Assembly: GCA_023554445.1 (NCBI GenBank)
Contig: JAMJQQ010000036.1
Span: 24,778-88,777 of the forward strand
Source of the DNA: Candidatus Carthagonibacter metallireducens
Lineage (GTDB): Bacteria > Gemmatimonadota > Gemmatimonadetes > Palauibacterales > Palauibacteraceae
Direction of reading: 5' to 3'
DNA length: 64,000 nt
Shown here piece by piece: positions 1-64,000 of this stretch. Each line of letters begins with the position of its first letter. Position 1 is the stretch's first letter. Under the pieces are notes generated by a model that ran no database searches, was not told where the DNA came from, and was given only the letters and a program-made list of their open reading frames with translations. Made by a program: the position numbers and the translations under genes.

Positions 1-163
1 GCCGCTGCACTTCCTGACGGCAGGCGATCTGCCCGGTCCTCCACCTTCGACCCTGCTGTCGCTGAGGGCGGAGGTGCCGAGGATCCTCAGGGAAGGAGCG
101 ATCCGACGCGAGCAGATCGAGCGCTCGATAGGCACTCCGGTCCTGCCCGAGAGTTCGCCGTGA
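1..163 (+). CDS. 3' end of a gene running in from upstream; the C-terminal 53 aa resemble the end of the YrdC/Sua5 domain of threonylcarbamoyl-AMP synthase
   Basis: Frame 2 is open from position 2 to a TGA at 161-163 and reads ...PSTLLSLRAEVPRILREGAIRREQIERSIG, which matches the C-terminal pattern of YrdC/Sua5 proteins. It overlaps the next start in GTGA (start 160-162, stop 161-163). Sua5 followed by an LMW-PTP is a conserved pairing. Confidence 0.4.
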   Translation, partial: PLHFLTAGDLPGPPPSTLLSLRAEVPRILREGAIRREQIERSIGTPVLPESSP

Positions 164-636
164 GACCCCTGCGTCTGCTCTTCGTCTGCACGGGGAACAC
201 CTGTCGCAGTCCGATGGCCGAGCTGCTGGCGCAGCTTCGACTGGAGGTGATGGGACTCGACGGTATCGAGGTCAGCTCGGCAGGTACGTCGGCCGTCGAT
301 GGAGCGCCCGCGTCGGTTCCTGCCCGAGCGGTGGCACGTGCGCGGGGAGTGAGTCTCGAGTCCCACCGTTCCAGGCGGCTTACTACCGAGCGAATCGGGG
401 ACGTCGATCTGGTGGTCGCGATGACCGACCGTCATGCACGGGAGGTGTCGCGCCTCGACCCGCAGGCGGTTGTAGTTCTCGCGACTTCGGTTCTCCCGGA
501 TTCGCATCCGGCCCGCGGCTCGGATCTCCCCGATCCATTCGGCGGGAGCCTGGATGAATACGAAGAGACCTGGACGGCGATAGACGCGTGCGTGCAGGCG
601 CTGTTGGACCGGATCGCCACAGAGCGAGGGGACTGA
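160..636 (+). CDS. low-molecular-weight protein tyrosine phosphatase / arsenate reductase family
   Basis: GTG start. The P-loop LFVCTGNTCRSPMAE is the CX5R(S) signature, and a DP motif lies near the C-terminus. Length is 158 aa. Confidence 0.85.
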   Translation: MRPLRLLFVCTGNTCRSPMAELLAQLRLEVMGLDGIEVSSAGTSAVDGAPASVPARAVARARGVSLESHRSRRLTTERIGDVDLVVAMTDRHAREVSRLDPQAVVVLATSVLPDSHPARGSDLPDPFGGSLDEYEETWTAIDACVQALLDRIATERGD

Positions 637-643
637 GTCCTTT

Positions 644-1519
644 GTGCCCTGCGAGAGCGGAGATCGGGTGAGCGCCCTGTCTGGTGAGCGGAAACGGCGA
701 TTCGGGCTGATCGGCGATCCCGTGCAGCACTCGCTCTCTCCCGCCATGCACCAGGCCGCCTTCCGGGAGTTAGGTGTGGAGGCGTCCTACGAGCTGGTCC
801 GGGTTCCAGCCAGAACCCCGGACGCCGTCGAGTCGGCGATGTTCGAGCTCGCAGCCGGCGGAGGGGGAAACGTCACACTGCCGCACAAACGGCGGGCGGC
901 GGAAATCCTCGAGGTCGCGACCGAAGTCGTCGGGCGAACCGGGGCCTGCAACTGCTTCTGGCTGGACACAGCCGGTCGGCTGGCGGGTGACAACACGGAC
1001 GTGGGAGGAATCAGAGCGGTCCTCGAGTCGCTGGACGGATTCGACCCGGTCGGATCTCACGTGCTGGTGGTCGGCGCGGGCGGGGCGGGCACGGCGGCCG
1101 TGGTGGCCGCACTCGACGGCGGTGCTTCACGTGTGCACGTGCGAAATCGAACCGGCGAGAGGGTCTCGCGGCTGATCTCGTCTCTAGGTGACCCGAGGCT
1201 CGGTGAAGCAGACGGTGAAACGGGTGTCGAGGACTGGGATCTCGTGATTCAGGCGACCAGTCTCGGGCTTTTCGAGGAAGATTCGTTGCCCGTTCCGCTC
1301 CGGGAGATGGCGCCGGCGCATGCGCTGGATCTCGTCTACCGCCCGGGCGGCACGGCCTGGTGTCGGCACGCTCGCGCCTCAGGCTGGACGGCGGAAGACG
1401 GATTGAGGGTGCTGCTCGAACAGGGGGTCCTGTCCCTGGAACGCTGGCTTGGTTTCCCGATCGCACCTCCCGTGCGGGTCGCCATGGAGAGGGCGCTGGT
1501 CCGGGCCGCCGCCCGGTGA
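644..1519 (+). CDS. aroE: shikimate dehydrogenase
   Basis: RRFGLIGDPVQHSLSPAMHQAAF at the N-terminus and a VVGAGGAGTAAV Rossmann motif. GTG start at 644 (alternative GTG at 668). Confidence 0.85.
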   Translation: MPCESGDRVSALSGERKRRFGLIGDPVQHSLSPAMHQAAFRELGVEASYELVRVPARTPDAVESAMFELAAGGGGNVTLPHKRRAAEILEVATEVVGRTGACNCFWLDTAGRLAGDNTDVGGIRAVLESLDGFDPVGSHVLVVGAGGAGTAAVVAALDGGASRVHVRNRTGERVSRLISSLGDPRLGEADGETGVEDWDLVIQATSLGLFEEDSLPVPLREMAPAHALDLVYRPGGTAWCRHARASGWTAEDGLRVLLEQGVLSLERWLGFPIAPPVRVAMERALVRAAAR

Positions 1520-2316
1520 CCAGCGCCTGCCGGAATCATGCTGGTAGCGAGATTCGCTCCTTCGCAGGACTCATCGCCCGGACCGGGATTCGCCTTGCCG
1601 GTCAGGCCTTCGATGCGCTGCTGCCGCAGATCTGCGTCTCGTGTTCCGCCGCGGTGGATGCCGGGCGTGCGCCACTCTGCGGCGCATGCGAAACGCGGCT
1701 CCGCGAGATTCCAGCGCCCCTGTGTCCCCGCTGCGGCTTCACGGCGTTCAGCGATCTGTCAGCGCCGGGCGGCTGCGCAGAATGCGACGAGTGGCCCGAG
1801 GTGCTCAGGCGGACGGAATCGGCATTCCTGCTCTCTCGACCGGCGACTCAGGTCATTCACGGCCTGAAGTACGAGGGGTGGACGTCGCTGGGGTCTCGCA
1901 TGGGCGCCCTGATGGCACCGGCCGCCCGTCGAGTGTGCCGCGGTCCGGCCCTCCTCGTGCCAGTGCCACTGACTCCGGCGCGCCTGCGAGAACGGGGATT
2001 CAACCAGGCTCATCTCCTGGCGGATGGACTGGGGCTGGAACTCGGCTGGCCTGTACGGTCCCTCCTCGCCAGGACCCGAACGGGACGCAGGCAGGCGCGT
2101 TCGGGTCGCAGGACGCGCGCAGGTAATGTGGCCGGAGCCTTTCAAGTTGCCCCCGGCTGCGTCGATTCTGCTGACGGGTCAGTGGTTCTGGTGGATGACG
2201 TCATCACGACGGGAGCTACGCTCGCCGAGTGCTGCCGGGCACTCGGCGACGCGGGGGTTCCTTGCGCGGGAGCGGTGAGCTTCGCTCGCACGCCGCCGCG
2301 AAGCCCGGCCGCCTGA
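1516..2316 (+). CDS. comF: ComF-family phosphoribosyltransferase (competence protein F-like)
   Basis: N-terminal Cys cluster CVSCS...CGAC...CPRCG plus a C-terminal PRTase motif [14 protein letters not shown]. The track ORF begins at 1360 inside aroE. The most plausible start is the GTG at 1516, which overlaps the aroE TGA (GTGA). Confidence 0.7.
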
Positions 2317-2425
2317 CTCTGCGGGGTCTTGTCCGCGGCCGGTTTCCCTTGCAAGCTTCGTAATCTCCGGGGCACGCGGGCCCCGCTCGTACCCGTCCAT
2401 TCCCTCAGCATCGAGGAGCAGTGAT

Positions 2426-3436
2426 ATGTCGGTGAAGATCGCGATAAACGGATTCGGCCGCATCGGCCGCAACATTCTTCGTTCCGCGCTACAGGAGGGG
2501 CTCGGTGACCTCGATGTTGTCGCAATCAACGACCTCACCGATGCCACGACCCTCGCGCACCTGTTCAGCTACGACTCGGTACACGGTCGTTTTGACGGCA
2601 CGGTCGAGGTCGACGGGAATGATCTCGTGATCGATGGGGAGCGCTTCACGGTCCTCTCGGAAAGGGACCCGTCGAGGCTGCCCTGGTCCGATCTGGACGT
2701 CGACATCGTGTTCGAGGCGACCGGTCTCTTCCGGAAGCGTCCGGACGCGCAGAAGCACCTGGACGCGGGGGCGAAGAAGGTCGTGGTCACCGCCCCGGCG
2801 GTGGATCCCGACATCACCATGGTGTTAGGCGTCAATGACAGGGATTACGATCCGTCGACGCACAACATCATCTCGAATGCGTCCTGCACCACGAATTGCG
2901 TGGCACCCGTGGTCAAGGTTCTGCTCGACGCATTCGGGTTCAAGAACGGGCTGATGACCACCGTGCACAGCTACACCAACGATCAGAGCATTCTGGATCT
3001 CCCGCACAAGGACCTTCGCAGGGCACGGGCTGCGGCGGTCTCGATCATTCCCACGACGACGGGCGCGGCCAAGGCCACGGGGCTGGTGCTGCCGGCCGTG
3101 AAGGGAAAGATCGACGGCATGGCGATGCGGGTGCCGACGCCGAACGTCTCGATCGTGGATCTCGTCGCCAACGTCGAGAAGGAAACGAACGTGGAGGAAG
3201 TGAACGCCGCCATGCGCTCCGCTTCCGAGGGTGCGTTGGCTGGAATCCTGGGGTACGAAGAGACGCCTCTCGTGTCCGTCGACTACATTGGTGATCCGCG
3301 CAGCTCGATCGTCGATGGCCTCTTCACCTCCGTGGTGGATGGGAATCTCGTGAAGGTGGTTTCCTGGTACGACAACGAGTGGGGATACTCCAGCCGATGC
3401 GTGGATCTCGCGCGCCGGATCGGCGAGCACCTTTGA
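2426..3436 (+). CDS. gap: glyceraldehyde-3-phosphate dehydrogenase
   Basis: [13 protein letters not shown]-binding motif and the active-site ASCTTNC. ATG preceded by a GAGGAG RBS. Confidence 0.95.
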
Positions 3437-3449
3437 TCCGGGAGTAGGT

Positions 3450-4655
3450 ATGCGAGCCAGAACGATTCGGGATCTCGACCCGGCCGATCTCGACGGACGC
3501 CGGGCCCTCGTCCGCGTGGACTTCAACGTGCCCATGGACGAGGACGGCACGGTTCGGGATTCCAACCGTATCGAGGCCAGCGTCCCGACCCTGAAGTACC
3601 TTCTGGAGCACGGGGCGCGGCCCGTCCTGCTGTCTCACCTGGGCAGGCCGAAGGGGAAGGTCGTACCGCGGTATTCACTCGCACCGGTGGCTCCGATTCT
3701 CTCCGATCTGCTGGGGACGCCCGTACATTTCCTCCCGGAAACCGATACGGACGCGGCCGTGTCGGCCACGGAGACACTGGAACCGGGAAGCGTGCTGCTG
3801 CTGGAGAACACCCGGTTCCTCCCCGGCGAGACGAAGAACGATCCCGACCTGTCTCGCCGTCTGGCCCGACTCGGCGACCTGTTCGTCAACGACGCATTCG
3901 GGAGCACGCACCGGGCCCACGCCTCTGTCGTGGGTGTGGCCGAGCTGCTCGATCCCGCCGTCGCGGGACTTCTCGTCGAGTCGGAGCTCGAGGCATTCGC
4001 CCAGCTGCGAAATCCGCGCAGCAGGCCTTTCGTGGTCGCGTTCGGTGGCGCCAAGATCTCGGACAAGATCCCGTTGATCGAGGCGTTTCTCGAGCGGGCC
4101 GACGCCGTGCTGGTCGGTGGTGCGATGGCGAATACCTTCCTCAAGGCGGAAGGCCACGACATGGGCGGCTCTCTGGTCGAGGAGGACGCGATCGAGGTGG
4201 CTGAGGAATTCCTCCGACGGCCCGAGCACCGGCTCAGTCTCCCGTCCGATCTGGTCGTAGCCGAGGCGAACGCGCCCGATGCGACCCTGTCGGAGATCGT
4301 GCGAGCGGACCGTGTGCCTTCCGACCGGGCGGCATTCGACATCGGGCCCCGGACCCGGGAGACGTTCGAGCACGCAATTCAGCAGAGCCGGACCTTCTTC
4401 TGGAACGGACCCATGGGACTGTTCGAGCGTCCCGGCTTCGATTCCGGAACGGTGGCGGTCGCGCGGGCTGCGGCGGAGGCGACGGCCGAGGGCGCGTTCA
4501 CGGTAGTGGGGGGAGGCGATTCCGCGAGTGCGATCCGTCAGGCGGGACTGGCAGGCGCGGTCTCGCACGTCTCGACCGGTGGTGGCGCAGCCCTCGAATA
4601 CCTCGCGCATGGAGCGCTGCCAGGACTCGAAGCGCTGGACAAGGCGGGAAAATGA
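3450..4655 (+). CDS. pgk: phosphoglycerate kinase
   Basis: 401 aa of typical PGK sequence (RVDFNVP, FGSTHRAH, GGGDS). A GGAG RBS precedes the ATG. Confidence 0.95.
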   Translation: MRARTIRDLDPADLDGRRALVRVDFNVPMDEDGTVRDSNRIEASVPTLKYLLEHGARPVLLSHLGRPKGKVVPRYSLAPVAPILSDLLGTPVHFLPETDTDAAVSATETLEPGSVLLLENTRFLPGETKNDPDLSRRLARLGDLFVNDAFGSTHRAHASVVGVAELLDPAVAGLLVESELEAFAQLRNPRSRPFVVAFGGAKISDKIPLIEAFLERADAVLVGGAMANTFLKAEGHDMGGSLVEEDAIEVAEEFLRRPEHRLSLPSDLVVAEANAPDATLSEIVRADRVPSDRAAFDIGPRTRETFEHAIQQSRTFFWNGPMGLFERPGFDSGTVAVARAAAEATAEGAFTVVGGGDSASAIRQAGLAGAVSHVSTGGGAALEYLAHGALPGLEALDKAGK

Positions 4656-5419
4656 CCGGTCAAGAATCGCCGCTGTTCGCAGCGAACTGGAAGATGTTCA
4701 AGGGGCCTCGGGCGACCGAGGCGTTCGTCGAGTCCTTCGTGTCGCGATATCGGCCCCGCGAGGATCGACGTATCGCGTTTTTTCCTCCATCGATCAGTCT
4801 CGAAGCGTTCGTCCGCGCCTCCGCTGACCGTCCCGACCTCGAGGTCGGGATCCAGGACGTTCACCAGGAGGTGGAGGGAGCTCACACCGGGGCCGTTTCC
4901 GCATCGATGGCTGTGGAAGCCGGGGCGAAGTGGGCGCTCGCGGGTCACTCCGAGCGCCGGCGGGAATTCGGCGACGACGACGCGATCGTCGCGGTGAAGA
5001 CGGCTCGTGCTCTCGAGGCAGGGCTGATACCGATCGTCTGCATAGGCGAGACCCTGGAGGAGCGCGAAGCCGGTCTGCTGCAGCCGGTGCTGGAGCGGCA
5101 GGTTCGAGAAGTGCTTGCGGCAGTTCCGGCTCCCGGACTGACCTGGGCCTACGAACCGGTCTGGGCGATCGGCACCGGGCTTACCGCATCGCCCGCGGAT
5201 GCCGAGGAAGCGCACGGCATCGTGCGCTCGGCGATCGGCGCGGCTGCCGGCCCGGTTTTCGCCGATGCCGCGGTGGTTCTGTACGGCGGCAGTGTGAAGC
5301 CGGGCAACATCGGGGAGCTGATGGCGGCCTCCGGAGTCAACGGGGTGCTGGTGGGAGGCGCGAGCCTCGACCCGGAGTCCTTCGCGGCGATCTGCGGGGT
5401 TGCGCTGCCGGCAGGCTGA
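4652..5419 (+). CDS. tpiA: triosephosphate isomerase
   Basis: AANWKMF, AYEPVWAIGTG and GGASL motifs. ATGA overlap with the pgk stop. Confidence 0.95.
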   Translation: MTGQESPLFAANWKMFKGPRATEAFVESFVSRYRPREDRRIAFFPPSISLEAFVRASADRPDLEVGIQDVHQEVEGAHTGAVSASMAVEAGAKWALAGHSERRREFGDDDAIVAVKTARALEAGLIPIVCIGETLEEREAGLLQPVLERQVREVLAAVPAPGLTWAYEPVWAIGTGLTASPADAEEAHGIVRSAIGAAAGPVFADAAVVLYGGSVKPGNIGELMAASGVNGVLVGGASLDPESFAAICGVALPAG

Positions 5420-5467
5420 CCGGGCCGGGTTCGTTGACGTTGTGGTGATTGCGCGCTACGTTGCGGA

Positions 5468-5505
5468 TCTCTGCGGGTCCGATGGCCCGCAGAGTCTTTT
5501 TTGTG
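5468..5505 (+). terminator. Rho-independent terminator-like hairpin: a 9-bp stem (CTCTGCGGG/CCCGCAGAG) with an 8-nt loop, followed by TCTTTTTTGTG
   Basis: Read directly from the sequence: stem 5469-5477 pairs with 5486-5494, then the T-tract 5495-5502. It lies between the tpiA stop (5419) and the secG ATG (5525). Confidence 0.55.
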
Positions 5506-5524
5506 CAACGGAGATTGGGGACGG

Positions 5525-5947
5525 ATGTTTACGCTACTCGTAATACTGATCAGCCTCGTGGCTGTCTTTCTCATCGGGATCATCCTGCTGCAATCGGGGA
5601 AGGGGGGAGGACTGGCGGCCGAATTCGGCGGCGCGTCCTCGTCCACCGATTCGATCATGGGAGGGCGGCAGGCTGCCACCGTATTGACACGTGCCACGTG
5701 GATCGGCGGAGCGGTGTTCCTCGCGCTCTCGCTGCTTCTCGCGATCCTCTCGACCCGTACTTCGGGCCCGACAGAGTCGATCCTGCGATCTGAGTTCCAG
5801 ACCCCGGGTGCGGCCCCGACCTCGGTACTCGAATCCGAGGGCGAGGCGCCTCCGTCGATTCTCCAGGATGGCGGCGAAGCGGGTGCGGCGGATCAGCCCT
5901 CCCCGGATCCCGGAGCCGCGGCCGAGGAGACCGACGGAGGGAACTGA
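5525..5947 (+). CDS. secG: preprotein translocase subunit SecG, with an acidic low-complexity C-terminal tail
   Basis: MFTLLVILISLVAVFLIGIILLQSGKGGGL is the SecG signature. The track ORF starts at a TTG at 5501 that lies inside the upstream hairpin. The in-frame ATG at 5525 with a GGAG/GGGGA RBS is preferred. Confidence 0.85.
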   Translation: MFTLLVILISLVAVFLIGIILLQSGKGGGLAAEFGGASSSTDSIMGGRQAATVLTRATWIGGAVFLALSLLLAILSTRTSGPTESILRSEFQTPGAAPTSVLESEGEAPPSILQDGGEAGAADQPSPDPGAAAEETDGGN

Positions 5948-5994
5948 TACCGGCAGTCTTGCCCGGCGGGTCACCGGCGGACCCTGACGTAGCG

Positions 5995-6020
5995 GCGGGC
6001 CACTCCAGCGAGTGGCCCGC
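5995..6020. terminator. 10-bp perfect inverted repeat (GCGGGCCACT/AGTGGCCCGC) with a 6-nt loop, between the convergent secG and rnhA
   Basis: Seen in sequence. It sits immediately 3' of the rnhA stop (6024-6026) and 48 nt 3' of the secG stop. Only a weak T-tract (ATTTCAT) follows on the + strand. Confidence 0.4.
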
Positions 6021-6023
6021 ATT

Positions 6024-6620
6024 TCATCCCGGTGGAAGCGGTACCGGACGGAAAGGCGCCTCGGGAGGCAGGTCCAGGAAGTCGAGGTATTTCCCCGCCT
6101 CCTGCTTCTCCATGATCCACGCCTCGAATTCCGACGGGACCACCCCCTCGATCGAGCGCCCGGCGCGAGCGGTCCGCACGGCCAGGTCGTTCGCGTACTC
6201 GTTCTTGGGGTGGTCGGCGTGCCCTCGCACCCAGCGCCACTCGACCCTGTGGCGGCGGGCGCGCCTCACCAGTCTTCGCCACGACTCGAGGTTCTCGATC
6301 GGGCCCCCCTTACGCTTCCACCCCTTCCGGGCCCAGCCGTGAACCCACTCCGACATCCCCTTCACCAGGTACTGGCTGTCCGAGGTGAATACGACATCGC
6401 AGGGCCGTTTCAGACTCTCGAGTCCCACGATCGCCGATTGGATCGCCATCCGGTTGTTGGTGGTATCGGGCTCGAATATCGCGTAGTCTCTGCGGTACCA
6501 GCCCAGACGTTCGTCAAACCGCTCGATCAGTCCTGCTGCGGCTCCCGGACGGGCACGATCCCGAAACTGGTTGCCCAGGCAGGACTCGTCTGCGTAGATA
6601 TACACCGTTTTCTCGGACAA
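6024..6620 (-). CDS. rnhA: ribonuclease HI, with a roughly 45-aa C-terminal extension
   Basis: VYIYADESCLGN, TNNRMAI, SDSQYLV and HADHPKNEYANDLA match the RNase H catalytic motifs. At 198 aa it is longer than the typical 155 aa. Confidence 0.85.
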   Translation of the reverse strand: MSEKTVYIYADESCLGNQFRDRARPGAAAGLIERFDERLGWYRRDYAIFEPDTTNNRMAIQSAIVGLESLKRPCDVVFTSDSQYLVKGMSEWVHGWARKGWKRKGGPIENLESWRRLVRRARRHRVEWRWVRGHADHPKNEYANDLAVRTARAGRSIEGVVPSEFEAWIMEKQEAGKYLDFLDLPPEAPFRPVPLPPG

Positions 6621-6676
6621 TGTGCGCCCCGTGGGGTGGTGCCGATTCCAGGATCGAGCCTGAAGGGACGAAGCCC

Positions 6677-7807
6677 GTGCCGCTGACGCAAGCCCAGGAT
6701 GGAGCGCTGTTGCTGGAGGATGGTCGACGGTTCCCCGGAAGACTGGTCGGAGGCAGCGACCCGGGCGTCGGAGAGGTCGCGTTTACGACGAATCTCACGG
6801 GATACCAGGAGGTTCTGACCGATCCCTCGTTCGCCGGGCAGATCGTCGTGATGACAGCTCCGATGATCGGTAACTACGGGGTAACCGAACAGGATGCGCA
6901 GTCGCGCCGTCCGTGGGTAGCAGGCTTCGTGGTTCGCGAGCTCGCCGCGGCCGGCCGGTCCTGGCGGGCCGATGAATCGCTCCTGGATTATCTCGTACGT
7001 CACCGTATTCCCGCGCTGGTGGAGGTCGACACCCGGGCCGTGACCCGGCACGTGCGCGAACTGGGAGCCATGCGCGCCCTGATCATGCCGGGCGCCTGGA
7101 ATGACGAGAGGGGTCTAGAGGTCCTTCGGGCGGAGCCTCTGATGGAGGGCAGGGACCTGGCGACGGGTGTTTCGACACCCGAGCCCTACGAGATCGCCCC
7201 GCAGGGGGCGGAGCGCGGTACAGTCGTCTGTCTCGATTACGGCGTGAAGCGCAAGAGCCTGGAGTTGATCGCCGAATCCGGTTTCAGGGTCCGGGTCGAG
7301 CCGGCCTCGGTGTCTGTCGAGAGCATTCTCGCTGAGCGGCCGGCCGGCGTCTTCGTATCGAACGGGCCTGGTGATCCGGAGGCGATTCCGGGTGCGGCCG
7401 AGAAGATCCGGTCGCTGATCGACGCGGGTCTGCCGGTATTCGGTATCTGTCTGGGTTGCCAGCTGCTCGCGCGGGCGCTCGGAGGAAGAACCTGGAAGTT
7501 GCCCTACGGTCACAGGGGCGGGAATCACCCCGTCCGGAATCTCGATACGGGCGCTGTCGAGATCACCTCCCAGAACCACGGCTTCGCGATCGAAGGGGAT
7601 GGCGATGGCGTGGCGGGCGCACCCGGGTTGCGCGTCACCCACCGGAACCTCAACGACGGAACGATCGAAGGCGTTGCGCACGTTGATTTTCCGGTGTTTG
7701 CAGTACAATACCACCCCGAAGCGGCGCCCGGTCCTCACGACAGCCGCTACCTGTTCGACCGGTTCGTAGAAGCGATTAGCGCAAGTACCGATTCCGCAAC
7801 TGGTTGA
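6677..7807 (+). CDS. carA: carbamoyl-phosphate synthase small (glutaminase) subunit
   Basis: GNYGV and the class-I amidotransferase triad region GICLGCQLL...HGF...QYHPE. The track start at 6620 overlaps the rnhA start. The in-frame GTG at 6677, preceded by GAAGGGA, fits the usual CarA N-terminus (LLLEDG). Confidence 0.9.
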   Translation: MPLTQAQDGALLLEDGRRFPGRLVGGSDPGVGEVAFTTNLTGYQEVLTDPSFAGQIVVMTAPMIGNYGVTEQDAQSRRPWVAGFVVRELAAAGRSWRADESLLDYLVRHRIPALVEVDTRAVTRHVRELGAMRALIMPGAWNDERGLEVLRAEPLMEGRDLATGVSTPEPYEIAPQGAERGTVVCLDYGVKRKSLELIAESGFRVRVEPASVSVESILAERPAGVFVSNGPGDPEAIPGAAEKIRSLIDAGLPVFGICLGCQLLARALGGRTWKLPYGHRGGNHPVRNLDTGAVEITSQNHGFAIEGDGDGVAGAPGLRVTHRNLNDGTIEGVAHVDFPVFAVQYHPEAAPGPHDSRYLFDRFVEAISASTDSATG

Positions 7808-7915
7808 CAGGACTCGAAGCCCGCAGCTACGTTTCGCCGTCGGCGGAGGCCGTGGCGGGCTCTTCCGGACCCCGACAGGCTCCGTGCCTTCCCGATCGTC
7901 TGGGGGCGTAGCTGC

Positions 7916-8815
7916 TTGCAGTCTAGAAACGGTGCACTCGGTATCTTTCTCATCCTGCTGCTGTTCGCATCGGGAGCGATCCTCTCCGCGCGACTGCTGT
8001 TCGGGGACCGTGTACCTGGTCTGACCCACGACAGGGTGGCGGTGCTTCCGATCACGGGGATCATCGAATCGGAGCGACAGTTCGTCAAAGACCTCGATTC
8101 GTTTCGGGAAGATCCGTCGGTTAAGGCCTTCGTGGTGGAAATTCGGTCGCCGGGCGGAGGGGTCGGTGCGTCGCAGGCCATCCACGGAGAGCTGGAGCGT
8201 CTGCGGCGCGAGGACGAGCGGCCGGTGATCGCATGGATCGGTGACGTCGGAGCCTCCGGCGGCTACTACGTCGCGCTCCCGGCGGACTCGATCTTCGCTC
8301 TTCCCGGCTCGATCACCGGCTCGATCGGCGTGATCATGCAGTTTCCGAATGCCGAAGAGTTGTTCCGTAAGGTCGGGGTGGAGCTGGAAGTCGTGAAGAG
8401 CGGACGTCTCAAGGACATTGGCTCGCCGGTCCGGGAGTTGACCGAGCAGGAACGCATGGTTCTGCAGGAGCTGGTAGACGACGTATGGAACCAGTTCGTC
8501 GAAGCCGTCATGCAGGGGCGCGACCTGGATCGCCCGCGTGTCGAAGATCTCGCCGACGGGAGAATATTCTCCGGGGAGCGTGCGCTCGACATGGGACTGA
8601 TCGACAGACTCGGGACGCTGCAGGACGCGCTCGATACGGCGGGCGAGATGGCAGGCCTCGGTCCGCATCCCCGCACCATACGTCCCACGCGCCAGCGAAT
8701 CGGATTGCTGGATCTGTTGCTGGGGGGAATCGAGGAGTCCCGGCTTGCCAGCTGGATCGGGCCGGTAAGCGCCGGGACGGCGAGCACGCCCCGGCTGAGA
8801 TACGAATGGCCATGA
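7916..8815 (+). CDS. sppA: signal peptide peptidase SppA (36K type, ClpP/crotonase fold)
   Basis: N-terminal TM helix, then IAWIGDVGASGGYYVALPADSIFALPGSITGSIGV. TTG start at 7916 with GGGGG 9 nt upstream. Confidence 0.8.
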   Translation: MQSRNGALGIFLILLLFASGAILSARLLFGDRVPGLTHDRVAVLPITGIIESERQFVKDLDSFREDPSVKAFVVEIRSPGGGVGASQAIHGELERLRREDERPVIAWIGDVGASGGYYVALPADSIFALPGSITGSIGVIMQFPNAEELFRKVGVELEVVKSGRLKDIGSPVRELTEQERMVLQELVDDVWNQFVEAVMQGRDLDRPRVEDLADGRIFSGERALDMGLIDRLGTLQDALDTAGEMAGLGPHPRTIRPTRQRIGLLDLLLGGIEESRLASWIGPVSAGTASTPRLRYEWP

Positions 8816-8865
8816 CGCACGAGCGCTCCAATGCGTTCTGAACCCGCGGTGAGAGGAGATCTGCC

Positions 8866-9156
8866 ATGACGAAAGCGGACCTGGTCGAACAGGTATACGA
8901 AGCGATCGGACCTGGCGTGACGAAGAAGGACTGCGGTGCGGTCGTCGACGCCTTCCTCAACGCGGTGAAGCTCGCTCTCGCCAACGGAGAGCACATCGAG
9001 ATCCGGGGGTTCGGGACCTTCAAGGTGCGCGAGCGGCGGCCACGTATCGCTCGTAATCCGCGCACCGGCGAGACAGTAGAGGTGCCGTCGCGGGCCGTTC
9101 CGGTATTCAAGCCTTCACGGCTGTTCAAGGCGGAAGTCGACCAGCGAGTGTCGTGA
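8866..9156 (+). CDS. HU/IHF-family DNA-binding protein
   Basis: 96 aa. GFGTFKVRERRPRIARNPRTGETV is the HU/IHF arm motif. A GAGAGGAG RBS precedes the start. Confidence 0.85.
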   Translation: MTKADLVEQVYEAIGPGVTKKDCGAVVDAFLNAVKLALANGEHIEIRGFGTFKVRERRPRIARNPRTGETVEVPSRAVPVFKPSRLFKAEVDQRVS

Positions 9157-9171
9157 CGTCGTCGCAGCGCC

Positions 9172-9227
9172 GAAGCCGGACGATCGGCGGAGCTGCCCGA
9201 ACGCGGGCGCCCGGATCGTCCGGCTTC
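9172..9227. terminator. 14-bp perfect inverted repeat (GAAGCCGGACGATC...GATCGTCCGGCTTC) with a 28-nt loop, between the convergent hup-like gene and the aminotransferase
   Basis: Seen in sequence: 9172-9185 pairs with 9214-9227. No T-tract on either side, so this is a candidate bidirectional terminator or protein-binding site. Confidence 0.4.
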
Positions 9228-9232
9228 CTCAC

Positions 9233-10408
9233 TCAGCGCTGCGAAAACCAGTCCCGCAGCAGCTCCGCACCCCGCGCGAGTATCTCATCTTCCACCGAGA
9301 AGTTGAGCCGCAGGAATCCGGGGGTGCCGAATGCCTCGCCGGGCACGCAGGCGACTCCGGTCTCCTGCAGAAGCGCCTCCGCGACCTCGGCCGAATCCAC
9401 ATCGGCTGCACCGCCATCGATTCGGCCGTACAGGTAGATCGCGCCCGGCGGGAGCGGTACCTCGAGTCCATCGATGCCCTGCAGTTCCGCATGCGCCGAT
9501 CTTCGGCGTCGGTCCAGGATGGCCCTGAAGTCCGCTATGACCTTTTCACGACCCTCCGAGGCGAGGACCGCCGCCGCAGCGAACTGCGACGGGCCAGCAG
9601 CGGCCGAGGTCGTCTGGCTCTGGAGATCTGAGGCTTTCTTGATGAGCGCCGCCGGCCCGACCGCCCAGCCGATGCGCCAGCCGGGCATGGAAAACGCCTT
9701 GGACATGCCATCCATCGCCACGACGTGCTCGGGTCGATCCTCGACGTCGAACACCGACGGGGCAGGCGTTCCATCGTAGTGCAAGCGCCGGTAGATCTCG
9801 TCGGAGAGAATCCAGATGCCGTGCTCACCCGCCCAGGCGCAGATGCTCTCCAGGGTATCCTGATCCATGACCGCCCCGGAGGGATTCGAAGGACTGTTGA
9901 GGAACAGCCCTCGTGTCGAGTCGGTTCGCATCGACTCGAGCCCGTCGACGGTCAATGCAAAGCCCTCGTCGAAGTCGGTGGGGACGACCACCGGTGTCGC
10001 GCGCGCGAGCTCCACGATCGCCAGGTACGAGGTCCAGAACGGTGCCGGGACCAGGACCTCGTCTCCCTCTCCGAACAGGGAGAAGCAGAGGTTGAAGAGA
10101 GCCTGTTTGACGCCAGCACTGACCAGAACGCCCGCCGGATCCTCGGGCGCATGGGCCGAGGTTTCGACCAGATAGCGAGTGACCCCCTCGCGCAGTTCGG
10201 GAAACCCGGGCGTCGGCGGGTAGCCTGTCCTGCCCGCCCTGACGGCAGCCGCCGATCCCTCGGCCGCCACCTCCGGCGTGGCGAAGGAAGGCTCACCGGC
10301 TGACAGGTCGATGATCGACCGACCCTCGGACCGCATCTTCCGGGCTCGAGCGGTGATGGCCAGGGTCGCAGATGGCTTCAGAGCGGAGACATTGGTCGAG
10401 AAGCGCAC
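9233..10408 (-). CDS. class I/II pyridoxal-phosphate aminotransferase (aspartate/aromatic aminotransferase family)
   Basis: ALKPSATLAITARARKMRSEGRSIIDLSAGEP, then a PLP-lysine context MSKAFSMPGWRIGWAVGP. The track ORF runs 618 aa to 11089, but the aminotransferase domain starts about 225 aa in. The GTG at 10408 (V228), with GGGAG 6 nt upstream, gives a normal 391-aa protein. The 5' extension is an antisense shadow of the moa genes. Confidence 0.8.
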   Translation of the reverse strand: MRFSTNVSALKPSATLAITARARKMRSEGRSIIDLSAGEPSFATPEVAAEGSAAAVRAGRTGYPPTPGFPELREGVTRYLVETSAHAPEDPAGVLVSAGVKQALFNLCFSLFGEGDEVLVPAPFWTSYLAIVELARATPVVVPTDFDEGFALTVDGLESMRTDSTRGLFLNSPSNPSGAVMDQDTLESICAWAGEHGIWILSDEIYRRLHYDGTPAPSVFDVEDRPEHVVAMDGMSKAFSMPGWRIGWAVGPAALIKKASDLQSQTTSAAAGPSQFAAAAVLASEGREKVIADFRAILDRRRRSAHAELQGIDGLEVPLPPGAIYLYGRIDGGAADVDSAEVAEALLQETGVACVPGEAFGTPGFLRLNFSVEDEILARGAELLRDWFSQR

Positions 10409-10532
10409 GACAACTCCCGCGTCGGGTAATTGAAGCGGACAGGAGGGGACGATAGCTTTCGCCCCGCGTTCGAGCAGGGTCCCGGCTTCCGAACGGCTCG
10501 TGGACCCGTACGGCAGGTGAAAACGTATTCCT

Positions 10533-10549
10533 GACGCATCGAATGCGTC
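10533..10549. promoter_or_regulatory. 7-bp inverted repeat with a 3-bp spacer (GACGCAT-CGA-ATGCGTC), 26 nt upstream of the first moa-operon ORF
   Basis: Seen in sequence. It lies within the 166-nt aminotransferase/moa divergent intergenic region and could be an operator or part of a structured leader. Confidence 0.25.
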
Positions 10550-10574
10550 AAGCAGGGCGAAAGGGTCGTGACCG

Positions 10575-10907
10575 ATGATCAGTGAGACAATCACCGCGCT
10601 GGAGCCGGATGCAGCGATCGAGTTGGCGAGAGGGTTCTTCACGGATCCGCGGTCGCCGCTGCCCGCAACGGTAGTCGAACACGGAGACGGACACCTGGCC
10701 GTCGAGACCTTTCGCAGCACCGTGGCCGTGTCGGCGTTCCCGGATCCCGAGGGACGCGGCACGCGAGTTCGTGTGAGCACCTTGAGGCGTAATGACGCCG
10801 TCGGGAAGCTCCTGACCTTGCTGGCGACCGAGATCCCTGCCGCTCCGGAGGGGCCGGCGAACGCGAGTCCGGCCGGGGCGGCGGAGGAAGGCCGGCCAGC
10901 GGAATGA
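10575..10907 (+). CDS. hypothetical 110-aa protein, translationally coupled to moaD
   Basis: ATG with AAGGG upstream. Third-position GC is coding-like, and the stop overlaps the moaD ATG (ATGA). I recognise no motif. Confidence 0.45.
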   Translation: MISETITALEPDAAIELARGFFTDPRSPLPATVVEHGDGHLAVETFRSTVAVSAFPDPEGRGTRVRVSTLRRNDAVGKLLTLLATEIPAAPEGPANASPAGAAEEGRPAE

Positions 10908-11161
10908 CGGCCGGCGAGTTCCCGGTCCGTGTGATGCTGTTCGGCCACTATCGGGAACTCGTCGGAGCTCCGAGCCTGGATCTCACCCTTCCCGACGGAG
11001 CGAAGGTCGAGGATCTCGTGACCCTGCTCCGGGACCTGCCCGTCCTGGCAGAACTCCCCGAACGACCGGCCGTGGCTGTGAATCGACAATACGCCGCCGC
11101 CGCCCGCGCACTCGCCCGCGGTGACGAGATCGCGTTGATCCCTCCGGTGGCCGGTGGCTGA
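10904..11161 (+). CDS. moaD: molybdopterin synthase sulfur-carrier subunit
   Basis: 85 aa, ubiquitin-like, ending in the diagnostic C-terminal Gly-Gly (PPVAGG). Confidence 0.8.
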   Translation: MTAGEFPVRVMLFGHYRELVGAPSLDLTLPDGAKVEDLVTLLRDLPVLAELPERPAVAVNRQYAAAARALARGDEIALIPPVAGG

Positions 11162-11612
11162 GCCCCGGCTGGTCGTCGGCGTCGTCGACCGACCGATTTC
11201 CGCTTCGGAGCTCGTCGAGATGGTCGGGTCGAGCGAGGATGGGGCGGTGGTCTGTTTCGAGGGAAGGGTGAGGACCCGAAATCGCGGGCGGGTCGTCGTG
11301 CGGCTGCACTACGAGGCCTATCCTGGGATGGCAGACGAGACGCTGCGGGAGATCGCTGCCGAAGCGGCCCGCATACACGCTGCGGGTTCGGTAGCCGCAT
11401 TTCACAGAACCGGCACCCTCGATATCGGCGAAGTCAGCGTCGCCATCGCCGCGTCCGCCATGCACCGGTCGAACGCATTCGATGCCGTGCGCCACGTAAT
11501 CGAGCAGGTGAAGGTCAGATTGCCCGTGTGGAAGAGGGAGGAGTACGCCGATGGCTCGAGCGAGTGGCTGGATGGGGTGACGCCGGATGCTGGAGCGGGG
11601 GTCTCGGAATGA
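11154..11612 (+). CDS. moaE: molybdopterin synthase catalytic subunit
   Basis: GTG start overlapping the moaD end. The MoaE pattern is present (CFEGRVR...LHYEAYPGMA...VWKRE). Confidence 0.8.
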   Translation: MAEPRLVVGVVDRPISASELVEMVGSSEDGAVVCFEGRVRTRNRGRVVVRLHYEAYPGMADETLREIAAEAARIHAAGSVAAFHRTGTLDIGEVSVAIAASAMHRSNAFDAVRHVIEQVKVRLPVWKREEYADGSSEWLDGVTPDAGAGVSE

Positions 11613-12589
11613 GAGATGGTTTCGGCCGCACGATCGACTACCTGCGGATCTCGGTGATCGACAAGTGCAACCTCCGGTGCAACTACTGCATGCCCGTGGA
11701 GGGCTTCGAGTGGATCCCCCGGGCGGAGCTGCTGAGTTTCGAGGAGATCGCGGCGATCGTCCGGGAGCTGGTGGGGATGGGTCTCCGTCGCGTTCGGATC
11801 ACGGGAGGAGAGCCCCTGATTCGCAAGGACCTGCCCGTGCTGGTCGCACTTCTTCGGGAGATCGATGGAGTCGAGGAGATATCTCTCTCGACCAACGGGA
11901 TTCTTCTGCCGCGGTTCGCGACCGACCTCCGGCTGGCCGGAGTGGACCGTGTCAACATCAGCCTGGACACCCTGAGGAGGGACCGGTTCGAGGCGATCGC
12001 CCGTCGTCCCGAGCGTGTGTTCGATGAGATCATGGCAGGGGTGGAGGCTGCGGAGCGCGCCGGTTTCGCTCCCATCAAGATCAATACGGTTCTGTTGCGG
12101 GGCCTCAACGATGACGAGGTCCCTCAGTTCGCGGAGCTGACGCGTTCGAGGCCCTGGCACGTCCGATTCATCGAGATGATGCCGGTCGGTGAGAACCTGC
12201 ACCTCGCGGACCGGTTCATCGGGGCCGACGAGGTGCTCGAGCGACTCGGCAGTCTTGCCGAGCTCCTGCCGGATGCGGGGCCGCGCGGGAACGGGCCGGC
12301 CCGATATTTCCGCTTTCCCGGCGCTGTCGGTTCGGTCGGCGTCATAACGCCGCTCTCGCACAATTACTGCGACAGCTGCAATCGAATGCGTCTCACCGCT
12401 GACGGTCGACTGCGGACCTGCCTGTTCGGGTCTCACGAGGCCGACCTCAAGACGCCGCTTCGCGCTGCTGGCACGGTCAGGGCGGCCGTGGAACGCGCCC
12501 TGCAGCAGAAGCCGCAGCGGCACATGCTGATCAACGGAAGTGACTCGGGTTCCGGAGGGCTGGGAGCTTTGAGTCAGATTGGTGGATGA
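11609..12589 (+). CDS. moaA: GTP 3',8-cyclase (radical SAM)
   Basis: IDYLRISVIDKCNLRCNYCMP radical-SAM CX3CX2C motif, plus the C-terminal TCLF and RMRLTADG motifs. The ATG at 11609 overlaps the moaE TGA (ATGA). The track ORF is extended 5' to 11528. Confidence 0.9.
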   Translation: MRDGFGRTIDYLRISVIDKCNLRCNYCMPVEGFEWIPRAELLSFEEIAAIVRELVGMGLRRVRITGGEPLIRKDLPVLVALLREIDGVEEISLSTNGILLPRFATDLRLAGVDRVNISLDTLRRDRFEAIARRPERVFDEIMAGVEAAERAGFAPIKINTVLLRGLNDDEVPQFAELTRSRPWHVRFIEMMPVGENLHLADRFIGADEVLERLGSLAELLPDAGPRGNGPARYFRFPGAVGSVGVITPLSHNYCDSCNRMRLTADGRLRTCLFGSHEADLKTPLRAAGTVRAAVERALQQKPQRHMLINGSDSGSGGLGALSQIGG

Positions 12590-12851
12590 TTCAGATGAGG
12601 AGATCTCCCCTGTGACATGGGAAGAGAGAAAACTGTATCAGGACGGCCGGGCGCGAATTCAGGAGCTCAAGGACCGACTCGACGACGGGGCTGCGAATGA
12701 CGCCCTCACGAGGGGCGAGGCCCTCGAAATTCTCGAGCTACTGGAGCTGTTCGCGGACCGAATGAGCCCCGAGCGCTGGGACAGGGCGCTCGAAGCGATC
12801 GCGAACGAGGCCGCGCGCCGGGCCGACATGCTGGTCGCCCGCCGGAACTGA
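12579..12851 (+). CDS. hypothetical small acidic protein (90 aa)
   Basis: TTG/GTG start overlapping the moaA stop. The predicted protein is helical and acidic (LEILELLELFADRMSPERWDRALEAIANEAARRAD), with no recognised motif and a weak start codon. Confidence 0.35.
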   Translation: MVDDSDEEISPVTWEERKLYQDGRARIQELKDRLDDGAANDALTRGEALEILELLELFADRMSPERWDRALEAIANEAARRADMLVARRN

Positions 12852-12878
12852 ACCAGTCCGATCGGGGAGCGGCGTTCA

Positions 12879-12900
12879 GGACCGGTTGCGGAACCGGGCC
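12879..12900 (+). terminator. short GC hairpin (CCGGTT-GCGG-AACCGG, extendable to 8/9 bp) 28 nt after the orfY stop
   Basis: Seen in sequence. No T-tract follows, so this is a weak terminator candidate at the end of the moa operon. Confidence 0.25.
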
Positions 12901-13012
12901 GCCCCGGTAGGTTGGGCGTCAGCGGCGCGCATCGGATCCGTCCCCCCGGGACGAGCGCACCGGACCAATAAGTCCCTTCTCATCCGCCAACCCGAGAAAC
13001 GGACGGTTCATC

Positions 13013-13939
13013 GTGGAAAGAATCACCGTAGTCGGAGCGGGGCACGTCGGAGCTACGGCGGCCCAGAGAATCGCCGAGCGCGAGCTCGCGCGGGAAGTTG
13101 TGGTGGTCGACATCCTGGAGGGAGTCCCCCAGGGCAAGGCGCTGGACCAGTGGGAATCGGCCCCGGTCGAGGGATTCGATACGCGGGTAACAGGAGCGCA
13201 AGGATACGCCGAGACCGCCGGATCGGGTATCTACGTCGTCACGGCCGGACTCGCCCGGAAGCCCGGGATGAGCCGTGACGACCTGCTGCGGAAGAACACG
13301 GAGATCATTTCGGGGATCTCGAAGGAGATCGCCCGGCACAGCCCGGATTCGATCATCATCATGGTGACGAATCCTCTCGATGTCATGTCGTACGTCGCGA
13401 TGAAGACGACGGGATTCGATCGCCAGCGGGTGGTGGGCATGGCCGGCATCCTGGATACGGCCCGCTTCCGCAGCTTCATCGCGCTCGAGCTGGACGTGAG
13501 CGTGCAGGACATCCAGGCTCTGGTGCTCGGAGGCCACGGCGACAGCATGGTCCCGATCGTCAGCACGGTCACCGTAGGCGGGATCCCCTTGACGGAAATG
13601 CTGTCCGAAGAGCGGATCGAGGCCCTCGTCGAGCGGACCCGAAAGGGAGGCGGCGAGATCGTGAAGCTGCTCGGTACCGGCAGCGCCTACTACGCGCCAT
13701 CCTCCGCGGCAGTGCAGATGGTCGAGGCAATCGTGCGGGACAAGAAGCGGATCCTGCCCTGCGCGGCCTGGCTCGAGGGCGAATTCGGTCTCGAGGGGCT
13801 CTTCCTCGGCGTGCCATGCAAGCTGGGCCAGCCGGGGCTCGAAGCAGTCCTCGAGGTGCCGCTGACGGACGCCGAGCAGCAGGCCCTGGCCGCGTCGGCG
13901 GAGGCCGTACGAGGGACGATGAGCCTCCTGTCGCTCTGA
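13013..13939 (+). CDS. mdh: malate dehydrogenase (LDH-like family)
   Basis: ITVVGAGHVGATAA Rossmann motif, MSRDDLL, and the catalytic region GGHGDSMVP. GTG start. Confidence 0.9.
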   Translation: MERITVVGAGHVGATAAQRIAERELAREVVVVDILEGVPQGKALDQWESAPVEGFDTRVTGAQGYAETAGSGIYVVTAGLARKPGMSRDDLLRKNTEIISGISKEIARHSPDSIIIMVTNPLDVMSYVAMKTTGFDRQRVVGMAGILDTARFRSFIALELDVSVQDIQALVLGGHGDSMVPIVSTVTVGGIPLTEMLSEERIEALVERTRKGGGEIVKLLGTGSAYYAPSSAAVQMVEAIVRDKKRILPCAAWLEGEFGLEGLFLGVPCKLGQPGLEAVLEVPLTDAEQQALAASAEAVRGTMSLLSL

Positions 13940-13976
13940 GGCTCAAGAGTCGAATGCCGGCGGGCCGGAGGGCGAG

Positions 13977-14498
13977 TTGAATTACCTCGAATTCCTGGCC
14001 CGCTGGTACAACCTTCCGTTCCTCCTGTTCATCGTAGCGGGAGTGCTGACAGGCATTCTCCGCCGGGTCACCCGGCGACGTGGGACTGCTGTCTCTACGG
14101 GACTCGTGGCAGCCGGCGTCGTCGGACTCACGTGGAACGGCGCCCTTCACGACCTCGGCATCGGTGATTACGAGGATCGGTTCGCGCTGGTCCTCGCCGC
14201 ATCCGCCATGATCGGCACACTCTTCGGCTGGAGCGTGCAGCGGGCGCGCAGCAAGCTCTTTCCAGCTGTCGAAGGACTGGCGTTCACGGTTGCAGGGCTG
14301 GAGGGTACGGAGGCCCGCATGATCAGCCGGGAGGTCGATCAGGAGCCCGGCTCAGGTCGAGCGCAGTGGCGGGACTCGGACGGTGTCATGCACCTGGTGA
14401 GAGTGCACACGCCGGACTCGGGGATTCGCTTCGGACGATCCGTGCGCCTGGTCGAATACGATGCGGAGTCGCGTTCCTACCGGGTCGAGGGTCTTTGA
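13977..14498 (+). CDS. membrane protein with a C-terminal NfeD-like OB-fold domain
   Basis: Two N-terminal TM helices and a C-terminal soluble beta segment (GRAQWRDSDGVMHLVRVHT...IRFGRSVRLVEYD), resembling short NfeD/YuaF proteins. TTG start. Confidence 0.4.
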   Translation: MNYLEFLARWYNLPFLLFIVAGVLTGILRRVTRRRGTAVSTGLVAAGVVGLTWNGALHDLGIGDYEDRFALVLAASAMIGTLFGWSVQRARSKLFPAVEGLAFTVAGLEGTEARMISREVDQEPGSGRAQWRDSDGVMHLVRVHTPDSGIRFGRSVRLVEYDAESRSYRVEGL

Positions 14499-14549
14499 GA
14501 CGGGCCCGGGCGCGGTAGCGTATCGGGAGGTCGGCCCCTGCGCTGGAGG

Positions 14550-15944
14550 TCAGCTCAGCGGCAGCTCGTTAGCGAGAAGCAGACGAGCCACGGTCATGCC
14601 GGGCTCCTGTGCCAGTTGCAGCCGCCGCGGCGGGTCTATCGGTTCCCAATCCGAGTCCCACAGGAGCTCGACTTCGGGGCGAAAGAGATTCTCCGGGTCG
14701 GTGGCAGTCACCCGGCCGATCTCGCCGGACGTGAGTTGCACGTAACTATCCAGGGGGAATGCGGAGATCTCGTTGACGAGCGCCGACACCACCCCCGGAT
14801 CGAACCACTCACCACCCATGGTCGCGATCTGCTCCAGGGCTTCGAGGGCGGTGTTCGGGGATCGGTAGGTCCGCGGGTGAGAAAGCGCCTCGAATACGTC
14901 GGCAACGGCTATGATCCGTGCCAGCGGGTCGATTGCGCCGCCCGTGAGTCCCACCGGGTACCCCTGACCCTGCCTGCGTTCGTGCTCCTGCAGGACTATT
15001 CGCACGAGCCATTCCCACGAATCGCCGAGGGGCTCGAGTATCTCCGCGCCCAGCTCCGGGTGCGTTCGAAGCGCCTCTCGCTGTTCCGGGGTGAAGCGTC
15101 CCGCATTCTCGAGCAACGCCTTCGGGAGCCTCGCCATACCCACGTCGTGGACCAGACCGGCGAGAATGGTCCGCACCACGTCCTCGGAGGGCAGCGCCAT
15201 TCCAAGCGCCAGCTTCCCGGCAATCACCGCGACGTTGGTGGAGTGACTTGCCAGGTCGTACGGCGTATGCGGCTCCAGGGATCGATTCACCAGCACATTG
15301 TCCAGAAGCAGGCTGGTGTGGATGCGCTCGGCGATCAGACGTGCGGCATCCAGATCCGGGGTCAGGTCACGGGCGGCCGAGCCGAGCACGGTTTCCACGG
15401 TGACTGCAGCTTCCGCGTAGAGCCTGGAGGAAGCCCCGGCTTCGGGCCGTCGGGCTCGAACCCCGGGCGCGCCACCGGCGTCGGTCACCACTCCCCTCAG
15501 AGCTCCGTTGAGAAGCACCGGTGAGCAGGGGAGAGTTAGAAACAGCTCGGCGCCTCGAGCGCGAGAGGAAGGATCCCCACTCCTCGAGCCATCGAGCAGG
15601 ATCAACGAGCGGACCCCCGTGCGACCGATACCGTCTTCTTCCTGCCCGGGGGCGAGCGAGGCCGAGTCCGCGAGAGCGTCTTCATGCACCACGAGCAGCT
15701 CGGCTCCTGCCTCGGCCGCCGCGGTAAGCGGATCGCCACCGGCATCAGCCCCGAGGGACTGGAGTCCCGGAACGGCCTCGGAGAGGACACGCAACAGCTC
15801 TCCGCTGCCCCGGGGAGGGAGCAGTACGACCGCTCGCGATCGCTCGCCGGGCGTATCCATGCTCATCATCGGGTTCGTTCCTCGCATCTGAGGTTCCTCT
15901 TGCGTACCGAACTCGATTATCGTCTGCCGGCCCCCGCCTGCCAA
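14550..15944 (-). CDS. HD-GYP domain phosphodiesterase with an N-terminal degenerate receiver-like domain
   Basis: HD motif LVHDVGMARLP, HPELGAEIL, and HD-GYP signature HHERRQGQGYPVGL. The N-terminal roughly 130 aa are receiver-like but lack the DD and phospho-Asp pattern. The start could be Met20 or Met26 rather than 15944. Confidence 0.75.
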   Translation of the reverse strand: MAGGGRQTIIEFGTQEEPQMRGTNPMMSMDTPGERSRAVVLLPPRGSGELLRVLSEAVPGLQSLGADAGGDPLTAAAEAGAELLVVHEDALADSASLAPGQEEDGIGRTGVRSLILLDGSRSGDPSSRARGAELFLTLPCSPVLLNGALRGVVTDAGGAPGVRARRPEAGASSRLYAEAAVTVETVLGSAARDLTPDLDAARLIAERIHTSLLLDNVLVNRSLEPHTPYDLASHSTNVAVIAGKLALGMALPSEDVVRTILAGLVHDVGMARLPKALLENAGRFTPEQREALRTHPELGAEILEPLGDSWEWLVRIVLQEHERRQGQGYPVGLTGGAIDPLARIIAVADVFEALSHPRTYRSPNTALEALEQIATMGGEWFDPGVVSALVNEISAFPLDSYVQLTSGEIGRVTATDPENLFRPEVELLWDSDWEPIDPPRRLQLAQEPGMTVARLLLANELPLS

Positions 15945-15985
15945 GCGCTCTCGCCTCCCGGCGCGCCCAGGAGCATCTTGAACTT

Positions 15986-16366
15986 ATGAACAGAACTGCC
16001 TGGATTCTCGGTTCGCTCTCCGCTTTCGTCTGCGTCGCTGCCGGGGCATTCGGAGCGCATGCGCTCGAGTCCGTCGTCGATCCGGACCTCCTCGTGGTCT
16101 ACGAGACGGGCGTGCGCTACCAGATGTTCCATGCCCTGGCCCTGCTCGCCATCGGCCTGGGTGCTACGGTCCGGCCTGAAGGGCGGTGGTCGATTCCGAT
16201 CTGGCTCTTCGCCTGCGGCACGGTCCTGTTCTCCGGCAGCCTCTACCTCATGGCGCTGACAGGCGCCCGGTGGCTGGGTGCGGTCACCCCGATCGGCGGT
16301 CTCTGCTTCCTCGCGGGCTGGATCGCCACCGGATTCATAGGCGCACGCAGGAAGACCTCCACTTGA
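15986..16366 (+). CDS. DUF423 (YgdD-like) small membrane protein
   Basis: 126 aa with four TM segments (GAFGAHAL...YQMFHALALLAIGL), typical of DUF423. Confidence 0.65.
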   Translation: MNRTAWILGSLSAFVCVAAGAFGAHALESVVDPDLLVVYETGVRYQMFHALALLAIGLGATVRPEGRWSIPIWLFACGTVLFSGSLYLMALTGARWLGAVTPIGGLCFLAGWIATGFIGARRKTST

Positions 16367-16384
16367 GCACCCGACCGGGCCAGC

Positions 16385-16939
16385 TCAGAGGCGAGGCGGA
16401 GTCACCCCGGTCTGTCCCTGGTACTTCCCCTTCTTGTCGGCGTAGCTGACCTCGCACGGCTCGTCGGATTCGAAGAACAGGACCTGTGCAATCCCTTCGT
16501 TCGCGTAGATCCGGGCAGGGAGGGGAGTCGTGTTGCTGATCTCCAGGGTCACGTGGCCTTCCCATTCCGGCTCGAAGGGCGTGACGTTGGTGATGATGCC
16601 GCAGCGAGCATAGGTCGACTTGCCCACGCAGATCGTCAGCACGTTTCGCGGGATTCGGAAGTACTCGATCGACCGCGCGAGTGCGAACGAATTCGGCGGC
16701 ACAATGCAGATATCGCCCTGGAACTCTATGAAGGAACGCTCATCGAATGACTTCGGGTCAACGACGGGAGCCAGAGCATTGTGAAAGATCCGGAACTCGT
16801 CGGACACCCGCATGTCGTACCCGTAGCTGGACAATCCGTAGGAAATCACACCCTCCCGGACCTGGCGCTCCGTGAATGGCTCGATCATCCCGTGCTCGGT
16901 GGCCATGCGGCGAATCCAGCCGTCGCTCTTGATGCTCAT
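16385..16939 (-). CDS. dcd: dCTP deaminase
   Basis: [12 protein letters not shown] start, then [22 protein letters not shown] and [11 protein letters not shown]. The start was trimmed to the ATG at 16939, which overlaps the hydrolase stop (ATGA). Confidence 0.9.
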
Positions 16940-17805
16940 CTTCGGTCTGTCCTCCCCGGCTGCCCGGCGCCGTCGAGTTCGAGGATCATCTGAACGACCC
17001 GGTCCGGAGCTTCCTCGGGCACTCCGTGGGCACACTCTTCCAACACGTCATACGGACCTCCGAGGCGGGCCGCCCAGCGGGCGACCTCCTTCGGCGGAGC
17101 GCGACGGTCATGTCGACCTGTGACGAGCCGCACGTGCGTTTCCGCGGGCACAGCACATGAATCGAGCTCCGAAGGTCGCCAGTCGGCGACGACTCGAAGA
17201 ATCGCGTCGATCTTGTCACCCGAGTCGAGGGTGTCTGCGTATCTCCGGATCGTTTCTTCCGTCGCCTTGCGCGGATCGGCGTACACGCGCCGCGTGAGGA
17301 TATACCGGGTGAGGGGTCGGCGGTAGTGCCTGACGAACGGGAGGAGCACCCGCCGCACAGCGGGGAGGGAGAGAAGGTCGAGCACCGGCGGGCGGCGAGT
17401 CCACGGACTGACCGGATTGATGAGCAGGAGCCCGCCGCACTCTCGAACGGCTGAGAGTGCAACGGCCAGCGCCGCTCCGTGGGAATGTCCGACCACGATC
17501 GGCGACCTGAGATCCAGCTCGTCGAACAGTGCGACGATTCGATCCGTCTCGTCGCCGAGTCGAAATCTGTCTCCCGGCGAAGCGGGCGATGCCCCCCGAC
17601 CCGCGAGGTCCGGTGCGACGAGTCGATAGCGGTCGGTGAGGCGGGGCATCAGCGAGGCCCATTCGGTCCGATTCGCGCTCAGACCGTGCAGCAGCAGGAG
17701 GTCTCGCCCCCGGCCCGAGACGAGTGCGAAGAGATCCCCGACCCGGCGCTCCTCGGCCGAGTCGGATCCCCCGGCAAAGCGCTCTTGTGCTCGGGAACCG
17801 GTCAT
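16936..17805 (-). CDS. alpha/beta-fold hydrolase
   Basis: [10 protein letters not shown] oxyanion region and a GHSHG nucleophile elbow. 289 aa. Confidence 0.75.
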
Positions 17806-17951
17806 AGTCTCTTATCCGCTACGTGAATTCCGGTGCGTCGCCCGAATGTGGTGATCCGTGCCTGAAAACGCACGTTCTGTTTACGCTGCCATGGGTCGCG
17901 CTCAGGTTTCGCGCGACGAGTGAGACCGTTCACACCGTGCCGGGACTGGTC

Positions 17952-18308
17952 ATGCGGCAGGCATACATCGGCATCGCCATCCTTCTCGTCGTCGGCCTGC
18001 TCAACGCAGGCCTCTTCCTGGCGTTGTCCCATCTCGCCAGCGTTCGACGGCCGACGAAGGTGAAGGCTTCGGCCTACGAGTCGGGGATCGATCCGCTCGG
18101 CGACACGCGCGACCGTTTTTCGGTCAAGTTCTACATGGTCGCGATCCTGTTCATCGTCTTCGACATCGAGACGATATTCTTCTTTCCGTGGGCCTCGATA
18201 TTCCGCGAACTGGGGCTGCCCGGGCTGATCGCGATGTCCGTGTTCGTGCTCGTGCTCGGTGTCGGGCTGGCGTATGAGTGGAAGAAGGGCGCGCTGGAAT
18301 GGGAATGA
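17952..18308 (+). CDS. nuoA: NADH-quinone oxidoreductase subunit A
   Basis: 118 aa from the internal ATG ([17 protein letters not shown]...), with the [12 protein letters not shown] motif. The track ORF is extended 5'. Confidence 0.85.
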
Positions 18309-18327
18309 TGCGAGGGGGCTCACGGGG

Positions 18328-19026
18328 ATGACGACTGGCAAACAGTTGCCGACGATCCAGGGACTCGAGGCAGGGGCCGACATGGGACCGCCGAGATCCT
18401 GGCTCACCACGCGAATCGACTACCTGGTCAACTGGTCGCGACGCAACTCCATCTGGCCGATGCCTTTCGGTACGGCGTGCTGCGCGATCGAGATGATGGC
18501 GGCGGCGGCCTCGCGATACGATCTGGCCCGGTTCGGCATGGAGAGGTTTTCCTTCAGCCCGCGCCAGGCCGACCTCATGATCGTCGCGGGCCGGGTGTCC
18601 TACAAACTGGCTCCGATCATGCGGCGGGTGTGGGACCAGATGCCGCAGCCCAAGTGGTGTGTCTCGATGGGCGCCTGCGCGAGTTCGGGCGGGATGTTCG
18701 ACAACTACACGATCATGCAGGGGATCGACCAGGTGGTGCCGGTCGACGTATACGTACCCGGTTGCCCGCCGCGCCCGGAGAGCCTGATCTACGCACTTCT
18801 GATGATTCAGGAGAAGATCAAGGGCGAATCGCTCGTGAACCCGGAGCTCCGGATGGAAAACCCGGACGCGGTAGGGCGGCCGAATCTCCCGCCCGAGGCG
18901 ATCGAGCTCGTCGCACAGCCCTTCGGAAACTCGACCCGGCAGAACCGGTTGAGCGGAGCCGTGCCGAGCGGCGCGATCCTGCGTCCGCGGGATCGACTCG
19001 AGCGATTGCTAGAGCACCAGGACTGA
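18328..19026 (+). CDS. nuoB: NADH-quinone oxidoreductase subunit B
   Basis: [15 protein letters not shown] and GCPPRPE Fe-S cluster motifs. The ATG at 18328 follows a GGGGG RBS. Confidence 0.9.
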
Positions 19027-19031
19027 TCGCA

Positions 19032-20903
19032 ATGTCTTCTACTACCGTGCCAGAACAGACCATCGACCTCATCACCGGCACGCCACCGGCGGAAGGTGGA
19101 GCGGACACCGATCCGGCGATCCAGGCTCTTCGCCAGCGATTCGAATCGGCGATCCTGTCGGTGCACACGGATGCCGTCGATGTCCCCTGCGCAGTAATCG
19201 ATCCGGCCAGCAACTACGATGTGCTCGAGTTCCTGAAGACCGATCCGGCCATGGCCTACGATCTCCTGGTCGACGTCATGGGCGTGGACATTGGCGGCGG
19301 TCGGCCAATCCGGGTCTGGTACCAGCTCTGGTCGATGAGGCACGGCCGGCAGCTCAGGATCGAGTGCCGGGTTCCCTACGAGAACCTGGAGCTCAGGTCG
19401 GTCACCCCGCTGTGGCGGACGGCCAACTGGCTGGAGCGCGAGGTCTGGGACATGTACGGCGTGACGTTCACGGGCCACCCGGACCTCCGACGCATTCTCA
19501 TGCCCGAGAACTACGACGAGGGCTTCCCGCTGCGGAAGGAATTTCCGCTTCGGGGCCGCTTCGCCCGGTCCGAGCAGGTTCGCCGGGCTCTCGAGCGGAA
19601 GGGCGAGGAGATCTACGCTCGTGAGGAGCTGGAGATGGCGGGAGTCCTCGCGGCGACCGAAGAGGATGCGCCGTCCGACGAGTTGATTCCCGAGCTCAGC
19701 ATGAAGATCGGTCCGGAATTGCTGGCGGACGGTCTGGAAGCTGACCGAATGGTCATCAACATGGGCCCGCAGCACCCTGCGACGCACGGAGTGCTCCGGC
19801 TCGTGCTTCAGCTGGACGGCGAGAACGTCGAACGCTGCATTCCGCACATCGGCTATCTGCACACGGGCTTCGAGAAGACTTGCGAGTATCGCGAGTGGAA
19901 CCAGGTCGTCCCGTACACCGACCGCATGGACTATCTCGCGCCGATGATCTACAACATCGCGTACGCCGGCGCGGTCGAAAGCCTGCTCGGAATCGAGATC
20001 ACGCCGCGTTGCCGCGCAGTGCGCCTGATTCTGAGCGAGTTGAACCGGCTGCTCGGGCACCTGCTGTGGCTCGGCACGACGGCGATGGACATCGGTGCCA
20101 CCACGGTCTTCATCTACACCTTCGGCGAGCGGGAAACGATCTACAACCTCCATGAGGCGTACTGCGGATCGCGGATCACGAATTCCGCCACCCGCATCGG
20201 AGGCATGCTCGCAGATCTTCCGGCCGGCTGGCTCGAGGCGTGCCGCGATTTCGTGCGGAGGCTCCCTGAAACTCTGGATGAGAGCGAGCGCCTGCTCACC
20301 CGGAACAGCATCTGGATGGCGCGGACCATGGACATCGGCGTCATCGATGCCGAAACGGCTCTCAACTTCGGGCTCACGGGCCCCAACCTCCGGGCAAGCG
20401 GGATCGCCTACGACGTCAGAAAGGCGCGCCCGTACCTGGGCTACGACGAGTACGATTTCGACGTGCCGGTCGGCGTGACCGGTGACACGTACGATCGATA
20501 CCTGGTCCGGCTCGAAGAGATGCGGCAGAGCATCCGGATTCTCGAGCAGGCGCTCGATCGGGTGCCGGATGGTCCGATCAACGTATCGGACCCGGCCGTG
20601 ATCCTGCCGCCGAAGAGCGAGGCGATGGGGTCGATCGACGCGATGATCGCTCACTTCAAGCTGGTCATGGAAGGACTGCAGGTCCCTGCCGGCGAGGTGT
20701 GGTATTCGGTCGAGGCGACGAAGGGCGAGCTGGGGATCGGCATCGTGTCCGACGGCGGCTCGAAGCCCGTGCGCTGTCGGTTCCGTGCACCGTCGTTCGT
20801 CAACCTGTCGGCGCTTCCGTACCTGGTGGAAGGTGGCCTGGTCTCGGACGTGATCGCGGTCAACGCGAGCATCGACATCGTCCTCGGCGAGATCGATCGG
20901 TGA
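19032..20903 (+). CDS. nuoCD: fused NADH-quinone oxidoreductase subunits C and D
   Basis: The N-terminal roughly 190 aa are NuoC-like (WLEREVWDMYGVTFTGHPDLRRIL). The remainder is NuoD (MVINMGPQHPATHGVLRLVLQLDGE...GYLHTGFEK). It is a single 623-aa ORF with no internal stop. Confidence 0.9.
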   Translation: MSSTTVPEQTIDLITGTPPAEGGADTDPAIQALRQRFESAILSVHTDAVDVPCAVIDPASNYDVLEFLKTDPAMAYDLLVDVMGVDIGGGRPIRVWYQLWSMRHGRQLRIECRVPYENLELRSVTPLWRTANWLEREVWDMYGVTFTGHPDLRRILMPENYDEGFPLRKEFPLRGRFARSEQVRRALERKGEEIYAREELEMAGVLAATEEDAPSDELIPELSMKIGPELLADGLEADRMVINMGPQHPATHGVLRLVLQLDGENVERCIPHIGYLHTGFEKTCEYREWNQVVPYTDRMDYLAPMIYNIAYAGAVESLLGIEITPRCRAVRLILSELNRLLGHLLWLGTTAMDIGATTVFIYTFGERETIYNLHEAYCGSRITNSATRIGGMLADLPAGWLEACRDFVRRLPETLDESERLLTRNSIWMARTMDIGVIDAETALNFGLTGPNLRASGIAYDVRKARPYLGYDEYDFDVPVGVTGDTYDRYLVRLEEMRQSIRILEQALDRVPDGPINVSDPAVILPPKSEAMGSIDAMIAHFKLVMEGLQVPAGEVWYSVEATKGELGIGIVSDGGSKPVRCRFRAPSFVNLSALPYLVEGGLVSDVIAVNASIDIVLGEIDR

Positions 20904-20955
20904 ACTCGCCCACCGCTGCTCAGGGCACGAACTCCGAACGGAGAGAGCGGAAGAC

Positions 20956-21513
20956 GTGAAGAAAGTCCACCCAGCCGTCGTTGGGGCGCAGCCGTTCCAG
21001 CTGGCGGAGCACCGACCGGTCGAGCGACTCTTCGAAGATGCGGAAGGCCGCGATCGCCTCGAGAAGTCCCTCAGCAGGTATCCGGAGAAGAAGGGCGCAC
21101 TCCTCCCCATGCTCGCATATGCGCAGGAGCGGAACGGCTGGCTCTCGCCGGAAGCGATGGAGGAGATCGCCGAGGCGCTCGACCTGACGCCCGCCTACGT
21201 CCGGTCGGTGGCGACTTTCTACACGATGTACGCGAAGCGTCCTGTCGGACGGTACTGGATCCAGGTCTGCACCTGCATCTCCTGTCACGTGAACCGCGGG
21301 GAGGAAGTGTTCGAGTCCTTCCTCGAGCACACGGGCACCCGCGCAGGCGAAGTGTCTGAGGATGGCCGGTACACGGTGATCGAGGCCGAGTGCCTGGGGG
21401 CCTGCGGCTTCGCCACCGTCGTGCAGGTGAATGACCGCTACTTCGAAAACGTCACCCCGGAGACGGTGCCGGAGGTGCTGGCGCAGCTCGAACCGGGCGA
21501 ACCCGAGGCATAG
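20956..21513 (+). CDS. nuoE: NADH-quinone oxidoreductase subunit E
   Basis: Thioredoxin-like 2Fe-2S subunit with the CxxxxC...CxxxC pattern (VCTCISCHV...CLGACG). GTG start. Confidence 0.9.
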   Translation: MKKVHPAVVGAQPFQLAEHRPVERLFEDAEGRDRLEKSLSRYPEKKGALLPMLAYAQERNGWLSPEAMEEIAEALDLTPAYVRSVATFYTMYAKRPVGRYWIQVCTCISCHVNRGEEVFESFLEHTGTRAGEVSEDGRYTVIEAECLGACGFATVVQVNDRYFENVTPETVPEVLAQLEPGEPEA

Positions 21514-21517
21514 CCAG

Positions 21518-22795
21518 ATGGGATTCCCGCACGACCACGACCTCGAGATCGGTACGATCCTCTCGCGGCACTTCGGTGACCCGAAGGCTCGGGAGCTGGA
21601 CACGTGGCTGACCTACGGAGGATACGAAGGACTCAAGCAGGCCGTCGAGATGGACCCGGGCGAGATCACGACGATCGTCAAGGACTCGGGACTCAGGGGA
21701 AGAGGCGGCGCCGGTTTCCCGACCGGTCTCAAGTGGAGCTTCATGCCGCAGGAGAAGAGCGGTCCGCACTACCTTTGCTGCAACGCGGACGAGTCCGAGC
21801 CGGGAGCTTTCAAGGACCGTGAGATCCTGCGCTGGGTCCCTCACCTGCTGATCGAAGGTTGCCTGATCGCGGCTCGAGCCATTCGTGCCGAACACGCTTA
21901 CATCTACGTGCGGGGAGAGTATTTCCCCTTCACCTCGATTCTCAACGATGCGGTGGTCGAGGCCTACGAGGCCGGCTATATCGGCAGAGACATACTGGGC
22001 AGCGGGTGGGACTGCGACTTGACCGTCCACATAGGTGCCGGCGCCTACATCGCGGGCGAGGAAACCGGCCTGATGAGTTCGCTCACCGGAGGGCGGGCGG
22101 AACCGAAGATCAAGCCGCCGTTTCCCGCGCAGTCGGGCGTATTCGGCAAGCCGACCACGGTCAACAACGTGGAGACTCTCGCCGCGGTTCCGATGATCCT
22201 GATCAACGGGGCGGACTGGTACCGTCAATGGGGGACCGAGAAGAGTCCGGGCACCAAGTTGTGGTGCTGCTCAGGTCACCTGGTGCGCCCGGGGAACTAC
22301 GAACTCGAGCTCGGAGTGCCGCTCAAGGACGTGATCTACGATGTGTGCGGTGGCGCTCCCGACGGAAAGAAGATCAAGGCAGTGATCCCGGGCGGGTCTT
22401 CGACCGCCATGCTCACGGCCGACGAACTCGACGTGCCCTCGACCTACGAAGGGCTGCAGGAGGCGGGCAGCTCTCTGGGGACGGCGTCGCCGATCGTTCT
22501 GAACGAAGATACCAATATCGTCCGCGCGATGCGTCGAATCGCGGATTTCTACGCGCACGAGTCGTGCGGCCAGTGCGTTCAGTGCCGGGAGGGCACCTCC
22601 TGGGTTGCCAAGATCCTCAAGCGCATTGAGGACGGCGACGGGCGGCTTTCGGACCTGGATACCCTGTACGACCTCTGTGAGCAGTTGACGGGACGCACGA
22701 TATGCGTGCTCGCCGACAGCGTCGTCTTCCCGCTCCGGTCCTCGCTGGACAAGTTCCGGGACGAGTACGAGGCGCTGATCGGCGGACGAGCCTGA
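21518..22795 (+). CDS. nuoF: NADH-quinone oxidoreductase subunit F
   Basis: GRGGAGFPTGLKW FMN/NADH motif and the 4Fe-4S motif ESCGQCVQCREG. The ATG at 21518 comes right after the nuoE stop. Confidence 0.9.
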   Translation: MGFPHDHDLEIGTILSRHFGDPKARELDTWLTYGGYEGLKQAVEMDPGEITTIVKDSGLRGRGGAGFPTGLKWSFMPQEKSGPHYLCCNADESEPGAFKDREILRWVPHLLIEGCLIAARAIRAEHAYIYVRGEYFPFTSILNDAVVEAYEAGYIGRDILGSGWDCDLTVHIGAGAYIAGEETGLMSSLTGGRAEPKIKPPFPAQSGVFGKPTTVNNVETLAAVPMILINGADWYRQWGTEKSPGTKLWCCSGHLVRPGNYELELGVPLKDVIYDVCGGAPDGKKIKAVIPGGSSTAMLTADELDVPSTYEGLQEAGSSLGTASPIVLNEDTNIVRAMRRIADFYAHESCGQCVQCREGTSWVAKILKRIEDGDGRLSDLDTLYDLCEQLTGRTICVLADSVVFPLRSSLDKFRDEYEALIGGRA

Positions 22796-22823
22796 ACCGA
22801 GCCTTACGAGGCGCGAGACACGG

Positions 22824-24404
22824 ATGAGCGAACCAGCCAGCGAGACGATACGGCTTACGATCGACGGCGTGGAGGTCGCGGTCCCGAAGGGCACGACAGT
22901 GCTCAAGGCGGCCGAGACGGCCGGCATCGTAGTGCCTCACTACTGCTATCACCCCGGAATTCCGACACGTCCGGCGCAGTGCCGGATGTGCCTGGTGGAG
23001 ATCGAGGGGCAGCCTAAGCTCCAGCCGTCCTGCGTAATGACGGCGGGAGATGGAATGAACGTGGTCACGCAGAGCGAGGCGGCTCGAGAGGCTCGTCGCT
23101 CCGTGATCGAGTTTCTGCTCCTCAACCACCCGGTCGATTGTCCGATATGCGACGCGGCCGGGCAGTGCATGCTGCAGGACTACGCCTACGAGACCGGCCA
23201 GCTGGAGAGTCGTTTCCAGGAAGCGAAGCTGGTGCTGGGCAGGGACAGGATCGCCGACGACATCCTCTACTTCGCCGATCGGTGCATCCTCTGCACGCGC
23301 TGCGTGCGATTCATGCGAGACGTGGCCGGTGACGAGGCGCTGATCGTCGCGCAACGAGGGCACAAGGCCTATATCGACACCTTCCCCGGGAAGGACCTGG
23401 ACAACGAATTCCGCGGCAACATCGTCGACGTGTGTCCTGTCGGGGCCCTGGTTCACGAGGACTTCCTGTTCAAGGCCCGCGCCTGGGACATGGATTCGGC
23501 GCCTGGCATCTGTCCCGGGTGCTCGAACGGCTGCAACATCGAGATCGGGGCCAAGGAGAATCAGGTCGTACGGATCAAGCCACGCTACAATGCCGAAGTG
23601 AACTCCTACTGGATGTGCGACTACGGGCGAAAGCACCTGGTGATGGCCAACCGTGGTGCCCGGATCGACCTTCCGCTGATCCGGCGCAACGGAGAGCTCG
23701 AGGCCGTCCACTGGGGCGAGGCGCTCACCTGGCTGTCCGAACGGATGCCCGAGGGCGACGGAGTGGCGGTGGTCTCCCCGTTCGAATCCACCGAATCGAT
23801 CGCCGCCTTCCGGGCGCTGCTCGCCAGAATTGGAATCAGCGGTGGTGGGTACCGTCTCGCCCGCGGCGACGAGGCGCAACTCGCGGGCTTTCCGAAATTG
23901 AAGCTGCGGGCCGAGCGTGCTCCGAATGCAACAGCCGCAGAGTTGTTCGGATTCCGCGAGGTAGAGAGTCTGCCTTCGATCGCCGCGGGCGCCACCGTGA
24001 TCGTGGCCGGAGACCGGCTGGACGACCTTCCCGCCGACTTCGCTGGTGACGCGGGATTCTTCGCCTATCTGGGCAGCCACCTCTCCGAGGCGGCCCGCAA
24101 CGCGGACGTGATTCTGCCGATCACGACCTTTCTCGAGATGGAAGGAACCTTCATCAATCACGAGGGGCGCCTGCAGCGATTCCGTCAGGCACTGGTGCCG
24201 CCCGGGGTGGCCAGGCCCGCCTGGATGGTCATCCGACGTCTGCTGTCGCTTCTCGGGGACGGGGCGGATGTGCTCGAGGCTGAGGCGGCGTTCGAACGGG
24301 CGGCCACGGAGACGCCGGGACTGGCCGGGATCGCATGGAGCGCGATCGGGCCGAAGGGCGTTCTGGTGCGAACGGACGGCGCTGCGGCGCCGTCGGCGAG
24401 ATAG
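22824..24404 (+). CDS. nuoG: NADH-quinone oxidoreductase subunit G (short form)
   Basis: N-terminal 2Fe-2S ferredoxin region (CYHPG...CRMCLVEIEG) and the CPICD and CILCTRCVRF cluster motifs. 526 aa. Confidence 0.9.
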   Translation: MSEPASETIRLTIDGVEVAVPKGTTVLKAAETAGIVVPHYCYHPGIPTRPAQCRMCLVEIEGQPKLQPSCVMTAGDGMNVVTQSEAAREARRSVIEFLLLNHPVDCPICDAAGQCMLQDYAYETGQLESRFQEAKLVLGRDRIADDILYFADRCILCTRCVRFMRDVAGDEALIVAQRGHKAYIDTFPGKDLDNEFRGNIVDVCPVGALVHEDFLFKARAWDMDSAPGICPGCSNGCNIEIGAKENQVVRIKPRYNAEVNSYWMCDYGRKHLVMANRGARIDLPLIRRNGELEAVHWGEALTWLSERMPEGDGVAVVSPFESTESIAAFRALLARIGISGGGYRLARGDEAQLAGFPKLKLRAERAPNATAAELFGFREVESLPSIAAGATVIVAGDRLDDLPADFAGDAGFFAYLGSHLSEAARNADVILPITTFLEMEGTFINHEGRLQRFRQALVPPGVARPAWMVIRRLLSLLGDGADVLEAEAAFERAATETPGLAGIAWSAIGPKGVLVRTDGAAAPSAR

Positions 24405-24412
24405 AGGACGCG

Positions 24413-25693
24413 ATGGACCCGATGACCGGCACCGCGTTCGTCATCGCGACGACGTTGAAAATCCTGGTGTTTTTCGTCCTGCTGCTCGTGTTCGTAGCTC
24501 TTTCCACCTACTTCGAGCGGAAGGTCGCGGGCTTCATCCAGGACCGAAGCGGTCCGAATCGCGTCGGCCCGCTGGGACTGCTCCAGGTCATGGCCGACGG
24601 GCTGAAGTTCATTCTGAAGGAAGAGGTCGAGCCCGGTGGGGCCAACAAGAAGTTCTTCTTCCTCGCCCCCGTGCTCGGGCTGGTGCCTGCGACCGTCCTG
24701 TTCGCCGTCATGCCCTTCGCCTCACCGGCACCGACCCGCTGGGGACTGATGGAGATGATCGTGGCCGACGTTCCGGTCGGGTTTCTCTACGTCCTGGCTA
24801 TCGCTTCCCTGGGGGTGTACGGGATCGTGATGGCAGGTTGGGCCTCCAACTCGAAATACTCCTTCCTGGGCGGACTGCGCGGCTCCGCACAGATGGTCAG
24901 CTACGAGGTGGCTCTCGGGATGAGCCTGGTCCCCGTGCTGATGCTCGTGGGCAACGTACAGATGCCCGAGATCGTATCGGCCCAGCAGAATTTCGCAACA
25001 GGCCCGGCCGCGTACGGTGCCTGGTTCTTCCTTCCCCTCATGTTGACGGCGTTCGTCTTCCTCGTCGCGGGTCTGGCGGAGACGGGCCGGGTACCTTTCG
25101 ATCTCGCGGAGGCGGAAGGGGAGCTGGTCGGCGGCTTCCACACCGAATACTCGTCGATGAAGTTCGGCATGTTCTTCCTCGGCGAATACGCGCACCTGAT
25201 CACGACCGCGGCTCTCATTACCGTCTTCTTCCTCGGAGGCTGGGACATACCGTTCTGGCAGGGAGACAACATCCGGGTTCTCGCCGATGGCACGGTGATC
25301 GGCGAACCGACCTGGTGGAAGACTCTCCTCACCTTCGGGTCGTTCGCGGTGAAGACGCTCATTCTGGTTCTCTTCTTCATGTGGCTCCGCTGGACGATCC
25401 CGAGGTTTCGCTACGACCAGCTGATGGATCTCGGGTGGAAGGTCTTCATCCCGATCATGATGGTCTACATCATGATCCTGGGACTGGCGATGTACCTGCT
25501 GGACGAAGCCGGCATTCCCGTGGGCTGGCAGTACTCCGGAGCCCTGATCGTGCTCAATCTGATCATGATGGTCATCCTGATCTGGGGCCTCGATCGCGGC
25601 ATGATCGTCAAGGGGGCTACGTCGAGAACGAGGCGTCGGGCGGGCGGCATTCGCGGCCGAATGACCCCGACCGCGCCCAGCGAGGTGGATTGA
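24413..25693 (+). CDS. nuoH: NADH-quinone oxidoreductase subunit H, with an Arg-rich C-terminal tail
   Basis: YFERKVAGFIQDRSGPNRVGPLGLLQ is the NuoH signature. The start was trimmed to the ATG at 24413. Confidence 0.9.
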   Translation: MDPMTGTAFVIATTLKILVFFVLLLVFVALSTYFERKVAGFIQDRSGPNRVGPLGLLQVMADGLKFILKEEVEPGGANKKFFFLAPVLGLVPATVLFAVMPFASPAPTRWGLMEMIVADVPVGFLYVLAIASLGVYGIVMAGWASNSKYSFLGGLRGSAQMVSYEVALGMSLVPVLMLVGNVQMPEIVSAQQNFATGPAAYGAWFFLPLMLTAFVFLVAGLAETGRVPFDLAEAEGELVGGFHTEYSSMKFGMFFLGEYAHLITTAALITVFFLGGWDIPFWQGDNIRVLADGTVIGEPTWWKTLLTFGSFAVKTLILVLFFMWLRWTIPRFRYDQLMDLGWKVFIPIMMVYIMILGLAMYLLDEAGIPVGWQYSGALIVLNLIMMVILIWGLDRGMIVKGATSRTRRRAGGIRGRMTPTAPSEVD

Positions 25694-25696
25694 TTC

Positions 25697-26194
25697 ATGC
25701 CCGGTAGCGTCAAGATCGTCGTCAGGCCGGAGTCGAGCGCTTCGTACGTGCGCGCGATCACCAAGGGCCTCGGCATCACCCTGAAGCACCTGCTCGAGCC
25801 GAACAAGGCGACCCAGCAGTATCCGGATGAGAAGTGGGATCTCTCGCCCCGCCTTCGCGGGACGCATCGCATGGCGACCCACGAGGACGGACGCGCGAAG
25901 TGCGTCGGTTGTGGACTCTGCCCGACGGTCTGTCCGGTCAACTGCATCAAGCTGATCCCCGCTGAGGATGAGAACGGGGAACGGTACGCCGCGGTTTACG
26001 AGATCGACGAGTTTCGATGCATCTTCTGCGGTTTCTGCCAGGAGGTGTGTCCCGTGGAGGCGATTCACCTCGGAGTGCACTACGAGAACGCCGAGTACAG
26101 CCGGGAGCGCTGGGTCTACGACCTCGAGCGACTCACCGAGCTGGACCACCCGTTCACGGCGCTCTGGGATCCCTTCGACCCGGCATCGGAATGA
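25697..26194 (+). CDS. nuoI: NADH-quinone oxidoreductase subunit I
   Basis: Two 4Fe-4S motifs: CVGCGLCPTVCP and CIFCGFCQEVCP. Confidence 0.9.
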   Translation: MPGSVKIVVRPESSASYVRAITKGLGITLKHLLEPNKATQQYPDEKWDLSPRLRGTHRMATHEDGRAKCVGCGLCPTVCPVNCIKLIPAEDENGERYAAVYEIDEFRCIFCGFCQEVCPVEAIHLGVHYENAEYSRERWVYDLERLTELDHPFTALWDPFDPASE

Positions 26195-26718
26195 TGGAAG
26201 CCTTTTTCTTCCTGTTGTTTGCGACGATGGCTGCCGGCGGCGCGATCATGATGATCGCCAGTCGGAATCCGGTGAGCAGCCTGATGTACCTGGTGCTCGC
26301 GTTCTTCGCCCTGTCGGGGGTGTTCGTCATGCTCGACGCGCACTTCCTGGCCGCCGTTCAGGTGATCGTTTACGCCGGCGCGATCATGGTCCTGTTCCTG
26401 TTCGTGATCATGCTGTTGAATCTGGGCCATCGTGAGGACATCGACATGCGCGGGCACCTCGCTCGCCTGGTTGCGCTCGTCGCCGGGTCGGGGCTCTTCG
26501 CGGCTGTCGCCGCGCTGGTCTTCCGGGGAGAGCAGGCGACCCTGGCGGGCGAAGAAAGTCGACTGGCGGTGGAGGCGATGATCCGATCCAGAGGTGCGGT
26601 CGGGGCGCTCGCCGAGCCCCTGTTCACGAGCTATCTCGTTCCGTTCGAGCTCACGGCACTTCTCCTCCTCGTGGCTATCGTCGGGGCAGTAGTCCTGGCC
26701 CGGCGCCGCGCACCCTGA
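26191..26718 (+). CDS. nuoJ: NADH-quinone oxidoreductase subunit J
   Basis: [42 protein letters not shown] overlap with the nuoI stop. Confidence 0.85.
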
Positions 26719-26728
26719 GGCTTCGAGC

Positions 26729-27034
26729 ATGAACCTGGATATCGAGCTCGCTTCCCTGATACTCAGCGCCTTTCTGTTCGCTGTCGGAACGGCGGGCGTG
26801 CTGGTGCGCCGGAACGCGATCATCGTGTTCATGTGCGTCGAGTTGATGCTCAACGCCGTGAACCTCAGCCTGATCGTGTTCTCGCGGTCGCTGGGCCTGG
26901 AGGCCCAGGTGCTGGTGTTCTTCGTGATGGCCGTCGCCGCCGCTGAAGCGGCCGTTGGACTGGCGATCATCATCGCGATCTTCCGCCACTATGAAGGCGT
27001 GGACGTGGATCGCTTCAATCTCTTGAGGTGGTGA
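26729..27034 (+). CDS. nuoK: NADH-quinone oxidoreductase subunit K
   Basis: 101 aa with three TM helices ([26 protein letters not shown]). Confidence 0.9.
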
Positions 27035-27038
27035 CCCG

Positions 27039-29060
27039 GTGCTGAGCCTGCCATTGCTCCTCCAGGAGGCGCACGCGGCCTACGAGCCGATCCTGCCGGC
27101 ATGGATCCTCCTGCTGCCGCTGATCGGGGCCGTAGTCAACGGCGTCGGCGCATTCAACTGGCGCGGAAACAAGGCGATTCCGAGCATCGTGGGGCCGGCG
27201 GCGGTGATCGGCGCATTCGCGATTGTGGTCGTGAATTTCCTCGCGATGCGTGCTGCTGCTCCGCACGATCCCGCGATCGTTTCGCTCTGGACCTGGATGT
27301 CGGCGGGAGACCTGCGCATCGGCGTGGATCTGCAATTCGACCAGCTCTCCATGCTCATGCTGCTGGTGGTCACCGGAGTGAGTTCGGTGATTCACGTCTA
27401 CAGCGTCGGCTACATGCGCGAGGACCCCGGCTACTCACGCTACTTCGCCTATCTGAACCTGTTCGTCTTCTTCATGCTGATCCTGGTGCTCGGCGCCAAC
27501 TTCGCGATCACCTTCGTCGGCTGGGAGGGCGTAGGGCTCTGCTCCTACCTGCTGATCGGATTCTGGTACGAGAACCGGGAATTCGCGAGCGCCGGGAAGA
27601 AGGCATTCATCGTCAACCGGATCGGGGACTTCGGCTTCCTCGTGGCGATGTTTCTGGTGTTCGTGCACTTCGGGACGCTGAACTACGAGACCGTGTTCGC
27701 CGCGGCACCGGCTGCGCTCGCATACGGCGGTGCGGTGGTTACCGCGATCACCCTGTTCCTGTTTCTCGGCTGCACGGGGAAGTCGGCTCAGATTCCTCTC
27801 TACGTCTGGCTTCCCGACGCGATGGCGGGACCGACACCGGTCTCCGCCCTGATCCACGCGGCCACGATGGTCACGGCAGGCGTTTACCTGGTGGCGCGGA
27901 CGAGTGTTCTGTTCGCCATGGCTCCGGTCTCACAGGCCGTGGTCGCGGCGGTCGGCGCAGGAACCGCGCTGCTGGCGGCTACGATCGCCACACAGCAGTA
28001 CGACATCAAGAAGGTCCTGGCCTACAGCACGGTCTCCCAGCTGGGGTACATGTTCGTGGCCGTCGGAATCGGCGCGTACACGGCCGGGATCTTCCACCTG
28101 ATGACGCACGCGTTCTTCAAGGCTCTGCTCTTTCTCGGATCGGGTGCGGTGATCCACGCCATGCACCACGCCTACCACGAGGTGCACAGTCACGAAGATC
28201 CGAACGACATGCGGAATCAGGGCGGGCTCAGGCGATTCATGCCGATCACTTTCGCTACGATGTGGATCGGCACGCTCGCGATTTCGGGGATCTTCCCGCT
28301 CGCCGGCTTCTTCTCCAAGGATGAGATCATCTGGTACACCGGTGCGTACGGGTACGGAATCCTGTGGGGAATCGCATTGGTCGCGGCGTTGCTGACCGCG
28401 GGCTACATGACCCGACTGATGGTGATGACCTTCCACGGCGAGAACCGGACCGGAGCGGACGCGGAACCGCACCTGCACGAGGTGCCGGCCGTGATGTGGA
28501 TTCCGCTGGCCATCCTGGCGGTGCTGTCGATCGTGGGAGGCTGGGTGAACATTCCGGACGCGCTGCCCGTCCTGCCGGCGGTGCACGCGCTTCACGACTG
28601 GCTGCACCCGGTGTTCGAGCCGGCCCGCGGGATCCTCGAGGCACACGGGCTCCACGATGCGCACAGCTCGCCCATCGGAGGCGGGGAAGCGATGTGGGCC
28701 GGGATTTCGACCGTAGCCGCGGCGGTCGTCATCATTCTCACGTTCCGGGCCCTCGTCCACCGGACCTGGAAGCCTGCCGCAGACTCCACCGAGCCGACGG
28801 GGCTCGCGGGTGTCCTGTACAACAAGTGGTACGTTGACGAGTTGTACGACCGCACCATCGTGCTTCCGCTTCTGGCCCTCTGGCGGGGGTGCTGGCGAAT
28901 CGTGGACGCGGGGTTGATAGACGGATCGATCAACGGCCTGGCGGCAGGTACCCGAGCCGTGGGCTGGATCGGAAGCCTGTTCCAGACGGGGCGCGTGGCG
29001 ACGTACATGTTCTACTTCGTGACGGGGGTGCTGGTGATCCTCGCAACTTTCCTGCTCTGA
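27039..29060 (+). CDS. nuoL: NADH-quinone oxidoreductase subunit L
   Basis: 673-aa antiporter-like subunit with the conserved WLPDAMAGPTPVSALIHAATMVTAGVYL motif. Confidence 0.9.
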   Translation: MLSLPLLLQEAHAAYEPILPAWILLLPLIGAVVNGVGAFNWRGNKAIPSIVGPAAVIGAFAIVVVNFLAMRAAAPHDPAIVSLWTWMSAGDLRIGVDLQFDQLSMLMLLVVTGVSSVIHVYSVGYMREDPGYSRYFAYLNLFVFFMLILVLGANFAITFVGWEGVGLCSYLLIGFWYENREFASAGKKAFIVNRIGDFGFLVAMFLVFVHFGTLNYETVFAAAPAALAYGGAVVTAITLFLFLGCTGKSAQIPLYVWLPDAMAGPTPVSALIHAATMVTAGVYLVARTSVLFAMAPVSQAVVAAVGAGTALLAATIATQQYDIKKVLAYSTVSQLGYMFVAVGIGAYTAGIFHLMTHAFFKALLFLGSGAVIHAMHHAYHEVHSHEDPNDMRNQGGLRRFMPITFATMWIGTLAISGIFPLAGFFSKDEIIWYTGAYGYGILWGIALVAALLTAGYMTRLMVMTFHGENRTGADAEPHLHEVPAVMWIPLAILAVLSIVGGWVNIPDALPVLPAVHALHDWLHPVFEPARGILEAHGLHDAHSSPIGGGEAMWAGISTVAAAVVIILTFRALVHRTWKPAADSTEPTGLAGVLYNKWYVDELYDRTIVLPLLALWRGCWRIVDAGLIDGSINGLAAGTRAVGWIGSLFQTGRVATYMFYFVTGVLVILATFLL

Positions 29061-29073
29061 GCGGAATCGAGCC

Positions 29074-30645
29074 GTGAGCTTCTTCGAGAGTCACTGGGTT
29101 CTTACGGTCCTTCTGCTGCTTCCGTTGGCGGGGGCGGTCGCCTGCCTGTTCGCCGGGAAGGACGAGGCGAAGCACGTGGCGCTGGTGACCAGCATCGCGG
29201 CATTCCTGCTGTCGCTCCCGTTGTTCTGGGTCTTCCGGGAGGGAACTCCGGCAATCCAGAACTACGTGTCGATTCCCTGGATCGGCCAGTGGGGCATCGC
29301 GTATACGGTGGGCGTTGATGGCATATCGCTGCTGATGGTGTTGCTGACCACCTTCATAATGCCGATGGCCATTCTCGGCTCCTACAGCTACATCAAGCGC
29401 CAGGAGCCGACCTACTACGCCATGCTGCTCCTGTTGATGACCGCAATGATCGGCGTGTTCATCGCCCTCGACATGTTCCTGTTCTTCCTGTTCTGGGAGC
29501 TGATGTTGATCCCGATGTACTTCATCATCGGGGTGTGGGGCGGAGAGCGTCGCATCTACGCAGCGATCAAGTTCTTCCTGTTCACGGCGGTGGGCTCGCT
29601 GCTGATGCTGGTCGCGATCGTCACACTCGTGTACCTGTACTACCGCCAGTACGGCGTCGTGACCTTCGCCTACAACGACCTGGTCGAGTTGCCGGTGACG
29701 AGGTCGGCGCAATTCTGGCTCTTCTCGGCCTTCGCACTCGCATTTGCGATCAAGGTGCCGCTGTTCCCGGTGCACACCTGGCTACCCGATGCGCACGTCG
29801 AGGCCCCCACCGCAGGTTCGGTGATCCTGGCCGGGGTGCTCCTGAAGATGGGCACCTACGGATTCCTGCGCTTCGCGATGCCGTTCTTCGCGTACGCCGC
29901 GACCAGCGACGTGGTCGTCTACACGATCCTCACCCTGTCCTTGATCGGAATCGTCTACGGGGCATGGGTCGCTGCCGTGCAGCCCGATGCGAAGAAGCTG
30001 GTCGCGTATACTTCGGTGGCCCACCTCGGATTCGTCATGCTCGGGCTGTTCGCCCTCACTTCCGAGTCGATTCAGGGCGGCATCCTCCAGATGGTGAATC
30101 ACGGGATCTCGACGGGAGCACTCTTCCTCCTGATCGGCATGCTCTACGAGCGGCGGCACACGCGGTTGATCGAGGACTTCGGCGGTATCGCGAAGGTGAT
30201 GCCATTCTTCGCCTTCGCATTCGTGGTCGTGGCTCTCAGCTCCATCGGTCTGCCCGGCACAAACGGATTCGTCGGAGAGTTCCTGATCCTGATCGGGACG
30301 TTCCGTACCCATCCGGTCGCCGCCGTAATCGCGGCCACGGGGGTCGTGTTCGCTGCCGCTTACATGCTCCCGATGGTCCAGCGCGTCCTGTACGGTCCCG
30401 TGGAGGACGAGGAGAATCGAGAGCTCACCGACATCGGTCTGCGCGAGCGCATCGTTCTGCTTCCGGCCCTCGCGATGATCGTGCTGATCGGCGTATACCC
30501 GGGGCCATTCCTCGAGAAGACCTCGGCCTCGGTGGACGCGCTCCTGCAACAGATCGAAATGCGCGCGAGCCAGGCTCCCCTGGAGCCACTGGGGACCGAC
30601 GTGCGTTTCGACCACATGCCGATCCTCGGCGTGGACGAGGATTGA
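29074..30645 (+). CDS. nuoM: NADH-quinone oxidoreductase subunit M
   Basis: 523-aa antiporter-like subunit (WLPDAHVEAPTAGSVILAGVLLKMGTYGF). Confidence 0.9.
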   Translation: MSFFESHWVLTVLLLLPLAGAVACLFAGKDEAKHVALVTSIAAFLLSLPLFWVFREGTPAIQNYVSIPWIGQWGIAYTVGVDGISLLMVLLTTFIMPMAILGSYSYIKRQEPTYYAMLLLLMTAMIGVFIALDMFLFFLFWELMLIPMYFIIGVWGGERRIYAAIKFFLFTAVGSLLMLVAIVTLVYLYYRQYGVVTFAYNDLVELPVTRSAQFWLFSAFALAFAIKVPLFPVHTWLPDAHVEAPTAGSVILAGVLLKMGTYGFLRFAMPFFAYAATSDVVVYTILTLSLIGIVYGAWVAAVQPDAKKLVAYTSVAHLGFVMLGLFALTSESIQGGILQMVNHGISTGALFLLIGMLYERRHTRLIEDFGGIAKVMPFFAFAFVVVALSSIGLPGTNGFVGEFLILIGTFRTHPVAAVIAATGVVFAAAYMLPMVQRVLYGPVEDEENRELTDIGLRERIVLLPALAMIVLIGVYPGPFLEKTSASVDALLQQIEMRASQAPLEPLGTDVRFDHMPILGVDED

Positions 30646-30658
30646 GAGGGTTGACGAA

Positions 30659-32239
30659 GTGATCCTGGACTTCAGTTCTTCGCTTCATATCGTCTGGGCG
30701 CTGCTGCCGGAGATCGTCGTTGCCGTCACGGGCCTCGTCGTGCTCATGCTGGATGTATTCCAGCGCGGGAGCAGGAGCGCCCCGAGCGCACCCTGGGTCG
30801 GCCCGCTAGCGATCACGGGGCTCGTGGGCGCGGTGCTGGCGAACGCGTGGCTGCTCACCCTGGAGGTTCCTGCACAGAACGCGCAGATCGCCGTGGACGG
30901 GTTCCGGATCGCAATGAACTTCATCGTTCTCGGGGTCGCGATTTTCGGTTTGCTCTACTCGTTCGACTGGCTCAACCGCGAGGGTCAGTTCACCGGCGAA
31001 TTCATATTCCTGGTGCTGATGGCCGTCGTCGGAATGATGTTGCTCGGCGGAACCCGCGATCTGATCGTCCTCTTCGTCGCGATCGAGCTGATGTCGATCT
31101 CCGTCTATGTCCTCACCGGCTACGATCGCAGGTCACGGCGATCTGCCGAGGCCGCGCTCAAGTACTTTCTCATGGGCGCATTCGCCAGTGGATTTCTTCT
31201 CTACGGAATCGCCTTGATCTTCGGGTCGGTCGGCAGTACGAATCTGAGCCTCGTCACGTCGGAGATCGCCCTCGGCACGGCGTCCAATAATCCGATGTTG
31301 TTCGCGGGCGTGGCCCTGCTGCTCGTCGGGTTCGCGTTCAAGGTGTCGGCGGTCCCATTCCACATGTGGACGCCCGATGCCTACGAAGGGGCGCCCACGC
31401 CGGTCACCGGTTTCATGGCAGCCGGTGTGAAGGCAGCTGGATTCGCAGCCATCGTCAGGTTCATAACCATCGAACTGGCACCAGCCGCCGAGTTCTGGGA
31501 GGGCATCATCTGGTGGCTGGCAATGCTGACGATGATCGTGCCGAATCTCGCGGCGCTGGCCCAGGATGACGTCAAGCGAATGCTGGCGTATTCGTCGATC
31601 GCCCACGCTGGATACCTGCTCGTCGGCGTGGCGGCCGACAGCCCGCTCGGACGCTCGGCGACCCTCTTTTATCTCGCCGTCTACGCAGCGATGACTCTGG
31701 GGTCGTTCGCGATCGTCTATCTCGTCGCGGGGAAGGGCGACGTCCGCTCGAAGCTCTCCGATTTCCGCGGCCTGGGCTGGCGCCGTCCGCTGCTCGGGGC
31801 GGCGTTCGTAGTATTCCTGCTGTCGCTCGCAGGCTTTCCGCCGACGGGAGGATTCATCGGCAAGCTGTACCTGCTGAGTGCAGCCGTGGAATCCGGTGAG
31901 TCGGTGCTGGCGATTACTCTCGTGCTCACCAGTCTGATCTCGTACTACTACTACCTGAGGGTCATCTGGAAGATGTACTTCGAGGAGGCACCGGAGTCCC
32001 TGCCGACACCGGAGCGGCCGGGGCTGGCGTTCGGGTTCGCCGCCTCGATCGGAGCGCTGGCGCTGCTCGTAGCCGGTCTGTTCCCCGGACACGGGTTGCG
32101 CACCGCGAGTCGGGCGGGCGAGGACCTCGTACCGCGCGCTGCCGTGGTGGCACCCGGAGCCGCGCCATCCGCCCGGCCCTCGGGGCAGGACCCGGCTGCG
32201 AGCAGGGCTTCCTCCAATGTGTCTGAACCGGAGCGCTGA
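30659..32239 (+). CDS. nuoN: NADH-quinone oxidoreductase subunit N
   Basis: 526-aa antiporter-like subunit (HMWTPDAYEGAPTPVTGFMAAGVKAAGF). It is the last gene of the nuo operon. Confidence 0.9.
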   Translation: MILDFSSSLHIVWALLPEIVVAVTGLVVLMLDVFQRGSRSAPSAPWVGPLAITGLVGAVLANAWLLTLEVPAQNAQIAVDGFRIAMNFIVLGVAIFGLLYSFDWLNREGQFTGEFIFLVLMAVVGMMLLGGTRDLIVLFVAIELMSISVYVLTGYDRRSRRSAEAALKYFLMGAFASGFLLYGIALIFGSVGSTNLSLVTSEIALGTASNNPMLFAGVALLLVGFAFKVSAVPFHMWTPDAYEGAPTPVTGFMAAGVKAAGFAAIVRFITIELAPAAEFWEGIIWWLAMLTMIVPNLAALAQDDVKRMLAYSSIAHAGYLLVGVAADSPLGRSATLFYLAVYAAMTLGSFAIVYLVAGKGDVRSKLSDFRGLGWRRPLLGAAFVVFLLSLAGFPPTGGFIGKLYLLSAAVESGESVLAITLVLTSLISYYYYLRVIWKMYFEEAPESLPTPERPGLAFGFAASIGALALLVAGLFPGHGLRTASRAGEDLVPRAAVVAPGAAPSARPSGQDPAASRASSNVSEPER

Positions 32240-32361
32240 CCCCGCATCACCTTCGCTTCGCCGGCGGACAGGCCACGGCGGATTCCTGTTTCTCTGCGCC
32301 GGCCCCTCGGAGGCCCGGCGACACCCGGGCCCGGTCCGGCCCGCTTCCTGAAGAGGTCTAC

Positions 32362-33741
32362 ATGAAGGTATCGCCGACCATATTTCGTGAGTACGACATT
32401 CGGGGCATCGTGGGGGACGACCTGACCGCAGATGTCGTGCGGGCTGTGGGACGGGCCTATGCGACGCGCCTTCGTGAGTCGAGCGGGTCGGAGAACCCGA
32501 CCGTCACTGTCGGACACGACAACCGGCCCAGTTCTCCGGCGCTGGCTCAGGCGCTTTGCGAGGGGCTCAACGCTTCGGGCGCCGACGTTTATCTCGTAGA
32601 CACGGTGCCGACGCCGGTGCTCTACTTCGCCGATCGCGAATTCGAGACGGATGGCGGCATCCAGATCACGGGTTCCCACAACCCGCCCGAGTACAACGGC
32701 ATCAAGATGGTGGCGGGAGGCAGCTCACTCTACGGCGAGGCGATCCAGGATCTCCGGCGCCGGGTGGAGTCGGAATCCTGGCGCGAGGCGGCGGGGCGGA
32801 CCGAGCGGCGTCCGATCCTCGAACGCTACGTGGAGGCGGTCCGCGAAGCCGTGGATATTCCCACCCCGATCAGGATCGTCCTCGACTGCGGAAACGGGAC
32901 GGGAAGCGTCATCGCGCCGGAGGTGCTCGAAGCCGTCGGGATCGAGGTGATACCTCTGTATTGCGAGTCGGATGGGACGTTTCCGAACCATCACCCCGAT
33001 CCGACGGTCGACGAGAACCTGGTCGATCTGATCGCGGAGGTCAGGGCCTCCGATGCAGCGATCGGAATCGGGCTGGATGGCGATGCAGACCGGATCGGCG
33101 CGGTGGATGAGAATGGCAGGATCGTGCGGGGGGATCATCTGCTCCTTCTCTACGCACTCGACATCCTGCCGCACGACCCGGGCGCTGAGGTGGTCTTCGA
33201 CGTCAAGTGTTCCCAGGCGTTGCCCGAGATGATCGAGGCTGCCGGGGGCGTTCCCGTGATGTGGCGCACCGGTCACTCCCTGATCAAGGAACGGATGAAA
33301 GCGGGTGGGTCGCCGGTGGCGGGCGAGATGAGCGGGCACATCTGCCTGGCCGACCGCTGGTACGGCTTCGATGACGCGATCTACGATGCAGCGCGGCTCG
33401 CAGAGCTGGTCGCTCGCAGTGGGAAGCCGCTCTCCGAACTCGCAGCGGCGATACCCTCCTATCCGTCCACTCCGGAGATCAGGGTGGACTGCGATGAGGA
33501 CGCCAAATTCGGGATCGTAGAGCGGACGGTGCAGCACTATCGCCAATCCTACGAGGTGATCGATATCGATGGGGCGCGGGTGCTGTTCGATGACGGTTGG
33601 GCCCTGATCCGGGCGAGCAACACGCAGCCGATCATCGTCTGCCGATTCGAAGCCGACACGCCCGAAGCACTGGTTCGCATCCGGGATGACGTGGCCGAGT
33701 GGCTGGCAGGCCAGGGCGTCACGGTCCCGCCGCTGGACTGA
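32362..33741 (+). CDS. phosphomannomutase/phosphoglucomutase (alpha-D-phosphohexomutase family)
   Basis: IFREYDIRGIV, the active-site Ser loop TGSHNPPEYNGIKM, and the metal-binding loop GLDGDADR. Confidence 0.85.
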   Translation: MKVSPTIFREYDIRGIVGDDLTADVVRAVGRAYATRLRESSGSENPTVTVGHDNRPSSPALAQALCEGLNASGADVYLVDTVPTPVLYFADREFETDGGIQITGSHNPPEYNGIKMVAGGSSLYGEAIQDLRRRVESESWREAAGRTERRPILERYVEAVREAVDIPTPIRIVLDCGNGTGSVIAPEVLEAVGIEVIPLYCESDGTFPNHHPDPTVDENLVDLIAEVRASDAAIGIGLDGDADRIGAVDENGRIVRGDHLLLLYALDILPHDPGAEVVFDVKCSQALPEMIEAAGGVPVMWRTGHSLIKERMKAGGSPVAGEMSGHICLADRWYGFDDAIYDAARLAELVARSGKPLSELAAAIPSYPSTPEIRVDCDEDAKFGIVERTVQHYRQSYEVIDIDGARVLFDDGWALIRASNTQPIIVCRFEADTPEALVRIRDDVAEWLAGQGVTVPPLD

Positions 33742-33749
33742 GCGTCTCG

Positions 33750-34703
33750 ATGAGTCCAGGCCGCAGAACGGTCGTCGTCGCCATAGGAGGAAACGCTCTC
33801 TCTCCATCGGGCGAGTCCGCGTCCGTCGCTAACCAGTTCCGTCATACGCGGGAGAGCCTCGTTCCGATCGTGGATCTTGCCACCCAGGGATGGCGGATCG
33901 CCATCGTCCATGGCAATGGTCCCCAGGTCGGGGATGAACTGCTCCGCAATCAGGTTGCGCGGGATGAGGTGGAGCAGCTCCCTCTCGGAGTTCAGGTCGC
34001 CGAGACGGCCGGGTGGATCGGATACATGATTCAGCAGTCCCTCCAGAACGCCCTGCGAAGCGCGGGAAGCGAGCGCAGGGTCGTCACCGTCGTCACGCAG
34101 GCGCGTGTGGAGCCGGACGATCCGGCGCTCGCGAGTCCCTCGAAGTTCATCGGCCGGCGGCTTTCGCAGGAAGCGGCCGAGGTGCTGAGAGCCGAGGGTG
34201 TGGTCGTCGAGCAGGACCCACGCGGAAACCTGCGACGACGCGTGCCGAGCCCGGTCCCGGTCGAGATCATCGAGTCGGACATGGTGCGGGAGCTCGTGTT
34301 TCGGGGCGACATCGTCATCGCGGCGGGGGGTGGTGGAATCCCGGTATACGAAGATCCCTCGCTCGGTCTCGAGGGGGTCGACGCCGTTGTGGACAAGGAC
34401 AGGGCGGCAGCGATTCTCGCTCGTGAGATCGGAGCCAGCATCCTGTTGATTCTAACTGATGTCGACGGAGTATACGAAGCCTGGGGTACGGATCAGGCGC
34501 GCAGGATCCCACGACTCACGATGTCGGAGGCCGCGCGGCTTCTGGAGGGGGACGCGCTGGGCGCCGGGAGCATGCGACCAAAGCTCGAAGCGGCGCACCA
34601 CTTCCTGGAGACGGGTGGTGACCGGGCGATCATCGCCGCTCTGGACGAGGGACCCATGGCTCTCCTCGGAGAAGCAGGAACCACGATCGAATCCCGCGGC
34701 TGA
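33750..34703 (+). CDS. arcC: carbamate kinase
   Basis: VVVAIGGNAL and IVHGNGPQVG motifs, plus the C-terminal amino-acid-kinase fold (AAGGGGIPV...VVDKDRAAAILA). Start at the internal ATG at 33750. No arcA, arcB or arcD is in the window. Confidence 0.75.
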   Translation: MSPGRRTVVVAIGGNALSPSGESASVANQFRHTRESLVPIVDLATQGWRIAIVHGNGPQVGDELLRNQVARDEVEQLPLGVQVAETAGWIGYMIQQSLQNALRSAGSERRVVTVVTQARVEPDDPALASPSKFIGRRLSQEAAEVLRAEGVVVEQDPRGNLRRRVPSPVPVEIIESDMVRELVFRGDIVIAAGGGGIPVYEDPSLGLEGVDAVVDKDRAAAILAREIGASILLILTDVDGVYEAWGTDQARRIPRLTMSEAARLLEGDALGAGSMRPKLEAAHHFLETGGDRAIIAALDEGPMALLGEAGTTIESRG

Positions 34704-34743
34704 GCGAGCCGGGAGACAATTTTCACACGGGACGAAGGCGAAG

Positions 34744-35886
34744 ATGAACATTCACGAGTACCAGGCGAAGGAGATCCTCCGCGCTCACGGCATCCCGGTT
34801 CCTCCGGGCGAGGTCGCCACCTCTCCTGAAGAAGCGGAAGCGATAGCGTCGAAGTACGGCGGCCCGGTGGTCGTCAAGGCCCAGGTGCATACCGGTGGCC
34901 GCGGCAAGGCCGGCGGTGTGAAGCTGGCCGACGATGCAGCGGACGCGGCCGAGAAGGCGGCGGCGATTCTCGGCATGGAGATCAAGGGGCTGACCGTCGA
35001 GAAGGTCCTGGTTACCCCTGCCGAGGAGATCGCGAGCGAGGCATACGTCGGGATCGTGATGGACAGGGCCTCCCAGGCCGACGTGTTCATGGTTTCATCA
35101 GAGGGGGGCGTGGACATCGAGGAAGTCGCTGCGTCCCAGCCCGAGGCGATCACTAAGCTCCGGGTCGATCCGCGGTACGGGCTCCTTCCGCACCAGGCGA
35201 TGGGGCTGGCATGGGCGCTGTATGACGACGTCAAGCAAGTGCGTCAGGCCGCGTCGATCATCCGTAAGCTCCATGAAGCGTACCGGGCCGCGGGTGCCAC
35301 GCTGGCGGAGATCAATCCGCTGATCGTCACACCGGAGGGCGAGGTGAAGGCGATCGACGCGAAGATGAACATCGATGACAACGTCCTCTTCCGGGTGCCC
35401 GACGTCGAGGCGATGAGGGACACGAGTGCCGAGCCGCCCGCCGAGACGAAGGCGCGCGATGCCGGATTGAGCTACATCAAGCTCGACGGAGACGTGGGCT
35501 GTGTCGTCAACGGAGCCGGCCTCGCCATGGCGACCATGGACATGGTCAAGCACTACGGAGGCGAGCCCGCCAACTTTCTCGATATCGGGGGTTCTTCGAA
35601 TCCGGACAAGGTGGTGACGGCACTGGAGATCATCACTGCCGATCCCAGGGTGAAGTCGATTCTGTTCAACATCTTCGGAGGAATCACGCGCTGCGATGAC
35701 GTGGCGAACGGGATTGTCGAGGCGACGAATCGGATCGAGATCGATCGGCCGATCGCCATTCGACTCACCGGGACCAACGAAGAGGAAGCGGTGGAGATCC
35801 TCAAGCAGGCGGGCTTCGCGGCAATGACCGACATGGACGAGGTGGTCAAGGAGGCCGTCAGCCTGGCGCACGGCGGCAGCGACTGA
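34744..35886 (+). CDS. sucC: succinyl-CoA synthetase beta subunit
   Basis: [12 protein letters not shown] start and ATP-grasp motifs. The track ORF is extended 5'. The ATG at 34744 gives 380 aa. Confidence 0.95.
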
Positions 35887-35926
35887 GGATCGGCGACTTC
35901 ACGAACGCAAAGGGAGACAGTTCGGC

Positions 35927-36796
35927 ATGAGCATATTCATCGATGGGTCGACACGCCTCGTCGTGCAGGGAATTACGGGGAGGGACGGGTCTTTTCACAC
36001 CCGGCAGATGATCGAATACGGGACGGACGTCGTCGCGGGTGTCACGCCGGGCAAGGGTGGCCAGATGTTCGACGACTCGGTCCCGGTGTTCAACACGGTC
36101 GTCGAAGCCGTATCGGAGCGAGGCGCCAACACGAGCGTCGTCTACGTCCCGGCGGCTTTTGCTGCCGATGCGGTCCTGGAGGCCGCAGAGGCTGGAATCG
36201 AGTTGATCGTCTGTATATCGGAAGGTGTCCCGGTGCAGGACATGATGCGGGTACTGCCTTTCGTCGAGGAAAGGGGCGCTCGATTGATCGGTCCCAATTG
36301 CCCCGGCCTGATCACTCCGGGCGTCTGCAAGGTGGGAATCCTCCCGGGTCAGATCGTGGCCCCGGGACCTGTAGGGGTGGTCAGTCGGTCCGGAACGCTG
36401 ACCTACGAAGTCGTCTTCCAGCTCACCCGGGCGGGAATCGGTCAGACGACGTGTGTGGGAATCGGGGGAGATCCGCTGATCGGGACGAACTTCGTAGACT
36501 GTCTGGAGGCGTTCGAGGCCGATCCGGACACGAGGGCCGTCTGCATGATCGGCGAGATCGGTGGCACCGATGAGCAGGTGGCTGCCGAATTCGTGCGCGA
36601 TCGAATGAGCAAACCGGTCGTGGGTTTCATTGCCGGACGTACGGCTCCTCCCGGTCGCCGAATGGGTCATGCCGGTGCGATCATCTCCGGCTCGGAGGGG
36701 ACCGCGGATGAGAAGATGAGGGCCTTCCGCGAATGCGGCATCGCGGTCGCCGAATTGCCCGCCGATTTCGTAGGACTGGTCCAGGCCGGTCTCTGA
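35927..36796 (+). CDS. sucD: succinyl-CoA synthetase alpha subunit
   Basis: [21 protein letters not shown], and the phospho-His loop (GHAGAIISG). Confidence 0.95.
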
Positions 36797-36845
36797 GGCC
36801 CTACATGGCGATCTATTACGACCCCCGGAGAAAGCGGGACACGGA

Positions 36846-37262
36846 ATGAGCGATACGACGCTGACGATCATCAAACCGGATGCATTCGGGTCGGGCAAGG
36901 CCGGCCGGATTCTCGCGCACCTCGAGCAGGAGGGCTTCGAGATCGTAGCGGCGCGGGTCACGCATCTCGGAGTGGCCGAGGCGGGTGAATTCTACGCGGT
37001 CCACAGGGAGCGGCCGTTCTTCGGTTCACTGGTCGAGTTCATGACCTCGGGCCGGTGCATGCCGATAGTTCTGCGACGCGAGAACGCCGTGGCACACCTT
37101 CGCCGTGTGATCGGCGCGACGGATCCGACCGAAGCCGAAGAGGGTACGGTGCGGGCGATCTATGCCGAGAGCAAGGAGCGCAACGCGATTCACGCCTCTG
37201 ATTCCGATGAGAACGCGGCCGTAGAGGTGTCTTTCTTCTTTCCCGGCACGGATCTGATCTGA
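36846..37262 (+). CDS. ndk: nucleoside diphosphate kinase
   Basis: TLTIIKPDA and NAIHASDS motifs (the active-site His). Confidence 0.95.
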   Translation: MSDTTLTIIKPDAFGSGKAGRILAHLEQEGFEIVAARVTHLGVAEAGEFYAVHRERPFFGSLVEFMTSGRCMPIVLRRENAVAHLRRVIGATDPTEAEEGTVRAIYAESKERNAIHASDSDENAAVEVSFFFPGTDLI

Positions 37263-37299
37263 GGCGATCCGATCGACGGCGATTCGGCCGCTTGGCACG

Positions 37300-37893
37300 T
37301 TGACAGAAATCGTGGAAACGGCTATGAATATGGGCTTCCCGGACCGGCTGCTGGCGCTGGAACGACTCGCGGCCGGCCCCGTCGAACTGTCGGGTCCGCT
37401 CCGTGCCGACCGGGAGGCGTGGGATCTCGACGACGTGAGCCTCGAGGGCGATCCGCTGATCGACCTTCGGATCGAAGAGACCGGGGACGGAGCGGTCCGG
37501 CTTCGAGGGCGGCTCGTGGTCGATGTAGAGCAGGAGTGCAGGCGTTGCCTGGACCCGGTTCGATCGCAGGTTGGGCTCGATCTCGATCTGCGATTCGATC
37601 CGAACATCGGGCCCGAAGAGGAGACCGAGGCGCTGTATGCCCTCGATCCAAAGGTGGCGGAGCTGGATCTGCTGCCTGCGCTGCGCGAAGAACTGCTGCT
37701 CGCTCTGCCGGACTTCGCGCTGTGCCGCGACGGGTGCCGGGGACTGTGTCCGCGGTGTGGTACGAACCGCAACGAGGACGATTGCGACTGCCGGATCGAA
37801 GCGACGGACCCGAGATGGGACGCGCTGCGAGAGAAAATTCCGAGCGAACCGGACGCCGCCACGGGCGCCGGTGACGGTTCGGGCGACGACTGA
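37300..37893 (+). CDS. yceD: YceD/DUF177 family protein
   Basis: C-terminal CxxC...C...CxxC zinc-ribbon (CRRCLDPV...CREDCRGLCPRCGTN), and it sits immediately upstream of rpmF as in other bacteria. The start is ambiguous: TTG 37300, ATG 37324 or ATG 37330. Confidence 0.7.
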   Translation: MTEIVETAMNMGFPDRLLALERLAAGPVELSGPLRADREAWDLDDVSLEGDPLIDLRIEETGDGAVRLRGRLVVDVEQECRRCLDPVRSQVGLDLDLRFDPNIGPEEETEALYALDPKVAELDLLPALREELLLALPDFALCRDGCRGLCPRCGTNRNEDDCDCRIEATDPRWDALREKIPSEPDAATGAGDGSGDD

Positions 37894-37908
37894 TACAGGA
37901 CGGAATCC

Positions 37909-38091
37909 ATGGCCGTACCGAAGAGACGGACCTCGAAGCAGCGGAAGCGAAAGCGCCGGGGACACGATGTGGCGGCGGAAACGGCGCATCAGAGTTGCCC
38001 GCGCTGCGGCGACCCCAGGCGTCCCCACCGAGTCTGCCCGACATGCGGACATTATGGAGACCGCGAGGTCGTTCGGACCGAGGAGTTCTAA
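37909..38091 (+). CDS. rpmF: 50S ribosomal protein L32
   Basis: MAVPKRRTSKQRKRKRR... with the C-terminal CPxCG zinc-ribbon. 60 aa. Confidence 0.9.
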   Translation: MAVPKRRTSKQRKRKRRGHDVAAETAHQSCPRCGDPRRPHRVCPTCGHYGDREVVRTEEF

Positions 38092-38126
38092 GCGGCCCCG
38101 ACTCATTGCGCGAAGGGATACAGGTC

Positions 38127-39065
38127 ATGCGTCTCGCCGTGATGATGCCGGGACAGGGTTCGCAGTTCGTCGGAATGGGCCGGGACCTCGCTGCGACCGA
38201 TGCCAGGGCGATGGAGCTGTTCCAGCGGGCAGACGACGCACTGGGCTTCGCACTGAGTCGCGTTTGCTGGGAAGGTCCGGAAGATGAGCTCCGACGGACC
38301 GAGAACGCGCAACCGGCCATTCTGCTGCACTCCACGATAATCTGGTCGCTGTTCCCCGAGCAGATTCGATCCCGGGCGGTGTGCGGCGCAGGGCATTCTC
38401 TGGGTGAGTTCTCTGCCTACGTGGCTGCCGGCTCCCTCAGCCTCGAAGACGCTCTTCGGCTGGTCAGGCGGCGAGGAGAGCTCATGGCCACGTCGGGCGA
38501 TGAGCGGGCTGGAACGATGGCGGCCGTCATCGGACTCGACCCGGACGGCGTGGCGGAGGCCTGTCGAAGGGCGTCCAGCGTCGAATCCGTGGTCGTGCCG
38601 GCCAACTTCAACGCCCCCGGTCAGGTCGTGATCAGCGGTGACGTGTCAGCGGTTGAGAGTGCGATGAGCGAAGCCACCGAACTCGGCGCACGCAAGGTCA
38701 TGCCGCTGAACGTAAGTGGCGCGTTCCATTCTCCCCTGATGGAGTCCGCGAGGGAGGGGCTGTCTGAGGCCGTCGCTGCAGCCAACCTGCAGAATCCGTC
38801 TTTTCCGGTCGTGGCGAATGCCACGGCCGCGGCGACTCGCTCGGCGGAGGAAGCCTCCCGACAGCTCGTCGACCAGCTGACCTCACCGGTGCGCTGGGTC
38901 GAATCGGTCGCGACTCTCAAGACGGAACGCCCGGACCTCTGGGTCGAGCTCGGTCCCGGACGCGTTCTGTGCAACCTCCTCAAACGTATCGATCGCGAAC
39001 TCGAATCGATGGCAGTGGGATCCCCGGAACAGATCGTTCAATTCGTGGAGGTCTGCGGTGACTGA
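38127..39065 (+). CDS. fabD: malonyl-CoA:ACP transacylase
   Basis: MMPGQGSQFVGMG start and the active-site GHSLGEFSA. Confidence 0.9.
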   Translation: MRLAVMMPGQGSQFVGMGRDLAATDARAMELFQRADDALGFALSRVCWEGPEDELRRTENAQPAILLHSTIIWSLFPEQIRSRAVCGAGHSLGEFSAYVAAGSLSLEDALRLVRRRGELMATSGDERAGTMAAVIGLDPDGVAEACRRASSVESVVVPANFNAPGQVVISGDVSAVESAMSEATELGARKVMPLNVSGAFHSPLMESAREGLSEAVAAANLQNPSFPVVANATAAATRSAEEASRQLVDQLTSPVRWVESVATLKTERPDLWVELGPGRVLCNLLKRIDRELESMAVGSPEQIVQFVEVCGD

Positions 39066-39798
39066 GCTCGATGGACAAGTAGCAATCGTTTCGGGTGCCT
39101 CCCGGGGGATCGGCGAGGCCATCGCCCGATCTCTCTCGGAGGCCGGTTGCAGCGTCGCCTGCGTGGCGCGAGACGCCGCGCGGGCTGCCGCGGTCGCGGA
39201 CACGCTGGAAAGCGAAGGCAGGGGGTATGCCTGCGACGTCTCCGATCCGGCGGCGTGCGCGGATCTCGTCGCGGCCGTGGACGGGGAGCTGGGACCCGTC
39301 GATATCCTCGTCAATAACGCCGGCATCACCCGGGACAACGTGCTGGTCCGCCTCAAAGATGAGGACTGGCAGACGGTGATGGACACCAACCTTCGAGGCG
39401 CTTTCAATACGACCCGGGCCGTGGCGCGCGGGATGATGAAACGTCGAGCGGGGAGGATCATCAACATTGCGAGCGTGGTAGGCTTGACGGGGAACCGGGG
39501 GCAGGCCAACTATGCGGCGTCCAAGGCCGGGCTGGTCGGCTTTTCCAAGTCGGTAGCGCTGGAACTGGCATCGCGAGGCGTCCTGGTGAATGTCGTGGCG
39601 CCAGGCTTCATCGAGACCGACATGACGTCGGATCTGCCGGAGGAAGCGCGAGTGGCGCTGTTCGAGCGTATTCCGCTCGGGCGACTCGGTCGACCGGAGG
39701 ACGTGGCCGGCGTCGTCAGGTTTCTGGCCGGACCGGCCGCTGCGTACATGACCGGGCAGGTGCTGGTCGTCGATGGTGGGATGGTGATGAACGGCTGA
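39058..39798 (+). CDS. fabG: 3-oxoacyl-ACP reductase
   Basis: SDR motifs: VSGASRGIG, NNAG, and the YAASKAG catalytic Y-x3-K. It overlaps the fabD end by 8 nt. Confidence 0.9.
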   Translation: MTELDGQVAIVSGASRGIGEAIARSLSEAGCSVACVARDAARAAAVADTLESEGRGYACDVSDPAACADLVAAVDGELGPVDILVNNAGITRDNVLVRLKDEDWQTVMDTNLRGAFNTTRAVARGMMKRRAGRIINIASVVGLTGNRGQANYAASKAGLVGFSKSVALELASRGVLVNVVAPGFIETDMTSDLPEEARVALFERIPLGRLGRPEDVAGVVRFLAGPAAAYMTGQVLVVDGGMVMNG

Positions 39799-39869
39799 CC
39801 TCCGGGTCGGCGCACACGAGGCACCCGAGCGCGGTCGTGTGCCCGGAACGAAACCCGCGATAACGAGAG

Positions 39870-40115
39870 GTGAACGACATGTCGGATGCGGCTGCGAAGG
39901 TCAGGGAAATCATCGCGAACGAGCTGGGCGTGGAGATCGAGAAGGTCACGGACGCTGCATCGTTCGTGGAGGACCTTGGGGCGGACTCGCTCGACACCGT
40001 GGAGCTCGTGATGGCATTCGAAGAGGAGTTCTCTGTCGAGATCCCCGATGAAGATGCCGAGAAGATGCAGACGGTGGGTGACGCGATCCGATATCTCGCG
40101 GAGCATCAGGACTGA
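39870..40115 (+). CDS. acpP: acyl carrier protein
   Basis: [20 protein letters not shown] with the phosphopantetheine Ser. 81 aa. Confidence 0.95.
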
Positions 40116-40146
40116 TCACGGGGGCGGGGCGGAAGGTGGAACCGAG

Positions 40147-41403
40147 ATGAGCGACCGTCCGCGCGTGGTCGTGACGGGGCTGGGACTCGTCACGCCGGTC
40201 GGCCTCGACGTCGAGTCGACCTGGTCCGCCCTTCTCACCGGCGAGAGCGGCGCGGCTCCGATCACTCAATTCGACGCCAGTGAGTATCCGGTCCGCTTCG
40301 CCTGTGAGGTGAAGGGGTTCGATCCCGAGTCGTACATGGAGCGGAAGGAAGCGCGCCGGGCTGATCGGTTCCTCCAGTTCGCCATGGCCACCGCCGCGCA
40401 GGCAACGGCCCAGGCAGGGCTCGAACAGGCGATGGAGTCGATCGAGCCCGAACGGGTCGGAGTCATCGTCGGCAGCGGCATCGGGGGACTCTCGACCCTC
40501 GAAGACCAGCACGCCAAGCTGTTGGGCAAGGGGCCGGGACGTGTGTCGCCGTTCTTCATCCCGATGTTCATCGGCGACATGGCGGCGGGCATGATCTCGA
40601 TGCGTTACGGCGCCCAGGGTCCGAACTACGCCACGGTCTCCGCCTGCGCCTCGAGCGCGCATGCGGTGGGTGCCGCCCTGCGTGCGATCCGGGTAGGAGA
40701 AGCAGATGTGATGATCGCCGGGGGCACGGAAGCGACGGTGACCCCATTGTGCATGGCCGGATTCGCATCGATGAAGGCGCTATCCGAGCGGAACGAGTCT
40801 CCCGAGACTGCCTCGCGGCCGTTCGACGCGACGCGAGATGGATTCGTGCTCGGCGAAGGATCGGCGATGCTGATTCTCGAGACACTCGATCACGCCCTGG
40901 GCAGGGGCGCTCCGATCATCGCGGAGCTGGCCGGGTTCGGCCAGAGCGCGGACGCATATCACATGACTGCTCCGTCCCCCGGAGGCGCGGGTGCTCAGAT
41001 CGCGATGCGTGGTGCGATGCGTGACGGAGGCCTGACTGCGGACGAAATCGACTACGTCAACGCACACGGGACATCGACACCCGCCAACGATGCGACGGAG
41101 ACGGCTGCCTTGAAGGCCGTGCTCGGGGATCGGGCCGCGAACGTGCGCGTCAGTTCAACGAAGTCGATGACCGGCCACACCCTGGGGGCGGCCGGGGCGC
41201 TCGAGGCAGCGATCTGCGCACTGGTGTGCAATCGGGGAAGTGTACCGCCGACGATCAACTACAAGACCCCTGACCCGGAATGCGACCTCGACTACACGGT
41301 GGCCGGCAAGGTCGATACCGAGGTCCGGGCGGCGCTCACGAATTCCTTTGGATTCGGGGGACACAACGTCTGCCTGGCCGTTCGCCGCTGGGACGGGGAG
41401 TGA
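40147..41403 (+). CDS. fabF: 3-oxoacyl-ACP synthase II
   Basis: VVTGLGLVTP start, active-site Cys in TVSACASS, His in YHMTAP and YVNAHGTST, and GHNV near the C-terminus. Confidence 0.9.
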   Translation: MSDRPRVVVTGLGLVTPVGLDVESTWSALLTGESGAAPITQFDASEYPVRFACEVKGFDPESYMERKEARRADRFLQFAMATAAQATAQAGLEQAMESIEPERVGVIVGSGIGGLSTLEDQHAKLLGKGPGRVSPFFIPMFIGDMAAGMISMRYGAQGPNYATVSACASSAHAVGAALRAIRVGEADVMIAGGTEATVTPLCMAGFASMKALSERNESPETASRPFDATRDGFVLGEGSAMLILETLDHALGRGAPIIAELAGFGQSADAYHMTAPSPGGAGAQIAMRGAMRDGGLTADEIDYVNAHGTSTPANDATETAALKAVLGDRAANVRVSSTKSMTGHTLGAAGALEAAICALVCNRGSVPPTINYKTPDPECDLDYTVAGKVDTEVRAALTNSFGFGGHNVCLAVRRWDGE

Positions 41404-41413
41404 GGAGTCCAGA

Positions 41414-41821
41414 ATGCCGAAAGTCTTGATCTTGATGGGCTCGGAGTCCGACATGCCCACGATGGAGAAGGGGGCCGCGGTGCTCCGCGATGCAGGCGTC
41501 GAGACCGAGGTCGTCGTCAGCAGTGCGCATCGCGATCCGGTCCGCACGGCCGCGATCGCGACGTCGGCCGCCGAGGATGGATACGATGTCGTGATCTGCG
41601 GCGCCGGTCTCTCAGCGGCGCTTCCCGGTGTCGTCGCGGCCCACACGAGTCTCCCGGTGATCGGGGTCCCGATCTCGGCTGGCAGCCTCGGAGGTATGGA
41701 TGCACTGCTGTCGATCGCACAGATGCCCCCGGGCGTGCCCGTAGCCGCCGTCGGGATCGACAATGCACGCAATGCAGCCCACCTGGCGCTTCGCATCATC
41801 GCCGGGCGGTCGGACCGCTGA
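41414..41821 (+). CDS. purE: N5-carboxyaminoimidazole ribonucleotide mutase
   Basis: ILMGSESD and AAHLAL motifs. Short (135 aa) but contains both conserved loops. Confidence 0.8.
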   Translation: MPKVLILMGSESDMPTMEKGAAVLRDAGVETEVVVSSAHRDPVRTAAIATSAAEDGYDVVICGAGLSAALPGVVAAHTSLPVIGVPISAGSLGGMDALLSIAQMPPGVPVAAVGIDNARNAAHLALRIIAGRSDR

Positions 41822-41842
41822 CCGGAATCCCCTCGAGACTGC

Positions 41843-42358
41843 ATGCGCGTAGGTCAGGGCTACGATTCCCATCGATTCGAGCGATCACGCCCCCTGGTGC
41901 TTGGGGGCGTCCGCATCTCCGATGAGAACGGCCTCTCCGGCCATTCCGATGGAGATGCCGTCGTCCACGCGATTATCGATGCGCTCCTCGGCGCGACGGG
42001 ACTCGGATCTATCGGGGGGAGATTCCCCGATACCGACCCCGAATGGGAAGGAGCCGACTCGCTGGATCTTCTCGAGCGAACGATGCGCTGGGTCGAGGAG
42101 CGGAACTACCAGGTCGTGAACGTGGATGTCACAGTGATCGCGGAGCGGCCGCGAATAGCGCCGCACGCGGCCGCGATGTCCGAAGTACTCTCGCGCTACC
42201 TGCATATCTCGCCGGTCTCAGTCTCCATCAAGGGCAAGTCCAACGAGGGGATGGGTTGGATCGGGCGTTCCGAGGGACTGGCCGTCTCCGCCGTGGCACT
42301 TCTCGATCAGATCGGCGATATCGATGCCCTGCATGCCAGCATCCGCGCCGGGGGGTAG
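41843..42358 (+). CDS. ispF: 2-C-methyl-D-erythritol 2,4-cyclodiphosphate synthase
   Basis: GQGYDSHRF, GHSDGDAVVHAIIDA and RFPDTDPEWEGADS motifs. Confidence 0.9.
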   Translation: MRVGQGYDSHRFERSRPLVLGGVRISDENGLSGHSDGDAVVHAIIDALLGATGLGSIGGRFPDTDPEWEGADSLDLLERTMRWVEERNYQVVNVDVTVIAERPRIAPHAAAMSEVLSRYLHISPVSVSIKGKSNEGMGWIGRSEGLAVSAVALLDQIGDIDALHASIRAGG

Positions 42359-42364
42359 GCCCCC

Positions 42365-42994
42365 GTGCACGAGTCGATCGATGGCCTCCTGGAGCTCGTT
42401 TCGAGTCTCCCCGTGGAGGTTCTCTATCTGCTCGTAGGCGCCGGCGCCGCGATCGAAAATCTGTTTCCGCCGATTCCGTCGGATATGTTCGTGGTGGCCG
42501 GAGCCGTTGCCGCGGACCGCGGTCTGCTGGACGGTCGCATCGTGTTCCTCGTAGCATGGGTCAGTAACCTGATTCTCGCACTCATGGTGTACGGGGCGGC
42601 GAGGCGCTACGGGGGCGGAATCTTCGGGACCCGGTGGGGTCGCTGGCTGCTCCGTCCGGAGCAATTGCATCGCATGTCTGTTTTCTACCGGGAATACGGA
42701 ACCTTGACGATACTCGTCAGTCGGTTCTTCCCGGTGTTCCGCGTTCTGGTCCCGGCATTCGCCGGGATCAGCAAGCTGGGATTCTGGCGCACCGCGGTTC
42801 CACTGTCTCTGGCCTCGGCAGCGTGGTACGGGGCACTCGTCACGGCCGGGGTGATCTTCTCGCGGAACATCGAGAAACTCATCGGATCCCTGCGCGCCGT
42901 GAACACCACGGCGGGGCTGGTCGCAGGACTCGCGACCCTCCTGCTCCTGCTGCTGTGGTGGCGCAGTCGGCACCCCGAAGATCCGGGCGAATGA
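42365..42994 (+). CDS. DedA/SNARE-associated family membrane protein
   Basis: LLVGAGAAIENLFPPIPSD and RFFPVFRVLVPAFAGISKL are DedA motifs. 209 aa, multi-TM. Confidence 0.75.
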   Translation: MHESIDGLLELVSSLPVEVLYLLVGAGAAIENLFPPIPSDMFVVAGAVAADRGLLDGRIVFLVAWVSNLILALMVYGAARRYGGGIFGTRWGRWLLRPEQLHRMSVFYREYGTLTILVSRFFPVFRVLVPAFAGISKLGFWRTAVPLSLASAAWYGALVTAGVIFSRNIEKLIGSLRAVNTTAGLVAGLATLLLLLLWWRSRHPEDPGE

Positions 42995-44007
42995 CTCGGG
43001 GCTGGAAGGACGTCACGGTGGCGGTCGGGAAGAACCCCGACCGGGACCACGCATTCCGGGTCGAGCTGTTCGAAGAATACCTCCGTTTCGAACGGAATCT
43101 CTCCGATCGTACGGTTGCGGCGTATCTCCACGACTGCCGGGGATTCGCAGACTTCGCCCTCGAGAACGACGCCCGAAACCCATCCGCCGTCGACTACGGA
43201 CTGCTCCGGTCGTGGATGGCGGAGCTCTCAATCCGGGGGCTCGCGCCTGGCACTGCATCTCGGGCCCGGTCCGCACTCCGCACGTACTTCGCATTCCTGC
43301 TCGAAGAGGGATACCTCTCGGAAGATCCGACCGAACGGCTCGAGTCTCCCGGCCGGAGATCTCGACTGCCCGACGTGCTCAGCGTCAATCAGGTGCTGTG
43401 CATACTCGACACAGCGCGGAAACGGGCGGAGATCGCCAGTGGAGCCGGCGGCCTCACGGCCCGCGCGAAAGCGGCAACACTCAGAGATGCCTGCATGCTC
43501 GAATTTCTCTACGGCTCGGGACTTCGCATCTCGGAACTGATCGGTCTGGCCGTCCGTGACATAGAGATCGAGTCGGGATTCGCGATCATTCGGGGCAAGG
43601 GAGACAAGGAGCGGATCGTGCCCGTGGGCGGTGGTGCGAGGCGTGCGCTGCTCCGGTACCTTGAGGACGGACGGGAGTTGCTGGAGCGCCCCGGAAAGTC
43701 GAGAGGCGCGCTGTTCCTGAACCAGCGAGGGACGCCGATCAGTCGCACAGGGGCCTGGAAGATCGTCAAAGAGGCCGTCGAGCGCGCCAGACCCGAGGCG
43801 GAGAGAGGGGGCTTTCCGATCATGGGGAGTGTGACGCCTCATACTTTCCGCCACAGCTTCGCAACCCACCTGCTGGACGGCGGAGCCGACCTGGTCGCGG
43901 TACAGGAGATGCTCGGACATGCGGACATCTCGACGACCCAGATTTATACGCATGTGGACCGGAGTTACCTGCAGGCGGAGCACAGGCGCTATCACCCGAG
44001 AGCATGA
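42991..44007 (+). CDS. tyrosine recombinase XerC/XerD
   Basis: N-terminal SAM-like domain (ELFEEYLRFERNLSDRTVAAYLHDCRGF) and the catalytic region HTFRHSFATHLLDGGADLVAVQEMLGHADISTTQIYTHV. ATGA overlap with dedA. The context is housekeeping, not an island. Confidence 0.85.
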   Translation: MTRGWKDVTVAVGKNPDRDHAFRVELFEEYLRFERNLSDRTVAAYLHDCRGFADFALENDARNPSAVDYGLLRSWMAELSIRGLAPGTASRARSALRTYFAFLLEEGYLSEDPTERLESPGRRSRLPDVLSVNQVLCILDTARKRAEIASGAGGLTARAKAATLRDACMLEFLYGSGLRISELIGLAVRDIEIESGFAIIRGKGDKERIVPVGGGARRALLRYLEDGRELLERPGKSRGALFLNQRGTPISRTGAWKIVKEAVERARPEAERGGFPIMGSVTPHTFRHSFATHLLDGGADLVAVQEMLGHADISTTQIYTHVDRSYLQAEHRRYHPRA

Positions 44008-44013
44008 GCGAGC

Positions 44014-44547
44014 GTGAGCCACCTCTCCCGAGTCTACAATCTCTCTCGGAATCGGAAACCCGTGAAGCGGTTCGCCGATCGTCCGGTACCGCAAGAACTG
44101 CTGGATCGGATCCTGGACTGCGGCCGCTACTCGACGTCGGCGGGAGAGGATCAGCCCTGGAGATTCGTCATCGTGCGGGATCCGCTGATTCGTCATCGAC
44201 TCGCGGAGGCGGCCTTTCACAGCCGCCTGGCCCGGACGGCTCCGGTCGTAATCGTCGGCTGCGCCCGCCTTCACTCGCGAATCAGCGGAAATGGAAGACC
44301 CGCGCACCCGACCGACCTGGCTGCGGCGGCCCAGGCCATGTCTCTCTGCGCGGCCGACCTCGGACTGCAGTCGTCATGGATCACGGGTTTCCGCGAAACA
44401 TCGGTGCGTACGATTCTCGGCATACCTCAGGACATTCCGGTCGTGACACTTCTGGCTGTGGGATACCCGGACGGTTTCGTGCGTCTTCCCGATCGTCGTC
44501 CCGTCCACGAGACGGTGTCCTGGGACGCGTGGGAGGAACACGGGTGA
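44014..44547 (+). CDS. nitroreductase family protein
   Basis: RYSTSAGEDQPWRFVIVRD is typical of NADH/FMN nitroreductase-fold proteins. 177 aa. Confidence 0.7.
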   Translation: MSHLSRVYNLSRNRKPVKRFADRPVPQELLDRILDCGRYSTSAGEDQPWRFVIVRDPLIRHRLAEAAFHSRLARTAPVVIVGCARLHSRISGNGRPAHPTDLAAAAQAMSLCAADLGLQSSWITGFRETSVRTILGIPQDIPVVTLLAVGYPDGFVRLPDRRPVHETVSWDAWEEHG

Positions 44548-46037
44548 GAGGGCATGGAAGGCGGCCGGCCCTTCCGGTCGCAGGGATTCTGTCTCTGGCG
44601 ATTCTCGCGTGCATCCCCCGCGCTGGCGACGCCCAGGAAGTGGAGTTCACGCCACGAGCGGATCGACCGGTCGAGAGGCGACTCGACGAGTTCCTCGAGC
44701 GTGCGGACTACGCCGTACTGACTTCGGATACCGTACTCCGAGTCCCGGCGTCACCGGACCGGAGCATCCTGGTGCTGGATGCAGCCGTTCGGCTGGCGAC
44801 TACCGTCCCGGGTGACGTGTTCGTCGTGGATGGTGACCTCTTCCTGCGCCCCGGGGCGCGCGTCGAAGGAGACGTCGTCGTGCTCGGCGGCGGCTACTAC
44901 GCGTCGGAGCTGGCGGAAGTCTCGGGCGAGGTCATTTACCTTCCGAATGAGCTGTACAGCGTGGCCCGCACAGACGGGGGTTGGCGGATTTTTCCGATCA
45001 GGGAGGAGCCGAAGGCCGTAGATCTGCACGGCCTGTACGGTTTCGGCTTTCCCTACTACCAGCGAGTGGACGCGGTTACGCTGCGCTGGGGCGCGACGCT
45101 CAGGGCCACGGGATGGGCCTGGCAGCCCAGCCTGGAGGGAGAGCTCAGGTTCATCACGGAGCAGGGGGAATTCCAGGGAACCCTCAAGCAGTACTGGTAT
45201 CCGAGCGGTTCGTTTCAATTCGGATTCGAAGCCGAGAGGGTGACCCGGACGAACGAGGACTGGATCCGCGGTGACATCTCCAATTCCCTCTCGTACTTCT
45301 TCGTCGGAGACGACTTCCGCAACTACTACGGGGCGGATCGAGTCTCGATCGTGCTGCGTGGCAGCGAGACCGCCTCCTTGCAGCCTTTGCTCTCTGTCGA
45401 ATGGGAGGAGGCGAGCAGCAAGGAGGCCAGGAAGCAGTTCGTGCTGTTCGGGGACGATGAGCCCGCTCTCAATCCAGTCGTGGACGAAGGTGAAACGGTC
45501 AGCCTGATCGCCGGCCTCGGTTTGCAGCAGAGAGGGGCCGACCGACGGTTCGAAGCTTCGGTTCGGGCTGAGGTCGCCGATTCTTCGATTGCAGGAGATT
45601 TCAGCTTCGTATTCGGCGAAGCCAGGCTCTACTGGCTCACTCCGGGGTTCGGCTCTCATGAGGTCGAGCTCTTCGGAATTGTGCGGGGGGATCTGAGCGG
45701 AGACCTTCCCGCGCAACGGTGGAGCGCCTTCGGCGGCCGCGCTACGCTCCCCACGTTCGACCTGCTCTCCTTCCGCGGACCCCGACTCGTCTACGGGCAG
45801 GCCTCGTATCTGATTCCGATCTCGGCGCTTCGGGTGGCGATGATCGGGCCGCCGAAAGTTCTGCTCAGAGCCGTGGCTGGCTCGGCCTGGGGGCCCGACG
45901 ACTCGGAGGATTTCGAATCCAACCTCATTGCGGGACTTCGCTGGTCGGTCTTCGAGGCAGGTGTCGCCGTCGACCCGGGCGGATCAGATCCGACCTCGCG
46001 GCTGTATGCGATTTTGAGGTTTCCGGGAGACCTCTGA
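44544..46037 (+). CDS. uncharacterised secreted protein (signal peptide, repetitive beta-rich N-domain, beta-rich C-domain)
   Basis: The GTG at 44544 overlaps the nitroreductase TGA (GTGA). The N-terminus RGHGRRPALPVAGILSLAILACIPRAGDA-QE is a signal peptide. Next comes an ...GDVFVVDGDLFLRPGARVEGDVVVLGG... repeat, then alternating amphipathic beta-type sequence. I recognise no family. The track ORF (44004..) is extended 5' through the nitroreductase gene. Confidence 0.55.
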   Translation: MRGHGRRPALPVAGILSLAILACIPRAGDAQEVEFTPRADRPVERRLDEFLERADYAVLTSDTVLRVPASPDRSILVLDAAVRLATTVPGDVFVVDGDLFLRPGARVEGDVVVLGGGYYASELAEVSGEVIYLPNELYSVARTDGGWRIFPIREEPKAVDLHGLYGFGFPYYQRVDAVTLRWGATLRATGWAWQPSLEGELRFITEQGEFQGTLKQYWYPSGSFQFGFEAERVTRTNEDWIRGDISNSLSYFFVGDDFRNYYGADRVSIVLRGSETASLQPLLSVEWEEASSKEARKQFVLFGDDEPALNPVVDEGETVSLIAGLGLQQRGADRRFEASVRAEVADSSIAGDFSFVFGEARLYWLTPGFGSHEVELFGIVRGDLSGDLPAQRWSAFGGRATLPTFDLLSFRGPRLVYGQASYLIPISALRVAMIGPPKVLLRAVAGSAWGPDDSEDFESNLIAGLRWSVFEAGVAVDPGGSDPTSRLYAILRFPGDL

Positions 46038-46080
46038 GAGGCCGTCGTCACCCGCAAGCCGAATCCGACCCGCAGCACCT

Positions 46081-46109
46081 TTGACAGCCTCTTCGCGCCG
46101 AGCTTACGT
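46081..46109 (+). promoter_or_regulatory. sigma70-like promoter candidate: TTGACA - 17 nt - TTACGT
   Basis: Seen in sequence, 47 nt upstream of the kdsB ATG. The -10 is weak (3/6 matches to TATAAT), so confidence is low. Confidence 0.25.
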
Positions 46110-46155
46110 TGCGGGGCGTGAACGGAACCAGCCCCAGGACCGGATCGCGCCGCTG

Positions 46156-49176
<3,021 letters not shown>

Positions 49177-49180
<4 letters not shown>

Positions 49181-50583
49181 GCGGTCGCGTCGGATTTCTG
49201 GCGGCGGCACTGCTGGCGACGGCCGGCGGACTCTTCGTCCCATCGACTGCCAGCCCCCAGGGCGTCAACCGATGCCCGATCAACATCCAGCGTGCAGGGC
49301 CACGTGTTGAACGTCCGGATCCGGAACGCGAAGGTGCGATCACGGCATTCATCAGCGGACCGGTCACCATAACCTGCGGCGATGCGACAATGACCGGCGA
49401 CAGCGCCGTCTGGCGGCAGGTCGAGGAAACGGGCCTGATGATCGGGAACGTGCGCTACCGTGATACGACCCGGACTTTGAACTCCGAGCGACTCACGTTC
49501 TTCGGTGCGCGGGACGAGGTGGTCGCGACCGGAGACGTCCGGCTCGTTCGGATCGCGAACGGAGCGAAACTCGAGGGACCGCGAGTCAGTTTCACGCGCA
49601 CTCCGTTCGTCGGCTCGCGAACCGTCGCCACGGAAAGGCCACGGATGACTCTGCCGGCGACCCGGGCGGGCGAGGGCGCGGGTCCCCAGACGATCGTCGA
49701 CGCCGACGTGGCCGAATTCGTCGGAGAGTCGGAGGCATCGGCGAGTGGGGAAGTGGTGATGACGCGAGGCGCCATCCGCGCCACGTCGGAGCGGGCCAGC
49801 TTCTCCGAGACGGCTGCGAGGGCGGTGCTCTACGATGACGCCGTAATCAGCGGAGAGGGATTCGACCTGGCGGGAGACAGCATTTCGGCCGGGTTCGAGT
49901 TCGGCGAGATCCGGTCGATCCACGCCTTCGAACAGGCGACGGCGAGCGGACGCCGCTTCCGGCTCCTCGCCGAGCAGATCCGGGCCCGTCTCGCCGGAGA
50001 TCAGGTCGAGATGATCTGGGCATTCGGCGAGGGGCGCTCGCTGGCCTCATCCGAACGCCTCACCCTGGCGGGCGACTCGATCGAATTCGCATTCATCGAC
50101 GGGGTGGCGGACTCGGTATCCGCGATCGGCACTGCTGCGGCGGAGCAGGACATGGGATCGACCGAATCGTTGCCAGCTCCGCCCGTACCCGTATCGAGCC
50201 CCGATTCGATCCTTGCCGGGCCGGACTCCCTGGCCGCGGCCGCGAATGGCCTGGTCGAGCCGGCGCTGGGGATCGACCCCGGCTCGAGCTGGATCGCGGG
50301 AGACACGGTACGGGCCTGGTTCGAACCCGACCCGACGGTTATCGGCGACCCCGCTACTTCGGAAGGCGGCAATTCTCGGATCCGACGGCTCCGGGCGCTC
50401 GGAGACGCGCGTTCGTTCTTCGCGGCCGTCAGGGATTCGGCCCGGAGTCTGGATCCCTCCCGCAATTATCTGCTCGGCGGTACCATCCAGATCGATTTCG
50501 AGGGTGGAGAGCCGCAGACGTTGTCGGGTACGGACGCTATCGGCGTGTACCTGGAACCGGCCGAGGAGGGAGAGCGTGGGTAG
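49177..50583 (+). CDS. lptA: LptA-like periplasmic protein (OstA-N fold), elongated to 468 aa with apparently repeated modules
   Basis: Signal peptide ([29 protein letters not shown]) followed by OstA-like beta-jellyroll sequence ([15 protein letters not shown]...VATGDVRLV). Similar patterns recur twice more downstream. GTGA overlap with lptC, and lptB follows. Confidence 0.6.
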
Positions 50584-51301
50584 CGTCCTGAGGGCCGTCG
50601 ATCTGGTCAAGGAATTCGGAAAGCGGCGCGTGGTAGACGGTATCAGTCTGGACGTGAGCCAGGGAGAGATCGTCGGGCTGCTGGGCCCCAACGGGGCAGG
50701 GAAGACGACGACATTCTACATGATCGTGGGCCTGTTGAAGGCGAACAGCGGGCAGGTGCTGTTGGACGACCAGGATCTCACACGGGTGCCGATGTATCGA
50801 AGGGCACGAGCTGGGATCGGATACCTGTCACAGGAACCGTCCATCTTCCGGCGTCTCACGGTGGAGCAGAACGTCATGGCGATTCTCGAGACGCTCGACC
50901 TGAGTCGCAAGCAGCGGGATCGCCGGCTGGACGAGCTGCTCGAGGAGCTGTCGATCTCGCATCTCAGGAAGAGCAAGGCGTACAGCCTGTCCGGGGGCGA
51001 ACGCCGGCGGCTCGAGATCACACGAGCCCTGGTAACGGAACCCAAGTTCATGCTGCTCGATGAGCCGTTCGCCGGCGTGGATCCGATCGCGGTGGACGAC
51101 ATACAGCGAATCGTCGCGGACCTGCGCACGAAGGGACTGGGTGTCCTGATCACCGATCACAACGTGCGCGAGACGCTCTCGATTACGGACCGGGCGTACC
51201 TGCTGTTCAACGGCAAGATTCACATCGAAGGACCGGCGCAGAAGCTCGTGGAAGACCCGGAAGCTCGTAAGATGTATCTCGGACTTGATTTCGAGCTGTA
51301 G
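50576..51301 (+). CDS. lptB: LPS export ABC transporter ATP-binding protein
   Basis: The GTG at 50576 overlaps the lptA TAG. Walker [10 protein letters not shown], the ABC signature [11 protein letters not shown], and Walker [11 protein letters not shown]. 241 aa. Confidence 0.9.
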
Positions 51302-51427
51302 GAGATCCTCCTGATTGCAAGGGGCGTGCCGTAGCGCTCCCGACCCCCTATCATTACCATTCATGAGTCGTGACGGGTCGTATCTCGGAAACTGTGAAAC
51401 CTGAAGCACACGTGAAGCCGGGGGCAG

Positions 51428-52867
51428 ATGGCGAACATGCGACGGGGGCTCAGTCAGAGCCTCGGTATGCGGCAGGAGCTGAAGATCAATCCTCGCCTGT
51501 ATCAGGCGATGGACCTTCTTTATATGCCTCTTCTCGACCTGCAGCAGCACCTCAAGCAGGAGATGATGGCGAATCCCTTCCTCGAGCTGGCAGAGCCGAT
51601 CGACGAGGAGGAAGAAGAGCAGGAGAAGGAAGAGGAAAAGGGAGAGGACGAGATCGACTGGGAGGAGATTCTCCTCAACGGTTTCGAAACTGGCGGACGC
51701 CGGGCCGAGTTCGAGGAGAAGGAGGCGTATCTCCCGACTCCGGCCGCTCCCCCGGACCTCTGGGATCATCTCAGAGAACAGCTCAACCTGACGCGGCTCG
51801 ATCCCCGGATGCGTTTCCTCGGCGAGGAGATCATCGGGAATATCGACCGGGAGGGCTTTCTCACCTGTCCGCTCGAAGAAATAGTGGAATCGGCGAACCA
51901 GTGGTTCTCTTCTGCGGAGCCCGAGCTATGGGAGGAGCTGGAGCCGTTCACGCTCGAGGAGGCGGAGGGTGTTCTGGCGGTAATTCAGTCCTTTTCCCCT
52001 AGTGGCGTCGGGGCTCGGGATCTGAGAGAGACCCTGCTTCTCCAGATGCGCGACCGGGACGAGCTGGACACGCTCGCCGGCCGGATCGTCCGCGATCATT
52101 TTGACCTGCTCGTCAGCCACCGGTGGAGCGAGCTCTCCAAGGAACACGGTATCTCGCCCCAGGACGTCCAGGCTTCGGCGGACGAGATCGCGAAGCTCGA
52201 CCCGAAGCCGGGGCTCAAGTACGCCGACATGAGTGACAACTACGTCACGCCCGATCTCACGGTCGAGAAGGTTGACGGTGAGTACTACGTGTTTCACAAC
52301 GACTCGACGTTGCCGCGGCTGAAGCTGTCCCGGGCCTATCGTGAGGTGGCCGCGGACAAGAACCAGTTCAAGGGCGACAACAAGGCGTTCATCGCCAAGA
52401 AGCTCAACAGTGCTCAATGGATGATCCAGGCGATCGAGCAGCGACGCCAGACGATGCTCAAGGTCATGCATTTCATCGTCGACCGACAGCGCGATTTCTT
52501 CGAGAAGGGCGTGGAGCACCTGCGGCCGCTCACTTTGCGGGAGGTCGCCGAGCACATCGACATGCACGAGTCGACGGTTTCCAGGGTGACGAACGAGAAG
52601 TACGTGCAGACGCCGCGAGGCGTACTTCCGCTCAAGTTCTTCTTCTCGAGCGGTCTTTCGACGGACTACGGCGAAGATGTATCGGCCCGTGGGATCAGAG
52701 CGCGTATTCAGAAGCTCGTCGCCGAGGAGGACACCAAGAAACCGCTTACCGACCAGGCGATCGTGGATATCCTGAAGAAGGAAGGTGTTCAGATCGCCAG
52801 GCGGACCGTGGCGAAGTATCGTGACCAGCTAGGCATTCTCTCGGCGCGGATGCGAAAGCGCGTATGA
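51428..52867 (+). CDS. rpoN: RNA polymerase sigma-54 factor
   Basis: The N-terminal Gln/Leu-rich region I, an acidic region II (EEEEEQEKEEEKGEDE), and the C-terminal RpoN box ARRTVAKYR with its HTH. Confidence 0.95.
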   Translation: MANMRRGLSQSLGMRQELKINPRLYQAMDLLYMPLLDLQQHLKQEMMANPFLELAEPIDEEEEEQEKEEEKGEDEIDWEEILLNGFETGGRRAEFEEKEAYLPTPAAPPDLWDHLREQLNLTRLDPRMRFLGEEIIGNIDREGFLTCPLEEIVESANQWFSSAEPELWEELEPFTLEEAEGVLAVIQSFSPSGVGARDLRETLLLQMRDRDELDTLAGRIVRDHFDLLVSHRWSELSKEHGISPQDVQASADEIAKLDPKPGLKYADMSDNYVTPDLTVEKVDGEYYVFHNDSTLPRLKLSRAYREVAADKNQFKGDNKAFIAKKLNSAQWMIQAIEQRRQTMLKVMHFIVDRQRDFFEKGVEHLRPLTLREVAEHIDMHESTVSRVTNEKYVQTPRGVLPLKFFFSSGLSTDYGEDVSARGIRARIQKLVAEEDTKKPLTDQAIVDILKKEGVQIARRTVAKYRDQLGILSARMRKRV

Positions 52868-53874
52868 ACGAATCGCGGGGCCCGCACGGGGCCTCGCGCG
52901 GGACCTCTCCCGCACCGCTCCCTACCTCTGCGACCGTCCCGGCCGCGTCTTCCTTTGCCGTGATCATCCCGGCTTTCGACGAAGCCGCCAACATGTCGGA
53001 CCTGTTCGCGGAGCTGTCGGAGACCTTCAGGAATCACGAGCTCGACGGCGAGGTCGTGCTGGTCGATGACGGCTCGTCGGACGGTACGCTGGCAGCGGCA
53101 CGGGAGGCTGCGGCGCGGGAGGGGTTCGCCCGGCTCCGACTGCTGCGTCATCGTACGAATCGCGGAAAAACCTCCGCTCTCGTGACGGGTGCCCGCGCCA
53201 CCGATGCCGAGGTGCTGGTGCTGTACGATGCCGATCTGCAGCATTCCACGGAGGAGATTCCTCGCTTCCTCGAAGGCATCGAGGGGGGACTCGATGTCGT
53301 GACCGGGCGGAAAGTGGGGCAGTACGACAAGCGCTTCGTATCGAGTGTCTACAACGGATTGGCGCGGCGGTTGTTCGACGTGCCGGTCAGGGACATGAAC
53401 TCGATGAAGGCGTTCCGGCGCGAGGTGCTCGAGGATCTGCACCTCAGGGAGGACTGGCATCGGTATCTCGTAGTGCTCGCGAACGCTCGCGGCTGGAAAA
53501 TCGGTGAGATCGACATCGAACTGCTTCCGCGCCGGCATGGCGACCCGAAGTACGGAGGGAGCGGTCGGATCCTGGTGGGCATGCTGGACCTGCTGGCCGT
53601 CTGGTTCCAGCTCGTGTTCAGCCGCAAGCCGCTGATGTTCTTCGGGGTCACCGGACTCGCGCTGCTGGCCGCGGGAGGCGTGGTCGGTCTGATCGCCCTC
53701 TGGCTTCGATTCGTGGAAGGATCCGGCTTCCGTCCGTTGCTGAACCTGGTCTTGTTGCTCGTGCTGCTCGGCGGCCTCCTGTTCATTGCGGGCCTGATCG
53801 GTGAGTTGATCGCGGGGCTTCGGTCAGAGGTCGACGATCTCCGACGCGAGCTGCGCCGGGCAGACCGGTCCTGA
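52864..53874 (+). CDS. family-2 glycosyltransferase, polyprenyl-phosphate sugar synthase type (GtrB/ArnC/CsbB-like) with C-terminal TM helices
   Basis: FAVIIPAFDEAANM...VVLVDDGSSDGT and the DxD region (LYDADLQH), then two C-terminal TM helices. ATGA overlap with the rpoN stop. Confidence 0.8.
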   Translation: MNESRGPHGASRGTSPAPLPTSATVPAASSFAVIIPAFDEAANMSDLFAELSETFRNHELDGEVVLVDDGSSDGTLAAAREAAAREGFARLRLLRHRTNRGKTSALVTGARATDAEVLVLYDADLQHSTEEIPRFLEGIEGGLDVVTGRKVGQYDKRFVSSVYNGLARRLFDVPVRDMNSMKAFRREVLEDLHLREDWHRYLVVLANARGWKIGEIDIELLPRRHGDPKYGGSGRILVGMLDLLAVWFQLVFSRKPLMFFGVTGLALLAAGGVVGLIALWLRFVEGSGFRPLLNLVLLLVLLGGLLFIAGLIGELIAGLRSEVDDLRRELRRADRS

Positions 53875-53914
53875 CCGGGCGCCGACGCGAACCCGGAACT
53901 CCATCTCTCACGCC

Positions 53915-55129
53915 TTGCGAATTCTCCACGTAGTCACCGCGTTTCCCCGGACACCCGAGGATCCGATCACGCCCTGGCTCGTGGAGTTGATCAGGAGGCA
54001 GCGGGCGGCGGGACTCGATGCGCAGGTCCTCGCTCCAGCCTACCTTGGCGGTCCGGAGCGAGAGGCGTTCGATGACATCCCCGTGCATCGCTTTCGGTAT
54101 GCCCCGGCGTCGTGGGAGGTACTCACGCATGATGAGACCGTGCCGGACCGGATTCGGCAGCGACGATACGTCGCGGGCCTCGTGCCACCATACCTGGCCG
54201 CAGGCATCCGCGCCGGCCACGAGGCAGGCCGATCCAGCCCGGAGGTCGTGCATGTGCACTGGCCGATGCCGCATGCCCTGATCGGCGCGGCGGTGCGTCG
54301 GGGCTCCGGAGGACGCACGGCGATGGTGTGCAGCTACTACAGCGTCGAGTTGAACTGGGTGAAGGGCAGCATGCCGCGTCTGATGCCATTTCTGCGCTGG
54401 ACGGCCCGAAGCGCGGACGCAGTGACCGCGATCTCGACCTCGACCGCAGACGCCGTCCGGCAACTCACCGATACACCGGTCTACATCGTGCCATACGGTG
54501 CGGCATTCGAGGATGACGGCCTCCCGGTTCGTTGCTCGGCTCTCAGAGGAGAGCGGCCGCTGCGGCTCCTGTTCGTCGGGCGTCTCGTCGAGCGGAAGGG
54601 CGTAGAGGTGCTGGTGCGGGCGCTATCGGCTCTCTCCGCGTTTCCCGATGCCGAGCTCACCGTGATCGGCACCGGGGAGCGCGCCACGATCATCGAGCGA
54701 ACGGCCCGGGTTCACGGGGTCGCGGATCGTGTTCGGATGCTCGGATCGGTCTCCCGAGATCGGCTGGTTGAGAGCTATGAGGATCACGATATCTTCGTGC
54801 TCCCGGCTGTCGTGGACGAAAAGGGTGACACCGAAGGTCTCGGAGTCGTGCTGCTCGAGGCACTTCGATTCGAACGGCCGGTGATCGCCAGCGGAATCGG
54901 AGGCATCACCGACATCGTGGAGCACGGTCGCTCGGGACTGCTGGTTCCGCCGGGGGATTCCGACGCGCTCGCATCCGCGATCGAAGAGATGGCGCGTGAC
55001 CCCGAGCGGGCGCGCGCCATGGCAGCGACCGGCCGCGAGGATGTCCGCCGGCAATTCGGCTGGGAACGGGTAGTGATGGAAACCAGCCGCGCGTACCGGG
55101 TGGCAATGGAGCGGCGAGATGGTGCGTGA
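53915..55129 (+). CDS. family-4 (GT-B) glycosyltransferase
   Basis: MRILHVVTAFP N-terminus and the C-terminal GT4 motif (GVVLLEALRFERPVIASGIGG...EHGRSGLLVPPGD). TTG start. Confidence 0.8.
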   Translation: MRILHVVTAFPRTPEDPITPWLVELIRRQRAAGLDAQVLAPAYLGGPEREAFDDIPVHRFRYAPASWEVLTHDETVPDRIRQRRYVAGLVPPYLAAGIRAGHEAGRSSPEVVHVHWPMPHALIGAAVRRGSGGRTAMVCSYYSVELNWVKGSMPRLMPFLRWTARSADAVTAISTSTADAVRQLTDTPVYIVPYGAAFEDDGLPVRCSALRGERPLRLLFVGRLVERKGVEVLVRALSALSAFPDAELTVIGTGERATIIERTARVHGVADRVRMLGSVSRDRLVESYEDHDIFVLPAVVDEKGDTEGLGVVLLEALRFERPVIASGIGGITDIVEHGRSGLLVPPGDSDALASAIEEMARDPERARAMAATGREDVRRQFGWERVVMETSRAYRVAMERRDGA

Positions 55130-55898
55130 GCACGCGACCGCGGACCGCTACGGCGAGCTCGTCACGTCGCAGGCCTACCGTCGTGCCAGGGTCGCGAAGG
55201 CGGAAGTCATCTGGCATCTGTGCGGTGACCGGCTGCTTCGGGCGAAAAGGCCGGCCGACCTCGGGGCGGGAACCGGGATCATGCGAGCCGTACTCGAGGA
55301 CAAGATGGGGAAGCCGCTGTATGGATTCGAGATCGATATCTCGTTCGTCGAGGAGCCGAAGCACATGGTCGGAGCGGACGTCGAGCGCCTGCCCCTCGCT
55401 GACGGGGCGCTCGACTTCGTGATCATGAATCACCTCTACGAGCATGTTTCGCACCCCGATGTTCTGTTTCGAGAGGCATTCCGCGTGCTTGCCCCGGGCG
55501 GGGGCGCCTACGTCACGGCGGGCAGTCGTCTTGCCGTGATCGAGCCGCACTACCGGCTACCGTTCCTGAGCTGGCTGCCCCGACCGGTGGCCTCGGCATA
55601 CCTTCGGTTGTCAGGTAGAGGCGACAGCTACGAGGGGATCCGGTTTCTTACCTATCGACCCCTCACGGATCTGATGCGGAAGGCGGGGTTCGTCGTTCAC
55701 GACATCACGGAGAGGGCGATCGATGAGCTTCTGGATCGAACCCGGGGCAGGTCCTGGACCGCTGCCTGGGCTGCGGCCGGCAGTCTGGGCGACGATACGC
55801 GTGCGGCCCTGCTTCGCCTCGCGTCTCCGCAGTGGTTCTTCATGCTGGAAAAACCGCTGACCCGGACGAGTGACGCAACCGGGAGCGGCGATGACTGA
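55119..55898 (+). CDS. class I SAM-dependent methyltransferase
   Basis: SAM motif I LGAGTGIM and the acidic loop DVERLPLADGALDFVIMNHLYEHV (methyltransferase type 11/12). It overlaps the GT4 end by 11 nt. Confidence 0.75.
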   Translation: MVREHATADRYGELVTSQAYRRARVAKAEVIWHLCGDRLLRAKRPADLGAGTGIMRAVLEDKMGKPLYGFEIDISFVEEPKHMVGADVERLPLADGALDFVIMNHLYEHVSHPDVLFREAFRVLAPGGGAYVTAGSRLAVIEPHYRLPFLSWLPRPVASAYLRLSGRGDSYEGIRFLTYRPLTDLMRKAGFVVHDITERAIDELLDRTRGRSWTAAWAAAGSLGDDTRAALLRLASPQWFFMLEKPLTRTSDATGSGDD

Positions 55899-58233
55899 GC
55901 TGACGATCGACCGGAGGCCCCGGGTTCCGCCGTGGCTGGCCTTCTCGGGAGTCTGCCTGCTGCTCTCGATTCTCTTCTATCGGGAGTTCGTGTTCGGGCC
56001 GGGGACGATGTTGTTCGGAACGGACATGGTGGACCAGGCATTTCAGCTTCGCCAGTTCGGTGTGGAGGAGATCCGCAGCGGGAGAGGATTCCCCCTGTGG
56101 AATCCGTTCGTGTACGGAGGCCTCCCCTACCTGGCCGTGTTGCCGGGCCCGGTGTTCTATCCGACGAGTCTGCTGTACCTGATCATGCCGCTGCACAGGG
56201 CGATCGGGTGGACCTTCGTGCTGCACACGGCCTTGAGCGGAGTCTTCGCCTATGCCGCGGCCCGGTCGATCCGTCTCGACCCGAAGGCGAGCTCTGCCGC
56301 CGGTCTCGCCTTCCTGCTCACCGGAATGGTCCTGTCGACGGTATACGGTGGGCACGACGGCCGGATGTTCGTCATGGTTCTCGTTCCACTGGCATTCGCA
56401 CTGCTCGAGAAGGGTCTGCAGACGGGTAGAGCCGGCTGGTTCGCCGGAATGGGACTCGTCGTGGCTCTGCAGATCTTCACCCCCCACGTGCAGTTGATGT
56501 ACTTCTCTTCGCTCTGTCTGTCCCTGTATGCACTGGTCAGGATCTCGAGCATCGGTCGCGGAGAGGCGGGGCGGGGCGGGGCCCTCCGGCTGTTCGGGCT
56601 TTTCGGGCTCGGATTCCTGATCGCCGCCCTGGTCGGAGCGGCCCAGCTCGTCCCCACGTGGCGGATACTCGACATCGCGGTTCGAGGTGGAACCGGAGAG
56701 TCCGGCTACGGATTCGCGTCCTCCTGGGCCCTGCCACCGCAGGAGCTGACAGCGCTCATTCTGCCCGATCTGGTCGGCTCCCTGCAGACGTACTGGGGCA
56801 CGAATCCGTTCAAGTTGCACACGGAGTACCTGGGCGTCGTCCCCGTCGCGCTCGCCCTCGTCGCCTTGACCGGGATCCGGTCTGATGCCAGGGTCCGGTT
56901 GTTGAGTGCGATCGCACTGCTCTGCATCCTCTTCGCACTGGGTGCAGCTACTCCCTTCCACCGATTGACCTATGCACTCGTTCCGCTCATTTCGCGGTTT
57001 CGAGCACCTTCGATGATGCTGGGGCCCGGTGCCCTGTTCGTAGCCCTGCTCGCCGGCATCGGCTGGGAGAGAATCACCGCTCAGCCATCGGGCGCGGAAG
57101 GGAATTCTCGGCCTTCCGGAGCAGCGCTCGCGGTGTTGCTGGGACCACTGCTGCTCGTCGGTCTGCTCGCGCTGGCCAGCCCCGAGGGACTGGCCCGGTG
57201 GGCGCATACCGCTCTGTTTCCCACCGGTTTCGACCGGTTTCCCGGCCCCGAAGGGATCGCTCAGCTCAGAGGGAACGGCATGATGTTGGTTCTCGGCACC
57301 GCCGCCGTTTTCGCGGCAGCCTGGACCTCCGACCGCGGCGGAGTGGTGCCGCTGGCCGCCGCCGCGCTCGTCGCATGTGTGCTCGTAGCGGATCTGTGGA
57401 GAGTGGATACGCGCTACGTGGAAACGGTGCGCCCGGAGGAGGTGTTTCCGGCCGATCCTTCGATCGCGCGGATGCGCGAGGGCCTCGGGGCAGGGGAGAG
57501 GGTGTTTCCGGTGCCAGGGCGGACCGGTTATCGCCCGAATGAACTGATGGGCTACAGGGTCCCGTCGGTCACGGGGAGCCAGAACTTCCGACTCGAGTGG
57601 TTCGAGCGATTGAGCGGAGGACTTTCCTACCGGAATCTAGGAGCTCCGGCAGTCTGGCAGCTGTTCGACCTCCGATACCTGACCACGGATGCGCCGGTCG
57701 AAACCCCCCTTCTCACGGAATTGGAACGTGGCGCTCGAGGTGTGGTCTACGAGGTCGCGTTCGACGCACCGCACGCATGGTTCCCCGAGTCCGTCGAGGC
57801 GACCCGGGACACTTCCGAAGCCCTGCGCCGGGTCCTCGCGCTGGAGGATCCGCTGTCGCACGCCATCGTCGAGGCCGACCGGGCGCCGCCGGCCGGGGCC
57901 GGAGAGGCGAGAGTGACGCGACTCGAAGCGGACGAAATCGTGCTCGATGTCGTAGCCGAGCGCTCGGGGCTGCTGTTCGTCAGCGAGATCTGGCACCCGT
58001 CCTGGCTGGCGACGGTGGACGGGGAGCCGGCCGAGGTCCTGAGGACCAACGTCGCATTCCGGGGTGTGGTAGTGCCCGAGGGCCCGCATCAAGTGAGGCT
58101 GCATTATTCTGCTGCGGAGTTTCGCCTCGGCTTCGGGCTCTCGGCAGCCGGACTGTTGCTCGCGGGCGGCGTCCTGCTCTCGGGCATGGCGGCGTGGCGG
58201 AGAACTGGTGGCGACCCGGGAACAGAGGGCTGA
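55891..58233 (+). CDS. YfhO-family polytopic membrane glycosyltransferase-like protein
   Basis: 780 aa with many TM helices. The N-terminal motif FGTDMVDQAFQLRQFGVEEIRSGRGFPLWNPFVYGGLPYLA matches the YfhO family signature (G-x-D...Q...P-L-W-N-P...GG-P), and there is a large extracytoplasmic C-terminal domain. The ATG at 55891 with GGGAG upstream is preferred over the GTG at 55870. Confidence 0.6.
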   Translation: MTELTIDRRPRVPPWLAFSGVCLLLSILFYREFVFGPGTMLFGTDMVDQAFQLRQFGVEEIRSGRGFPLWNPFVYGGLPYLAVLPGPVFYPTSLLYLIMPLHRAIGWTFVLHTALSGVFAYAAARSIRLDPKASSAAGLAFLLTGMVLSTVYGGHDGRMFVMVLVPLAFALLEKGLQTGRAGWFAGMGLVVALQIFTPHVQLMYFSSLCLSLYALVRISSIGRGEAGRGGALRLFGLFGLGFLIAALVGAAQLVPTWRILDIAVRGGTGESGYGFASSWALPPQELTALILPDLVGSLQTYWGTNPFKLHTEYLGVVPVALALVALTGIRSDARVRLLSAIALLCILFALGAATPFHRLTYALVPLISRFRAPSMMLGPGALFVALLAGIGWERITAQPSGAEGNSRPSGAALAVLLGPLLLVGLLALASPEGLARWAHTALFPTGFDRFPGPEGIAQLRGNGMMLVLGTAAVFAAAWTSDRGGVVPLAAAALVACVLVADLWRVDTRYVETVRPEEVFPADPSIARMREGLGAGERVFPVPGRTGYRPNELMGYRVPSVTGSQNFRLEWFERLSGGLSYRNLGAPAVWQLFDLRYLTTDAPVETPLLTELERGARGVVYEVAFDAPHAWFPESVEATRDTSEALRRVLALEDPLSHAIVEADRAPPAGAGEARVTRLEADEIVLDVVAERSGLLFVSEIWHPSWLATVDGEPAEVLRTNVAFRGVVVPEGPHQVRLHYSAAEFRLGFGLSAAGLLLAGGVLLSGMAAWRRTGGDPGTEG

Positions 58234-58238
58234 GAGCG

Positions 58239-59216
58239 GTGCGGGGGGGCGAGAATTCCGATCCCGGAAGGGCACTGCCCGTCCACGAGAAGCGAAAACG
58301 GGCGATCGGCTGGACGTTCGTGGCCCTGTCGCTCGTGTTCGCGCTCTTCCTTCTCGTGCGCCAGGGTGGAGAGGTGTCGGGATTGCGCTCCGACCTGCGC
58401 GACTTCGGCTGGACTCTTCGCCCCGGCTGGCTCATTGCGGCTCTCGTGATCGGCACCGCAAACCTGTTTCTCATGGGCGCGATCTGGGTAGGGCTGTTTC
58501 GGGCACTGGGAGGCAGGATCGGAACGTCGGAGGGGGTTCGGGTGTGGATGGTGACCAATCTCGGGCGCTACATTCCGGGCAAGCTCTGGCAGCTGTCGGG
58601 CCTCGCGTTCTACATGCGGGACCGCCGGAGGGCAGGCGCGTCAGCGTTGACGGCAGCCGGTCTGTTTCAGGTGCTCGTCCTCGGGACGGGGGTCGCCGTC
58701 GCCGCGGCCGTGCTGGGCGCCGAATTTCTGGCGGGGGGAGCGACCGTTCCGATCGCGGTCATCCTTCTGCTGCTCGTGGTCCTGCTGGTGCGACCCTCAC
58801 TGACGGGCCGTCTGACGGGTGCGCTGGCAAAGCGCTTCGGAGAGACGCCGCCGGCGCAGCCACCGGGAGCCGGCTCGGCCGTGCTGGCTGCCCTCGGCCT
58901 GATCGTGGCGTGGATGGTGAACGGTCTCGGCCTCTGGTGTGTCTGGAGAGGGGCGGGAGGCGGCACCGAACCCGGCTTTCTGACGATGGCGGGAGTGTTC
59001 TCAGCCTCCTACGTCGCCGGATATCTCGTCCTCATCGCGCCCGGAGGACTGGTGGTGAGAGAAGGAACGATGGCCGGATTGCTGGCCGCTGTTGCCGGCG
59101 TGCCTCTCTCCGTCGGAGCGGCAGTCGCGGTACTCGCGCGGCTGTGGGCGGTGGCGACGGAGTTACTGGCGGCGGGACTCGCGGGTACAGTCCGGCAGGA
59201 ACGAGGTGAGGGGTGA
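58239..59216 (+). CDS. flippase-like / lysylphosphatidylglycerol-synthase-TM-region family membrane protein
   Basis: Roughly 8 TM helices, with YIPGKLWQ near the middle and a C-terminal LIAPGGLVVREG that resembles the P-G-G-l-G-v-R-E motif of this family. GTG start 6 nt after the yfhO-like stop. The track ORF (57597..) is a 5' extension through that gene. Confidence 0.5.
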   Translation: MRGGENSDPGRALPVHEKRKRAIGWTFVALSLVFALFLLVRQGGEVSGLRSDLRDFGWTLRPGWLIAALVIGTANLFLMGAIWVGLFRALGGRIGTSEGVRVWMVTNLGRYIPGKLWQLSGLAFYMRDRRRAGASALTAAGLFQVLVLGTGVAVAAAVLGAEFLAGGATVPIAVILLLLVVLLVRPSLTGRLTGALAKRFGETPPAQPPGAGSAVLAALGLIVAWMVNGLGLWCVWRGAGGGTEPGFLTMAGVFSASYVAGYLVLIAPGGLVVREGTMAGLLAAVAGVPLSVGAAVAVLARLWAVATELLAAGLAGTVRQERGEG

Positions 59217-59977
59217 GTTCAGGAGCATCGACGGACCGGACCGCCGGGGATCGAGGACGTGGACGAGCGCTCGTCGTGCTTCCCACGTACGAAGAGGCCC
59301 GGAACCTCGAGGGAATCGTACCGCTGATTCTCGAGGCCGACCCGCGGATCGACATCCTGATCGTCGACGATGCGTCTCCCGATGGTACGGGGGCGATCGC
59401 CGATCGCATCGCATCGACCGAACCGCGCGTGCGAGTCCTGCACCGTGAGGGAAAGCAGGGCCTGGGATCGGCTTATCTGACCGGCTTCGGAATCGGGCTG
59501 GAGCAGGGATACGAGTGGCTGATAGAGATGGATGCGGACTATTCGCACGATCCGAAGTATCTGCCGGAGATGCTGGATGCGGCCTCCGGAGAGGCCGATC
59601 TCGTGATCGGATCCCGCTACGTCCGGGGGGTCAACGTGATCAACTGGCCGATGAGTCGCCTGCTCCTGTCGTGGTTCGCCAACAAGTACGCGCACTGGAT
59701 CACGGGCCTTCCGCTGAAGGACGCGACCAGCGGATTCAAGTGTTTCCGACGGGAAGTGCTGGAAGCGATCGACTTCGACCGCGTGGGCAGCACCGGATAC
59801 ACATTCCAGATCGAGATGGACTATCGAGCCTGGAAGCAGGGATTCCGGCTCAAGGAAATTCCGATCGTGTTCACCGATCGGGCCGAGGGAGAGAGCAAGA
59901 TGTCGGGCGCTATCGTGCGGGAGGCCGTATGGCGGGTATGGGCGCTGAGAATGAAGGGTCTTACCGGCCGTCTTTAG
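59213..59977 (+). CDS. family-2 glycosyltransferase, Dpm1-like polyprenyl-phosphate mannosyl/glucosyltransferase (soluble type, no TM)
   Basis: LVVLPTYEEARNL, ILIVDDASPDGT, and the DxD-equivalent EMDADYSHDP. GTGA overlap with the preceding gene. Confidence 0.8.
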   Translation: MSSGASTDRTAGDRGRGRALVVLPTYEEARNLEGIVPLILEADPRIDILIVDDASPDGTGAIADRIASTEPRVRVLHREGKQGLGSAYLTGFGIGLEQGYEWLIEMDADYSHDPKYLPEMLDAASGEADLVIGSRYVRGVNVINWPMSRLLLSWFANKYAHWITGLPLKDATSGFKCFRREVLEAIDFDRVGSTGYTFQIEMDYRAWKQGFRLKEIPIVFTDRAEGESKMSGAIVREAVWRVWALRMKGLTGRL

Positions 59978-60038
59978 CAGGTCGTGCGGGCCGGAGGAGA
60001 GGCCGGAGTGCCACGAGAGGGTAACCACCCATGGGCGC

Positions 60039-60060
60039 TAGTTAACATAATATACATTAT
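60039..60060. other. 22-nt AT-rich island (TAGTTAACATAATATACATTAT) flanked by GGCGC/GCGCC, in the convergent intergenic region
   Basis: Seen in sequence. It has 3/22 GC in a genome of roughly 65-70% GC, and contains GTTAAC and the near-symmetric ATAATATACATTAT. On the - strand, after the TPR-gene stop, a GGCC-TTTTT-C run is visible, so this region may contain terminator elements. Confidence 0.3.
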
Positions 60061-60145
60061 GCGCCGTTAGGCTGGCGCCGGTCGACAGGCGCCGGGTGCC
60101 GGGCTGGACCCGAAAAAGGCCCTCGACCGGACGGATCGAGCCGGA

Positions 60146-60997
60146 CTACTCTCCCGAGTCCGTCTCCGGATTCCCGGCCTCGTCCCCGGACTCCGACGGC
60201 GCCGCGTCGAACGACTCCGTGCTCGGACGGCCCGTGGAAGGTGCGGTAAGCGCCTCCGGGTCGAAGGTCCGCATCTCCGGAACCGGCGGGACACTTCCGC
60301 CCGCCGCCTGTAACGCTTCAACCTCGCCCACCCGGACCGCCCAGATCGATGCCTGGTCCTCGGCCTGAGGCTCCTCATCCGCGAGCAGCTGACGGTAGAG
60401 TGACTCCGCACGCTGGAGGTCGCCGATCCGGGCATGAATTCTGGCCTGCTCGCCAATAGCGTCCTCGCGCTGAAAGCCGAACACGGCCTCCCTCGCGATC
60501 CGCTCGTGCCACCGGATCGCCTCCTCCGGGCGTCCCGCCATCTCGTGGGCAGCGGCGATCGCCTCGGCGGCCCGAAATGCCACAGGGGTTCCCATGGCGA
60601 GGTCGGCTGCTGGCTCCAGATTCCGGATCGCGGAATCGAAGTCGTTTGCTCTCAGATCCATCTGGGCCATGTAGAGGCGCGCTTCGTTACCGAACGGCGT
60701 TCCGCCGAACTGGCCGATGTACTCGGCGAGTTCAGCCCTGACCTGCTCGGGCGGAGCGCCCGACGCGGAGGTCATTCGTATCTCGTCCAGCCGCACTGCC
60801 GCACGCTCGGAGATCTTGCTCCGGTAGTCGAGATATGCCCAACCGGCAAACAGGAGCGCGATCAGCGCAACGGTACCCAGTGTGACCACCCGGCGATTCC
60901 GGTCCGCCCAGTCCGCCGCGGTGACGACGCTCTCGACGACACGATCCTCGGTGTTGACCGGTTCCTTCTTGGCCTTCGTGGCCATCGACTTTGCCAT
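60146..60997 (-). CDS. membrane-anchored TPR-like protein (YfgM-like)
   Basis: A short N-terminal cytoplasmic segment and one TM helix (VVTLGTVALIALLFAGWAYL). The body is helical and Ala/Arg/Glu-rich, repeat-like, with an acidic tail. Confidence 0.55.
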   Translation of the reverse strand: MAKSMATKAKKEPVNTEDRVVESVVTAADWADRNRRVVTLGTVALIALLFAGWAYLDYRSKISERAAVRLDEIRMTSASGAPPEQVRAELAEYIGQFGGTPFGNEARLYMAQMDLRANDFDSAIRNLEPAADLAMGTPVAFRAAEAIAAAHEMAGRPEEAIRWHERIAREAVFGFQREDAIGEQARIHARIGDLQRAESLYRQLLADEEPQAEDQASIWAVRVGEVEALQAAGGSVPPVPEMRTFDPEALTAPSTGRPSTESFDAAPSESGDEAGNPETDSGE

Positions 60998-61155
60998 GAC
61001 AGATCAACCACTTCCTGTAAGTACTTGTTTGCGAGTGACTTATGTCGCCCTTGCCGCACCCGTACCTCTCCCGGCCGGATACAGGCCTGAAAACCTATCC
61101 GGTCGTGCGGGCCCGAGTCAACGAGAAGGTCAGCGTGTGTGCCCCGACCAGCCGC

Positions 61156-61824
61156 TCAGAATACGAACGAGACGCTGAGAAACCCGAGCACCAGCAGCAC
61201 CACGAAGGCGATGGTCAGAAGGTTGAAGTACTTCTCGATGAACTCGCGGATCGGCTCGCCGAAGGCACGGATCAGACCTGCGACCAGGAAGAACCGGGCA
61301 CCTCGACTCAGTGCGGAGATCGCTATGAACGCAGGAAAGGACACACCGAACGCGCCCGCCGCAATGGTGAAGACCTTGAACGGGATCGGAGTGAAGCCCG
61401 CCGTCCCGAGCGTGAGAATGAGGTTCTCCTCGAACAGGACCCGAAGTTCGTCGTAGTGCTCCTGTCCATGGTAGAACTGGATGATCGGCTCGCCGATGGA
61501 GGCATAGAGGGAGCTTCCGATCACGTAACCGAGGGCTGCACCTGCCACCGAGCCGACCGTGCAGACGAAGGCGAACCAGAGGGACCGTCGCACATTGCCG
61601 AGAGCGAGGGGAATCAGCAACACATCGGGAGGAATGGGAAAGAAGGATGACTCCGCGAAGGCGATTCCGAACAGCGCCCAGGTTCCGCCCGGCCGGTCGG
61701 CCCATCCCAGTACCCAGTGGTAGAGGCGATGCAAGGGACCGCCGTGCGATCCATCCTCCGCCAGTTCCAACTCTTCCGACTCGACGACCGCCTCGGCCGC
61801 GCTCCCCTGCACCGGATCGTTCAC
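61156..61824 (-). CDS. DedA/YqaA-type membrane protein
   Basis: FFPIPPDVLLIPLAL, then GFTPIPFKVFTIAAGAFGVSFPAFIAISALSRGARFFLVAG. The track start (61884) overlaps pcm by 63 nt. The GTG at 61824 overlaps the pcm TGA (GTGA). Confidence 0.7.
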   Translation of the reverse strand: MNDPVQGSAAEAVVESEELELAEDGSHGGPLHRLYHWVLGWADRPGGTWALFGIAFAESSFFPIPPDVLLIPLALGNVRRSLWFAFVCTVGSVAGAALGYVIGSSLYASIGEPIIQFYHGQEHYDELRVLFEENLILTLGTAGFTPIPFKVFTIAAGAFGVSFPAFIAISALSRGARFFLVAGLIRAFGEPIREFIEKYFNLLTIAFVVLLVLGFLSVSFVF

Positions 61825-62459
61825 CAGCCCTCCTCTCCCACGAGAGGCACGAATCGCGCGCTCTCGACCTCTGTTTCGGTCCATTCCTCGCCCTTGCGCT
61901 CGACGAGCAGCAGGCGCTGTCCGTTCTCGTTCCCGATGGGTATGAGGAGTCTTCCACCCTCGGAGAGCTGCTCGCGCAGCGGAACTGGAACGACGGGCGC
62001 CGCCGCACCGACCAGAATCGCGTCGAACGGGGCGCGCTCAGGCCACCCGGTGCTCCCATCGCCTGTCCGCAGCTCTACGTTGTCGATCTGCAGCATCTCG
62101 AGTTGCGCCTGTGCCCTTGCGGCAAGTTCGGGAATGACCTCGATCGAGCAGACCTGTTGCACGAGCCGGGCCAGCAGCGCCGTCTGGAAGCCGGAGCCAC
62201 TGCCGATTTCCAGCACCCGCTCGGTTCCGTCGAGCCGGGCAAGCTGCAGGTGTAGAGCATGGGAGAGAGGCCGGGAGATGGTCTGGCCGTGGCCGAGAGG
62301 CAGCGCGACATCTTCGTAGGCCCTGTGTCGGACCGCTTCGGGAACGAAGAGGTGGCGTGGTACGGCATCGAAGGCGTGCAGGACAGCAAGGTCCTCGATC
62401 CCTGACGCACGAAGCAGCTCGACCAGGCGACGACGAGATCGGCGGTACGCCGCGTTCAT
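61821..62459 (-). CDS. pcm: protein-L-isoaspartate O-methyltransferase
   Basis: HALHLQLARL...VLEIGSGSGFQTALLARLV SAM motif and the typical Pcm C-terminus. The ATG at 62459 overlaps the surE stop (ATGA). Confidence 0.9.
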   Translation of the reverse strand: MNAAYRRSRRRLVELLRASGIEDLAVLHAFDAVPRHLFVPEAVRHRAYEDVALPLGHGQTISRPLSHALHLQLARLDGTERVLEIGSGSGFQTALLARLVQQVCSIEVIPELAARAQAQLEMLQIDNVELRTGDGSTGWPERAPFDAILVGAAAPVVPVPLREQLSEGGRLLIPIGNENGQRLLLVERKGEEWTETEVESARFVPLVGEEGW

Positions 62460-63232
62460 ATCGGCAGCGACCAACCCTCTACCTCCTTCATCAACCTGTA
62501 GTTAGTGAGGTCGAGGTGAAGCGGTGTCACGGACGCGAAACCGGCACGGACTGCGCGGAAATCCGAGTCATCCCTTCCGCTCCAGCTGGAGACGCCACCG
62601 CCGATCCAGAAGTACTCGCGTCCGGAGGGGTCTTCTCTTCGTGTGAGGGAGTCCGAGTAGACCCGGCGGCCGAGCGTAGTGATCCGGGCGCCCTTGATCT
62701 CCTCGGCGGGGATATCCGGGAGATTGATATTGAAGAAGGTCTCATCCGGGAAGTCGGTCCGCTCCACCAGCCCACGGAGCAGACGGGCGAGGATCTCGAC
62801 GAATCCCTCGAGGTTGTCGGACGATCGGCTCGACAGAGAGACCGCCACCGAGGGGATTCCGAGAATCGTTCCCTCCATGGCGGCGGCTACCGTGCCCGAG
62901 TAGAGGACGTCCTCTCCCATATTCGGCCCGTGATTGACGCCCGAGAATACGAAGTCGGGCCGGATATCGAGCAGGCTGTTTACGGCGATCAGTACGCAGT
63001 CGGTGGGCGTGCCGTCCACGACGTGAGTGTCTTCGTCTCTGCGCGTGACGCGCAGCGGACGATTGACTGTCAGAGAATGACTCGTCGCGCTCTGCTCCCG
63101 ATCGGGGGCTACCACGACCACCGAACCGATTCGGCGTGCAGCCTCGGTCAGGACACCGAGTCCGGGAGCATGGATCCCATCGTCATTTGTGCAGAGAATG
63201 TTGGGTCGCCGGTTCGGCGGCGGCTGGCTCAC
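62456..63232 (-). CDS. surE: 5'/3'-nucleotidase SurE
   Basis: ILCTNDDGIHAPGL...VVAPDREQSATSHSLT. The surE-pcm pairing is conserved. Confidence 0.9.
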   Translation of the reverse strand: MSQPPPNRRPNILCTNDDGIHAPGLGVLTEAARRIGSVVVVAPDREQSATSHSLTVNRPLRVTRRDEDTHVVDGTPTDCVLIAVNSLLDIRPDFVFSGVNHGPNMGEDVLYSGTVAAAMEGTILGIPSVAVSLSSRSSDNLEGFVEILARLLRGLVERTDFPDETFFNINLPDIPAEEIKGARITTLGRRVYSDSLTRREDPSGREYFWIGGGVSSWSGRDDSDFRAVRAGFASVTPLHLDLTNYRLMKEVEGWSLPI

Positions 63233-63579
63233 GTGTCGAGCAACTCCACCAGGGCATCGGCTTCCCTGCGCAGCTGGCGCACCGTCTCGTTTTCCCAGGC
63301 GACCCTGGCGGCACGGGACAACTTCCCTTCCTTGCGCAGCTGGTCGAGTTTGTGCCGGGCCCCTTCGATCGTGTACTTCTCGTTGTAGAGGAGGTGCTGG
63401 AGCAGGTGCACCAGCTTGATCTCCTTGCGACGGTATACCCGATTTCCCGCGCGATTCTTCGTGGGGCGCAGGGCCGGAAACTGTGACTCCCAGTAGCGAA
63501 GGACATGTGGCTTGAGTCCCGTCAGGGAGCAGACCTCACCGATCGAGTAGTATTCTTTCGGCGCGATTCGCTGATCCAC
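63229..63579 (-). CDS. MerR-family transcriptional regulator
   Basis: N-terminal HTH YSIGEVCSLTGLKPHVLRYWE followed by a coiled-coil segment. 116 aa. ATGA overlap with surE. Confidence 0.7.
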   Translation of the reverse strand: MDQRIAPKEYYSIGEVCSLTGLKPHVLRYWESQFPALRPTKNRAGNRVYRRKEIKLVHLLQHLLYNEKYTIEGARHKLDQLRKEGKLSRAARVAWENETVRQLRREADALVELLDT

Positions 63580-63584
63580 TCGAT

Positions 63585-64000
63585 TCAGCTCCAGCGTTCG
63601 GGCTTCGGCTCGCGAGCCATGAGGCGCGCCAGCGCCATCCTCGGCTCGACGTCTTCGTACAGGATGGAGTATACGGCCTCCGATATGGGCATTTCCACCC
63701 CGTGTCGCACCGCGAGATCCACCGCGGCTCGCGTCGTCCGCACACCCTCGGCCACCGACCGCATGCCGGAGAGCACTTCTTCGAGCTTCCGCCCCCTTCC
63801 GATCTCGATTCCGACTGTCCGATTCCGGCTCAAATCACCGGTGCAGGTGAGGATCAGATCGCCCACGCCCGCGAGACCCGCCAGCGTCTCGGGCTCGCCG
63901 CCCAGCTTGTGTGTCAGCCGGCGGATCTCCGCCAGGCTTCGAGTCAGCAGCGCCGCCCTGGCGTTGTGTCCGAGGCCCAGTCCGTCGCTGATCCCTGCGG
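63585..64000 (-). CDS. gpsA: glycerol-3-phosphate dehydrogenase [NAD(P)+] (3' portion; the gene continues beyond the window end)
   Basis: C-terminal GpsA sequence [18 protein letters not shown]...[13 protein letters not shown]. The reading frame is open to the window edge. Confidence 0.8.

Follow-up and report, generated by a model that had tools for sequence, protein, structure and literature searches.

What do six genes packed directly behind rpoN, the gene for sigma-54, do in a diderm member of the Gemmatimonadota? We addressed this question in a 64-kb window, the whole stretch of DNA analyzed, whose positions are used throughout. The most likely role of the six genes is to transfer sugars from a lipid carrier to an envelope acceptor at the inner membrane's outer face. 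Judging from predicted families and gene order, we put at roughly 0.7 the probability that the operon, co-expressed with sigma-54, is a variant of the transmembrane glycosylation systems with several components that are already known. What is new is how known enzyme families are combined; the type of system is not.

The original prediction of six open reading frames was correct in each detail checked. All lie on the plus strand and encode, in order, a family 2 glycosyltransferase (GT2a, 336 aa, 52864-53874; Pfam Glycos_transf_2), a family 4 glycosyltransferase (GT4, 404 aa, TTG start, 53915-55129; Glycos_transf_1 and Glyco_transf_4), a Class I SAM-dependent methyltransferase (259 aa, 55119-55898; Methyltransf_11/23/25), a YfhO-family GT-C glycosyltransferase (780 aa, 55891-58233; YfhO), a stand-alone flippase-like membrane protein (325 aa, 58239-59216; LPG_synthase_TM, PplT/UPF0104) and a second family 2 glycosyltransferase (GT2b, 254 aa, 59213-59977; Glycos_transf_2), whose GTG start overlaps the flippase-like stop. 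Matches were counted above the Pfam gathering score, which all six proteins and RpoN pass, and every family expected beforehand was recovered. NCBI gene calls match the run exactly on identical MAG contigs (GCA_023554515.1 and two others). Starting from rpoN/GT2a, the junctions measure -4 (ATGA), +40 (GT2a/GT4), -11 (GT4/methyltransferase), -8 (methyltransferase/YfhO), +5 (YfhO/flippase-like) and -4 nt (flippase-like/GT2b, GTGA), bearing out the claim that neighbors overlap or are spaced by less than 45 nt. No promoter-like or terminator-like site above chance was found in the run. Its 5' neighbors are kdsB, pyrG, an LptA-like gene and lptB, and since the TPR_21 gene downstream is convergent, the run terminates at 59977. 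The six genes and rpoN probably form one conserved operon. In the convergent adjoining operon, a DedA/VTT-domain membrane protein (61156..61824, minus strand), identified by Pfam VTT_dom in the NCBI gene call, may recycle polyprenyl phosphate as a partner, a role suggested by the link of the DedA family to carrier-lipid recycling. About 30 related loci have its gene downstream, accompanied by pcm and surE; whether it belongs to the system is uncertain.

The two GT2 proteins are the predicted sources of the lipid-carried sugars. GT2a is most likely a membrane-anchored polyprenyl-phosphate sugar synthase of the ArnC/GtrB/CsbB type. It matched solved ArnC (9hwj, 9.2e-23, residues 30-323) and GtrB (5ekp) at full length and the DPMS structure 5mlz through its catalytic domain alone, and its translation contains a DAD motif. 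Hydrophobic segments at about residues 259-313 agree with the two C-terminal TM helices anticipated for it. GT2b, likewise soluble as anticipated, is most likely a DPM1-like polyprenyl-phosphate hexose synthase; it aligned with Pyrococcus DPMS (5mlz) at 7.6e-32 across the catalytic domain, DAD motif included, and its homologs are labelled polyprenol monophosphomannose synthase in sources. It is also the most conserved protein of the run (59-92% identity among related genomes). No hydrophobic segments were found in GT2b, GT4 or the methyltransferase. GT2a scored below every NCBIfam equivalog cut-off; the shortfall is large for all of these cut-offs, so the sugars cannot be identified by name. 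It counts against the pathway proposed below that this window pairs two donor synthases with only one GT-C.

Two membrane proteins would complete the pathway. The flippase-like protein matched LPG_synthase_TM over almost its full length (45.4 against a cut-off of 33.4) and has the MprF flippase fold, in keeping with a flippase-like protein and not an unrelated transporter; flippases of the GtrA or Wzx type are absent, which weighs against the pathway. Assignment of the 780-aa protein to the YfhO family likewise held, on a Pfam match (38.2 bits, cut-off 28.5) limited to residues 685-758, the C-terminal ~75 residues, together with a GT-C fold. About 12-13 TM helices are followed by a beta-rich C-terminal domain in the periplasm and one last TM helix. 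The structure model is of medium confidence (pLDDT 71), with the loop carrying the acidic motif badly modelled.

Families, folds, motifs, synteny and gene overlap were observed directly; from them we infer every catalytic step, as well as what is flipped, which sugars are loaded and what receives them. In the cytoplasm, GT2a, ArnC/GtrB-like and anchored by its two TM helices, and the soluble GT2b would each place a sugar from a nucleotide sugar on polyprenyl phosphate, with GT2b probably docking on the flippase-like protein, whose gene its own overlaps, by comparison with the archaeal AglD fusion. The flippase-like protein is the candidate mover of the lipid-linked sugar to the outer leaflet, where the YfhO-family enzyme would transfer it to the acceptor. 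GT4 and the methyltransferase would work on the cytoplasmic side, where they most likely assemble or alter the lipid-linked acceptor or a glycolipid, although these two roles are guesses. Precedents include multi-component systems in which the GT-A is soluble and its membrane partner a distinct protein (PMC8035078); AglD, in which a GT2 is fused to UPF0104, next to a PMT/STT3-like gene (PMC5898192); and fusions of PplT domains with GT-A or GT-B domains (10.1101/2022.03.11.483950).

[quoted passage not shown] The present operon differs in having an MprF-like protein instead of a GtrA-type flippase, additional genes for a GT4, a methyltransferase and another GT2 that is soluble, a Pfam YfhO match confined to the C-terminal region, and coupling to rpoN; moreover, a diderm host that has lpt genes is not expected to make teichoic acid. 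Haloferax AglD brings a DPM1-like GT2 together with a UPF0104/MprF-like membrane domain, in one neighborhood with a GT-C (PMC5898192), and GT2b matches an archaeal DPMS. Here, however, the GT2 and the flippase-like protein are separate genes with a 4-nt overlap and their order is reversed; the host is bacterial, the GT-C belongs to the YfhO type, and the archaeal system completes an N-glycan.

What the flippase-like protein carries bears on a glycolipid or lipoglycan pathway, which we regard as a tentative alternative. GT4 would glycosylate a membrane lipid (phosphatidylglycerol or diacylglycerol), the methyltransferase would modify it, the MprF-like protein would flip this glycolipid instead of a polyprenyl-phosphate sugar, and YfhO would extend it outside with polyprenyl-phosphate sugar from GT2b or GT2a. 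Such a route would resemble gpgSDF (P. aeruginosa GlcN-PG) and hexSDF (C. difficile), in which a GT4 and a UPF0104 flippase-like protein, found together here also, modify a membrane lipid head group from one operon (PMC12713373), followed by an extension of the mycobacterial PIM-to-LM type. Only phospholipids have experimental support as cargo of the MprF flippase domain (10.1101/2022.03.11.483950), so the protein may move a glycolipid, and GT4, methyltransferase, LPG_synthase_TM and YfhO genes adjoin one another in distant lineages. GT4, most likely a cytoplasmic GT-B glycosyltransferase of the retaining-type family 4 by its sequence, is closest to PimB'/PimA/BshA-type enzymes (solved relatives BshA-like 2jjm and PimB' 3okc), and the methyltransferases of two loci (L085 and L047) weakly match lipid methyltransferases of the CMAS/UbiE type. 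Yet GT4 received no specific NCBIfam assignment and matched the GlcN-PG synthase model only generically (54.5 bits, cut-off 480), and the run lacks a deacetylase and adds a GT-C and two polyprenyl-phosphate sugar synthases. The flippase-like gene is, moreover, joined tightest to GT2b (-4 also in 31/63 loci), as in AglD fusions, and polyprenyl-phosphate sugar is therefore favored as cargo. Neither NCBIfam nor further search assigned the methyltransferase to a specific family.

If the acceptor of the proposed carrier-linked transfer were LPS, the operon would decorate lipid A or core in the periplasm much as the Arn system does. This reading fits the kdsB-lptCAB neighborhood, and we consider it unlikely. 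The run stands directly 3' of kdsB, pyrG, lptC/A/B and rpoN, and the rpoN context is generally LPS-related in diderms (PMC3162934); the lptB-rpoN linkage is ancient, however, and shared function need not follow. ArnC, of the ArnC/ArnT/ArnEF system for lipid A aminoarabinose, is GT2a's best likeness among NCBIfam models and solved structures, but GT2a scored 100.6 against the ArnC equivalog, far under the cut-off of 529. An ArnT-class (PMT_2-like) GT-C comes next after GT2a in most relatives (51), but it is missing from this window and its clade. Ara4N synthesis genes and ArnE/F are likewise lacking in this window (arnA/B/D/E/F-like genes being absent). The core genes are, furthermore, found away from lpt genes too.

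A protein acceptor is similarly doubtful. Streptococcal protein O-glycosylation (GtrB/PgtC2; PgfS/PgfM1/PgfM2) shares with this run a GT2 lipid-sugar synthase and YfhO-family GT-Cs, whose external loop bears an acidic motif (PMC12041528). Those hosts are Gram-positive and their systems are without the MprF-like protein, GT4 and methyltransferase present here, and the motif here is D-x-x-D, not DXD. We found no WWD motif in the YfhO-like protein, which is therefore not of the STT3/PglB type, and AftD, AftA and ArnT, with non-protein acceptors, score about equally against it; this window's run contains no candidate acceptor gene.

The genes were kept together, not scattered, across a comparison set of 80 related Gemmatimonadota genomes, where lptB-rpoN-GT2-...-YfhO-flippase-GT2 is the rule. 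Among 55 related loci with enough upstream DNA, the order rpoN-GT2a-...-YfhO recurs in 49, so the arrangement is not due to chance, and GT2b lies downstream of YfhO in 68/68 loci. Five distant Gemmatimonadota loci and four deeper lineages retain YfhO, LPG_synthase_TM and a ~237-aa GT2 with GT4 and/or methyltransferase, and the methyltransferase is missing, relocated or swapped for a UDP-GlcNAc 2-epimerase in some relatives. The genes are thus conserved together as proposed, but the single six-gene module is better read as a composite of Unit A (GT2a and the PMT_2-type GT-C, the latter lost in this clade) and Unit B (GT4, methyltransferase, YfhO, flippase-like protein and GT2b), all or most of which recurs without rpoN in distant lineages. 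That recurrence, and the size of the YfhO-like family (39,416 clusters at 50% identity, E <= 1e-3), qualify the description of the context as unusual, which is true relative to Proteobacteria only; within Gemmatimonadota the context is standard for rpoN. That functionally unrelated genes were packed into a compact housekeeping region, their rpoN link being genomic hitch-hiking without co-function, is very improbable: the whole window is housekeeping (nuo, glycolysis, fab, sucCD, lpt) and overlapping junctions are common in such genomes, but the gene set stays together without rpoN and where YfhO is only 26-36% identical (deeper lineages), the families make up a recognized enzymatic logic, and the 4-nt rpoN-stop/GT2a-start overlap (NTGA) is retained in 54/55 loci despite gene gain, loss and movement in the adjoining run.

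Through this overlap, expression of the six genes is predicted to be tied to sigma-54. The sole available start codon of GT2a is ATG 52864, inside the end of rpoN (51428..52867, plus strand, 479 aa; Pfam Sigma54 AID, CBD and DBD), and because the two genes overlap, a terminator between them is impossible, as the original prediction required. Across related loci, -4 is the most frequent junction at other gene pairs too. The lptB-rpoN spacer contains a putative sigma-54-type -24/-12 box, CGGCACGCCCCTTGCA (51316..51331, minus strand; one mismatch to TGGCAC-N5-TTGCW), beginning 15 nt past the lptB stop and oriented away from rpoN. This box is conserved across an alignment of 43 lptB-rpoN spacers, 25 of which hold a site with at most one mismatch (minus strand in 24/25). 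Within 1.39 Mb of related loci, 6/6 perfect sites and 19/29 one-mismatch sites fall in these spacers, which span 7.6 kb.

The six-gene run downstream of rpoN was recovered both by our open reading frame (ORF) analysis and by the NCBI gene calls, tightly packed and joined to rpoN by an ATGA overlap, as the original prediction had it. The calls are identical on identical public contigs (GCA_023554515.1 JAMJQM010000081.1 and two sister MAGs, 'marine benthic group bacterium'). On the plus strand, rpoN (51428-52867; Sigma54 AID/CBD/DBD) is followed by an ArnC/GtrB/CsbB-like glycosyltransferase (GT2a, 52864-53874; Glycos_transf_2), a second glycosyltransferase (GT4, 53915-55129; Glycos_transf_1 with Glyco_transf_4), a SAM methyltransferase (MT, 55119-55898; Methyltransf_11), a YfhO-like protein (55891-58233; YfhO), a flippase-like protein (58239-59216; LPG_synthase_TM) and a soluble DPM1-like glycosyltransferase (GT2b, 59213-59977; Glycos_transf_2). 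All of these Pfam matches exceed the curated cut-offs, and the families expected from the bare sequence were all recovered. From rpoN on, the junctions measure -4 (ATGA), +40, -11, -8, +5 and -4 (GTGA) nt, and ATG 52864 is the sole possible start codon of GT2a. Among the six ORFs, hydrophobic segments occur only in GT2a, the YfhO-like protein and the flippase-like protein. Between 49000 and 61200, sites resembling promoters or terminators are no more frequent than chance predicts, tRNA and Rfam scans of the window gave no matches, and its G+C content is 62-68%.

We then compared the run with 80 related loci, all from MAGs, obtained by scanning a genome collection, reading gene order by tblastn with the window proteins. 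The common order is lptA-lptB-rpoN-GT2a-(extra gene)-GT4-(MT)-YfhO-LPG_synthase_TM-GT2b-TPR_21, the last on the minus strand. The expectation of synteny held: rpoN-GT2a lies ahead of YfhO in 49 of the 55 loci whose upstream DNA spans 7 kb or more. GT2b follows YfhO in each of the 68 loci that extend far enough downstream, with a detectable flippase-like gene between the two in 61. MT is missing or moved in some loci (tblastn). One locus, L033 (CP070670.1), seems to have no GT2a, GT4 or rpoN ahead of YfhO, but it contains a run of 100 N and was excluded as a probable assembly gap. In another, from Candidatus Palauibacter (L047, 13378-15030), the flippase-like gene and GT2b are separated by an inserted gene for a 550-aa protein that carries cadherin-like, Big_9, He_PIG and Laminin_G_3 domains and is possibly a secreted acceptor or accessory protein; L055 and L058 have similarly enlarged gaps.

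The extra gene, present in 51 loci, encodes a protein of ~530 aa between GT2a and GT4 (e.g., L008 6396-7991). Its matches to PMT_2 and DUF6798 are weak, the former making it a candidate second GT-C enzyme. The window has just a 40-nt spacer at this place (53875-53914), tblastn over the 64 kb found no copy of the PMT_2-like gene, and the closest clade likewise lacks it. Neither GT4 nor MT received a specific assignment.

Beyond these loci, the module occurs without rpoN and in distant lineages. Five Gemmatimonadota loci at greater distance have no rpoN upstream; of these, L070 and L073 were examined and read metallophosphoesterase-MT (L070)-GT4-GT2a-(PMT_2 in L073)-GT4-(MT)-YfhO-LPG_synthase_TM-GT2b. 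At E≤1e-3, an exhaustive phmmer search with the YfhO-like protein matched 39,416 cluster representatives, of which 1,716 reached E≤1e-30; many of the matches are full-length (~800 aa, 25–36% identity). Five loci of distant YfhO homologs illustrate the range. L084 (YfhO 35% identity) carries lptC, an lptA-like gene, lptB, rpoN, a GT2 gene with a 4-nt overlap, PMT_2, UDP-GlcNAc 2-epimerase, GT4, YfhO, LPG_synthase_TM and GT2. L085 (29%) has GT4-MT-LPG_synthase_TM-YfhO-UbiA-DUF362-GT2 (237 aa)-GT2, and L088 (26%) has LPG_synthase_TM-MT-YfhO-GT2 (237 aa)-GT2; T9SS-type domains suggest that the hosts of both are FCB-group bacteria. L086 (36%) shows PMT-GT2-PMT_2-GT4-epimerase and, further on, MT-LPG_synthase_TM-YfhO-GT2 (237 aa), and L087 (36%) shows GT4, an unknown gene, YfhO, LPG_synthase_TM, GT2 (238 aa) and Bac_transf. 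The contexts of these seven loci resolve the run into two recurring units: unit A, a membrane-anchored GT2 with a PMT_2-type GT-C, and unit B, comprising GT4, MT, YfhO, the flippase-like protein and the soluble GT2. In the window, unit B alone is complete. The UDP-GlcNAc 2-epimerase gene (Epimerase_2) adjoins GT4 in L084 (6760-7914), where it takes the place of MT, and in L086 (5485-6645), where MT is kept elsewhere in the locus; its presence hints that these versions may use ManNAc or a related sugar.

The protein encoded at 55891-58233 does belong to the YfhO family, as had been claimed. It scores 38.2 bits against PF09586 (gathering threshold 28.5), a match limited to C-terminal residues 685-758 (model positions 761-835), and all 12 aligned homologs match the same family (best E-value 1.9e-14). 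An AlphaFold model built from 12 homologs (pLDDT 71, pTM 0.76) predicts a GT-C fold, with an N-terminal multi-helix membrane domain and a long first external loop. Right after TM1 lies a conserved G-T-[D/E]45-M-x-[D/E/N]48 motif (G-T-D-M-x-D-Q), whose acidic residues form D-x-x-D, not DXD, in a loop modelled at low confidence. Single-sequence and profile searches of the PDB found no relatives, and only fold comparison succeeded. Hundreds of homologs were found, and every one with an organism name is from Gemmatimonadota; our literature search found no YfhO-family enzyme of a diderm or Gram-negative bacterium.

Both GT2 proteins resemble solved lipid-sugar synthases. GT2a aligns with ArnC (9hwj) over residues 30-323 (9.2e-23) and with the GtrB structure over residues 22-323, membrane part included, and also matches the Pyrococcus DPMS structure. 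It stays below every NCBIfam equivalog threshold (e.g., 100.6 bits against the ArnC model, cut-off 529). Judged by this homology, GT2a is probably a membrane-linked GT-A enzyme that makes a polyprenyl-phosphate sugar. GT2b residues 19-245 align with residues 25-246 of the DPMS 5mlz (7.6e-32), with the DAD metal motif in register (MDADYSH vs MDADLQH); it thus shares the GT-A catalytic domain and DXD of DPM1/Ppm1-type synthases. It has no membrane segments and reaches no NCBIfam equivalog cut-off, and its homologs are named polyprenol monophosphomannose synthase in their source records.

The flippase-like protein matches PF03706 above threshold and has the fold of the MprF transmembrane domain (model pLDDT 88.5). 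Whereas true MprF carries a fused aminoacyl-PG synthase domain, this protein stands alone at 325 aa, and every listed homolog for which a Pfam domain is precomputed has PF03706 only. Here too, single-sequence and profile searches of the PDB returned no matches and only fold comparison succeeded. The run has no room for a further gene because all junctions are at most 40 nt, and none of its six proteins matched GtrA or Wzx in Pfam; the MprF-like protein is its sole candidate flippase. Lipid translocation and its cargo are still putative even for GpgF and PplT (PMC12713373; 10.1101/2022.03.11.483950).

In multi-component transmembrane glycosylation, a GT-A enzyme makes a C55-P-sugar, a flippase translocates it and a GT-C enzyme carries out the transfer on the outer side; the GT-A may also be soluble and pair with a separate membrane protein (PMC8035078). 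Archaeal AglD fuses a UPF0104/MprF-like domain to a GT2 domain, next to PMT/STT3-like genes (PMC5898192), and many prokaryotes have such domains joined to a GT-A or GT-B domain in one protein (10.1101/2022.03.11.483950). From this framework and these fusions, we propose a scheme in which GT2b would act on the flippase-like protein and GT2a on its own membrane anchor; homology and gene order suggest that the lipid-linked sugar would then be flipped and transferred by the YfhO-like GT-C. The three-component analogy with GtrA/GtrB/GtrX drawn in the original prediction stands for the GT-A (GT2a) and the GT-C (the YfhO-like protein in the same run) but not for the flippase, where the run offers an MprF-like candidate instead of GtrA or Wzx; relatives carry a further PMT_2-like GT-C beside GT2a. 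In a close rival scheme, by analogy with the glycolipid flipping proposed for gpgSDF (PMC12713373), the cargo of the flippase-like protein would be a glycolipid that GT4 makes and the YfhO-like protein then extends. The marks of ArnC/ArnT lipid A modification are lacking: GT2a misses the ArnC equivalog score, the window has no PMT_2-like gene for an ArnT-type GT-C, and, as to Ara4N biosynthesis, Pfam detected no arnA/B/D-like domains in the six-gene run. A hopanoid HpnL/HpnI-type pair was set aside, the flippase-like protein giving no HpnL match and the GT2 proteins only weak HpnB matches. An STT3/PglB-type oligosaccharyltransferase was rejected, since the YfhO-like protein lacks the WWD motif.

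For the proposed transfer by the YfhO-like protein, the acceptor could be LPS, given the gene context and the ArnC/ArnT-like unit A, or a glycolipid. It could also be a protein, by analogy with YfhO-family PgtC2 and PgfM1, which glycosylate Ser/Thr-rich regions (PMC12041528). A literature search returned nothing on Gemmatimonas glycolipids or LPS glycosylation.

We conclude that the original prediction is supported. The run represents a known kind of glycosylation system in a conserved variant that is as yet uncharacterised, distinguished by an MprF-like flippase candidate in the place of GtrA, its composite make-up and its fixed coupling to rpoN. The usual neighbours of rpoN in diderms are lptABC, kdsCD, hpf, PTS-Ntr and yhbJ (PMC3162934); here, glycosylation genes take the place of the downstream partners, as the original prediction had it for hpf/ptsN/rapZ. 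The overlap of the rpoN stop and GT2a start (NTGA, correct frame) is found in 54 of 55 loci. No other junction of the locus is so constant, which speaks for selection on co-expression; elsewhere in the run, -4 nt prevails but less uniformly.

The lptB-rpoN spacer (median 125 nt) contains a conserved block, TGCAA-N5-GTGCC, equal to the sigma-54 consensus TGGCAC-N5-TTGCA on the minus strand. In the window, this -24/-12 box (51316-51331, minus strand) reads CGGCACGCCCCTTGCA, with one mismatch to TGGCAC-N5-TTGCW and GG and GC spaced 10 nt; it points antisense into the lptB 3' end and not to the downstream gene. In relatives, the inverted box lies 3–40 nt past the lptB stop, just upstream of rpoN. 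Sites with at most one mismatch occur in 25 of 43 spacers, 24 of them on the minus strand. The spacers (7.6 kb) contain six of the six perfect and 19 of the 29 one-mismatch sites in 1.39 Mb of related loci, a several-hundred-fold enrichment of the inverted box over the rest of the loci. Some other clades have a plus-strand TGG(C/T)ACGATTCTTG(T/C) instead, and L027 has one box per orientation (5427 plus and 5451 minus). That the window's single one-mismatch site is conserved emerged only by comparative analysis; at two mismatches, the consensus is not enriched across the window (12 found vs 15.7 expected). Folding of the spacer is no better than in shuffles (z=0.56), the window ORFs scanned include no bEBP gene, and a literature search found nothing on rpoN autoregulation in Gemmatimonadota.

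The sigma-54 holoenzyme is inactive when it binds a promoter and can act as a repressor of overlapping promoters; E. coli has known antisense sites, and roadblocking was not supported there (PMC4591121). The box may autoregulate rpoN together with the glycosylation genes, or may give rise to antisense RNA against lptB. Two linked readings, which we consider unlikely, would have sigma-54 abundance hard-wired to envelope glycosylation in Gemmatimonadota and the MprF-like protein serving as a dedicated polyprenyl-phosphate monosaccharide flippase. Through the inverted box just after lptB, the holoenzyme would control the operon that encodes sigma-54, either by sitting on the rpoN promoter region or by starting an antisense transcript that runs into lptB. 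This control would pass stoichiometrically to GT2a by way of the 4-nt stop/start overlap, and the flippase-like protein would work in complex with the soluble DPM1-like synthase. To our knowledge, dedicated flippases for polyprenyl-phosphate monosaccharides are so far a largely undefined class. If no specific reading is true, the run is still a glycosylation gene cluster, uncharacterised but ordinary.

Although Gemmatimonadota abound in soils and sediments, we are aware of almost nothing on their envelope chemistry. As a conserved part of the core genome, the operon is a candidate for a major decoration of the envelope. It brings together a YfhO-type GT-C, a candidate flippase resembling MprF and a DPM1-like synthase, and is thus a tractable place to ask whether UPF0104/PplT proteins translocate polyprenyl-phosphate sugars and why the sigma-54 gene is so tightly joined to envelope functions.

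The remaining window encodes core metabolism (nuo, gap-pgk-tpi, sucCD, fabDGF, glmM), including an 808-aa ORF (18477-20903, plus) that, after ~240 unmatched N-terminal residues, combines the NuoC (30-kDa) and NuoD (49-kDa) complex I domains in one protein. Upstream of rpoN lie, in order, an xerC-like recombinase, a 677-aa ORF, kdsB, pyrG, a 191-aa ORF in the lptC position, a 468-aa LptA-like ORF and lptB. The XerC/D-type tyrosine recombinase (42634-44007, plus) overlaps the 677-aa ORF (44004-46037, plus; no Pfam match) by 4 nt, directly 5' of kdsB. The periplasmic Lpt bridge parts look atypical, since the 191-aa ORF (48605-49180, plus) has no Pfam match and the LptA-like ORF (49177-50583, plus) is unusually long, its sole Pfam match being a weak LptD_N. 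Downstream, a convergent operon comprises TPR_21 (60146-60997), a DedA/VTT membrane protein gene (61156-61824, minus), pcm and surE. Since polyprenyl-phosphate recycling involves proteins of the DedA type, this gene may be functionally tied to the glycosylation run; together with pcm and surE, it is kept downstream in ~30 related loci.
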